Shown here: piece by piece, positions 1 through 64,000 of the stretch
How positions within the stretch are numbered: position 1 is the first letter of the stretch
Layout of the letters: every line of letters starts with the position of its first letter
Assembly: GCA_964658305.1 (NCBI GenBank)
Contig: OZ210884.1
Location: forward strand, 3,038,001-3,102,000
Origin: Leptogorgia sarmentosa
Lineage: Eukaryota
Length of the DNA: 64,000 nucleotides
Direction of reading: 5' to 3'
Translations under genes and position numbers: made by a program
Notes under the pieces: generated by a model
What the model saw: the letters and a program-made list of their open reading frames with translations, nothing else
Told to the model about the DNA's origin: nothing
Database searches by the model: none

Positions 1-280
1 GCTGCTGATTTACAAAAAAATAAAAGCGTAGTCTTAACCACAGAGCTGTTAGATAGATAGCTGTTAGATAGATCGTTTCAAGCATCATCAACAGAAGATG
101 GGCGGCGCAACGAGAGCGGGGGTACATCGAAAGAATTGAACAATCCTCACACCTTGTTTTCAAACATTTTGTCTAACACCAACGCTTCGTATTCTGTTCT
201 GAATCAAAATGAGTTTCTCTCCTTAGCTCAACCGTACCCATAGTGCGCACAGCACATACAAGGCATGTTGTAAAACCTGC

Positions 281-378
281 ACTGGACTGGACTTGTAAAA
301 CCTGGACTGGACTCATTTGTAAAACCTGGACTGGACTCATTTGTAAAACATGGACTGGACTCATTTGTAAAACCTGGG
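281..378. repeat. 24-bp minisatellite (cctggactggactcatttgtaaaa), about 4 copies
   Basis: Direct tandem repeat; explains the TWTGLICK and VLQMSPVQ repeats in the ORF track. Confidence 0.9.
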
Positions 379-1345
379 CTGCACTAAAGCTGGTCAAAGA
401 TAGAAACGTTTTCACAGTATTCAATTTTAGGTTTTTAAAATGGAAGAACAGTGTCTTTTTTACTAAATATGGGTCATTTAGTGCCCAAATGAAATGTAAT
501 TATTTTATTACAGCGGTAAGTATATATTACTTATATTATTTATATGTAGACACACCACTACAGGAGTCGGAGAGTACAACATGCCCATATACATTATACA
601 AATAGGAACTGTAAATATTTATCAACCGTCTACCCAATCTGAAGCTTCACACGTAGAGAGTGACTCTGACAGCGATTAATAGCTTTAGTTTGAAAACTTA
701 TGTCACGGTTTACTGTGATGTTTTCTCTTAAATTGAAAACACTTTTACATTTACCATCCAAATTTTGTTTTAAATAACTTTTATAAAGCGTGTTATATTG
801 TTAAAATGTTAATTGTTAAATGTAATTGATGGATAGTGAGTAGCAAAACATGTTTATAAATTATTTTTCGCAATATTTTGATGTTTTATATCTGATTCCA
901 CGAAAGCAATTAGATAACTCGCTTTCGATTTCAACGAAATAATAGGTGATTCGGCCGTCGGCCTAATCAACAATCACCTCGTAGAAATCTCGAGCCCGTA
1001 ATTTAGTACAGTGCATCAATCTCATTTGTATACAAGTCTGTATATTAACCATTCAAGGATATATCAGAATACATGAAAATTATTATAAAAAGTCATACCT
1101 ATGCAAACAAAATACTGCATTTGAAAAACAATGTCAATATGCATTAGAATATTGTCCTGCGTATGCTAACGCTTACAGCTCATACTTATACAGATTTTTA
1201 AATCACCATCCCCTCCCCCTTTCCCCAATTTTCAAAGTTGAAATTTATACCCTGTACAGTTCCATCTATCTTTAAAGGGAAATATAATGTTATTAACCAA
1301 GCAAATATCTATACGGAAATTTTTATTGCAAATACATAAAATTAC

Positions 1346-1627
1346 CTTGTCCTGAAACTATTTCAAGGAACTTTCTGCGCTTCTTACCACAAACAACACA
1401 CGTGTACCATCCCCCATCGTTCGTTGTTAGGTTTGATATGTTGAAAACATTCTTGGAAACCAATTTTACTTTTTTGTCATCAACCGGAAGCATGTATTTT
1501 CTTTCATGTTTCGTTTTTCCATACCATAATGTCACATTCTCAGACGTTTGGATTGCACAATTAAACACTATCCATTCACCTTGAAGACGAAGGCGGCGAT
1601 AGAATGTTTTATCTTTCCAAGATACAC
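1346..1627 (-). CDS. Ig-like domain exon of an immunoglobulin-superfamily protein; gene continues leftwards and no further exons were identified
   Basis: 282-nt phase 1-1 exon with AG acceptor (1629-1628) and GT donor (1345-1344). Translates GVSWKDKTFYRRLRLQGEWIVFNCAIQTSENVTLWYG...FNISNLTTNDGGWYTCVVC...FLEIVSGQ, with Ig hallmarks C...W and D-x-G-x-Y-x-C. Confidence 0.85.
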
Positions 1628-1940
1628 CTGTTCCAAGAAAAAGAAACTAATAAAACCGTTAAATCAAACAAGGTTCTTCTTAGCAAACCATTACTCGGAA
1701 TTTCAATCCCCTACTGATGAAAAGCTAAAAGATTAATCAGTTTAAATTGAATAACATTATGTTAAACTTTTGCTGAAATTTTACTTTGTATAATTAATGT
1801 ATCAGGCAATGGCGTCAATCATTGAGGGGGTCGAGTGGGGCATGTCTCCTCAGTTATTTGCTTTAGGTACGAATCTGTTGGTTCGATCTTCTCCTTTGTA
1901 TTATTTACCATTTCTTGCTTTCTTTACATCGTTTAAACAA

Positions 1941-2183
1941 TAATAGACCTTACCGATTATTCTCGTTTACCCAATGGCCTCGTTTTCATGTTTGCTTCTT
2001 TTCGCTTGATAAGCTCACATGTAGATAATTTTCCGACTTTTTCAGAATTAATTTGTTTGTTGGGGCTGAAACTCAATCATACGTTTGCTAAATTTTAACC
2101 ACATTGCGCACGAAATACGAATAAATATCGAGCTTGAAAGCGAGGCCATTGGGTAAAATGTGAATAATCAGTAAGGTCCATTA
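1941..2183. mobile_element. MITE-like non-autonomous DNA element with ~45-bp terminal inverted repeats
   Basis: taatagaccttaccgattattctcgtttacccaatggcctcgttttca pairs with tgaaagcgaggccattgggtaaaatgtgaataatcagtaaggtccatta. Confidence 0.75.
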
Positions 2184-2530
2184 CGATTCGTTTCGTTCGC
2201 TGATTGATGGAAATCATGCATGATTTTCGCTTCAAATACATTTTAAAAAGTTTTTAAGAACTTTACTTTTCTAAGAGAAAAGTGTCAAATTCAGCAACGT
2301 AATTGTGGGGAATTTGGAGATAATTCTGAGACATGGGAACTATGGAAACGATAGGAGTCGCAATTCCTCCGATGTTCAGCTTGAAGACGAAAAGGAACGG
2401 GGAAGTGGGCGGCGCAGGACCCTCAAGAGACCTACCAATTAGTAGAATTTCCTTTTCGAAACGGCCGTTTACGGAGATCTAGCTACATGCATGATATTTC
2501 TCCAAACATTTGAATATCTCAAAACTAAGT

Positions 2531-2678
2531 GCCACGCGAAGTCGTAGCTTAGCTGTGTGAAAAGTATCAAACACGATAGATTTTTCTCACGGCCTAGCGA
2601 GAAGAATTCCTCAGCAAAAGTAACACGCACACAAGAGCTTCCAGCTGTGCCTGAGCTAAGCTACGACCTCGCGTGGCG
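2531..2678. repeat. Inverted repeat, probable MITE fragment
   Basis: ccacgcgaagtcgtagcttagct ... agctaagctacgacctcgcgtgg. Confidence 0.55.
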
Positions 2679-2747
2679 ATTAGCTTAGCTACGAGCTCTC
2701 GTGTGCGGTGGGCATAAATGATATACAGTGTTAGTTATAGTCTATAC

Positions 2748-2832
2748 CTTTTGAACAGTTGTTTGCTAGTGTCTCACTGACAAACCAAGACAGAAATATA
2801 GAGACAGCTGTCGCATATTCTGACCACTTCAT
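2748..2832 (-). CDS. First coding exon (signal peptide) of the Ig-domain gene
   Basis: ATG at 2832; MKWSEYATAVSIFLSWFVSETLANNCSK plus one G, then a gtatag donor. Phase 1 joins in frame to exon 1346-1627. A possible non-coding upstream exon ends at a donor near 4600. Confidence 0.75.
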
Positions 2833-3516
2833 CTTTTCCAGTTACGAACTTTCGCATGAATATCTACCTAGGTAGGAAATGTGACTTTGATTGAATAGGT
2901 TTTCTTATAAAATGCACCCGAATGTAACACGTACACACCCCTTGTATTGCCTAGTAATTCAACTAAGAATACTTTTAGGTTCTCCTGATTAGGCGGGGTA
3001 AAGTCACCATAATTATAGGCTTGGAATCGTAAAGGCTAAACCGGTAACTAAGATTGTTTGGAACTATGCAACCGTAATTTTGTGAACCTTATAAACGGCC
3101 TTCTATACACAGTAAATTATGATTATCGTATATGATTCGAATTCTGGCCTATGGAAATGAATAAATGGTGACATCTCAATCCGGTCTTTCAATGATGTTG
3201 GGCACACGGCATTACAATAAATTGTATTCACGTTAGCTTAATTTCATACGCCAGAATACCAATCTAGTCGGTAGCCCTTTATAATGAAACATGTATAATC
3301 ACTGTTGTAGTTGTGCAGCGAGAGCTATAATTTATTGAGAAAGAACGCAAGTTTCATATAATAATTTTATATAGTATTCACACGTATTTCATATAAACAA
3401 ATTCTTTATATCTGGAATGTAAAAAAGGTATTCATTTATATAATCTCCCATGGGAAATGTGTGTTTCAAGTGTGATGATGAATGACATTTTTATGACTGT
3501 TCCACAACTGTGACTA

Positions 3517-3659
3517 AAGGCTAGTTTCCACTTCAACCGAATCGTAACGTAACGTAGCGTATGTCATTATTTCCTGAGCAATGAACTGGATCTAATGACT
3601 TCGACACAAAAGAACATGCTCCGTTACGTTACGATACGCTTGAAGTGGAAAACGGCCTT
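3517..3659. mobile_element. Short MITE, possibly PIF/Harbinger-like, with ~42-bp TIRs
   Basis: aaggctagtttccacttcaaccgaatcgtaacgtaacg pairs with cgttacgttacgatacgcttgaagtggaaaacggcctt; AT-rich flanks. Confidence 0.75.
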
Positions 3660-5289
3660 TAAGACAACACAAATTATAAAATATAATATTAAGCAGGGAA
3701 AATAATGAAAGGCCACTGAAAAAATTATATTAATCCAGACGGACTTAATATTCGCATCTTCCGATGCAACAATGCTATTTACAGAGGCGCGGATCATTTC
3801 CAGTTTGTGGTTATTTTTTGCATCTGAGAAGACTGATTAGGGAACAGATGTTTTATAGACTGCTCATGTTTATAAAGAGATGGCGGTATGCTTACAAATA
3901 TTAACAATTTGCCGCTTGTTGTGTACTCCGGTCGATAAGACTGAGAGAAAGATAAACCAAATGCATATGCATGCATTGTCAAATGAAAGTGCATAAAATT
4001 GAATGTTCTGTTAATTATGAAACCTTACATGACTGTTGCAATGATTTTATACCAATATATAGCTATATAATTATTATCGCATTTGTATTTTGTGTGTAGA
4101 TGCAAGCTTTTTAGCTATGCATATTTTGGTCATATGTAGCTATATAAATTTACACACAATAATAATTCGTTTGTGCAGCGAAGGCTTTTAGTTTTTTTTC
4201 TAGATTGAAGTCTCAATTCAATATAGAATTTGAGACCTCAATAAAGACCTTGTTGCCAATGGCCGGATTTTCTATTTTTCTCATGTTTACCTATATAAGC
4301 CCATTCGCATCAATTTATAAGCGGCCAGTGGCTGCATTGAATTACATTGAATCTCACAAACATATATAATATCCAAAGGCATTCAGTAGAAAAACTTAGA
4401 TTGTACTAGATTGTTCAAATGAATAAGCATCGCTTTGGGGAGCCGTGTAATTGTAAGTAATGAAATATTCTAATTCGGTAGTCAAATTCATGAATTTAGC
4501 TAGCATTGATCGTGAATAAAGAAATCATTACGTTTCCTAGAAATTTATTTAAGAATACAGTAAGAAAAAAATGTAATGAAATGAATAAAAACGACTTTAC
4601 CTTTCAAATAGTGTTCTTATTATGATGAACTAGGTGAAAAATCACTCCGTCAGCTTTTCAAATTGAAGCGCACAGTATATCTGGTGAACGCGAACTCCGA
4701 AGACTTTTAATTTCTTGCTACGACCCAAACGAGCGTTGAACGGTGGTTACTGATGTTTCTTTGGCTAAACTTCGATTCTTAACTCCAGTAGATCATTTCC
4801 AGTGTCTCATTTGCATGTACGTGTTGTGCGTTGAGCATAAAGTAAACAGTTAAAGAACACTTGAGAAACTATAATTATAAGCCTATAGAATTCATTTTTG
4901 TCGGCTATTGCAAATGAGAGCTAAGTGCAAAACTTGCAGATGTTTTCTAGTCGTGAATTTCAGTTTGTTGGTTTTTATACTGTAATTAGTCGAAATAATT
5001 CTCATATTTCTCCAAGAATGAAGTCTGGCACAAATTTGCCATCTACATTGAGGCTATTTTTAATCAGTAATCTTCCGTAATTACATTGTATGTAATAAAC
5101 TACCAGTGACGTAAAAATTCGAACCGTTGGGGCGGCCCCAAAATTACTTAGATCTTATGTTATTATGTAATGATGTTTCTGAGGTATGTTATTGCGAAGG
5201 TCCAATGTGCACGTACATTAATTATAAGCAAAAATTGCAATAAGACTTGGGTGTTATTGAACTTGAGTTAAGCCAGGTAAGCCAAATGC

Positions 5290-5655
5290 AATAACAACAT
5301 AATTAATTACAGAATTTCGAATGATATAATCGAAATCGAGAATACAACAAAATGGATTTTTGTTCGGACAAGCCTTATTGAGCGCTGATTGGTTAAAACA
5401 CGATTGTTTGAATTGGTCAAAACATTCACCTCAAAATTTATGCTTTATGCTATTTCCGCTTGCTGTCACCTCGCTCATGAAATTGGCAGAAATTATTTGA
5501 TGCTGAATTCGCCCATCTGCTTGAATTGTTAGAAAATAAATTTGATGTTAATCCGCGATAATCGTCAACAATGGCAATGTTCATGGCTTATGAATGCGGG
5601 AAAATTTGATAATTTATATTTGGGGTCTTTATTGATAGCTATAGAGATAGCATTT
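5290..5655. repeat. Interspersed repeat; inverted homolog at ~17815-18225
   Basis: ~360 bp align in reverse complement, e.g. gaattggtcaaaacattcacctcaaaatttatgctttatgctatttccgcttgc. Confidence 0.8.
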
Positions 5656-5967
5656 TTGAAGTCTCATATACTTCTTTCGTTGGTTAAGTCGAAGTTCAAC
5701 AACACTCTAATCTTATTCAACCTCCATGCATGTTTGGTTCTAAACCCGGGTTTGACCTTGACTAATAGCGGTTCTACTTCGGTTATTGTTTGACAATGCT
5801 GCAACAGGGGGCGTATAATCACCTGGCGTTATGGCTGGCTGGGATAAAATAAAATAAAATAAAATAAAATGGAATAAGTATAGTTTCAATTCGAAATTAT
5901 ATATTTCATACTATTCTTTGAGTATGTTTTGCTCATTTCTTTTGCGAGATAATGGCTCTAGAAATAA

Positions 5968-6875
5968 CATGGTGGAAAACGCGGGTACCGGATACCGGGT
6001 TGCGGATACCCGATACCGGATCTCTGATGCCGGGCAGCGGATAGCGGATAGCGAACAACGGGTAGCGGATACCGGGTAGCGGATGCTGGGTAGCGGATAG
6101 GGATGCCGAGTTTTATCGTTTTATGTTAATATTATATACTTATTTTAGACGGATAAGGAGCACTGCAGGAATATAACCAACAATATAAATTTTATCAATT
6201 GAATACCCATATGTGATTTACAAACATTGCGTATTGTTTATTAATCCATGTCTGTCTTGCAGCTTGCTAATTTATCAGTGAATCACGAAATTCGATTACA
6301 TTTATCTTTGCGCCATGCAGTTACCAAGTTACCTCCTGCACTTCTGTTGAAGTTTGTATTAACGTTCTCTAACTTATGCACTACATTGCGTTGTTTTTTT
6401 TGACGAATAATTCAATAAAACGTGTTTGATTATCAATAACAAACAAATAACTCAAATATTACTCAGTTAAACCTTGTCAATATGTGATTTATATGCGCAA
6501 ACTTGCTCTTAGATGAGCCTTGCAATTGTGTAAGTGGTGAAGATGCGGCTGAATTTGTGGCGGTATGGAGCACATGGTACCGTTACAGTAGTTTATAGAA
6601 TCGTCCTCAAATTCAGCCAAAAATTTCATTTTCAACTCCCAACCAAGGCGAGTTTCATATCTATTTGCTTCAGTTTTGCTCCTTATCCGTCTAAAATAAG
6701 TATATAATGTAAACATACTAGAACACCGATATACTAGTCCCTTACGATTAACAAAGTATTTTGAAAATGAGATAAAACTCTCGGTATCCCTATATCCGCT
6801 ACCCGGTATCTGCTTCCCGGTATCCGGTATACGGCATCCGCTATCCGGTATCCGGTACCCGTGTTTTCCACCATG
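5968..6875. mobile_element. Non-autonomous TIR element with subterminal 7-bp (cggatac-like) repeat arrays
   Basis: TIRs catggtggaaaacgcgggtaccggataccgg and ccggtatccggtacccgtgttttccaccatg; imperfect ~11-bp flanking duplication gctYtagaaat; absent at the paralogous site ~19005. Confidence 0.85.
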
Positions 6876-7134
6876 GCTTTAGAAATGGCATCTTTCCATG
6901 CGTGTTATTCACAAAGCACCCACGCCCGATTTATTTGTACGGACGTTTATCTATATCGACAGGAAGTCGAATTGCTAATTGTTTTGCATTTTCCACATCA
7001 TGTTATCTTAAAATAATCTTAAAATATCAACTGCATCATCATATAAATTTATCTAATCGAATTTATAGCTCTCACATAGTTTGTAACATCCGAGAAGTAA
7101 GTGCAATTCACCTTTGCAGAACTATATTACTGTA

Positions 7135-10100
7135 TGAAGCTTGTTTCGAATGTTTTTTTTGTTTGTCTTTAGTAGGGTTTCCAAACACTATGCGTCTCGA
7201 GCTCCAGCTGGGAGCAACTTCAGTTTTGATAATAATCCTAGTACTAACTGTTTTTGAAATGAGGCTTCTGTATAAGCCTTTATTTATATACACTACACTT
7301 TATACAAAAGCGTTCTCTCTAAATGTGTGTTCTAGCAAAGAAACATTAATTTGTAGACTTATGTTGTTCATTTGATACTCCAGATTCAAGTTTCACTTTT
7401 GAATTAGCTGATTGGTTGCGTAGTTATTTGGATAAACTGAACAAACGAGAATACAGGCGCACCACATCAAATCACATGACGTGGAAACAAAATGCGTAAA
7501 TCAAGCCTTCTAAATAAGTAACAATATTATCTCCTCTGGTATTTGAGATTGAACATACTGATGTCAGGTTTTGCTTAAATATTATAATTCGGATTATTAA
7601 TATTTAAGTTAAACCTGACATCAATATGTTGAATCTGAAATCCCAGAGGAGATAATATTGTTTCTTATTTAGAAGGAATGTCTTAATAACTTTATGCATG
7701 TCTCTAACACAGGCTTTGTTCTATTACATTGTCGTTTTGCGCAAAAATGGCAACAACATCCTATTTTTCATGTTTATTTTTCGAGACCACACGCGCCATA
7801 TGGCATGTAGGGAAGTATATCTATTTCGAGTGTATAACAGTGAATTGGTCATTTTAGCTAGTTTGTTTTTTTCAGATCCTATTCTCATTTCATTAAATTT
7901 TAATGTAATATTATAGAAATTTAAAGCATGTTTGGAATGTTGTTTTGGTTTGTGTATAGTACGGTTTCTTAAGCACTAGGAATGTCCTGCTGACAGAGAA
8001 TTTAGTTTCAGTTTGCAAAATCAAGTGTTTGAATTTAGACACAAAATTTGAAAGATATATCGCAGTTATTCTCGGAGCCTGCATACAGAAAACGTCATAG
8101 AAGAACGTTTTCATTGAAGGTATGTTCAAGTTAAGAAACATTAGGCTCGTTTTAATAAACTGCCTTTAACTATCACATTTGAATTAGCGTATTGGTTACG
8201 TAGTTACATTTACTTTTCGTCTAACGAGCGTGGTGGATGCCGGAAAGAACATAGCTAATTATAATTATGTATGTAGCTATAGCTCATTCCTTATGATTTT
8301 GTATCAATATATAGCTAATATTATCTGCTCATATGACATAACACATCTAGACGTCACTAAGTTTCCATAATCTCGCGTCAATAACAAACATTTTCTACGA
8401 TTTTTTCTCCGTTATTTTACCCTGCTGTTTACAGACCCCTTCATAGTAGCGGATGCTCGCAAGCAAATGGACAATACTTAGTCAGAGAACGTAGAATTAG
8501 TAGCAACAAATTGCCACAAATGATTTTTGTAGTATTAGTTTGAGATTGATGCGGTACTGTTGTGAAGTGTGATAAAAGTCTTGTTTCCCTATAGCTATTG
8601 CAGCGCGCTCAAGCGGTCTTGGATTTGTGAGCTGTCGGAATATCTATGTCTTTAAATTCTCACTGCTTTGCTTCTAGAAATGTTCAATCAACCATACTAT
8701 ATATAGTGCATACTATAAATCACGAGAAATCAATTGAACTCATGCCTGTCAATCTTTTATACCTTCTAAACTTTGGTTTCCTTATCCGGTCCCTCATTGT
8801 TTCTGCGCGACCGCGTGGCGGCCATAGAATATCAAAAATTGCTGAAACTGGCTTTATAGCTATCAATCCAGCGGCATTGTCGTTTGCTTCTATCCAATGT
8901 ACGAAAGTCGCTAGGCTTTGACTCGCAAACAACAAGTGACAGCAAGCAGCATAACAAAAACTACCTACAACTAATCAACGGGACTCATAAGTTGTACCCA
9001 CTGCCTGAATGTTACCATCATACTCAGATTTCAAATCGTAGAATCGTAAATTTATTATTTAGTTTAGTAAGTACTAGTATATAGCCGTTGCGACGTATAC
9101 AAAGGTAAATAATTATGTGCTCATTATGAGTAGCAGAAAGCAATATCAACGAGACAAACGTTCTGCGGGGTGTCAAAAAAGCGTTGAAACACATCATTGT
9201 TTGACAGACGCCGTTCAATATATCGGATGCCGCGCCACATTGTTCTTTGGTGTTCCTCCCAATCTCTCACAGTCGCTAAGATTTATAACAGAGACATCAG
9301 GCGCTAGAAAGGAATCTGATAATTCATAAATTCAAACTACGAACGGAGTTTTTTCTATATATATATATGTATGTAAATCCAATTCGTAATTGTTTTTGCT
9401 GTTTCCAAACTATGTTATAATAATTGAATTGTATAATGATTTATAAAGGTTTCGTCATTGAAATTTACGGTTTTGAAAAACAATAAATCAGTTTCAATTC
9501 TAGGTTCAATGTTGTTACATTAATTTTACAATATTGTTACTATATAAAGCTTGCTTGAAATAATATGTTGTTTTGGGTTATCTTTAGTACGGTTTCCCAG
9601 GATTGTGGATTTCTTGCTGTGACTTCAGTTTTTGTAAATAAGTTTGGGAAATTCCATTCATTAAAGACAAGATTAGAATACATCGTCGTTTTTAGCAAGT
9701 TTGTGTACTATACTGAAAACTCTGTATAAGTGAGGTATGCATTGAGATATAGAAACATTGTATTCGCGTAAATCTTTGTAGCTATATTTTTTGATAATAA
9801 GGATTAAGTCTTAACAATTGTTAGCTAAAATCTTTTCGGAAAGAACGCATTGCTTTTAATTTACAATAACACAATTAGATCACAACCAGACTTATATCGA
9901 CCCCCTTCATTTGAAATTTTTTAGTCAACCTATATAGGTAAACCAATTAATCTTGCTTTGCTCGAACTAGGTTATATCATATATACATAAGTCAATAGCG
10001 TTTATTTCACTTCCAATCTTTCGAAACTTACTACAAATAACTGTAAATGCATTGTGCAAAAGCAATTAAATCTTGTCTACCATCTTGTTTTCGTTTCTCT

Positions 10101-11540
10101 TTATTACCGTTTCCAAGCACTGTGGATGCCCAGCTGTGCGGAACTTTACGCTTGCAAATTAAAGTTTTGAGATTGAGACAAGCCTCGAATGTAATTGTCT
10201 TTTTCGGAAAAACCTGTATGTAGAACATATTGGGAGCGTCTTGTTTAAAGGTGTGTACAAGTTATGAATCATTCTGTTGGCAATCTCATGTAGTTGTACT
10301 GTAACGCAATTCCGATCGATCTTTCAGAATAATTTTGTATCGGATTGTTGGTAACGTAGTGTATATATATATATAGAAGTTATAAGCTATAACGAGACGA
10401 AAGATACAGCAGGCAACACCATGTCAAACAGGACATATAATATGCGCATCATTACAACTAATTTAGTAACACACTAATAATACTTCTTTATATATCATAT
10501 ACCGCAAATATATATATGTTAGATTTAGTTCCACTTACACATCTAGTTTTAGCGTATTTTTACCCCGCTGTTAACAAACCTCTTCATAGAAGCCGCACAC
10601 ACTAAATTATAGTGTTAACGACAATAATTATTCATGTAGAAAACGTTGAATAATATTGTAGAGAAATTTTTGCCTGTACAGTACGTTTACGACAAACATT
10701 TCTGCGGTTTTAAGGCCTATTCAAACGAAACCAATATCGACCAACATTGCTTGTCCAACAATGTTACACAACGTGTGATGAAAAGCTTAAACTTAAGCTT
10801 ATATCATCTAATGCATAGTATTCAAAGGAGGCCAAGTTTTGCAGCCAACAACTGCATTGGATGATTTTGAACCCACAGGTTGGCTGAGATGGATGTCTTC
10901 ACAAATCGACTTAACTCTATAAATTATGATGTGCGATAAATTGCTGCTTTGCTTCCTACTAGCTTGTTTTGCCAGATTAGCCAGGCTGAACTACATACGT
11001 AAATTGGAACATTATAGGTAGCTAAAATTTGTCAACTCGTCTCATTAAATGTTCGGTTATACAGGAAACCAATGTAGTGCATGCGATGAATGACGAGAAG
11101 TCAATTGATCTAATACGTAATACCTGTAATGTTTTGTAATCTATAAGATGTTCGGTGAGGGTAAGTGATCGAAAACAAAGGTACCATTGGCAGTATCCAT
11201 CGTGGGGATATTGTGGCGCGCGTTTGCTGTTTTTCGTATCCAGTCAAGCTACAAGACTCTCTCAGAAACGACAAGTGGGACCTGGCGATTTTATAAAAAA
11301 ACTAAGTAGATCATTTGAACAGGCACGAAAAGTGCTACACATTGCCTAAACGATACGAAAGGATTCAGGCTTTTCAATTTGGCCTTGTGTAGATATCAGG
11401 AGTTGTAAAAACTGTAATATATGGCCAGTGATTGTAATAGCTATACATAATAACATCAACAAATAACAAACGTTCCACAAGGGGTCCAAAACGCATTGAT
11501 ATACACCATTGTTTTAAATTGAATACCCACTGCAAGTGAA
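7135..11540 (+). pseudogene. Decayed, anciently duplicated coding-like modules of unknown family, also present in duplication copy B
   Basis: Diverged internal repeats (7.9-9.2 kb vs 9.55-11.5 kb) with third-codon-position-biased differences (EKSIELMPV vs EKSIDLIPV), conserved ag/gt-bounded segments, and many stops and frameshifts. Confidence 0.4.
7506..7676. repeat. ~170-bp near-perfect palindrome (foldback)
   Basis: Arms of ~75 bp: ccttctaaataagtaacaatattatctcctctgg...cttaaatatta and taatatttaag...ccagaggagataatattgtttcttatttagaagg. Confidence 0.9.
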
Positions 11541-12500
11541 TGATTTACGTACTTTAAATGTGATAACATTTTGAATAGGGAAACCTCATTAAAACCGCTC
11601 TAGTCCTATATTCGGTTTTGGCAGAGAACACAGAAATGAAGATAAAATCTGTTATTAATATTGCACTTTGTTCTTTTAGACTTTCTTCAAATTTACTGTT
11701 TACACGTATCCGACCATATTGATTTGAATGCGTAAATTGTTGCCGCTACGCTGAGCCCACGCATCATCGTCAGGCGGAAATGACATGCCAAAGTATTAAA
11801 ATAAAAAACGATTTCTCGCGGAAACCTGAATTTGCGCGTGTCAACCCAAACAATCTTCATACTCGTGTTGGCGCGGTAAAGTCTATACTCTGAACATTTG
11901 CAGTATGTGCATGGTATCTATTTGAGGTTTACTGAAATATGTAGTAAGTGTTTTGTTTACGAACACATGCACGAGTTGTATCATGTATACATGCAATAAA
12001 GTTGTTATACTGAAAGAGGCGGTGTGTCACTGAAAATTGAAATTAATCGTATAATGACAGCAAGTGGGTGTATTTATAAACAAAACAAGACAATAAATTT
12101 CTTACTCACTATATATTGTTAAAATAATAATATTACAACAGTTTGTGGGCAGCCTTCTAGGTTGCTATTTTCAATAAAGCTCGCTTTGCTATGTCGACCG
12201 GTTTCATAGGTTGTCCCTCGAACTCGAGATTGATATTAACAAGCTGCCAATTGGAGTTGGAGTTTCAATGGTGTACATGCATGCATGCGGCTTAGTAGTC
12301 TAAATCTTGAGTCACAGACACGGTTACAGGTCGGATCATACAGCCTCAGTACTGGTAGCGTTCGCCCTCTGTAGAACGTCTTTTCAAAAACCATTTTGAA
12401 AAATAGGACATTAAAACGTTGACCTCTCGAACGCAATATTTTCCGTTTCCTGGAATTAGACCATACTGATTATATCTTTCCTTCTATTCTTTTGACGCAG

Positions 12501-15500
12501 ATGTTTCTTCGATGGAAGATTGCGGCGATATTGATCATTGCAAGTTTGGCATTTTTCAAAGTTGAAGGTAATGAAAAGCACAATTATTTCATTTATTTAA
12601 TTCTCTTTGCGTTTATGTTATCTCAGTAATGTCAGTTGGGGCTAATAGTATCATATTTTTGAACATTTCTTTCAAAAATAGGTTAAACATGAGTTGCAAT
12701 CTTCTGTCGTATAGCATTTTCTCATCCCAAAATTTCGTTTTACAGGCAACACTGGAGTGGAATACATCATCTATTCCAATGCATCACATATTTTGTACGT
12801 TCCTGTTGAAGGAGGCGAATCCACCGTCATCCTGTCAGCACAGGGCGCAACCCTTGGATACGATGAAATAAATTATCGCCTGTGGTATCATGAATCTGTG
12901 AGCCTATCTCTCTATCAAACTGGTCTTGATGGAAGTGACTCAAAAACTGTGTCCGTTCCATCAACTTTCAACTCTTTTGCGGTTGATGCAGTAAACAAAA
13001 CTATCTATTATGTGAACTACGTGAACAGCGCGGATGTAAGCGTTCAATCTATTGATTATGATGGCGTTGCCCTTCCAGAGATCGCCGATTTGCAAAGCCA
13101 TAATGATTATGAGGATATAGAAATTGACGCCTATAACAGGTAAGTGACAACTGTTATACGTACTGTAGTTATCCTGTATTAAATGGATAATAAGATGCAA
13201 TGTTTGTCAAGATTAGCTATCAGAATGTGAATATATTGGAAGGAAAACGTCATGTATTCAATCACCTGTTCATTACATTAAACAACCACGCCCTTTTTAA
13301 ACATATAACAATCATAAATAAATACATTAAACTATTAATGAATCGTAGATACAGTTTGCTCCAAGTTTTTAAGGAAACCTATAATATGATTGGGTAAAGT
13401 ATAACATAAATCACTAATTAGTAAAATTGCGAAGTTTACTTGGGAAAACTGAAAGATCTATTATAGAATGAGCTGATAAAGCGACATCCACATTTTTTTA
13501 AAAATCAAACTTTTTTTTACCTCTTGCAATTCTGAATATCCTTGTACAATTCAATTTTCTTCTATTCATAATATCAAATTTTTCACAATGTATGGACGTC
13601 ATTTAAATTATATGATAAATTTGAATTTTGAGAATTTCAGACCTGTACATCATCCGAAATGCCATTTTCGAGGTCTCAAATACATTGGAATATTTTGCTT
13701 GAATACCAATAAAATTAATCAAGTAATTGTTTAAAGGCGAAAAGTATTCCGCTCCCACCTTATCATATATATTTGGGGACGACCCTAACGTTTATGAGAC
13801 AGGCAAACGACTTCCTTTTCCGAACTGACTATATTCCAAGACAGGGGCGAAGGCTCCCCGACAGGGGGGCTCTAGCCCCGCCCTCTACCCCACCCTCCAT
13901 GGCGCCACCAATGCTGAAAGGATTTGAAGACGTGACGTCCAAAAAACAGCATATCCACAATAGTATATTTTTATTTTCCTATGTATTTGCAAATTTATAA
14001 TAATAGTTGTCGTAGATTATCCATATAATTGCGGTTGAGACAGGCTTCTCCAGAAACGAATTGCACTTATTTACTGCCAAGCAATTACTCTGGATCGTCA
14101 ACCAGCACTGAGAGTTGCTAAAATGTGTGAATAGAATTGGTGAACAGATTTAGTGTTTTGTTGCTTGTGCATGAATATATAAAATAAAAAAAAGAACGAA
14201 GATTAACTGAATTAGCCACAATTAACATTTAATCAAGATTTTGCAAAGCTAAATCTCTTAATAAGCTATGCTCCGGCATTCCAATGGACATTTCTGACTT
14301 ATTCCCGCAGTGATTACGCAACGACGTTAATATATTGCCCAAACAGAAATCTAACCCCACCCCCATTCATCATTATATTAAGTAAAACTGAGCAATGATA
14401 CTCCCAGGGATACACCTCAAATTTCGACACGACGAAAAAAACTCTATTCAAATATCATTTCAGATCGATATTCCTCACCACCGATCTGTCGAATTCGCGA
14501 AACCTCATCCGCTACAATCTTGCTGATGGCACAGAAGAAACTCTTCATGATTCTATCTCTGGGATAGGTACACACCTCACGGTTGATACCAAAAATAAAT
14601 GGGTTTACTGGATTCTTTTTACCAGCGAAAACAACTACAAAATTTTCAAAACTACCTATACCGGACAAACCTCGCAGATTGGAGCAGATCAAACAGGAAG
14701 TGTTGGTGATGTGGACATTGCCCAGGGAGATGGATACTTTTATATCCTTGATTCTGCCTCTTCAGAAATAAAAAAATATAACAAAACAACCGGAACAATG
14801 GTCAGCGCGATTTCGATTTCGCCTGGAGCAGAACGAATTATTGTAGTCACGGGTAGGTATTAACTTTTCTTGATGGAAAAATATTTGAAATGAGTCATGA
14901 AAAAATTGATTATATCCCGTCCATATTACGTGTAAGTATTAATTTATTAACTGCTATTTGTCTTCGTGGCGGAAAAAGTACGTGGAACAGAATAATTAAT
15001 AATGAAAAGATTTTATTATTTTTAAAATCTTAGATGTCTAACCAGGAATAATATTATTCCCAAGCTTTCGGCTACCTGTATGTAGCCTTGGACGGGTGTA
15101 TATTTAAAATTATATAAGGGGATGTTTACATGGAGAAATTTCCCGCCCGGGCTGAGATTTCATCCCGGCTGTTGACGTATGGAAAAGAGCAGAATAATTT
15201 AAGTAGCACAAAGTGTGTATTAATATATGAGCTTTTTTATTCAAATTATTCTCCTCCTTTCAATCCGTCATAAGCGGGGCTGGAATTCCAGCCCAGGCTG
15301 CAAATTCTGCATGTAATCAGCCCCTAAGGTGCAATTATTATATAATACATGTAAATTGAAACATACACATACGTCATGGGTAATCTTTTAATATTTCGTT
15401 GGGCGTAGGAATGGGACCATGAAGACGGATCGCTGGAAAATAGCAGATCAGTCGCACATCAACACAAAAACAATTCTTTAATAGAGTCTGGTTTGACTTT

Positions 15501-17096
15501 ATTATGTAATAAAATAAAATTATTTAAAGTTCGCAAAACTGAAGCATAAATCTTTCAATTTTAGTTGAGCCCACAACACCAACTTCAACAACTGTGGCAA
15601 CAACCGAGCCAGGTAATTTTTTTATGATTTCGTTGCAAATTGAAGTTTCCAGGTTTATATCAATAAATTATTTATAGTTCCGGAAACTGAAGAACATTTT
15701 TGATTTTAGCTGTGCCTATATTACCGATTCCAACAACTGTGACAACAACCGAGCTAGGTAATATTTCTTATAACTTGTTGTTCTAAAAACAAGTTTGTCC
15801 AACATTTTGTTCGCTTATATTTGAATGTGTCATTTTTTACGTAGACAACGTTTTATAAATTAGCCATTCCAGTCATATATCTTTCTGAGTAATAGCGTGT
15901 CCATAATGATTCATCGCTGGAAAATGGCAGATTAGTCGACCAACAACACAAAAACAAGTCTTTAATAACATCTGTTTAATTTGATTTAGAATATATAGTG
16001 AAATTATCTAAAATTCGCAGGACTAAACCATAATATTTTGAATCTTAGTTCCTGCAACAACACCAAAATCAACAGCTGCCACAACAACCAAGCAAGGTAA
16101 TTTTTTTACGATTTCGCTGTAACATGAAGTTTCCAGTTTCATATCAATGACTTTTATGCCTTTACAAATTTTAATATTTCGTTGGGCGTTGAAATGGGTC
16201 CATAATGACAGATCGCTGGGTAATAGCAGATCAGTCGCACATTACCGCAAAAACAATTCTTTAATAGAGTCTGGTTTGATCTTATTATGTAAGATAGTAG
16301 AATTATGTAAAGTTGCCAAAACTAAACCATAATATTTTCAATTTTAGTTCTGGCAACAACACCAATTTCAACAGTTGTCACAACAACCAAGCAAGGTATT
16401 TTTTTTATGATTTCGCTGCAACATGACGTTTCCTGTTTTATATCAATGTCTTTTATGCCTTTACAATAGAAACGATTTTTTGCATCCTTATTCAATCGTA
16501 GGGACAAATTTTCCTTGTCATCACCACATTGCGCATGCGTTGTTCTAAGAATGTGAAAAAGGATTAGGGTTTCTAGAAGCAGTCCTGATTGTTGATGTAT
16601 GAATGTCAATTGTGAAAATTAATTGGTCGAAAGACATTTCAATGATTTCAATCATTTCAATTTGACTGGTTCAAAGTGATTACACAAAATTGCACCAAGA
16701 TAACACAAAATTGCACTGTGATAACCGAAAATTGCACTGTGATTACAAAAAAATGCACTGTGATAACAAAAAAATGCACTGTGATTACAGAAAATTGCAC
16801 TGCAGTGATTCGGGATTAACTGCACTGAAATGAACCAATCACAATCCAGTAATACTTTTATATATATTATTATTCAAGATATAATAGCTACGTGCAGGCC
16901 CAACGTAGTTTATTAATTTCCCTCATGGAAAAAAAACAAATTCTCTCTCGAGTTAATCAATCATTATCTAAGCGTGATTAATTTATATTAACAATTAATG
17001 TTGTTCTCTTTTAAAGCCAATACAGACTCTGCTCAAAGCAGCCATTGTCCCAGTGCTATTGCTTTTATTGTACTGATCGCTGTCGTGATTGTGTGA
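12501..17096 (+). CDS. Gene A: signal peptide, YWTD/LDLR-class-B-like beta-propeller, Thr-rich mucin-like stalk and GPI-signal-like tail (~373 aa); join(12501-12567,12746-13139,14464-14852,15565-15612,15710-15757,16049-16096,16348-16395,17017-17096)
   Basis: All eight exons have canonical AG/GT sites and compatible phases; they total 1122 nt with no internal stop. N-terminus [23 protein letters not shown]; blade motifs FAVDAVNKTIYY and LTVDTKNKWVYW; C-terminus ANTDSAQSSHCPSAIAFIVLIAVVIV-stop. Confidence 0.85.
12746..13139 (+). CDS. Gene A exon 2, first half of beta-propeller
   Basis: ttttacag acceptor, AG|gtaagt donor; open frame matches ORF 12757..13143. Confidence 0.9.
14464..14852 (+). 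CDS. Gene A exon 3, second half of beta-propeller
   Basis: atttcag acceptor, G|gtaggt donor; 389-nt open frame SIFLTTD...WVYWILF...YFYILDS...RIIVVT. Confidence 0.9.
15118..15324. mobile_element. PIF/Harbinger-like MITE with TAA target-site duplication
   Basis: taa-ggggatgtttacatg ... catgtaatcagcccc-taa; the paralogous site near 31171 has a single taa. Confidence 0.85.
15565..16395 (+). CDS. Gene A: four duplicated 48-nt phase 1-1 Thr/Pro-rich mini-exons
   Basis: Encode VEPTTPTSTTVATTEP, AVPILPIPTTVTTTEL, VPATTPKSTAATTTKQ and VLATTPISTVVTTTKQ; each is bounded by ttag and G|gta, and the flanking introns are also homologous. Confidence 0.85.
16676..16830. repeat. ~21-bp tandem repeat (aaaattgcactgtgattacac-like), about 6 copies
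   Basis: Direct tandem copies visible in the last intron of gene A. Confidence 0.8.
17017..17096 (+). CDS. Gene A terminal coding exon, GPI-anchor-signal-like
   Basis: ctcttttaaag acceptor; small residues (DSA, SS), spacer, then a hydrophobic run ending at TGA with no cytoplasmic tail. Candidate 3'UTR intron from gtaagt at 17110 to cag at 17253. Confidence 0.75.
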
Positions 17097-17519
17097 TTAT
17101 TTGTGTAAAGTAAGTAACATTGCGTATCAACAAGAAAACTTTTTCTTTCTGCCTTATTGGAAAACGCCATAACGGACGTTATTGCAATGAAGCATATAGC
17201 CATGCCAACTTCTCTACTTTTCGCTCAACTACACTTAAATTTCTGTGTTTCAGGATTAAAGACAAGAAATAGAAGGTAGAGAAGGTGTATGAAACTCAAT
17301 ATAACCATTCATATTATCATATATACTAGGGAAACAGTAGCGAGTTATCGACAATTTAATCCTATATCCGTAATCAATTGTAATTTTTTAATTTTGATTA
17401 AGCATCAGAAAAAATTAGACGTAAAATTATAGACAACAATCTCCAACATAAAAATAGCAATTTTCGACTTGTATCCATCGCAATTGCCAAAAATTAATTT
17501 ACAATTAACGTCCTATAAT

Positions 17520-18225
17520 ACGTATTATATAATACATCATTACATTCAGGTCTTTGGATTGGTTAATTATGGTCTCTTGATATTGAATAGAAAGTTCCAT
17601 TTCCCAAAAGTGCAATAGTACGAATACTATTGCACTCTGTGTTTTCAGTAACTCCCATCCTTCAAAACGCTTTTCCGACTGTGATCGATCGTTGTTTATT
17701 TACCCCCGATTCTCGACGTCAGGTAGCTAAATGCGATTTATGTTGTAAAAATACACCAAAATGGCGGCAGGTTGCAATAAACCTTTGTTATTTTTGTATT
17801 ATATAAAACAAATTTGTTAAATATCTATCTATCCATCTATTAAATAAACCCCAAATATGATCTATCAAATTTTCCCGCCCAGCACAAATCGTCGTGGGGC
17901 CTCGTGAGCCTCGTCTCATGCACATCGCATTCATATGCCATTGAACATTGCCATTGTTGACGATGATCGCGGATTAACATCAAATTTATTTTCAAACACT
18001 CCCAGGAGATGGGCGAATTCAGCATCAAATAATTTCTGTCAATTTCATGGAGCGAGGTGATTGCAAGCGGAAATAGCATAAAGCATAAATTTTGAGGTGA
18101 ATGTTTTGACCAATTCAAAGACCTTTTTTTTGCGAATTAGTGCTCAATAAGGCTTGTCAGAACAGAAATCCATTTTGTTGTGTTCTCTCGATTACATCAT
18201 TCGAAATTCTGTAATTAATTATGTT
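17520..18225. mobile_element. Interspersed repeat(s) downstream of gene A
   Basis: Includes the inverted homolog of 5290-5655 and a segment bounded by tattatata motifs with a gattgg/aaaatggcg core like the element at 62831. Confidence 0.55.
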
Positions 18226-18829
18226 TGTGTAGTAAACGAATGACGTAACATTGACATTTGAGAACACTACCATATAGGGATGCAAGAAGGATGATACACT
18301 AAGGCACTAGTTACAGTGATAAATGTAGTTTGAAGTAAAATTTGTCATTGCGGATAAATAGTAAAAAAATAAATACAATAAAGTGAAGAATATATATATT
18401 GCTGTTTGGTTATGACAAATTTAGCCCTGACAAAAAAATCGAATAAAAAATTACATTACGGGAGATATACAGTTCGGTCATCGCAAAATGGATTTATATC
18501 TGACAGCTACATAATCCCAGTCACTTTCCCATCTCTGAAATCCAATGGATTTCCTTATTTGCACTTAACACCCTCGTTTACATCCTGGAGTAAACACCAA
18601 GATCTCAAGCGACGAAGCACGTTTTTGTAAAATATAAACACGTGAAGAATTCAAAACTTGCTGAAATGACATTAACAACAACTTTTCAAAAATGTTGTCT
18701 CCGTTGTTTTGTCCAAATTTTCCTGTAATTGCGTCAATCGTGATTGATTTATAGTAAGCCGCGATTACATAAATATACGACTATACATAAAGCGAGCCAA
18801 GCTGTAGTCTTATTGCAATTTGGCTGCCA

Positions 18830-21585
18830 AAGTTCAATAACACACTAATCTTATCCCTCCTCTATGCATGTTTGGTACTAAACCCGGGTTTGACCTTGAC
18901 TAATAGCGGTTCTACTTCGGTTATTGTTTGACAATGCTGCAACAGGGGGCGTATAAGCACTTAGTGTTTTGAGTGTGTTTTCCTCACTTCTTTTGCGAGA
19001 TAATGGCTTTAGAAATCGCATCTTTCCATGCGTGTTATTCACAAAACACCCACGCCCGATTGTTTTGCTTTTTCCACATCATGTTACCTTTCATAAAATA
19101 ATCTACTGTATCATAATATAAATTTATGTAATCGAATTTGTACCTTTCACAATCGTTTGTAACATCCGAGAAGTAAGTGAAGTCACCTTTGCAGAAATAT
19201 ACTGCTATACGAAATCTGGGAGGAACTTCAGTTTTGCTAATTATCGCATTTCTAACTGATTTTGAAATGAGGCTTCGGTATAAGCTTTTATTTTATGCAC
19301 AACACTTTATAGAAAAGCGTTCTCACTAAATGTGTGTTCTAGCTAAGAAACATTAAATTTTGCACATATGTTGTTCATTTCATAATCCAGATTGAAGTTT
19401 CACATTTGAATTAGCTGATTGATGTGGAAATTAAATGTCGTGGAAACACCATGCGTAAATCAAGCCCTCTAAATAATTAAGTAATATACGGTACTATCCC
19501 CTCTGGTGTTTGAGATTCAACATTTTGATGTCAGGTTTAGCTTAAATATTACATATTCTACTTACTCTCGTTCCACGCTTCTAAGTGAATAAATTAATAC
19601 TAATTCAGAGAACGTCGTCTATATATGGATAATTTTCTTACTTATATTAAGGACGAAATATTTCTGTAGCATAAATATTTAGTCTGAAATTGATGCCTTG
19701 ACAAGTTGAGGCACAGCTAGCTGTCAAATCAGTGCAATTAACTTCTTGTTTTTCTTGCTATCTTTGGTTTATTAGCTGTACCTATATTACCTTGTGCACG
19801 CTATTCTAGATTTATAAACTTTCTAACCGAGCTCCTATATCTGGAATATTTAAAGATAAACGATCAAATTATGGATATCCTCGGCAGTGCATATCTCTAA
19901 CACAGGCTTTGTTCTATCACATTGTCGTTTGCAGTTTTTCAATGTCGTAAACTTGCTATACTTCAGCTAAGAAACAGTTAGCAACCATTTTCAGATTAAT
20001 TTAGCTTTGTAGCAGGGAGGAGGCATAATCCACGTATTGCTTCCGACGGGTGCTTCAGAAATCAGTTTATAGTCAAATCACCGGCCTAGCGCATGAAATG
20101 AGCATTCAGTTTCATTAAGTGTTTTGAGTGTTCTTACTCCAGGTTTTTGCGAAAAATTTCGACAACATCCCATTTTTCATGTTTATTATGTCTATTTCGA
20201 GTGTATAATAATGAATTGGCCATTGTAGCTAGTTTGTTTTTTGCAGATTCTATTATATTTCATTAAATTTTAATGTATCATCATAGGCATAATTATTGTG
20301 TATCCAATTCCAATGTTTTGTATTTTCCTAAATAACGTATTTATTTTAATGTATCTTTTATTGTACTAAGAGTGATTGAAGGCTAAGAAACATGTTTGGA
20401 ATGTTGTTTTGGTTTGTGTATAGTACGGTTTCCAAGTACTGGGAATGTCCTGCTGAGAAGGAATTTAGTTTCAGTTTGCAAAATCAAGTGTTTGAATTTA
20501 GACTCAAAATTTAAAAGATATATCGCAGTTATTCTCGGAGCCTGCATACAGAAAATTTCATAGAAGAACGTTTTCATTGAAGGTACGTTCAAGTTAAGAA
20601 ACATTCGGCTCGTTTTAATAAACTGGCTTTAACTATCACATTTGAATTAGCTTATTGGTTACGTAGTTACATTTACTTTTCGTCTAACGAGCGTGGTGGA
20701 TGCCGGAAAGAACATAGCTAATTATGTATGTAGCTATGTAGCTATAGCTCATTCCTTAAGATTTTGTTTCCATAGCTAATATCACCTGCTCATATGACAC
20801 AGCACATCTAGACGTCACTCAAGTTTCCATAATCCCGCGTCAGTAACAAACATTTTCTACGATTTTTTTCCCGTTGTTTTACTCTGCTGTTTACACACCC
20901 CTTCATAGTAGCGGATGCTCGCAAGCAAATAGACATTACTTAGTCAGAGAACGTAGAATTAGTAGAAACAAATTCTAGAAATGTTCAATCAACCATACTA
21001 TATATAGTGCACACTATAAATCAGGAGAAATCAATTGAACTCATGCCTGTCAATCTTTTATATCTTCTAAACTTTGGTTTTCTTATCTTGTCCCTCGTTG
21101 TTACTGCGCGACCGCGTGGCGGCCATAGAATATCAAAAACTGCTGAAACTGGCTTTATAGCTATCAATCCTAGCGGCATTGTCGTGTGCTTCTATTCAAT
21201 GTACGAAAGTCGCACACACTAAATTATAGTGTTAACGACAATAATTATTCATGTAGAAAACGTTGAATAATTGTAGAGAATTTTTGGCCTGTACAGTACG
21301 TTTACGACAAACATTTCTGCGGTTTGAAGGCCTATTCAAACGAAACTAATATCGACCAACATTGTCTGTCCAACAATGTTACACGACGTGTGATGAAAAG
21401 ATTAAACTTAAGCCTATATTATCCAACAATGGCAGCCAACAATATTGGTTGATGTTGGACCCACAGGTTGCTTAGGTGATGGATGTCTACACTAATCGAC
21501 TTAACTCTTTATGATGTGCGATGAATTGCTGCTTTGCTTTCTACTAGCTGGTTTTGCCAGATTAGCCGAGCTGAACTACATATTA
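18830..21585 (+). repeat. Segmental duplication copy B1 (partial, internally deleted, lacks gene exons)
   Basis: Matches A 5690-8910, then jumps at 21213 to A ~10595-11000; very similar to the corresponding parts of B2. Confidence 0.88.
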
Positions 21586-24030
21586 CTACATATTTGTACC
21601 TTTCACAATCGTTTGTAACATCCGAGAAGTAAGGGAAGTCACCTTTGCTGAAATATACTGCTATACGAAATTTGGTATGTCTTTAATTAGTAAGGTTTGA
21701 AAACATTGCGTCTCGTGCTCCAGCTGGGAGGAACTTCAGTTTTGCTAATTATCGCATTTCTAACTGATTTTGAAATGAGGCTTCGGTATAAGCCTTTATT
21801 TTATGCACAACACTTTATAGAAAAGCGTCCTCACTAAATGTGTGTTCTAGCTAAGAAACATTAATTTCAGCACATATGTTGTTCATTTCATAATCCAGAT
21901 TGAAGTTTCCCATTTGAATTAGCTGATTGATGTGGAAATTAAATATCGTGGAAACACCATGCGTAAATCAAGCCCTCGAAATAATTAAGTAACATAATAT
22001 CTCCTCTAGTATTTGAGATTCAACATTTTGATGTCAGGTTTAGCTTAAATATTACATATTCTACTTATCTCATTCCACGCTTCTAAGTTAATAAATTAAT
22101 ACTAATTCACAGAGCGTCGTCTATATATGGACAATTTTCTTACTTATATTAAGGACGAAATATTTCTGTGGCATAAATATTTAGCCTGAAATTGATGCCG
22201 TGACAAGTTGAGGCACGGCTAGTTGTCAAATCAGTGCAATTAACTTCCTGTTTTTCTTGCTATCCAGGGTTTATTAGCTGTACCTATATTACCTTGTGCA
22301 TGCTATTCTAGATTTATAAACTTTCTAACCGAGCGCCTATATCTGGAATATTTCTTGGGGGGGGGGGGGGGGGGGGGGGGGTAATCCACGTAGCGTTATT
22401 GCTTGGGAAGGGTGATTCAAGAATCTGTTCATGTCCATCACCGGCCTATAGTGCATGAAATGAGTATTCAGTTTCATTAAGTGTTTTGAGTGTTCTTACT
22501 CCCGATTTTTGCGCAAAAATGGCAACATCATGTTTATTTTTCGAGATCACACGTGCGCCATAATATGGCATGCATGGAAGTCTATCTATTTCGAGTGTAT
22601 AATAATAATTTGGCCATTGTAGCTAGTTTTTTTTTATTCAGTCATCATAGAAATTTACCGTGTATCCAATTCCAAAGTTTTGTATTTTCCTAAATAACTG
22701 TATATATTTTAATGTATCTTTTGTAGTAAGAGTGATTGAAGCATGTTTGGAATGTTGTTTTGGTTTATGTATAGTACGGTTTCCAAGTACTGGGAATGTC
22801 CTGCTGAGAAGGAATTTAGTTTCAGTTTGCAAAATCAAGTGTTTGAATTTAGACTCAAAATTTAAAAGATATATCGCAGTTATTCTCGGAGCCTGCATAC
22901 AGAAAACTTCATAGAAGAACGTTTTCATTGAAGGTATGTTCAAGTTAAGAAACATTCGGCTCGTTTTAATAAACTGGCTTTAACTATCACATTTGAATTA
23001 GCGTATTGGTTACGTAGTTACATTTACTTTTCGTCTAACGAGCGTGGTGGATGCCGGAAAGAACATAGCTAATTATGTATGTAGCTATGTAGCTATTTTA
23101 GCTATGTAGCTATAGCTCATTTCTTAAGATTTTGTTTCCATAGCTAATATCACCTGCTCATATGACACAGCACATCTAGACGTCACTCAAGTTTCCATAA
23201 TCCCGCGTCAATAACAAACATTTTCTACGATTTTTTTCCCGTTGTTTTACTCTGCTGTTTACACACCCCTTCATAGTAGCGGATGCTCGCAAGCAAATAG
23301 ACATTACTTAGTCAGTGAACGTAGAATTAGTAGAAACAAATTCTAGAAATGTTCAATCAACCATACTATATATAGTGCATACTATAAATCAGGAGAAATC
23401 AATTGAACTCATGCCTGTCAATCTTTTATACCTTCTAAACTTTGGTTTCCTTATCTGGTCCTTCGTTGTTTCTGCGCGACCGCGTGGCGGCCATAGAATA
23501 TCAAAAATTGCTGAAACTGGCTTTATAGCTATCCATCCTAGCGGCATTGTCGTTTGCTTCTATTCAATGTACGAAAGTCGCTAGGCTTTGACTCGCAAAC
23601 AACAAGTGACAGCAAGCAGCCTAACAAAAACTACCTACAACTAATCAACGGGACTCATAAGTTGTACCCACTGCCTAAATGTTACTATATCATACTCAGA
23701 TTTCGGAATCGTAAATTTATTATTTAGTTTAGTAAGTACTAGTATATAGCCGTTGCGACGTATCCAGAAGTAAACAATTATGTGCTCATTATGAGTAGCA
23801 GATAGCAATATCAACGAAACAAACGTTCTGTGGGGTGTCAAAAAAGCTTTGAAACACATCACTGTTTGACAGGCGCCGTTCAATATATCGCATGCCGGGC
23901 GGCATTGTTCTTTGGTGTTCCTCCCATTCTCTCACAGTCGCTAAGATTTATAAAAGAGACAACAGGCGCTAGAAAGGAATCTGATAATTCATAAATTCAA
24001 ACTACGAACGGAGTTTTTTCTATATATAGG

Positions 24031-24310
24031 CCAGGTGATCTCGTATTCGTGTTTCAGCCAATCAGCGCTCAGAAAGGGTTGCCCGAATAGAAATCCATTT
24101 TGCTATATTCACACGATTATATCTTTCGTTATTCTGTACGAAACTACTTGAAATTTTGTAATTATGTTTGGTTATGAGAACTATAGTTCTGATAAAAATA
24201 TGGAATCGAAATAAAGTATATAAAGAGAGATATTCAGTTGTTTCGGTCGAAAAATGGATTTCTATTTGACAGCTAGTTCCAGTCCTTTTCCGTGTATCGA
24301 GATCACCTGG
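24031..24310. mobile_element. MITE with 13-bp TIRs inserted in a (TA)n tract
   Basis: ccaggtgatctcg ... cgagatcacctgg; the empty (TA)n site is in copy A at ~9356-9370. Confidence 0.85.
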
Positions 24311-27300
24311 TATATATATTGAATGGAAATCCAATTCGTAATTGTTTTTGCTGTTTCCAAACTATGTTATAATAATTGAATTGTATAATTATTTATAAAA
24401 GTTTCGTCATAGAAATTTACGGTTTTGAAAAAAATAGCTCACTTTCAAGTCTAGCTCCAATATTGTAAGTTACATTAATGTTACAATATTGTTACTATAA
24501 AGCTTGCTTGAAATATGTTGTTTTGGGTTATCTTTAGTACGGTTTCCCAGGATTGTGGATTTCTTGCTGTGACTTCAGTTTTTGTAAATAAGTTTGGTAA
24601 ATTCCATTCATTAAAGACAAGCTAGATTTGAATACATCGTCGTTTTTTAGCAAGTTTGTGTACTATACTGAAAACTCTGTATAAGTGAGGTATGCATGCA
24701 TTGAGATATAGAAACATTGTATTCGCGTAACTCTTTGTAGCTATATTTTTTGATAATAAGGATTAAGTATTAACAATTGTTAGCTAACATCTTTTCGGAA
24801 AGAACGCATTGCTTTTAATTTACAATAACACAATAAGATCACAACCAGACTTATCGACCCCCTTCATTTGAAATTCTTTAGTCAACCTATATAGGTAAAC
24901 AAATTTAACATATTGCTTTGCTTGAACCAAGTTACATCATATATACATAAGTCAATAGCGTTTATTTCACTTCCAATCTTTTGAAACTTGCTACAGATAA
25001 CTGTAAATACATTGTGCAAAAGCAATTAAATCTTGTCAACCGTCTTGTTTTCGTTTCTCTTTATTACCGTTTCCAAGCACTGTGGATGCCCAGCTGTGCG
25101 GAACTTTACGCTTGCAAATTAAAGTTTTGAGATTGAGACAAGCTTCGAATGTAATTGTCTTTTTCGGAAAAACCTGTATGTAGAACACGTTCGGAGCGTC
25201 TTGTTTAAAGGTGTGTTCAAGTTAAGAATCATTCTGTTGGCAATCTTATGTAATTGTACTGTAACACAATTCGGATCGATCTTTCAGATTAATTTTGTAT
25301 CGGATTGTTGGTTACGCTGTGTATATATATATAGAAATTATAAGCTATAACGAGACGAAAGATACACCCGGCAACACCATGTCAAACAGGACATATAATA
25401 TGCGCATCATTACAACTAATTTATAGTAACACACTAATAATACTTCTTTATATATCATACCGCAAATATATATTATGTTAGATTTAGTTCCACTTAAACA
25501 TCTAGTTTTAGCGTATTTTTACCCCGCTGTTTACATACCTCTTCATAGAAGCCGCACACACTAAATTACAGTGTTAACGACAATAATTATTCATGTAGAA
25601 AACGTTGAATAATTGTAGAGAAATTTTTGCCTGTACAGTGCGTTTACGATAAACATTTCTGCGGTTTGAAGGCCAATTCAAACGAAACCAATATCGATCA
25701 ACATTGTCTGTCCAACAATGTTACACGATGTGTGAGGAAAAGATTAAACTTAAGCTTATATTATCCAACAATGCATAGTATTCAAACGTTACCGACGCCA
25801 AATTGTTGCAGCCAACAATATTGGTTGATGTATCTAGGACCCACAGGTTGCCTTGGTGATGGATGTCTACACTAATCGACTTAACTCTTTATGATGTGCG
25901 ATGAATTGCTGCTTTGCTTTCTACTAGCTGGTTTTGCCAGATTAGCCGGGCTGAACTACACACGTAAATTGGAACATTATAGGTAGCTAAAATTTGTCAA
26001 CTCGTGTCATTAAATGTTCGATTATACAAGAAACCAATGTAGCTAGTGCATGCGATGAATGACGAGAAGTCTATTGATCTAATACCTGTAATGTTTTATA
26101 CTGTATGAGATGTTCGGTGAGGGTAAATGATGGAAAACAAAGGTACCCATCGGGTATCCATCGTGGTGATATTGTCGCGCGCGTTTTCCTATTCAGTCAT
26201 GCTACAAGACTCGCTCAGTGACAGAAACTTCAAAAGGGACCTGGCGATTTTATAAAAAAACTAGCTAGATCATTTGAACAGCCGCGAAAAGTGCCACACA
26301 CTGCCTAAACGATACGAAAGGATTCAGGCTTCTCAATTTGTCCTTGTGTAGATATCAGGAGTTGTAAAAACTGTAATATATGGCCAGTGAATGTAGTTAG
26401 TAGCTATACATAATAACATCAACAAATAACAAACGTTCCACAAGGGATCCAAAACGCATTGATACACACCATTGTTTTAAATTGAATACCCACCGCAAGT
26501 GAACGATTTACGTACTTTAAATGTGATAACATTTTGAATAAGGAAAACTCATTATCAGTCATATATTCCGTTTTGGCAGAGAACGCAGAAATGAAGATAA
26601 AATCTGCTATTAATATTGCACTTTATTCTTTTAAGCTTGCTTCGAAAAAACTGTTTACACGCATCCATATTGATTTGAATGCGTATGTTGTTGCGCTACG
26701 CTAAGCACTCGCATCATGATCAGGCGGAAATGACATGCCGTGAATCCAACTGTATTAAAATTTAAAAACGATTTCTCGTGGAAACCTGAATTTGCCAACA
26801 CAAACAATGTGATCATACTCGTGTTGGCGCGTTAAAGTCTGCTCTGAACATTTGCAGTATCGGGTATCTATTTGAGGTTTAGTGAAATATGCGAGTGTTT
26901 TGTTTACGAACACATGCACGAGTTGTATGATGTACATGCAATAAAGTTGTTATACTGAAAGAGGCGGTATGTCAACTGAAAATTCGAATTCATCGTATAA
27001 TGACAGCAATTACAAGTGGGTGTATTTATAAACAAAACAAGACAAAAAATTTCTTACTCACTAAATTGTTAAAATAATATTACAATAGTTTGTGGGCAGC
27101 CTTCTAGGATGCTATTTTCAATAAAGCTCGCTTTCCTATGCCCACCGGTCTCATAGGTTGTCCCTCGAACTCGAGATTGATATTAACAAGCTGCCAATTG
27201 GAGTTGGAGTGTAATATATTTAGGAAAAGTTTCAATGGTGTACATGCATGCGGCTTAGTAGTCTAAATCTTGAGACACAGACACGGTTTCAGGTTGGATC

Positions 27301-27345
27301 ATATAGCCTCAGTACTGGTAGCCTTGGCCCTCTGTAGAACGTCTT

Positions 27346-28525
27346 GGTGCGAGACGCGATCTTGCCAACCTATCCACATCATGGAGCGCAATGAGCTCGG
27401 CTGGAACTGTTGCATCTTTTTTAGGTGCCTCTACTTCTTGAGTTTGGTAGATAGAGACAATTTTGTGCTGTAAAACCTTGGTGTGATCGGTACGTCTCAA
27501 GCTAAAAAAAAACGTATTTCAATAACACGATCTAGAAAAATAAAAATTATGAGTTTATGGCTTTTCAAAATTCTCTATTTTGATTAGTTGACCAGCGGTC
27601 CAGTAAAAATCCATATCCGGCAGGACCGGTGTCCCGGATGTCATTTATCTGGCGGAAAATTTGGCTTTGCAAAAAGAAAAGGGTTTTGCTTTTTAATTCC
27701 ATTCACTCCAGTGAACATCACAAAACAGTGGTAGTGTTTCAACCTAATTTCTCAGATAATCATAATTAATGTTATTGACGCTATATTTTTACATTGCGGA
27801 CGGAAGAGCATGTATACGAACGAGGATGTTATATCGCAAAATGCGGCAGGGCCAAGGTTTGAGTTATACAAGATGTATCAAACAAGCTCATGCAACTTTG
27901 CTGTCTTACTATGGGCTGGATATGAAATTTATCCATCGATTGTTCTCGCGATTCAAACAAAACTTGACGGTGAAAACTGTATTTTCCACAGTTGACAATT
28001 GGTCGCGAAACATTGAAAGTAAATCCCAATGGTAATTGGAATCAATGAGTTCTCAATCGAAAGGCCCAGTGAAGAGGTTATTTGGTAAATGCGAACAAAA
28101 ACAGTTAATTTATTAGACTGACACAAACACTATTCTCTAGCTTTGCAAAATAAGGAGTTCCAAACAGCTCGTGACTCTTTCTGGCAACATTTGAGAACTA
28201 GCAGCATAATTTTTTTCGAAAAAAAAACAAATTGTTCATGGAGAAACTTAAACGGGCAAATTCTTGCGTTAATTATGTAGCATCCGTATTAGAATAAAAG
28301 ATTTTGACCAATTTAAGAATAATCAATTTTAAACTTTTATATAACGATTCAAAGCTTAAATATTAGCTACAACTGTAAAGATTTTGAAAAAATATAATCA
28401 GTCACTGGTGAACACTAACGCCATAAAATACGCGATAATTGCATTAATTTTTATTACACAATGTTCTACCAGGGATTGCGAGTCCTATTTTGTTTTGCAG
28501 TTCTTCGCGCTTGAGTTTTATACAC
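27346..28525. other. ~1.18-kb segment present only in copy B2, just upstream of the gene B signal-peptide exon (possible TE fragment)
   Basis: Copy A reads ctgtagaacgtc-ttttcaaaaaccattttgaaaaataggac contiguously; B2 has extra sequence between these anchors. Confidence 0.7.
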
Positions 28526-28640
28526 AAACACATTTGGAAAAATAGGACATTGAAACGTTGACCTCTCGAACGCAATATTTTCCCATTTCCTGGAATTAGA
28601 CCATACTGATGATATCTTTCCTTCTGTTCTTTTGACGCAG

Positions 28641-31600
28641 ATGTTTCTTCAATGGAAGTTCGCGGCGATATCGATCATTGCAAGTTTGGCATTTTTCAAA
28701 GTTGAAGGTAATGAAGGGCACAATTATTTCATTGAATTAATTCTCTTTGCGCTTAGGTTATCTCAGTAATGTCAGGTGGTGCTAATAGTGTCATATTTTT
28801 TAACTTTTCTGTCAAAAATACGTCAAACAAGAGTTGTAATCTTCTGTCGACGTTTAGCATTTTCTCATCGCACAATTTCGTTATACAGGCTACGTATACC
28901 CTGGAGAGGAATACATCCTTTATTCCAATGCAACACATGTGTCATACGTCTCTGTGGAAGGAGGCGAATCCACTGTAATCCTGTCAGCAGAGAGTGCCAC
29001 CCTTGGATACGATGAAATAAATTATCGCCTGTGGTATCATGAATCTGTTAGCCTATCCCTCAATCAAACTGGTCTGGATGGAAGTGACTCAAAAACTGTG
29101 TCCGTTCCATCAACTTTCATTTCGTTTGCGGTTGATGAAGTAAACAAAACTATCTACTACGTGAACTACGTGAACAGCGGGGATGTAAGCGTTCAATCTA
29201 TTGATTACGATGGCGTCGCCCTTCCGGAGATTGCCGATTTGCAAAGCCATGATGATTATGAGGATATAGAAATTGACGCCCATAACAGGTAAGTGACAAT
29301 TGTTAAAGTACTGTAGTTATCCTATATTAAATGGGCAATAAGATGCAATGTTCGTCAAGTTTAGCTATCAAGAAAATTATGTGAATATATTTGAAAGAAA
29401 ACGTCATGTATTCAATCAACTGTTCATTAGTACATTAAACAACCACGCCCCTTTTAAACATATAACAATCATAAATAAATACATTAAACTATTAATGAAT
29501 CGTAGATACAGGTTGCTCAAAGTTTTTAAGGCAAACTATAATATGATTGGGTAAAGTGTGATATAAATCACCAATTAGTAAAATTGCGAAGTTTACTTGG
29601 GAAAACTGAAAGATCTATTATAGAATGAGCTGATAAAGCGACATCCACATTTTTTTAAATATCAAACTTTTTTTTACCTATTGCAATTCTGAATATCTTT
29701 GTACAATTCAATTATCTTCCATTCATAATATCAAATTTTTCAAAATGTATGGACGTCATTTAAATTATATGATAAATTTGAATTTTGAGAATTTCAGACC
29801 TGTACATCATCCGAAATGCCATTTTCGAGGTCTGAAATACATTGGAAAATTTTGCTGGAATACCGCTATATCAAGTAATTGTTTAAAGGCGAGCTTGTTT
29901 TGCTCTGCAAAAAGTGGAGAGTGAAGGGGCACTGCAGCCCAAAAGCCCCCTCTCTCGCCGGGCGAAATGATTTGTTAATAGGGGGTTGGAAAATGGTTGT
30001 ATATCGGTGGGAACCGTAGCTCACGAGACGTCATGTATCGCTATGCATATGTATTTCCAAATTTATAACAATAGTTGTCGTAGATTATAGGCTTGTCCAT
30101 AAATGAATTGCACTTTTTTACTGCCAAACAACAACTCTGTGTCGTCAAACAGCACCGAGATTTGCTAAAATGTGTGAATAGAATTGTTGAACAGATTTAG
30201 TGTTTTGTTTTGTTTTTCATGCATAATAAAATAAAGAAATGAACGAAGATTAACTGACTTAGCCACAATTTAATCAAGATTTCGCAAAGCTAAATGTCTT
30301 AATAAGCTATGCTCCGGCATTCCAAAGGGCATTTCTGACTTCTTCCCGCTGTGATTACGCAACGACGTTAATATATTGCCCAAACAGAAATCTAACCCCC
30401 CCCCCCCCCAATCGTCATTATAAGTGAAACTGAGCATGATACACCCAGGGATACACCTGAAAATTCAACACGATTAAAAAAACTCTATTAAAATATCATT
30501 TCAGATCGATATTCCTCACCACCGATCAATCGAGTTCGCGAAACCTCATCCGCTACAATCTTGCTGATAGTACAGAAGAAACTCTTCATGATTCTATCTC
30601 TGGGATAGGTACACACCTCACGGTTGATACCGAAAATAAATGGGTTTACTGGATTCTTTTTACCAGCGAAAACAACTACAAAATTTTCAAAACTACCTAT
30701 ACCGGACAAACATCACAGATTGGAACAGATCAAACAGGAAGTGTTGGTGATGTCGACATTGCCCAGGGAGATGGATACTTTTATATCCTTGATTCTGGCT
30801 CTTCAGAAATAAAAAAATATAACAAAACAACCGAAACAATGGTCAGCGCGATTTCTATTTCGCCTGGAGCACAACGAATTATTGTGGTCACAGGTAGGTA
30901 TTGATTTGTGTTGATGAAAACATATTTGAAATGAGAGATGGAAAAAATCGATCATATCACGCTTCGTTACAAATATCCGTGTACGATATCCGTGTAGTAT
31001 TAATTTAATAACAGCTATTTGTCTTCGGGAAGGAAGAAGTGGAACAGAGTAATTAATAATGAAATGATATTATAATTTCAAAAATCATTGATGTCTAACC
31101 AGGATTAGATTATTCCCAAGCTTTCGGCTACCTGTCTGTAGCCTTCGACGCGTGTATATTTATGATGATGTAAGAATGCAATAACTATATAATGCATGTA
31201 AATAGAAACCGTAACAAACAGCAACATACTGGTAGCCGAAATCTTGCGAATAATAAAATTAATGTATTAACCAGAGAATGGCAAATATTATAATTTTGTT
31301 TCGTATTTCCTTATGGTTCTTTCCGTGTACATTTTTGGAAAGTTGTTAATTTCTTTCTAGACCAGGACAATTGTGCGGTGAATAATACCTGCCCAGCTAA
31401 CTCAACCTGCGCAAATATTCCTGGCACCGTTGCGTGTTCTTGCGACACTGGATTTACTGGAAATCAGACATATTGCGAAGGTACGTGTTCCTACATGATA
31501 AAACCATCAATACTTAACGAGAGTATGAATTAAATTTATTTCGGACTCGGGATATTGATTGCACATTGTTCGTTGCGAGACGCGTAGCTAGCAGCATTAA

Positions 31601-34600
31601 CTGCGTCAGTGTCAACATTTCATTGAATATATTCGTGAAAAACTAGAAGAAATACTACAAATTACAAATGCATTCAAAAAATTCAATGCAAACACATAAG
31701 TCAAAAAGGTCAACGAAATGCCGTCGGTCGAAATGTGAACAAAATGGCCGCCGCACGCGTAGTTATATTCTACCTGAGAGCCTTGGCATGGGCCAAAGCT
31801 ATAAATTATTTCTCTTAATGTTACTTACGTACTTAATGTTACGCTAAGTATACACGTATAATGGCGACGTCACATTTTGCTCTAAGCAAAAAATTGCCTT
31901 TTCCATCTTTTACAGATATAAATGAATGTAATGATAGTCCATGTGGCTTTAATGCAAACTGTACCAACACCATTGGTTCGTTCAATTGCGAATGCCAAAC
32001 GGGATATGAGGGCAACGGTACAAACTGCACAGGTAGGTAATCGTCTGGCTTCGACTCTCTTGGCGGAGAATCAGTTTTCCCGTTCAATGTTTCTGGGGAT
32101 TTCGAGTAGTGTAAGGAACAGATACGATAACAACATAAACAAGCAACATGACTCTTCTTCACTACCTAAATGCTACAAAAGAATTAGCGTGATTTTGAAA
32201 ATTTTTCATTAACCATGAATACGGAAAAGATGACGGATGTATATAAACCCAGAATGCTCTGGGAGCATCAAATATAGTGCAATGACGTAAATTTTATTAA
32301 ACAAGAAATGTCTTCCTATCTGATGGCCCTCATTCAACAAAACCATAATAGCTACGTGCTTTTTAAAAACGACTTCAAACCCCAGTGCATTCTGAGAAAT
32401 GAATATCCGCCACCATTACTTTGATCGTGGATTGAAAAACACACAATTAATTTTAAATGGATGAATCTAACGCGGAATTTAATTGGCTCGTTTGGTAGTA
32501 AGTAGAAAGTTTCAGAAAGTCCGACAGTTCCATAAGTATGGTGTGGGGGACATATTCATATATTTGCGTTTTCCGCAATTATTTTTTTTTGAAATCAATT
32601 GTTTTTATGGTCTGTGAACACGAATATATGAATATGCTCGCCCAACTTATCGCGTCTGGAACTTTTGCTTCTGTTTCCATGCCGGTATGAGTTAAAGTTT
32701 CGTTTTGAATATCAAACTAAACTAGGCAGCGAATAAATTTCAACCTCGTGATCTTAAACTTAATAATATCTAGCGACCGGACACTCAAGATTGAAACGGC
32801 TCTCCCTAATAAACATGTATTTTTCAGATATCGATGAGTGCCAAAGTAGTCCCTGTGATGATAACGCAAGTTGTACTAACAGTAATGGTTCTTATACATG
32901 CAATTGCACTACGGGATATGAAGGAAATGGAACAGTTTGCACAGGTATTTAGAATAGTTTCTGTTGCATGACAAACAATTTGAAAAACGACTTTAAGTAA
33001 TTGTAGCATGCAGTCTTTTCTTCACACTTTCAAAATGATTTCCTCATTTTTACTTCCTATATTTCAAACAAACAAGAGTTTTGTTTTTGCCGAAATTATT
33101 AAGATTTGTCCTGAATGAGGATATCATGAATGCCTGAAAATATATCTTTGCACTTTTCAGTGTTTTAATTATTCCTGTATTAGTATAATAGCTGTTTGTG
33201 AATTAAAGTGCATGTTTGGGGGATCGAATTGCTAGATTAAGAACGCATAAGGCTTAAATAAGAACAATGATAATTATGATATTTGACACCTGTTATGGAA
33301 ACCGAGCGATGTGAATGGCAATTTGATTCTGGTAAAATTTTTTTTTTTTGAATAGACATCAACGAATGCGAAACAGAAGCTCCGTGCCACGTGAACGCTA
33401 CTTGTACAAGCACACCGGGATCGTATTATTGTACTTGTAAAACAAATTATAGTGGAGATGGCTTCTTTTGCGAACGTAAGTGTACAATAAACAGTGAAAA
33501 ATCTTGCAATTGTGTGTCTGCTTAATTAAATATATGCAGCCGAAAAAGCGTTAGCTTGGAATTCTGGGTAAAAATTATGTTTGAAAAACCTTTAAAACCT
33601 TTAGAAATTAGTACATAAAATATAATTTTTTTGTCGAAACATTATTCCTTCGACACAATAGAGGTAATTTCAGTCTGAAGACTAATAAAATACAGCAAAA
33701 AATGGCACCTTTCGCGGTTTTTTCATTTTGTTGTACGATCTAGCTAATTATTGTTGGCTGCTAAAAACAAAATCTTAATAATAATTAAACTATAGCCAAC
33801 AAAATACAGATAAACGCGATGATATAGCTACCGGCCACGAAAAAAAAAACAAGCCAGGTGAATAAGGAGAGTGAACTCCAAAAAATGGAAGTCCTAGCTA
33901 TCTTCATGAAAATGTTTTTCTTTCTTGTTTTGTCGAAAATTGAGGTGAAGCGAGAACCGTTTTTTAACTCGTCAAAAAGTCATATTGACTTTTCTTTTTG
34001 GTGTTCTCATTCATTTTTTCTTAATTCTTGCTAAATCAGTAGCAGAAATCCCAGAACATGTTCGCAAAAATACCATTATCAGGATATTAATGTGCATCCG
34101 GTATTTTGTAGAACTCACGTGCAAAGTCGATGCCATCTACTATGCAACATCTTCTCAGGTCAAAGGTGTTTTCTCTGATGGGAACTCAACAGTCACGATT
34201 CTATCAGGGAGCGACGTGAAACTAAATTACGATTACTCCAGCGAAAGGCTCATCTATTATGATGGGGATAATCTCATCAGCGTAAAACTGGATGGCAGTG
34301 CTCCGATAACGATTGCACCAGTCGCCTCCTTATTCCGGTTTGCAGTGGATCATATAACAAGAAAAGTCTACTATTTCACAGAGTTGTTTAGGGACATTCA
34401 TATCATTGATCTGGATATTGGGAATGCAAATAAAATTAATCGAAATCTTGGCAATGTTGAAGACCTGGATACTTATCCTAGTAATAGGTACGTCTGTAAT
34501 TGAATTAGAAATATTACGATTTTCTATGAAGGGATGGTAATTTTAGGAGGAAGTGAAACAAAATGCCGAAAAGGAACATTAACATATTGAGTTCAAAAAA

Positions 34601-37600
34601 ACTCCATTAATAAATTAAATGCTTATTTTACATGAATGTTTGAAATAACACATTTTGTAAACACTTTTCTCATGCTCACATGCCAAAGTGTGGCTATGAT
34701 ACAGGTATGGAAGAAACAACATCTTGATACAATGAAAGCCCTGTCAGGAGGAGACGATGTGGCTAAAAATGTTTTTATTGCTACTGCAGCACAAAAAATT
34801 TATAAATAATGGTCTATTTTCAAAATTTTTCCAAACGTTTAATAACAGTCACGTATATCAGAACATACGGTGACAAATGTTTTGCATCACAAAAAGATGT
34901 GAATAAAACGAACACTAAATCTGACACCATTACCAGAAACTTTAGACATGTTCGCCCTGACTTCTTGAATAAATTTACTGTACAAGTCAACAACAGTATC
35001 GTGAAAGTTATTATAATTTACATAGCGGAGACGTTCAAAAATTATAAATTCTCGCCATTCAATCATACATGATCGTTTGGTGCCCTCTTACTTGATTTCA
35101 TAATGAACAAGTTTTTATTGTCTCAAAAGTCAATACTGAACGCATTTAACAAGCCTAACGATTAGATTTGTGCAAATCACAATAAAGGGCGATCAATCCC
35201 AATAACCGTTATTGTTCAGAGCAGTTTAAATCCAAATTAATTCTAATCTGATCTTCCGGGTTAAAAAATTAGTACCTATGAATGCCCAGAGAACCAAAAA
35301 TTTCAGGTAGCATAAGCAACATCATATTCTAGACATCTCTGATATTAAATAATCGATTGTTATATTTTCTATTTTTAGCTCCCTTGTTTTTGCTGCAGCA
35401 AATTCTGGAGATATTGTTCGCTATTTTTTGGATAAAGACACACAAGAAGTGATTTTTAACAACAATTCGTCCCCAATGTGCTTATCTGTCGATAGTGAAT
35501 ACAATTCGATTTATTGGATTAACTTCATCCCTGCAAATGGCGGTTATTTCCTTATGAAATCTTTGTTTAATGGTTCTACCTCGCGGGTGAAATATTATCC
35601 AGGTCCTACAAGCTCAGTGAAAATTGCAATTGGTAAAGATGATTTCTACGTAATGGATAGTACTCGAGGTCGTATTGATAGATTTGACAGAAAAAATTCC
35701 ACTTTGGAAAATTCGTTTTATGTAAGCGACACACCTTCGGAACTAACAGTCGTTCAAGGTAAGACACAATTTAATGACATGAATCATAGATATTTTTTGC
35801 ACTGCGGTACTGCCATAACTTAATTAAAAATATTCTCCAATTTATGGCGTTTGAAACGTATTATGAAAGAATCTAAAGCCGTGCGAATTTTTTTGAAGTG
35901 CAGGATAAACAGGAACGATGGAATGAAACAAACAAAAACGAAATCATTTAAAGATGTCATAATATGCTTCTTGGCGTCGTATATTCTAGCTATTAATTCA
36001 TTTTCCTAGATTTGGATGAATGCTGTATTGGTGGTTATTGCCATGAAAATGCTACTTGTACAAACACGCCTGGGAGTTATTTTTGCACATGCAAGACTGG
36101 CTTTACCGGCAACAATACTGCTTGTGAAGGTTTGAAATTATTTCAATAATCATACTTACTTTTATATACATGCTCTCACAACAGGAGTTTCCTGTGTATA
36201 AAACTGTCTAACTTGCGATGGAAAATAACAGTATGTAAAACATATAATGAAGTTTTCATTCGTGCAATGGTAAAAATATTACCATGACGTGAAAGATGAA
36301 AGTTTCCATTCTTCCAAGCGTTAAGGAAACCTTTATGATCGCGGAATTCGCCCATTTTTCAGAACGGGGATTTCATAATTAAACACTGAGATTGAGATTC
36401 AATAAAAAACTACAATTGGAAGTAGAAATGGCGTTAAGATATGAGCTGATACGAAGTGATTTCTAATCTGGTGTAACACAATTTAACCATACATTTGGGT
36501 ATGAATTTGGAAAAGGAACACATGCCCAATCTCAGGATCATACATTGCCAAAAAAATTTTAAACATCATTTTAGATAATTTTATTAAATATGAGCTAATA
36601 CTGTGCAGGACATTTTGGCTAATAACCACACACCTTTTTTTTGGGAAATCTTGCACGTTTCACCCTGTTAACAGCCGACAACTTTGAAATAAGAGCATAA
36701 ACAATACAGCATTATAACAAAAACCATGACCTCAACACAAGATTAATCTAGTTTTCGATCTCTAGATACCAACGAATGTGTGTCAGATACACCATGTCAT
36801 CCTAACGCAACCTGCAACAACACAGAGGGATCTTACACCTGTTCATGCAATATTGGATACAGCGGTGATGGCGAATCTTGTGTTGGTAAGGGACAATCTA
36901 TACACTTTGTCTTCACAAAGTTCTTTGAAGAAACGAACGAACCTGCCTTGGCAAACTTTGACACAAAATAATACTCTATAATTTTCAGTTACAATACACA
37001 GAAAAACTAATAAGTATTACCATTAGCGTAAACAAGAAGTAAAATTGGTTAAGTCTTCTGAATAATCGGGCTATACTCAGCTAGTCTTCATCAATAATTG
37101 TACTGCCTCTTTTGTTAACGATTTCTTTTTCGCGAGGCATCGATTCAAGCAATTAACGTTTGTCATGCTTCAGATGAGAATAAAAGTTCCAATAACACAC
37201 ACAATTGTCACTACGTATATATATATACAATGCTAATTGCACAAACACAAATGGATCATTCACATGTGCTTGCAGCAATGGCTTTGGTGGGATGGTGTAA
37301 ATTGTATAGGTAGTAAACATGAATTTATTCCCGGAACAAATTATTCCTAAAGTTGTGAATAATCCCATACAATATTTTATTTTAATATGCGATCCCGAGG
37401 GTCATTTTTCGATCTTCTCTCTTTTTTCAATTCACTCTTTTAAAATTCGTCGCCCATTAGTCCCACACCGAATTCATTGGGGAAATTTTCCAAAATTGAC
37501 AATGTCTCTATTTGCTGTTGCAGATATTAACGAATGTACAACTAACACACATAATTGCCACGGCAATGCTAATTGTACAAACACAAATGGATCATTTACA

Positions 37601-40600
37601 TGTGAATGTTGGAATGGATTTACTGGGGATGGTGAAAATTGTACAGGTAGATGTAATCAATTCACTCTTTTCAAATTCGACACAACTTCGTCACCCCACG
37701 GAATGCATTTGAGGAATTTTCCAAAATTGACAATGTCTCTATTTGCTGTTGCAGATATTAACGAATGTACAACTAACACACATAATTGCCACGACAATGC
37801 TAATTGTACAAACACAAATGGATCATTTACATGTGAATGTTGGAATGGATTTACTGGGGATGGTGAAAATTGTACAGGTAGATGTAATTAATTCACTCTA
37901 ATAAAATTCGTCGCAATTTCGTCACCACACAGAATTAATTGGGGGAATTTTCCAAAATTGACAATGTCTGTTTTTCCTGTTGCAGATATTAACGAATGTA
38001 CAACTAACACACACAATTGCCACGACAATGCTAATTGTACAAACACAAATGGATCATTTACATGTGAATGTTGGAATGGATTTACTGGGGATGGTGAAAA
38101 TTGTACAGGTAGATGTAATCAATTCACTCTTTTACAATTCGACGCAACTTCGTCGCCCCACGGAATGCATTTGAGGAATTTTCCAAAATTGACAATGTCT
38201 CTTTTTCTGTTGCAGATATCAACGAATGTACAACTAACACACACAATTGCCACGACAATGCTAATTGTACAAACACAAATGGATCATTTACATGTGAATG
38301 TTGGAATGGATTTACTGGGGATGGTGAAAATTGTACAGGTAGATGTAATAAATTCACTCTTAAAAATTCGGCGCATCTTCGTCACCACACCGAATTCATT
38401 GGGGATTTTGCAAATTGACACTGCCTCTTTTTGCTGTTCCAGATATTAACGAATGTACAAACAACACGCACAATTGTCACCACAATGCAAATTGTACAAA
38501 CACAAATGGATCATTTACATGTGAATGTTGGAATGGATTTACTGGGGATGGTGAAAATTGTACAGGTATATATAATGTACAAATTTTCAGAATAAATTAT
38601 TGCAAACATGGCAACCAGTTTTCTAACTGGATCAAAAACTTGTGACTAATCCCATAGATATTTTATTTCATTATGCCATCCGAAGAGTCATGTTTCGATC
38701 TTCTCTTTTTTTTCAATTCACTTTTTTAAAATTCGTCCCAAAACCGTCACCCCCCCAAATTCAATGGGGGAATTTGCGAAAATTGACATTGTCTCTTTTT
38801 GCTGTTCTAGATATTAACGAATGTACAACTAACACACACAATTGCCACGACAATGCTAATTGTACCAACACAAATGGATCATTTACATGTGAATGTTGGA
38901 ATGGATTTACTGGGGATGGTGAAAATTGTACAGGTAGATGTAATCAATTCACTCTTTAAAATTCGACGCAACTTCGTCACCACACCGAATTCATCAGGGG
39001 AATTTGGCAAAATTGACAATGTCTCTTTTTGCTGTTGCAGATATTAACGAATGTACAACTAACACACACAATTGCCACGACAATGCTAATTGTACAAACA
39101 CAAATGGATCATTTACATGCGAATGTTGGAATGGATTTACTGGGGATGGTGAAAATTGTACAGGTAGATGTAATCAATTCACTCTTTTCAAATTCGACGC
39201 AACTTCGTCACCCCACGGAATGCATTTGAGGAATTTTCCAAAATTGACAATGTCTCTATTTGCTGTTGCAGATATTAACGAATGTACAACTAACACACAT
39301 AATTGCCACGACAATGCTAATTGTACAAACACAAACGGATCATTTACATGTGAATGTTGGAATGGATTTACTGGGGATGGTGAAAATTGTAGAGGTAGAT
39401 GTAATTAATTCACTCTAATAAAATTCGTCGCAACTTCGTCACAACACAGAATTCATTGGGGGAATTTTCCAAAATTGACAATGTCTCTTTTTGCTGTTGC
39501 AGATATTAACGAATGTACAACTAACACACACAATTGCCACGACAATGCTAATTGTACAAACACAAATGGATCCTTTACATGTGAATGTTGGAATGGATTT
39601 ACTGGGGATGGTGAAAATTGTACAGGTAGATGTAATCAATTTACTCTTTAAATTTCGATGCAACTTTGTCACCACACCCAATTCATTGGGGGAATCTGCC
39701 AAAATTGGCAATGTTCCTTTTTGCTGTTGCAGATATTAACGAATGTACAACTAATACGCACAATTGCCACGACAATGCAAATTGTACAAACACAAATGGA
39801 TCATTTACATGTGAATGTTGGAATGGATTTACTGGGGATGGTGAAAATTGTACAGGTAGACGAAATTAATTCACTTTAATAAAAATCGTCGCAACTTCGT
39901 CACCACACAGAATTAATTGGGGGAATTTTCCAAAATTGACAATGTCTGTTTTTCCTGTTGCAGATATTAACGAATGTACAACTAACACACACAATTGCCA
40001 CGACAATGCTAATTGTACAAACACAAATGGAACATTTACATGTGAATGTTGGAATGGATTTACTGGGGATGGTGAAAATTGTACAGGTAGATGTAATCAA
40101 TTGACTCTTTTACAATTCGACGCAACTTGGTCCCCCCAGCGAATTCATTGGGGGAATTTGCCTAAATTGACAATATCTCTTTTTCTGTTGCAGATATTAA
40201 CGAATGTACATCTAACACACACAATTGCCACGACAATGCTAATTGTACAAACACAAATGGATCATTTACATGTGAATGTTGGAATGGATTTACTGAGGAT
40301 GGTGAAAATTGTACAGGTAGATGTAATAAATTCACTCTTAAAAATTCGGCGCATCTTCGTCACCACACCAAATTCATTGGGGGATTTTGCAAATTGACAA
40401 TGCCTCTTTTTTCTGTTCCAGATATTAACGAATGTACAAACAACACGCACAATTGTCACGACAATGCAAATTGTACAAACACAAATGGATCATTTACATG
40501 TGAATGTTGGAATGGATTTACTGGGAATGGTGAAAATTGTACAGGTATATATAATGTACAAATTTTCAGAATAAATTATTGCAAACATGGCGACCAGTTT

Positions 40601-43600
40601 TCTAACTGGATCAAAAACTTGTGACTAATCCCATAGATATTTTATTTTATTATGCCATCCGAAGAGTCATGTTTCAATCATCTTTTTTTTTCAATTCACT
40701 TTTTCAAAATTCGTCCCAAAACCGTCACCCCACCGAATTCAATGGGGGAATTTGCGAAAATTGACATTGTCTCTTTTTGCTGTTCCAGATATTAACGAAT
40801 GTACAACTAACACACACAATTGCCACGACAATGCTAATTGTACAAACACAAATGGATCATTTACATGTGAATGTTGGATTGGATTTACTGGGGATGGTGA
40901 AAATTGTACAGGTAGATGTAATGAATTCACTCTTTAAAATTCGACGCAACTTCGTCACCACACCGAATTCATCGGGGGAATTTGGCAAGGTTAACAATGT
41001 TTCTTTTTGCTGTTGCAGATATTAACGAATGTACAAATAACACACACAATTGCCACGACAATGCTAATTGTACAAACACAAATGGATCATTTACATGTGA
41101 ATGTTTGAATGGATTTACTGGGGATGGTGAAAATTGTACAGGTACTTGTAATCAATTGACTCTTTGACAATACGACGCAACTTCGTCACCTCACCGAATT
41201 CACGGGGGAATTTGCCAAAATTGACAATGTTTCTTTTTGCTGTTGTAGATATTAACGAATGTTCAACTAACACACACAATTGCCACGACAATGCAAATTG
41301 TACAAACACAAATAGATCATTTACATGTGAATGTTGGAATGGATTTACTGGGGATGGTGAAAATTGTACAGGTAGATGTAATCAATTCACTCTTTAAATT
41401 TCGACGCAACTTTGTCACCACACCCAATTCATTGGGGGAATCTGCCAAAATTGGCAATGTTCCTTTTTGCTGTTGCAGATATTAACGAATGTACAACTAA
41501 TACGCACAATTGCCACGACAATGCAAATTGTACAAACACAAATGGATCATTTACATGTGAATGTTGGAATGGATTTACTGGGGATGGTGAAAATTGCACA
41601 GGTACATGTAATCATTTGACTCTTTGACAATTCGACGCAACTTCGTCACCACACCGAATTCATGGGGGAATTTGCCAAAATTGACAATATCTCTTCTTGC
41701 TGTTGCAGATATTAACGAATGTACAACTAACACACACAATTGCCACGACAATGCAAATTGTACAAACACAAATGGATCATTTACATGTGAATGTTGGAAT
41801 GGATTTTCTGGGGATGGTGAAAATTGCACAGGTACATGTAATCGTTTGACTCTTTGACAATTCGACACAACTTCGTCACCACACCGAATTCATGGGGGAA
41901 TTTGCCAAAATTGACAATATCTCTTCTTGCTGTTGCAGATATTAACGAATGTACAACTAACACACACAATTGCCACGACAATGCTAATTGTACAAACACA
42001 AATGGATCATTTACATGTGAATGTAGGAATGGATTTACTGGGGATGGTGAAAATTGTACAGGTAGATGTAATCAATTCACTCTTTCAATTTCGACGCAAC
42101 TTTGTCACCCTACCCAATTCATTGAGGGAATCTGCCAAAATTGGCAATGTTCCTTTTTGCTGTTGCAGATATTAACGAATGTACAACTAATACGCACAAT
42201 TGCCACGACAATGCAAATTGTACAAACACAAATGGATCATTTACATGTGAATGTTGGAATGGATTTACAGGGGATGGTGAAAATTGCACAGGTACATGTA
42301 ATCATTTGACTCTTTGACAATTCGACACAACTTCGTCACCACACCGAATTCATGGGGGAATTTGCCAAAATTGACAATATCTCTTGCTGTTGCAGATATT
42401 AACGAATGTACAACTAACACACACAATTGCCACGACAATGCTAATTGTACAAACACAAATGGATCATTTACATGTGAATGTTGGAATGGATTTTCTGGGA
42501 ATAGTGAAAATTGCACAGGTAGATGTAATCAATTCACTCTTTAAAATTCGACACAACTTCGCCACCACACCGAATTCATGGGGGAATTTGCCAAAATTGA
42601 CAATGTCTCTTTTTGCTGTTGCAGATATTAACGAATGTACAACTAACACACACAATTGCCACGACAATGCAAATTGTACAAACACAAATGGATCATTTAC
42701 ATGTGAATGTTGGAATGGATTTACTGGGGATGGTGAAAATTGTACAGGTATATATAATGAAAAAGTTTTCAGAATAAATTATTGCAAACATTATGACCAA
42801 TTTTCGAACAGGATCAAAAAGTTATGACTAATCCCATAGCATATTTTTTTTATTATGCCATCGCGAGAGTCATCTTACGATCTTCTGTTTTTTTCTATTT
42901 TCCCTTCTAAAATCCGTTCCAACACCGTCATCCCACCGAATTCAATGGAGGAATTAACCAAAATTGTCAATGTCTCTTTTTGCTGTTGCAGATATTAACG
43001 AATGTACAAATAACGCACACAATTGCCACGACTATGCTAATTGTACAAACACAAATGGATCATTTACATGTGATTGTTGGAATGGTTTTACTGGGGATGG
43101 TGAAAATTGTACAGGTAGACGTAATCAATTCACTCTTTTAAAAGCGACGCAACTGCGTCACCCCACCGAATGCATTGGTGGAATTTGCCAAAATTGACAA
43201 TGTCTCTTTTTGCTGTTGCAGATATTAACGAATGTACAACTAACACACACAATTGCCACGACAATGCTAATTGTACAAACTCAAATGGATCTTTTACATG
43301 TGAATGTTGGATTGGATTTACTGGGGATGGCGAAAATTGTACAGGTAGATGTGATCAATTCACTCTTTTAAAATTCGACGGAACTGCGTCAACCCACCGA
43401 ATGGATTGGCGGGATTTGCCATAATTGACAATGTCTCTTGTTGCTGTTGCAGAAATTAATGAATGTACAACTAACACACACAATTGCCACGACAATGCTA
43501 ATTGTACAAACACAAATGGATCATTTACATGTGAATGTTTGAATGGATTTACTGGGGATGGTGAAAATTGTACAGTTAGATGTAATCAATTCACTCTTTT

Positions 43601-46600
43601 CAAATCCGACGCAACTTCGTCACCCCTCCGAATGCATTGGGGGAATTTTAAAAAATTGACAATGTCTCTTTTTGCTGTTGCAGATATTAACGAATGTACA
43701 GCTAGCACACACAATTGCCACGGCAATGCAAATTGTACAAACACAAATGGATCATTTACATGTGAATGTTGGAATGGATTTACTGGGGATGGTGAAAATT
43801 GTACAGGTAAGTTTAATGAACAAATATTCAGAATAAATTATTGCAAACAATATGACCACTTTTCAAAGTGGATTAAAAAGTTGTGACTAATCCCATAGCA
43901 TATTTTATTTTATTATGCCATCTCGAGAGTCATCTTTCGATCTTCTCTTGTTTTTTTCAATTCACTCTTTTAAAATTCGTCGCAACATCGTCATCCCGCC
44001 GATTTAATTAAGGGAATTTGCCAAAATTGACAATGTCAATTCTTGCTGTTGCAGATATTAACGAATGTACAACTAACACTCACAATTGCCACGACAATGC
44101 CAATTGTACAAACACAAATGGATCATACACATGTGAATGTAGGAATGGATTTACTTGGGATAGTGAAAATTGTACAGGTACATGTAATCAACTCACACTC
44201 TTAAAATTCGACGCAACTTCGTCACCACACCGAATTCATTGGGGTAAATTGCCAAAATTGACAATGTCTCTTTTTGCTGTTCCAGATATTAACGAATGTA
44301 TAACTAATACACACAATTGCCACGACAATGCTAATTGTACCAACACAAATGGATCGTTTACATGTGAATGTTGGAATGGATTTACAGGAGATGGTGAAAA
44401 TTGTACAGGTAATCAATTCACTCTTTAAAATTAAATGCAACTTCGTCATCACACCGAATTCATTGGGGAAATTTACCAAAATTAACAATGTCTCTTTTTG
44501 CTGTTCCAGATATTAACGAATGTTCAACTAACACACACAATTGCCACGACAATGCTAATTGTACAAACACAAATGGAACATACACATGTGAATGTTGGAA
44601 TGGATTTACTGGGGATGGTGAAAATTGTACAGGTAGATGTAATCAATTGACTCTTTTACAATTCGACGCAACTTCGTCCCCCCAGCGAATTCATTGGGGG
44701 AATTTGCCTAAATTGACAATATCTCTTTTTCTGTTGCAGATATTAACGAATGTACATCTAACACACACAATTGCAACGACAATGCTAATTGTACAAACAC
44801 AAATGGATCATTTACATGTGAATGTTGGAATGGATTTACTGGGGATGGTAAAAATTGTACTGGTAATGAATTCACTATTTAAAGTTCGACGCAACTTCGT
44901 CACCACACCGAATTCATTTGTGGAATTTGCCAAAATTGACAATGTCTGTTTTTGCTGTTCCAGATATTAACGAATGTACAACTAACACACACAATTGCCA
45001 CGACAATGCTAATTGTACAAACATAAATGGATCATTTGCATGTGAATGTTGGAATGGTTTTACTGGGGATGGTGAAAATTGTACAGGTATATGTTATCAA
45101 TTCACTCTTTTAAAATTCGTCACCACTTCGTGACCACACCTAATTCATTGGAGGAATTTGTGAAAATTGACAATGTCTCTTTTTGCTGTTGCAGATATTA
45201 ATGAATGTACAACTAACACACACAATTGCCACGACAATGCTAATTGTACAAACACAAATGGATCTTTTATATGTGAATGTTGGATTGGATTTAATGGGGA
45301 TGGCGAAAATTGTACAGGTAGAAGTAATCAATTCACTCTTTTAAAATTCGACGCAACTGCGTTACCCCATCGAATGTATTGGCGGAATTTGCCATAATTG
45401 ACATTGTCTCTTGTTGCTGTTGCTGTTGCAGATATTAACGAATGTACAACTAACTCACAGAATTGCCACCACAATGCTAATTGTACAAACACAAATGGAT
45501 CATTTACATGTGAATGTTGGAATGGTTTTACTGGGGATGGTGAAAATTGTACAGGTGTATACAATGAACAAATTTTCAGAATAAATTATGGCAAACATTA
45601 TGACCACTTTTCGAACTGGATCAAAAAGTTATGACTAATCCCATAGCATATTTTTTTTATAATGCTATCCCGAGAGTCATCTTACGATCTTCTTTTTTTT
45701 TCAATTCACTCTTCTAAAATCCGTTCCAACACCGTCACCCCACCGAATTCGATGGAGGAATTAACCAAAATTGACAATGTCTCTTTTTGCTGTTGCAGAT
45801 ATTAACGAATGTACAAATAACACACACAATTGCCACGACAATGCTAATTGTACAAACACAAATGGATCATTTACATGTGAATGTTGGAATGGTTTTACTG
45901 GGGATGGTGAAAATTGTACAGGTAAACGTAATAAAATTCAATCTTTTAAAAGTCGACGCAACTGCGTCAGCCCACCGAATGCATTGGGGGAATTCGCCAA
46001 AATTGACAATGTCTCTTCTTGCTGTTGCAGATATTAACGAATGTACAACTAACACACACAATTGCCACGACAATGCTAATTGTACAAACACAAATGGATC
46101 TTTTACATGTGAATGTTGGAAGGGATTTACTGGGGATGGCGAAAATTGTACAGGTAGATGTAATCAATTCACTGTTTTAAAATTCGTCGCCACTGGTTCA
46201 CCCCACCGAATGCATTGGCGGAATTTGCCATAATTGACAATGTCTCTTGTTGTTGTTGCAGATATTAACGAATGTAGAACTAACACACACAATTGCCACG
46301 ACAATGCTAATTGTACAAACACAAATGGATCATTTACCTGTGAATGCTGGAATGGATTTACTGGGGATGGTGAAAATTGTACAGGTAGATGTAACCAATT
46401 CACTCTTTTCAAATTTGACGCAACTTCGTCATCCCACTGAATGCATTGGGGGAATTTGCCAAAATTGACAATGTCTCTTTTTGCTGTTGCAGATATTAAC
46501 GAATGTACAACTAACACACACAATTGCCACGGCAATGCTAATTGTACAAACACAAATGGATCATTCAGATGTGAATGCTGGAATGGATTCACTGGGGATG

Positions 46601-49600
46601 GTGAAAATTGTACAGGTAGATGTAATCAATTCACTCTTTTCAAATTAGACACAACTTCGTCACCCCACCAAATGCATCGGGGGAATTTTACAAAATTGAC
46701 AATGTCTCTTTTTGCTGTTGCAGATATTAACGAATGTACAGCTAACACACACAATTGCCACGACAATGCAAATTGTACAAACACAAATGGATCATTTACA
46801 TGTGAATGTTTCAATGGATTTACTGGGGATGGTGAAAATTGTACAGGTATATTTAATGAAATAATATTCAGAATAAATTATTGCAAACATTATGACCACT
46901 TTTCAAAGTGGATAAAATAGTTGTGACTAATCCCATAGCATATTTTACTTTATTATGCCATCTCGAGAGTCATCTTTCGATCTTCTCTTTTTTTTTCAAT
47001 TCACTTTTTTAAAATTCGTCGCAACATCGTCATCCCGCCGAATTAATTAAGGGAATTTGCAAAAATTGACAATGTCAATTCTTGCTGTTGCAGATATTAA
47101 CGAATGTACAACTAACACACACAATTGCCACGACAATGCTAATTGTACAAACATTTATGGATCTTTTACATGTGAATGTTGGAATGGATTTAATGGGGAT
47201 GGCGAAAATTGTACAGGTAGAAGTAATCAATTCACTCTTTTAAAATTCGACGAAACTGCGTTACCCCACCGAATGTATTGGCGGAATTTGCCATAATTGA
47301 CATTGTCTCTTGTTGCTGTTGCAGATATTAACGAATGTACAACTAACACGCACAATTGCCACAACAATGCTAATTGTACAAACACAAATGGATCATTTAC
47401 ATGTGAATGTTGGAATGGTTTTTCTGGGGATGGTGAAAATTGTACAGGTAGATGTAATCAATTAACTCTTTTAAAATTCGTCGCAACTTTGTGACCACAC
47501 CGAATTCATTGGAGGTTTTGCGAAAATTGACAATGCAACTTTTTGCTGTTGTAGATATTAACGAATGTAGAACTAACACACACAATTGCCCCGACGATGC
47601 TAATTGTACAAACACAAATGGATCATTTACATGTGAATGTAGGAATGGTTTTACTTGGGAAGGTGAAAATTGTACAGGTACATGTAATCAACTCACACTC
47701 TTAAAATTCGACGCAACTTCGTCACCACACCGAATTCATTGAGGGAAATTGCCAAAATTGACAATGTCTCTTTTTGCTGTTCCAGATATTAACGAATGTA
47801 CAACCAATACACACAATTGCCACGACAATGCTAATTGTACCAACACAAATGGATCGTTTACATGTGAATGTTGGAATGGATTTACTGGAGATGGTGAAAA
47901 TTGTACAGGTAATCAATTCACTCTTTAAAATTCAATGCAACTTCGTCACCACACGGAATTCATTGTGGAAATTTGCCAAAATTAACAATGTCTCTTTTTG
48001 CTATTCCAGATATTAACGAATGTACAACTAACACACACAATTGCCACGACAATGCTAATTGTAGAAACACAAATGGATCATACACGTGTGAATGTTGGAA
48101 TGGATTTACTGGGGATGGCGAAAATTGTACAGGTAGATGTAATCAATTCACTCTTTCAAAATTCGACGCAACTTGGTCACCTCACCAAATTAATTGGGGC
48201 AATTTGCCAAAATTGACAATGTCTCTTTTTGCTGTTGCAGATATTAACGAATGTACAACTAACACACACAATTGCCACGACAATGCTAATTGTACAAACA
48301 CAAATGGATCATTTACATGTGAATGTTGGAATGGATTTACTGGAGATGGTGAAAATTGTACAGGTAATCAATTCACTCTTTAAAATTCAATGCAACTTCG
48401 TCACCACACCGAATTCATTGAGGAAATTTGCCAAAATTAACAATGTCTCTTTTTGCTGTTCCAGATATTAACGAATGTACAACTAACACACACAATTGCC
48501 ACGACAATGCTAATTGTACAAACACAAATGGATCATACACATGTGAATGTTGGAATGGATTTACTGGGGAAGGCGAAAATTGTACAGGTACATGTAATCA
48601 ATTCACTCTTTTAAAATTCGACGCAACTTGGTCACCTCACCAAATTCATTGGGGCAATTTGCCAAAATTGACAATGTTTCTTTTTGCTGTTGCAGATATT
48701 AACGAATGTACAACTAACACACACAATTGCCACGACAATGCTAATTGTACAAACACATATGGATCATTTACATGTGAATGTTGGAATGGATTTACTGGTA
48801 ATGGCGAAAATTGTACAGGTAATCAATTCACTCTTTAAAGTTCGACGCAACTTTGTCACCACACGGAATTCATTTGTGGAATTTGCCAAAATTGACAATG
48901 TCTCTTTTTGCTGTTCCAGATATTAACGAATGTACAACTAACACACACAATTGCGACGACAATGCCAATTGTACAAACACAAATGGATCATACACATGTG
49001 AATGTTGGAATGGATTTACTGGGGATGGTGAAAATTGTAGAGGTAGATGTTATCAATTCACTCTTTTAAAATTCGTCGCCACTTTGTGACCACCCCTAAT
49101 TCCTTGGAGGATTTTGCGAAAATTGACAATGTCCTTTTTGCTGTTGTAGATATTAACGAATGTAGAACTAACACACACAATTGCCCCGACGATGCTAATT
49201 GTACAAACACAAATGGATCATTTACATGTGAATGTGGGAATGGATTCACTTGGGATGGTGAAAATTGTACAGGTACATGTAATCAACTCACACTCTTAAA
49301 GTTCGACGCAACTTCGTCACCACACCGAATTCATTGGGGGAAATTGCCAAAATTGACAATGTCTCTTTTTGCTGTTCCAGATTTTAACGAATGTGCAACT
49401 GATACACACAATTGCCACGACAATGCTAATTGTACAAACACAAATGGATCGTTTACATGTGAATGTTGGAATGGATTTACTGGAGATGGTGAAAATTGTA
49501 CAGGTAATCAATTCACTCTTTAAAATTCAATGCAACTTCGTCACCACACGGAATTCATTGTGGAAATTTGCCAAAATTAACAATGTCTCTTTTTGCTATT

Positions 49601-52600
49601 CCAGATATTAACGAATGTACAACTAACACACAAAATTGCCACTACAATGCTATTTGTACAAACACAAATGGATCGTTTACATGTGAATGTTGGAATGGAC
49701 TTACTGGAGATGGTGAAAATTGTACAGGTAATCAATTCACTCTTTAAAATTCAATGCAACTTCGTCACCACACCGAATTCATTGGGCAATTTGCCAAAAT
49801 TGACAATGTCTCTTTTTGCTGTTGCAGATATTAACGAATGTACAACTAACACACACAATTGCCACGACAATGCTAATTGTACAAACACAAATGGATCGTT
49901 TACATGTGAATGTTGGAATGGATTTACTGGAGATGGTGAAAATTGTACAGGTAATCAATTCACTCTTTAAAATTCAATGCAACTTCGTCACCACACCGAA
50001 TTCATTGAGGAAATTTGCCAAAATTAACAATGTCTCTTTTTGCTGTTCCAGATATTAACGAATGTACAACTAACACACACAATTGCCACGACAATGCTAA
50101 TTGTACAAACACAAATGGATCATACACATGTGAATGTTGGAATGGATTTACTGGGGAAGGCGAAAATTGTACAGGTACATGTAATCAATTCACTCTTTTA
50201 AAATTCGACGCAACTTGGTCACCTCACCAAATTCATTGGGGCAATTTGCCGAAATTGACAAAGTCTCTTTTTGCTGTTGCAGATATTAACGAATGTACAG
50301 CTAACACACACAATTGCCACGACAATGCAAATTGTACAAACACAAACGGATCATTTATATGTGAATGTTGGCATGGATTTGCTGGGGATGGTGCAAATTG
50401 TACAGGTAGGTGAAATGAAATGCAAGGATAATCTCATTACTTAAACGATAAAACAGATTCGACGTTTCGACCGAAGGGACTTCGTCGGGAATTAGCTTCC
50501 TATGTTTGGGACATTTAGCCTAATGCTGATACGCAAATTGCACAACACCTTCATGGTGTTGTTGACAGAATTGTGCATCAAACAGACGGTCATTGTCAAG
50601 TAGCTATTTTGTCGTCTTTCAAATAATCCAGGGCATTCTCTTTACAACTGTTTAAAGACTGTTTCGTACAATGATTAGCATTTACATATTAGCAGGAAAG
50701 GAACACCTTTAGGCTTCACAACTGTTAAGCTGCACCCTAGAAACGTTAAGAAAATTTATTCCGGCCATTTCGTCCATCACTTCGTTTTCGCACTGAATTC
50801 ATTTATGGAATTAGTCGTATGTTGCAAAGTCTTATTTTTACTGTTGCAGATGCGAATGAATGTTCAAATAACACACAAATGCCATGAGAATGCTACATGT
50901 ACAAACACAATTGGAGCTTATACATTCGGATGTAGGGAAGGCTTTTTGCAGCAGTGTGCGGAATTTTACAATATTTGACCGCGGTCCGGAAATATAGGAT
51001 ATTACACGGTTGCGAGAAGATATGGATTTTATGTTCGAGTGGCAAGAACACGAGAACGTAAAATCCATATCTTCGAGCGAACCGTGTAATGTTCTGTTTA
51101 TTATATGGACTTATTCAGAGTCACACAAATACACAACAACTACCCTTTTAATGAAAACATACAGTCTAAAACACAACAATTAATGGCTTTAAATTAGTCT
51201 TTACTAAATATAGATTATAAAATACCATTTTATTGTAGCTTTATTGTTCGTCGCAAAACGTACTAATATCGTCTTCGCTTAAATTCACAAACCTTGAAGT
51301 AGAAGTTATTTGTAAACAGCGAAAAAGGCGGGAATGTTATGTCACCCCTAAGCGCGACATACGAAAAATACGCGCACCGTATCCCAGATGTAGTGGCGTA
51401 TGAGTTCTACGAGTGTTTTAGTTCCCAAAAAAATACCGCTATCCATATAATAATCCTAAATACGTACTGGCCGAAGCAAATAAAAAATCTTTTGGCTGTT
51501 TGTTTTAATGGCAAAAAAATGCAATATATATAGGAAACTTGCAATTTATCTTAACTTAAATTCATCCTTTTTTGAAAAATTAGTATAACCAGTTGGTATA
51601 CATAAGTTTAAGGTTAATTTCCCTTTATTATTTTTAGAAATAATTTTTAGTACGTCGAAATATTTGGCTGTCGTATTAAAACATATCTTAACCATGTTTC
51701 TATCGCGAAATGAAAAGGAAGATAAATAAAATGAACAAATTTGCCTTTTCTGGTTGTCATGTTGAGTGAAAAACAGGAGTTATAACAAATCGGAAGGGTT
51801 TTTTCTACTTGGCCTTGGCTTTTTTTTGGCAGCCATACTTGGGATGGAGTAGCGGAGTAAACAAACACAATTGATTTCAAATCTAGTTCGCTACACTGGA
51901 AATTATTATGAATTTGATAATAGCATTGCGCAGTTAAAAATAAATCCGTTATTTACCGTTTAGGTCGGTCAGGATATAAAAATATTTTATCTCGGTCTAA
52001 AAAACATCCCTCAACCTTCGGCCTCTGGCCGTTTTTGAGACCTCGACAGCCAGTAAATAGCATATATATCTTTCTGGTTGTCTCTTTATCTTACTGATGT
52101 TAAAGAGTTTGATATTCTGCTTTAGTGTACTGTAAAACTGTTAGAAGATGATTAGTATTTAGCAACAGTAACACCTTCTTCAGTCTTCTGAATATAGCTA
52201 GGGTGAGCTGACATAAAACGAAATTATGTTCTCCACTTCGTGGACGACTTCGCCCATATGTGGCATCAATAAAAGAATTTAGGCGTAAGTTTTGAAGTAA
52301 ATTTTTTATTTTATTTTAAAGATGTGGATGAGTGTGGCAGTGACACACACAACTGTCATGATAATGCTACATGTACGAACACTGAAGGATCATTTACATG
52401 TGCTTGCAAAAATGGCTTTTCTGGGAATGGTATAAACTGTGTAGGTTGGTGGAGTAAATTGACTTTTAAAATATATCTTTCCAAATTTATGGGGGTGCAT
52501 AGTGAAAAACAGTAGTTATACCAAATCGGAAGGGTTTTCTCCACTTCGCCTTGGCTTTTAGGCAGCCATGCATACTTGCGATTGAGTAACAAAGTAAACA

Positions 52601-55600
52601 AACACAATTGATCCCAAATCTAGTTCGCTACACTAGAAATTTTTATGAATTTGATTATAGCATTGCCCAGCAAAAATATAAATCCGTTATTTACCGTTTA
52701 GGCCGATCCGGATATAAAAATATTTTGTCTCGGTCTCAAAAACTTCCCTCGGCCTTCGGCCACTAGCCGTTTTTGACACTTCGACAAAATATTTTTTCAA
52801 CCGGACCTCCCAGCCAGTAAATAGCATATATATCTTTCTGGTTGTCTCTTTTTCTTACTGATGTTAAAGAGATTGATATTCTGCTTTAATGTACAGTAAA
52901 CTGTTAGAAGATGATTTATTTAGTATTTACCAGCAGTAAACCTTCTTCAGTCTTATGAATATAGCCAGGGTGAGCTGAGATAAAACGAAATTATTTTCTC
53001 CACTTCGTTGACGACTTCGCCCATATGTGGCATCAATAAAAGAATTTAGGCGTACGTTTTGAAGTATCCTTTTTCTATTTTAAAGATGTGGATGAGTGTG
53101 GCAGCAACACACACAACTGCCATGATAATGCTACATGTACGAACACTGAAGGATCATTTACATGTACATGTAAAATTGGCTTTTCTGGGAATGGTATAAA
53201 CTGTGTAGGTTGGTGGAGCAAATTGACTTTTAAAATTTATCTTTCCAAATTTATGGGAGTGCATAGAGAATAACAGTTATAGTTATACCAAATCGGAAGG
53301 GTTTTTTCCACTTCGCCTTGTCTTAATTTTGGCAGCCATGCATATTTGCGATTGAGTAACAAAGTAAACAAACACAATTGATCCCAAATCTAGTTCGCTA
53401 CACTGGAAATTGTTATCAATTTGATTATAGCATTGCGCAGCAAAAAAATAAATCCGTTATTTACCGTTTAGGCCGATCCGGATATAAAAATATTTTGACT
53501 CGGTCTTAAAAACTTCCCTCGGTCTTCGGCCTCTGGCCGTTTTTGACACTTCGACAAAATGTTTTTTTAACCGGATCTCGCAGTCCGTAAATAGCATATA
53601 TATCTCTCTGGTTGTTTCTTTATCTTACTGATGTTAAAGAGTTTGATATTCTGCTTTCTGTAAAACTGCTAGAAGATGATTTATTTAGTATTTATCAACA
53701 GTAAACCTTCTTCAGTCTTATGAATATAGCTAGGGTGAACTGAGATAAAACGAAATTATATTCTCCACTTCGTGGACGACTTCCTCCATATGTAGCATCA
53801 ATAAAAGAATTTAGGCGTAAGTTTGAAGTATCTTTTTTCTATTTTAAAGATGTGGATGAGTGTGGCAGTGACACACACAACTGTCATGATAATGCTACAT
53901 GTACGAACACTGAAGGATCATTTACATGTGCATGTAAAATTGGTTTTTCTGGGAATGGTATAAACTGTGTAGGTTGGTGGAATAAATTGACTTTTAAAAT
54001 ATATCTTTCCAAATTTATTGGGGTGCATAGTGAAAAACAGAAGTTATACCAAATCGGAAGGGTTTTTCCACTTCGCCTTGGATTTTTGGCAGCCATGCAT
54101 ACTTGCAATTGAGTAACAAAATAAACAAACACAAATAATCCCAAATCTGGTCCGCTACACTGGAAATTGTTATGAATTTGATTATAGCATTGCGCAGCAA
54201 ATCCGTTATTTACCGTTTAGGCCGGTCCGTACTGGAAAATATTTTGTCTCGGTCTCAAAAACGTCCCTCGGCCTTCGGCCTCGTGCGTTTTTGAGACCTC
54301 GACAAAATATTTTCCAGTACGGACCTCCCAGCCGGTAAATAACATATATATCTTTCTGGTTGTCTCTTTATCTTACTGATGTTAAAGAGATTGATATTCT
54401 GCTTTAGTGTTCTGTAAAACTCTTAGAAGATGATTAGTATTTAGCAACAGTAAGACCTTCGTCAGTCTTATGAATATAGCTAGGGTGAGCTGACATAAAA
54501 CGAAATTATTTTCTCCACTTCGAGGACGACTTCGCCCATATGTGGCATCAATAAAAGAATTTAGGTGTAAGTTTTCAAGTATCTTTTTTCTATTTTAAAG
54601 ATGTGGATGAGTGTGGCAGTGACACACACAACTGTCATGATAATGCTACATGTACGAACACTGAAGGATCATTTACATGTGCATGTAAAATTGGCTTTTC
54701 TGGAAATGGTATAAACTGTGTAGGTTGGTGGAATAAATTGACTTTTGAAATATATCTTTCCAAATTTATTGGGGTGCATAGTGAAAAACAGTAGTGATAC
54801 CAAATCGGAAGGGTTTTTTCCACTTCGCCTTAATTGGCCTTTTTGGCGGCAATGCATACTTGCGATTGAGTAACAAAGTAAACAAACACAATTGATCCCA
54901 AATCTAGTTCGCTACACTAGAAATTGTTATGAATTTGATTATAGCATTGCCCAGCAAAAATATAAATCCGTTATTTATCGTTTAGGTCTGCCCGGATATA
55001 AAAATATTTTATCTCGGTCTCAAAAACTTCCCTCGGTCTTCGGTCTCTCGCCGTTTTTGACACTTCGACAAAATATTTTTTCAACCGGACCTCCCAGCCA
55101 GTAAATAGCATATACTGTATATCTTTCTGGTTGTCTCTTTATCTTACTGATGTTAAAGAGATTGATATTCTGCTTTCTGTAAAACTGTTAGAAGATGATT
55201 TATTTAGTATTTATCAACAGTATACTTTCTTCAGTCTTCTGAATATAGCTAGGGTGAGCTGAGATAAAACGAAATTATTTTCTCCACTTCGTGGACGACT
55301 TCGGCCATATGTGGCATAAATAAAATAATTTAGGCGTAAGTTTTGAAGTATCTTTTTTCTATTTTAAAGATGTGGATGAGTGTGGCAGTGACACACACAA
55401 CTGTCATGATAATGTTACATGTGCGAACACTGAAGGATCATTTTTATGTTTATGTAAAATTGGCTTTTCTGGGAATGGTATAAACTGTGTAGGTTGGTGG
55501 AGTAAATTGACTTTTAAAATATAACTTTCCAAATTTATGGGGGTGCATTGTGAAAAACAGTAGTTATACCAAATCGAAAGGGCTTTTTCTACTTCTCCTT

Positions 55601-58600
55601 GGCTTTTTGGCAATCATGCATACTTGCAATTGAGTAACAAAGTAAACTAACACAATTGATCCCAAATCTAGTTCGCTACACTGGAAATTGTTATAAATTT
55701 GATTATAGCATTGCGCAGCATAAAATAAATCCGTTATTTACCGTTTAGGTCTGTCCGGATATAAAAATATTTTGTCTCGGTCTCAAAAACTTTCCTCGGC
55801 CTTCGGCCTCTGGGCGTTTTTGACACTTCGACAAAATATTCTTTCAACCGGACCTCCCAGCCAGTATATAGCATATATATCTCTCTGGTTGTCTCTTTAT
55901 CTTACTGATGTTAAGGAGATGGATAGTCTGCTTTAATGTACTGTAAAACTGTTAGAAGATGATTTATTTCGTATTGATCAGCAGTAAACCTTCTTCTGTC
56001 TTATGAATTTATTTTCTCCACTCCGTTGACGACTTTGCCCATATCTGGCATCAATAAAAGAATTTAGGCGTAAGTTTTGAAGTATCTTTTTTCTTTTTTA
56101 AAGATGTGGATGAGTGTGGCAGTGAGACACACAACTGCCATGATAATGCTACATGTACGAACACTGAAGGATCATTTACATGTGCCTGTGAAATTGGCTT
56201 TTCTGGGAATGGTGAAAACTGTTTAGGTAGGTATACATAATCCCAATTACTTATTTTTCATATGTTTCATGTGATACGCGGCTGCTGGGAACAACGAAAA
56301 TTTGTATACAATTATCAATACAAGGATACGTGACGCAATGTGTGATTTTTTTACGAATCTTTAATTCAATGATTAAAACTTGCTAAGCCAACATTGAGAG
56401 AATTGGAACATAGCAAAACGGTAAAAGTTTTTGGGCCATGCTTGTCACGATATGTTTAACGCGTGTTGGTTTCAGCCGTTCCCAAGAAAATTAGGGCGAA
56501 TCTTCACATTGAGGTCGTTCACATTAATGTTTTGAAATATTGAAGTTGATAAAATTTCAATTTGCTTGGGGACAGTACCATTGATGACCCTTTTCACAAA
56601 TTGATTTGATCCGCGATCATGATTCATGCATTGTCAACTGATGATTGTTTTTCAACTGAATAGATTTTGCCAAGTGCTTACAGTAAATTTCTTTCACATT
56701 ATAACTCAATCAGATGTAATTATAGATGAGATTATAGAAAAGATTCTACTGTACTCCTGATTCTTGGTATATCATTCGAGTTAGAAAAAGCAATTTCGTT
56801 GAATGTTCAGAGCGATTTCGTTTCTTTTGTTTGTTCTTTTCATGCTATATATAACTAATGATTTTTATTTAATTCTGGAATTTGCCCCACGTATAAAGGA
56901 TTCGCCTTACGAGTGATCGGTCCTAAAATTTGACCCACGATTATTTTCAAAAGTTGGGTCACCAATGCTTTAACCATATCAGCGGCATTTTGCTAATAAT
57001 GACAAACAATAATAGCCCCGTCCCTACTCCTCACTCCCAACTCCCCACTCCCAACTCCCCAACTCCATTCAATGTTGTTACACAATTCCGTAGGATGTAT
57101 TGTACGTCAAAACGCAATGCTGACTGTAACGCAACATTGAATATGGGGCGAGGGGGACAGGCAGTGGCATTTCATACATGATATCAAGATAAAAACCACT
57201 TAACGTTTAATTTAGATATCGACGAATGTAGTGCTACGCCGTCTATTTGTGGAAGTAACACGTGCGAAAACAGGTTTGGTTCTTACACCTGCAAGTGTCC
57301 CGATGGATTTTTCTTGGTTGAAAATACCTGCGAAGGTAAATTTGATCGTTATTCAATCATGGAAACTGTCAACCAAATACTAAGTAGGAAATTATATTCC
57401 TTAACATTGCAGTGGCATCTTTGGCATTGGCTATTTCCGGATCCTAACATCAATTCCTTCTCAAAAACGGGAAAAACGCCAATTCCAGTGATTTATGCAT
57501 TCATTAAAATAAAACTGTTCAAACGGTTACATACATGCAAAACTGATTTGTTATCATAACTATTTCTCTTCGTAACAATAACTCTTTTCTTTGCAGCGGC
57601 GTTATCGTTTCAGCTTGAGTTCACAATTGTGGAAGGAGCAACATATTCAGATGACCTGCAAAATCCAACGACGGAGACATATTTGCAATTGCAGAAGAAT
57701 TTAGAAAATGTGGTAAGTCAGTACTTACTCATGTAATATAGTTGGCCCAAATTAAGTTATGTTTTATTATCATATAGAAATAATTAGCTACACAGCCGTG
57801 TGAAAATTTTATTTCCGTCTTCGAGTGGTGAAAACAATATTTTATGAAGGACCGCGGCGAAAATCATTTTACCACGAGAGGATTAAATTCATATTTACTA
57901 GCGTGAAACTTTTCATCTTTTCATTTATTATAATAGTCCTAAAACCCTGTTGGAAATGTCAATTTTTGATCGATATGGCAAAATTATTCAACTATTTGCA
58001 TCATATATTATCCAAATTCAAAGAATAGCTGGTCATCATTTCATTGTTTTCTTGTAGTATTTTCTCTTTCTCCGCAAACAATTTTTGTCATTTTTGTCCG
58101 AAGGCATTAATTGGTTTGCCGGTCTTTGACAAAGTAACGCCGCCTTTTGAAAGAATTTTTTGCGGAATCGGAAATGAACACGTGAATATCAATATCTTCA
58201 CTAGATATGGAAAATGGCTCACTGTACATGTGCCTTTTTTTATATGGAAAATATCTCATGGCATGTCCACTATATAATATTATAAAAGGGAATGGTCTAC
58301 TTAGAAGGGAATGGGAACAATAACAGTTCTGTTCTTTTTTCCCGTTTTTCATGCAGCCAAACTATTGATCTTTAATATCAATCAACACGTCAATCAATAT
58401 GTAATTGCAAGCATATCTTTTGGCGGTCTTCTTTTTTAGCTGAAGATATAACCGACTATTGTCTTATTGTCGTTAATAATTATTTCCTGCTTATATTATA
58501 AGATATTTCTTGAGTAATGTTCGTGAATTCCTCTACGCACGTTTCGGACTCGTTCTGGCCGCGCGTGATGCATGTAACTTTAATAATTAATGCATGCAGT

Positions 58601-61600
58601 GCGCAATTTCTTCATTCAGGTCGCTCTTCTCGGGTTTGAATTCGTAGTCCAGACATGTTATTGATGTTGGTTAGCGTAAAATCAAAGTTTTGATAATTTT
58701 GCATATAATTCCACTTTCATACTATGTAGCTACGTTGTTGTTGGATATGGGCGCGATCACTACCGTGTTGTCATAACATTGATTTGTATTTGGTAAACGG
58801 CCTTATGGACCTATTTCTATCAGTGGATCTCTTATTCCCTTCGTGTGCTGATGTATAGATTTAAATTACCAAATAGCAGGACGGCATTCGTGGTCTCGCC
58901 TCGGGCTTACTTCCGGCTCGCCCGCTCCACTTGTATAGAATACTCATTTCTGAGAACCTAAAAATAGAAATCTGTTAATTCTTAATGCTATATCGAAAAT
59001 AAAGGCAGCCAATACAGTTGGCAACAATTAACAATTTGCTCATTTTGCTATCTAATTATATTTCCCCTATTTAAATACGAAATCCACTTGACGCGAAACG
59101 TCTAACCGATTTGCAACACGTTTGATTTAATATTCATTCGCCTTGAATAGCAAATGATATTTTAGATCCAAGTTAATCGATACTAGTTTTGGTAACTTGT
59201 ACTATGCTAAGAAATAACTTCAACCACAATTTTTTAATACCAAGCTCTTCGTATTTTGATCATGAGAAAATGGGAAAGCGGACATTTTAAAACAAATGAA
59301 TTAGAAAACACCTATCTTCTGTCTGATTATTTCTATACACCATTTAAGAACGGAATGTCCTCTGCTAAAATGTAGTTACATCCGCTATAAATTTGGCTAC
59401 CTTGGATTAAATGAGCTCTAATATAAAATTATTTAAAGTATGGCTTGCTAAGAACCACGTTTCTGCTCATAATATGAATGTTGATTGTTGGCAAACGATA
59501 TAAAAAAAAACGTTTTCGTTCAATTTAGGTGGAGGCAATTTTTCAAGGATCGAATAATGCTTCAAGCTTCTTTGGGGCATACCTAACCAATTTCAGGTAA
59601 GTTAATTTGACCTAGAATATTGTGCAAACTGTAAAATGCCAAGTTCCATGATGGTGTACGGACTTAATTTTTGTTTCTGTTACAATGATTACACAAAAAC
59701 GTAAATAAACCCTGTATTCGGCGTCACAGAAAATTAACGTTTTCGCTAGATTGATAGGAAAAAATATGTAGCTATTGCAGTTATTTCCCCATATTAACTA
59801 TGTTCAGGGTAAAACATGATAATTATAATGAAAATGTGCTTCATTTCCACCAATCTAATTTTTTACATTTTTTAGCCCAGATAATGCCAACGGAACGAAT
59901 GCTACCTTCATAATATTTTTAAACGCTAGTGCATTGGGTATCTCTCCGGAACAGCTTGGAGCGGCCTTTAATGCAGAATTGGGCACTCCGATTGCTGGAA
60001 ACAATTATGTTCTGGCTAATGATGTGGTCGGTAAGAGGTTCTCTTCTTTTTTTTCTTCTTTTATTTACCGTGTAAACATTAACATCGCAGATATTGAAAG
60101 GAATTTTGGTGTTTCGAGTTTGTGTTTTATTGGCATTAATGCCCTCAACTAACCTGCGTGTATTATATGGAAAGTAAATATCACCACACAAAATGAACCA
60201 GTATTTGTGGGGTTAAGGAAGTGTGGGACAACTGCTCTATCTTTTTTGTGTTTTTTTTCTGCGATGAGCATGGTTTTGAACAGTACCAGGGTACTGGTAA
60301 TAGAGAAGCTCATGGGTCTTGAGGAAAATCGATTAGTACATTTGCTGAATTCCAGTTGGGTCCTAATCTGTCCAAGACATATACTTTTAGTCCGCGAATT
60401 TTGAGTTGCATCCTGAAGGGGGCTAGAACATACAGTATACTCCATTTGGGAGCTGGGTCCTAGTCTGCGTGCAGGACATACACTCTGGGTTGGACCGTGG
60501 GAATACATGATCAGGGAATGTATTTTTGACCATTTTCATCGCTCAAAACTTAGACACCAATGGAGAAATAAAAGCGATTTTTTGTAATTTTTCTTTAAGC
60601 CAAATTGCGAACTACCACAAAGAAAACGCGAGGTCTATAGTAAATTTGCGACCTCATACTAGAGCAATTACTTCCAGACATTTCATTCCTTATTAGAATT
60701 TATCATAAGCCAATTTGAACAAACATGGAATTGAATCATATTAACAAATTTGGTAAGCATGCGTAACTGTCAGTGTCAAGAAGGCAAATTTTACCATTGA
60801 GGTCGTGGGTGATTGGTGATCGCCAGGACGTGGCAATGTTTCCAGGTTACTGTGAATCCATCGTCGTACGGTAGACAATTGTACCAATCGCACGGGCAAT
60901 ATAATTATATAGCGTTTTAGTTGACAGCAGCGTATAAGCCTTTGGGGAGGAGGGTGGGGTTTATGTTTTGCTAGTCCTTACTTCTTGGGATGTGTTGTAA
61001 TAACAAAATATATATTTTGGGTTCCTGTGGCCTGTGAGCCAGCTATTATTATAGACAGCGGTCATTGGTATTTTGTAGGCTCCATGTTGTTTATGCAGGT
61101 TTATTAATTGTTGAATAAAGCCTAAGTTAAGGTCAATCGTAGTTAATCATCCACTACAGGATCCAAGTCAGAATGACAGTACGCAGTGAATTACTTAGAT
61201 ATCCGACAGAATACTGTAGCCCCTTTGTCGGTTATGAATGGGTTAAACAGTATTTGACAATAGTAATGCACGACACTCGGCGCAGTAGCCTTTTGGTAAT
61301 GCGTATGAGATAGTTCTGTCTATTTACGTACGGAGAAAGTTATAAGATGTGACCTAGAAAATTAGAGAACAATCAATTTCTAAATAAACGAACAAAGAGA
61401 ATGAGAAAAGAACTCAAATTTGCCCAGCCAAAATGTTTAGTTGCCTTAGCCACTGAATGTTTTCAATACCTCTCGATTCAAATTTTATGAATTCCGTAAA
61501 GTTGCTCACTTGAAACTGTGTGTTAGTGTGTATACATGCAAAAATTCTTTCGTTTCAGCTGATATTAATGAGTGCTCTCATTTCCGCATTTCTGCAAAAT

Positions 61601-63701
61601 GCGGAAATGGCCAAAGTTGTGAGAATTACCCTGGTACATATCGCTGCTATTGCAACAGTCCAAGAACTTACCTCGTTGATGGAAATTGTAAAGGTAACGC
61701 ATTTCTGTGCAGTTGTATTTTGCTATTACATTTTTGTGTTTTTGTATATTGCTATGGTAAAGTAAATAAGCTTTAAAAGGAATAGTCGAAATACAATAAA
61801 GATGTTGGAAAAACTGAATTTTAATTCGATCTTACACTATGCATGAAGAGATTTTCACGGTTCGAGATTTCACGATCGAGATTTTAGAAAATTGAGGAAA
61901 ATTTAAAAACAATTTGTAATCCTGACAACTTAAGTATTTGCTTTAACTTTTATTTAGAGATTTTAACATACCAAGGCGGATTTGTCGTGATCAATCGGGT
62001 GTACATACCTGCTTACGATGACCCGAATAGCGCTGAGTTTTTGGAGTTTGCTGAAGTGGTGGCAGCAGCCGTAAGTGTAACATTTGCTGTAAAAAATATT
62101 GCCGGATCACTCTGAATAGCTATTCAAGTAGTAGGTATAAATAAAACTATAGTTCGATTGACCCAATTAGCGACAATCTCGCTCGGTTAAAAATATCTGG
62201 ATCTTCTGAGAATTTAAAATGTCTACAATCATCATATAATTTTTAGAGCTGGTCTGTTGCATTTCAAAGCAAGACGGATGAATCACCCAGCCGTTTCTGT
62301 ATATGTAGCCCTCCCTGAAAAAAATCGAAACATGCATGCAAGTTAACGGGAAAATATACCAATGATCTTGCATGCCATGACATCTTTTTTCGGAGAAAAA
62401 AAATAATTGATTGAAAATCGGATTAAATAAACTGGAAAAAACGACTGCGTTATTTTCAATGGTACAAATTAGTGAAATATTAAATAATAAGCGATTGAAT
62501 TTCCAATAACTATTGTTTTTCACGATCAAGAAATGACACCTGATTGTCTTCGTAGTGCCTCATTTTCACTGATAAAAATAATGTATAATAACCTTCATGG
62601 AATAGTTGACACTAAGTTATAGCTATCATTTTGAAACACTTTGTATTTTATCTTTGCTTGCAGGTACTGGAAAAATTATTAAAAACAAAATTTAGAGACA
62701 GCGTGATTGGAGTGAGAGTAATTTCTTTATAGTAAGTTTGGGAAATCCGGTATTTGGATTTATGGGCTGAAAGTACTACTAAACAAGTATCGAATAAATA
62801 TTATAGGGAATAATAGTAAGATAATTCATATTATTATATAGACAAGCACTATATATGAGATATTCTGTAATCTGATTGGCTGAGCTACTCACTAGCTATT
62901 ACTTCATATATAGTGAGTAGGACGAATTAATTATCTCACTCAAGTGAGCTTAAAACAAAATGGCTGAAAATGGCTGAGCGTTTCCCTCAAATGAATGATT
63001 TTAATAAATTTTATAATGTTCGCCTTTTGTCTATATAATAAAACAATTATACCATTCGCTCTCGTCGTATATGGCTGATAGCCAACTCGGCTGCGCCTCG
63101 TCGGCTATCAGCTCATATACGACTCGAGCTCATGGTATAATTGTTAAATAAATATTTTCCAGTATTGATTAAGATATAATTTTCATTTGTAAAGTTTGTA
63201 GTTTACACCACGTAATTTTATTATCGCATATAAAAAAATAATAATAAAATTTGCGATAATAAAATTTCGTGGTGTAAAGTTCAAACTTCATAAATATTAT
63301 CTTCACCACGCAAACATTCAAAGAATTAATGATAGTTTTATCACGAAACATGCAGAACAAATCCAACGAGGGCGATATCGTTCACAATTTGAGAAATACC
63401 TTTCATATATCTAACGAACTATTTATTATCCCATTGATAAAATTATATATTGCATATGCACAGAGAATCACGAGGCTAGGAGGCATATATTTACTACGTG
63501 CCTGTTTTGTCTTTTTATACATCAGCAAAGGATCTGTTGGAATCAATTATACATCAGTATTTGAGCCAAAAACTGCTGGAGTGAACGCGACCTCTTTAAC
63601 CACGGAATTGGATGCAGTGCTTGATAAGAACGACAATGGATCATTCTTAGGGGATCTGCAGGTGACAGATGATCCCCAGAAAAGTGCAGTTACCTTCACT
63701 G
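28641..63701 (+). CDS. Gene B (3' incomplete): giant secreted or cell-surface protein, SP - propeller - 4xEGF - propeller - 2xEGF - 53xcbEGF - 6xcbEGF - EGF - SEA - EGF - SEA; about 67 EGF-like domains, >3,500 aa if all exons are included
   Basis: Hand-assembled exons with AG/GT sites and consistent phases from ATG 28641 ([23 protein letters not shown], exon 28641-28707) to the donor after 63701; one array exon has a mutated donor. Fibrillin/nidogen/LRP-like modules, but no specific ortholog recognised. Confidence 0.85.
28889..29288 (+). CDS. Gene B exon 2, propeller 1 first half
   Basis: Paralog of 12746-13139; tatacag acceptor, AG|gtaagt donor. Confidence 0.9.
30505..30893 (+). CDS. Gene B exon 3, propeller 1 second half
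   Basis: Paralog of 14464-14852, same 389-nt length, open frame. Confidence 0.9.
31361..33475 (+). CDS. Gene B: four EGF-like exons (31361-31480, 31916-32032, 32828-32944, 33356-33475)
   Basis: Each has six Cys and phase 1-1 boundaries, e.g. [39 protein letters not shown] and [27 protein letters not shown]. Confidence 0.92.
34112..34487 (+). CDS. Gene B propeller 2, first half
   Basis: Frame of ORF 33985..34503; motifs [11 protein letters not shown] and [12 protein letters not shown]; same phase-2 donor position as exon 2. In-phase acceptors at 34039-34045 are an alternative start. Confidence 0.82.
35379..35758 (+). CDS. Gene B propeller 2, second half
   Basis: atttttag acceptor, G|gtaaga donor; motifs [12 protein letters not shown] and FYVMDS. 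Confidence 0.88.
36010..36885 (+). CDS. Gene B: two EGF-like exons (36010-36129, 36766-36885)
   Basis: [28 protein letters not shown]... and [28 protein letters not shown]...; 120 nt each, phase 1-1. Confidence 0.92.
37174..37309 (+). pseudogene. Degenerate EGF pseudo-exon at the 5' edge of the array
   Basis: Homologous to the array exon but 136 nt long, with a (TA)n insertion, a 1-nt deletion and loss of the first Cys; AG and GT still present. Confidence 0.8.
37524..50405 (+). repeat. Tandem array of 53 calcium-binding EGF exons (123 nt) with ~100-114-nt introns and six ~245-nt introns; unit ~230 bp
   Basis: Consensus [41 protein letters not shown]. Each copy follows a polypyrimidine tract plus yag and precedes gt, except the copy at 43453-43575. 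Counted by eye from first start 37524 to last start 50283. Confidence 0.95.
50850..50970 (+). pseudogene. Degenerate EGF pseudo-exon at the 3' edge of the 53-exon array
   Basis: ctgttgcag acceptor, DANECSNNT, then a frameshift to TGA; a later Cys is lost and no donor is evident. Confidence 0.8.
50994..51453. mobile_element. Non-autonomous element with a terminal ~90-bp hairpin and ttattatatgga/tccatataataa inverted motifs
   Basis: attacacggttgcgagaagatatggattttatgttc ... gaacgtaaaatccatatcttcgagcgaaccgtgtaat; related layouts at ~57770-58285 and 62831-63150. Confidence 0.65.
51770..56226 (+). repeat. Second array: six ~735-770-bp units, each with a 123-nt cbEGF exon (52322-52444, 53086-53208, 53850-53972, 54601-54723, 55370-55492, 56104-56226) and an intronic hairpin
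   Basis: Consensus [41 protein letters not shown]; ttttaaag acceptors and G|gt donors; introns highly similar to each other. Confidence 0.95.
57216..57335 (+). CDS. Gene B EGF-like exon
   Basis: [40 protein letters not shown]; phase 1-1. Confidence 0.92.
57597..60030 (+). CDS. Gene B SEA-like domain 1 (exons 57597-57712, 59529-59596, 59876-60030)
   Basis: [36 protein letters not shown] / VEAIFQG...AYLTNFS / [16 protein letters not shown]...; typical SEA N-terminal pattern (Y-S-x-D-L-x-N-P) and consistent phases. Confidence 0.8.
57770..58285. mobile_element. Degenerate hairpin-type interspersed element in an intron
   Basis: Similar layout and motifs to 50994-51453 (cttcgagtgg, imperfect hairpin, ttattata...tatataata). 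Confidence 0.45.
61559..61693 (+). CDS. Gene B EGF-like exon between the SEA domains
   Basis: [45 protein letters not shown]; phase 1-1. Confidence 0.9.
61958..63701 (+). CDS. Gene B SEA domain 2 (exons 61958-62070, 62664-62731, 63526-63701)
   Basis: [35 protein letters not shown] / [23 protein letters not shown] / [12 protein letters not shown]...; same three-exon phase pattern as SEA 1, with a 68-nt middle exon in both. Confidence 0.85.
62831..63150. mobile_element. Non-autonomous element: 15-bp inverted repeats plus an adjacent ~100-bp terminal hairpin
   Basis: ttattatatagacaa (62831) and ttgtctatataataa (63027); hairpin aacaattataccat...atggtataattgtt (63042-63145). Confidence 0.75.
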
Positions 63702-64000
63702 GTAGGTTTATATAGTAATATATGTTGAGATCTAACAGTTATTATAGGAATTACTCAATAAAGATTTATAATCACTTTTCTTAGCTCGAGTGCGCTTGAG
63801 GAAAGAGCTGATTCAAATATGTGCGCAAAAAAGAACAAAATAACAAAACAAAGTATACCGAGAAGCATAATCTTATGATTTTAACGAAGAAAATAATTTT
63901 GAAATATCTCATACAGTGCATATCCTTTGCCAAAATAACGGTTTAACTGTTTTGCCTGTCTGAAATCGTTTGAAATTTCTTCGTAAAATAGCCTTCGAAT

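Follow-up and report, generated by a model that had tools for sequence, protein, structure and literature searches.

What is encoded by dozens of nearly identical calcium-binding EGF (cbEGF) exons lying side by side, and are these exons used together, one at a time or not at all? This question was raised by a 64,000-nt stretch of the Leptogorgia sarmentosa genome (hereafter, the window), for which the original prediction proposed either a very long constitutive stalk or a Dscam-like pool of cassettes giving isoforms of variable length and sequence. An ungapped scan recovered 53 copies of the 123-nt exon exactly where they had been placed (array A, Table 1), matching copy 1 at 114-123 of the 123 bases. 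All copies were in phase 1-1, and no indel, stop or Cys loss was found in any of them. They also had their own splice sites, with AG before 53/53 copies and GT after 52/53, and 13 types of donor hexamer were observed. Intron lengths varied (46 of 100-114 nt and six of 244-248 nt), and the amino-acid variants listed in the original prediction were present: W30 was replaced by L, R, F or G, G35 by W or E, and H13-D14 also varied.

Table 1 Features of the gene model and of the arrays in the window.
Feature	Position	Strand	Basis
First exon (translation start, predicted signal peptide)	28641..28707	+	ATG, hydrophobic N-terminus; RNA contig joins exon 2
Exons 2-3 (28889-29288, 30505-30893), propeller 1, LDLR class B/YWTD-like	28889..30893	+	GT..AG joint, 3/3 RNA runs
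Four single-copy EGF exons (31361-31480, 31916-32032, 32828-32944, 33356-33475)	31361..33475	+	
Exons 8-9 (34112-34487, 35379-35758), propeller 2	34112..35758	+	Octocoral homologues; RNA splicing
Two single-copy EGF exons upstream of array A (36010-36129, 36766-36885)	36010..36885	+	
Broken array-type exon lacking the first Cys, with 14 nt inserted and 1 nt deleted	about 37174..37309	+	Aligned to array consensus
Array A, 53 cbEGF exons (123 nt, phase 1-1) with a ~231-bp unit; six introns are longer	37524..50405	+	
Exon 25 of array A, with TT in place of the donor GT	43453..43575	+	
Broken array-type exon lacking a donor, with a stop and 2 nt deleted	about 50850..50960	+	
Array B, 6 cbEGF exons, ~760-bp units	52322..56226	+	
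EGF exon (57216-57335) and SEA-like domain 1 (57597-57712, 59529-59596, 59876-60030)	57216..60030	+	Open frame
EGF exon (61559-61693) and SEA-like domain 2 (61958-62070, 62664-62731, 63526-63701)	61559..63701	+	Gene continues past window

The cbEGF pattern consists of six Cys residues plus D-x-D/N-E ... N ... F/Y. A relaxed form of this consensus was matched by 53/53 copies and a strict form by 51/53, and the array A unit scored 40 bits against Pfam EGF_CA (cut-off 27). Three N-glycosylation sequons were each kept in 51/53 copies, and 157 sequons were counted over 2,172 aa. The exon sequences were distinct in 52 of the 53 copies and encoded 40 distinct peptides. Since the mean pairwise amino-acid identity was 92% and 13 copies encoded the same peptide, what separates the copies is mostly single changes, each of them rare. 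The donor lost in exon 25 leaves at least one copy without canonical splicing; a GTAATC donor, of the kind used by seven other copies, lies 6 nt downstream in frame, and the exon 25 intron (108 nt) reads in frame without a stop. One broken copy was also observed on each side of array A.

The gene model around the array comprised 78 exons and 3,511 aa with no stop, running from the ATG at 28641 to beyond the end of the window. Its layout was a signal peptide, two LDLR-class-B-like propellers, 67 EGFs and two SEA-like domains. The SEA-like domains gave partial Pfam SEA matches below the cut-off (E = 3.7e-5 for domain 1 and 0.003 for domain 2), and domain 2 contained a stretch that we take to be a GSV-type cleavage-like motif. 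A search with the last SEA exon returned one identical ENA ORF and nothing else. A Bac_thur_toxin Pfam match (E = 0.016) was below the cut-off and was judged to be due to chance. No transmembrane segment or GPI signal was present in the 3,511 aa seen, the window ending before the C-terminus. The repeat is an EGF held by Cys bonds and carrying N-linked sequons, and not a mucin-like, Pro/Thr/Ser-rich O-glycosylated repeat. Every EGF exon of the gene was symmetric (phase 1-1), including the non-repeated ones; hence, the symmetry is no sign that array exons are skipped. Array B differed by 6% of nucleotides within itself and by 29% from array A, which indicates that it is homogenised separately.

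The array exons had been described as constrained rather than satellite-like, and the substitution pattern agreed with this. In array A, pS was 0.141 and pN was 0.035, giving a pN/pS of 0.25 (95% CI 0.15-0.42); at non-Cys codons the ratio was 0.30. Neutrally, 9.4 Cys losses and 3.1 stops were expected, whereas none of either was observed, and with 84 distinct variant alleles, 0 of 20,000 neutral draws gave zero Cys losses plus zero stops. The 55 distinct amino-acid-changing alleles were mostly singletons. These results indicate that the array A exons are under purifying and not diversifying selection, and that the non-Cys constraint is only moderate. The intron divergence was 0.137, so that exon pS stood at the intron level, with silent sites no more conserved than introns and pN far lower. 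Because pS equals the intron divergence, exon and intron have been copied together and silent sites drift neutrally.

Duplications of multi-unit blocks were found in array A, for example between units 41-45 and 48-52, 5-7 and 13-15, and 17-19 and 20-22. The four-gamete test was failed by 56 of 378 site pairs, and 1 of 1,378 unit pairs lay within 1% of each other. Simple stepwise growth of the array was rejected, since unit similarity did not fall with distance (Mantel rho -0.01). As judged from the sequence, exon and intron are amplified together in multi-unit blocks, and the array is a coding tandem repeat under concerted evolution, its units being homogenised, introns included, with signs of recombination. 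Array units also occurred in independent ENA assemblies, and 8 of 10 such units differed from every copy in the window, a difference that concerns sequence variation only. The DNA neighbouring array A was likewise segmentally duplicated.

The possibility that the array is silent was checked with three runs of one study (X8, X9 and X10), whose assembled contigs were matched at 88% likeness; the kind of these runs was unrecorded, and they were recognised as RNA by their spliced contigs. In all three runs, an array exon end was joined to an array exon start, and the single-copy joints 32944>33356 and 33475>34112 were likewise present; the array is transcribed and spliced. The DNA run X1 contained no exon-exon joint and showed the 231-bp unit instead, at very high summed depth. 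Furthermore, 36885 was joined to 37524 in one RNA run, and an X9 contig skipped the broken exon upstream of the array. Some RNA contigs were ~10% diverged, and paralogues may contribute. No RNA contig spanned several identified copies, and matching to one copy hides which copies join. The array-to-array joints in the three runs rule out both a silent array and a choice of one exon out of 53. Intron read-through as the normal product was also rejected in view of the RNA joints, and because 42 of the 52 array introns, if retained, would break the frame or introduce a stop. The summed contig depth of the array exon over single-copy sites was 66-459 in RNA (66-201 in X8 and X9, 237-459 in X10) and 245-376 in DNA, a ratio that is a rough hint and not a copy number and that 3' bias or paralogues could inflate. 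Simulated ratios were 366 with all 53 copies, 72 with 10 copies and 6 with one copy.

Taken together, we consider, with a probability of about 0.7, that array A is a coding tandem repeat, transcribed and spliced exon to exon, which belongs to the LPA KIV-2/VERL type and lies in an octocoral-type extracellular gene, and that it likely forms a long, Ca-stiffened and heavily N-glycosylated spacer. The long-stalk half of the original prediction fits the constrained, expressed and spliced exons, and the Dscam-like cassette-pool half is not supported. The array has likely grown by unequal crossing-over, and most copies would be included in most transcripts. An EGF rod measures 2.5-3 nm per domain. 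With 62 EGFs in succession, the rod would be roughly 150-190 nm long and would lie between the two N-terminal propeller domains and the C-terminal SEA-like domains; it may hold the propeller heads away from the cell surface or a matrix anchor. The copy number would be expected to drift between alleles, as in LPA KIV-2.

A Dscam-like pool would place one exon of the 53 in each transcript by mutually exclusive choice and so diversify a recognition surface. Near-identical exons that lie in tandem and bring their own splice sites, together with 40 distinct peptides, suit such a pool, but the array-array joints in all three RNA runs (unless they come wholly from a paralogue), a depth ratio of at least 66 against about 6 expected, the purifying selection (pN/pS 0.25-0.30) and the 92% identity argue against it, and nothing in copies that are all symmetric forces exclusivity; we regard this reading as practically untenable. 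It is very improbable, too, that the assembly over-expanded a short repeat. Near-identical units in an array make assembly difficult; however, almost all of the exon sequences are distinct (52/53), a single unit pair of 1,378 lies within 1%, the variants carry a selection signal, and the unit is found both at very high summed depth in the DNA run and in independent ENA assemblies.

A length-tunable stalk, in which many copies are included and stochastic or regulated in-frame skipping varies the isoform length per tissue or individual, is conceivable but doubtful. It would agree with the symmetry of the array exons, with exon 25 lacking a canonical donor and the 13 donor types, and with the X8 and X9 ratios lying under the DNA ratio; the available text of two papers also offers precedents in dumpy transcripts lacking exons (PMC2930355) and in oyster bindin, where splicing gives 1-5 repeats (PMC5712786). 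However, symmetry is common to every EGF exon, repeated or not, silent sites are conserved no more than introns, the X10 ratio fits full inclusion, and exon 25 has its in-frame cryptic donor 6 nt downstream. Mostly neutral runaway amplification, tolerated as the units keep the frame, with selection purging broken copies and length having no function, seems rather unlikely. The units are recent and recombining, broken copies stand at both edges, singleton amino-acid changes are many and the adjoining DNA is duplicated too; against this, pN/pS is 0.30 at non-Cys codons, calcium ligands and sequons are kept, and in the relative P0005 described below another EGF has been expanded at the corresponding site. 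Neutral amplification bears on the reason for the array's length and is compatible with the spacer reading. An improbable extension is an allele- and isoform-variable ruler on a surface recognition protein, in which colony-differing copy number and in-frame skipping would set, for each colony or gamete, a private distance of the propeller heads within a dense N-glycan brush and so serve gamete recognition or the distinction of self from non-self between colonies; our literature searches identified no octocoral colony or gamete recognition molecule of this kind.

Among known systems, LPA kringle IV type 2 is, like array A, a coding repeat. The available text on it (PMC9700027, PMC11462820) describes a 5.6-kb coding unit whose count sets the protein length, with over 40 isoforms and with splice variants hidden in single copies. 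Array A differs in its cbEGF domain and 231-bp unit, and copy-number variation, which is proven for KIV-2, is a prediction for array A. Abalone VERL, in the accessible part of the source, is an intragenic array homogenised by unequal crossing-over or conversion and polymorphic in array length (PMC2704960), and the PIGSFEAST repeats of Drosophila dumpy are similarly described as a homogenised intragenic array in a large extracellular glycoprotein (PMC2930355). Both consist of domain types other than that of array A, and the dumpy repeats lie within one large exon, whereas each array A copy is an exon with its own intron.

Fibrillin and LTBP share with array A the cbEGF consensus, the calcium ligands and one domain per phase 1-1 exon; unlike them, the Leptogorgia gene has no TB (8-Cys) exon in its 78-exon model within the window, 62 EGFs in succession, copies that are 92% identical and about three sequons per domain in array A. 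LDLR/LRP and pro-EGF have YWTD propeller-EGF modules, and the gene likewise has EGFs after its putative propellers, for a homologue of which LDLR class B look-alikes were obtained. Unlike LDLR/LRP, the 78-exon model contains no LDL-A repeat, its propeller has no Pfam PF00058 match and SEA-like domains follow. Dscam1, oyster bindin and the sponge aggregation factors (phase 1 in 154/155 introns in the available text of PMC5400394) resemble array A in that a putative surface protein is encoded by domain exons in tandem, but array A has neither mutual exclusivity nor positive selection, and little sequence diversity.

The mechanism, concerted evolution of coding repeats, is already well known, and the pattern is known from other repeat-expanded genes. 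The interest of the locus lies in a giant extracellular protein that is expressed and has a propeller-EGF-SEA layout; in one word-based search, its head was found in octocorals only. Such arrays are missed by short-read gene models. The 231-bp unit with its diagnostic single-base differences makes an easy system for long-read tests, both of how the spliceosome copes with near-identical exons by the dozen and of coding copy-number variation in corals.

In that search, 5/5 matches to the propeller were octocoral proteins, to which propeller 2 showed 61-73% identity; propeller 1 and the propeller 2 homologues were 31-32% identical. D. gigantea XP_028416438.1 (P0001, 'pro-epidermal growth factor-like') and XP_028406424.1 (P0005, 'cubilin-like') and P. 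clavata P0002-P0004 share the propeller-EGF head with the Leptogorgia gene, and the gene model matched P0001 at 62% over its first 765 aa. These five models are short, carry automatic names and contain neither the 53-copy array nor SEA domains. For P0003, 28/30 atlas matches fell in the LDLR class B (PF00058) set (0.93), and a weak LRP4 match (E = 0.004) was obtained. AlphaFold on the five-sequence propeller alignment gave a pLDDT of 37, and the fold model was unusable. Scans of JGI metagenomes with the protein and with a DNA pattern gave no match, and literature searches returned no description of this gene; nor did it turn up in passages from two skeleton proteome papers on octocorals (PMC7853314, PMC11959691) and from a Nematostella matrisome paper (PMC12549020). 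P0005, whose model looks truncated, has EGF repeats of its own at the place matching the array. Different species seem to have rebuilt the long EGF spacer from different units. The P0005 repeat is a different type of EGF, and in this one species, where P0005 may be an ortholog or a paralog, the units were 99% identical to one another, whereas 20 of 37 residues were shared with array A.

The array is real, expressed and under selection. An ungapped scan using the first array copy as the query recovered 59 related 123-nt exons in the window, consisting of exactly the 53 tandem copies originally predicted (array A) and six more distant copies (array B). In array A, the AG acceptor was present in 53/53 exons and the GT donor in 52/53, copy 25 having TT, and all 53 were translated in phase 1-1 into a 41-residue EGF with six invariant cysteines, as had been predicted. 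Skipping of exon 25, retention of its stop-free in-frame intron, or use of a GTAATC donor 6 nt downstream would each preserve the frame. Tandem Repeats Finder reported a 231-bp repeat here, broken in places by longer introns; indeed, the predicted variation in intron length was found, with 46 introns of 100-114 nt and 6 of 244-248 nt. Because 10 of the 52 introns are in frame and stop-free, gene callers read through them, as in the ENA ORFs P0030 and P0045.

Exons chosen from the sequence, with boundaries moved to the nearest AG/GT, gave a gene model whose 78 exons form a single stop-free frame of 3,511 aa. Its domain order was a signal peptide, a propeller, 4 EGF, a second propeller, 62 consecutive EGF (2 + 53 + 6 + 1), a SEA-like domain, an EGF and another SEA-like domain. 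The array EGF scored above the cut-off for Pfam EGF_CA and EGF_3; the SEA-like domains gave partial Pfam SEA matches below the cut-off, and no transmembrane segment was found within the gene part inside the window. With the second propeller exon, 5 of 181 candidate proteins were matched at 61-73% identity; each belongs to Paramuricea clavata or Dendronephthya gigantea, which makes an octocoral the probable source of the window. For the homologous propeller region, 28 of 30 ESM Atlas matches were LDLR class B look-alikes (score 0.93), LRP4 matched weakly (E 0.004), and Pfam PF00058 did not match. By membership tests, the gene model, as far as it lies in the window, fits neither fibrillin, as it has no TB (8-Cys) domain, nor LRP, as it has no LDL-A repeats. 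An additional cysteine (CC) in the EGF that follows propeller 2 and a lone cysteine at the propeller start are both conserved in octocoral homologues; the two may form a closing disulfide. In the P. clavata gene model P0002, the EGF is followed by a fusion to apparent retroelement-type sequence, probably a gene-prediction error.

Features of the locus and its surroundings (window positions)
Feature	Position	Strand	Remark
Ig-like domain exon of neighbouring gene	1323-1646	-	W and Y-x-C motifs
Segmental duplication	7735-15118 vs 22507-31174		87-95% identity
Second copy of exons 1-3	~12501-14861		87-93% amino-acid identity
Open frame of gene model	28641 (ATG)-63701		continues past window end
Short high-copy repeat	32577-32637		in intron
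EGF after propeller 2	36010-36129		extra Cys
Broken copy	37174-37309		before array A
Array A, 53 cbEGF exons	37524-50405	+
Array A introns	37647-50282
Array B, 6 cbEGF exons	52322-56226	+	~760-bp units; GTTGGT donor in 5/6

Selection on the array A exons was examined. Among 84 distinct variant alleles, 29 were synonymous (17.7 expected, P 0.00035), and none removed a cysteine (9.4 expected) or made a stop (3.1 expected). Pairwise pS was 0.141 and pN 0.035, a ratio of 0.25 (bootstrap 0.15-0.42; 0.30 without Cys codons), and short-intron divergence was 0.137, with about a dozen gap patterns in the short introns and none in the exons. Therefore, the exons are constrained, as originally proposed, and their silent sites drift like introns. 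Constraint outside the cysteines was moderate: the 55 distinct amino-acid-changing alleles occurred mostly in one to three copies, and the 53 copies encoded 40 distinct peptides (mean identity 92%), one of them common to 13 copies. The calcium-binding consensus was found in all 53 copies (strictly in 51), and each of three N-glycosylation sequons in 51/53, 157 sequons in total.

From 16 listed runs, none recorded as RNA, X8, X9 and X10 (RNA, one study) and X1 (DNA) were aligned to 28500-37700, a stretch that takes in the 5' exons as well as array copy 1. Coverage in X8-X10 was mainly exonic, with exons joined at GT..AG introns; the joints 29288>30505, 32944>33356 and 33475>34112 were confirmed in all three, and X9 joined 36885 to 37524, passing over the broken copy. 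In the DNA run, an allele of this broken copy had 2 fewer bases in a TA insertion at 37216. In DNA and RNA runs alike, depth was very high over the intronic high-copy repeat, where many loose ends also appeared. An array exon end was joined to an array exon start, going back 123, in X8, X9 and X10, and X1 carried the 231-bp unit in place of this joint; splicing thus takes place between array exons. Unless the joint contigs are wholly paralogue-derived (some RNA contigs were ~10% diverged), this excludes a silent array and a choice of one exon among 53. The Dscam-like cassette pool, one of the two options in the original prediction, was thus not upheld: besides these joints, the copies are 92% identical, and allele counts, pN/pS and the intron comparison gave no sign of diversifying selection. 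Such a choice is nearly excluded.

Taken together, we favour, with a probability of about 0.7, a largely constitutive spacer of tandem cbEGF domains. Calcium stiffening of such tandems is established for fibrillin. The domains here would likewise be stiffened by calcium, each coated by up to three predicted N-glycans, and the spacer, which at 2.5-3 nm per domain would measure ~150-190 nm when extended, would hold two propeller heads out from the SEA-like domains, whose place may be close to a membrane. Tunable skipping of part of the exons is possible but unlikely, and neutral lengthening of the array, compatible with the constitutive spacer, is rather improbable as an explanation. Depth summed at the array exon over that at single-copy sites was 140-201, 66-117 and 237-459 in RNA and 245-376 in DNA; in a unitig simulation, the value was 366 with all copies included, 177 with 25, 72 with 10 and 6 with one. 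These depths give no copy number, being distorted by contig simplification, 3' bias and paralogues, and the ratios were therefore taken only as a rough indication of many array copies per transcript.

When exon plus upstream intron was taken as the unit, duplicated blocks were seen at lags 2, 3, 6, 7, 8, 9, 11, 14 and 23, unit similarity was independent of distance, and all four combinations occurred at 56 of 378 informative site pairs, a pattern expected of growth by repeated unequal crossing-over and conversion, as we infer. Only 1 of 1,378 unit pairs was within 1%, which argues against assembly duplication and leaves an assembly artefact very improbable, nearly excluded. Broken copies adjoin array A at each end. 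Array B differed by 6% within itself and by 29% from array A, and was homogenised separately. Among ten array units from ENA assemblies, all had six cysteines and eight were unlike every window copy.

The D. gigantea 'cubilin-like' protein XP_028406424.1 has seven EGF pieces, 99% identical, after the same propeller-EGF module; its unit type differs from that of array A (20/37 residues shared), and the model, apparently truncated, was taken as a relative, not an established ortholog. At least 4 of 37 EGF-rich matches (three Ciona, one Amphiura) had 5-7 units at least 80% alike, among proteins up to 2,000 aa and by a unit pattern that under-counts. We likened the array to LPA KIV-2 (PMC9700027, PMC11462820), VERL (PMC2704960) and dumpy (PMC2930355). 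Bindin (PMC5712786) and sponge aggregation factors (PMC5400394) provide precedents for the predicted splicing, whereas the selection and identity data of array A differ from both. No published description of the gene was found in literature searches or in passages of the cnidarian matrix papers PMC7853314, PMC12549020 and PMC11959691. The kind of mechanism is already known; the octocoral protein layout had no description in these sources, and its cbEGF array is unusual in both length and uniformity.

Finally, exons 1-3 occur a second time in the upstream segmental duplication, and from there to 28500 no EGF exons come after them; this copy is a propeller paralogue, truncated or stand-alone. 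Over exons 2-3, RNA depth was several times that over later exons.
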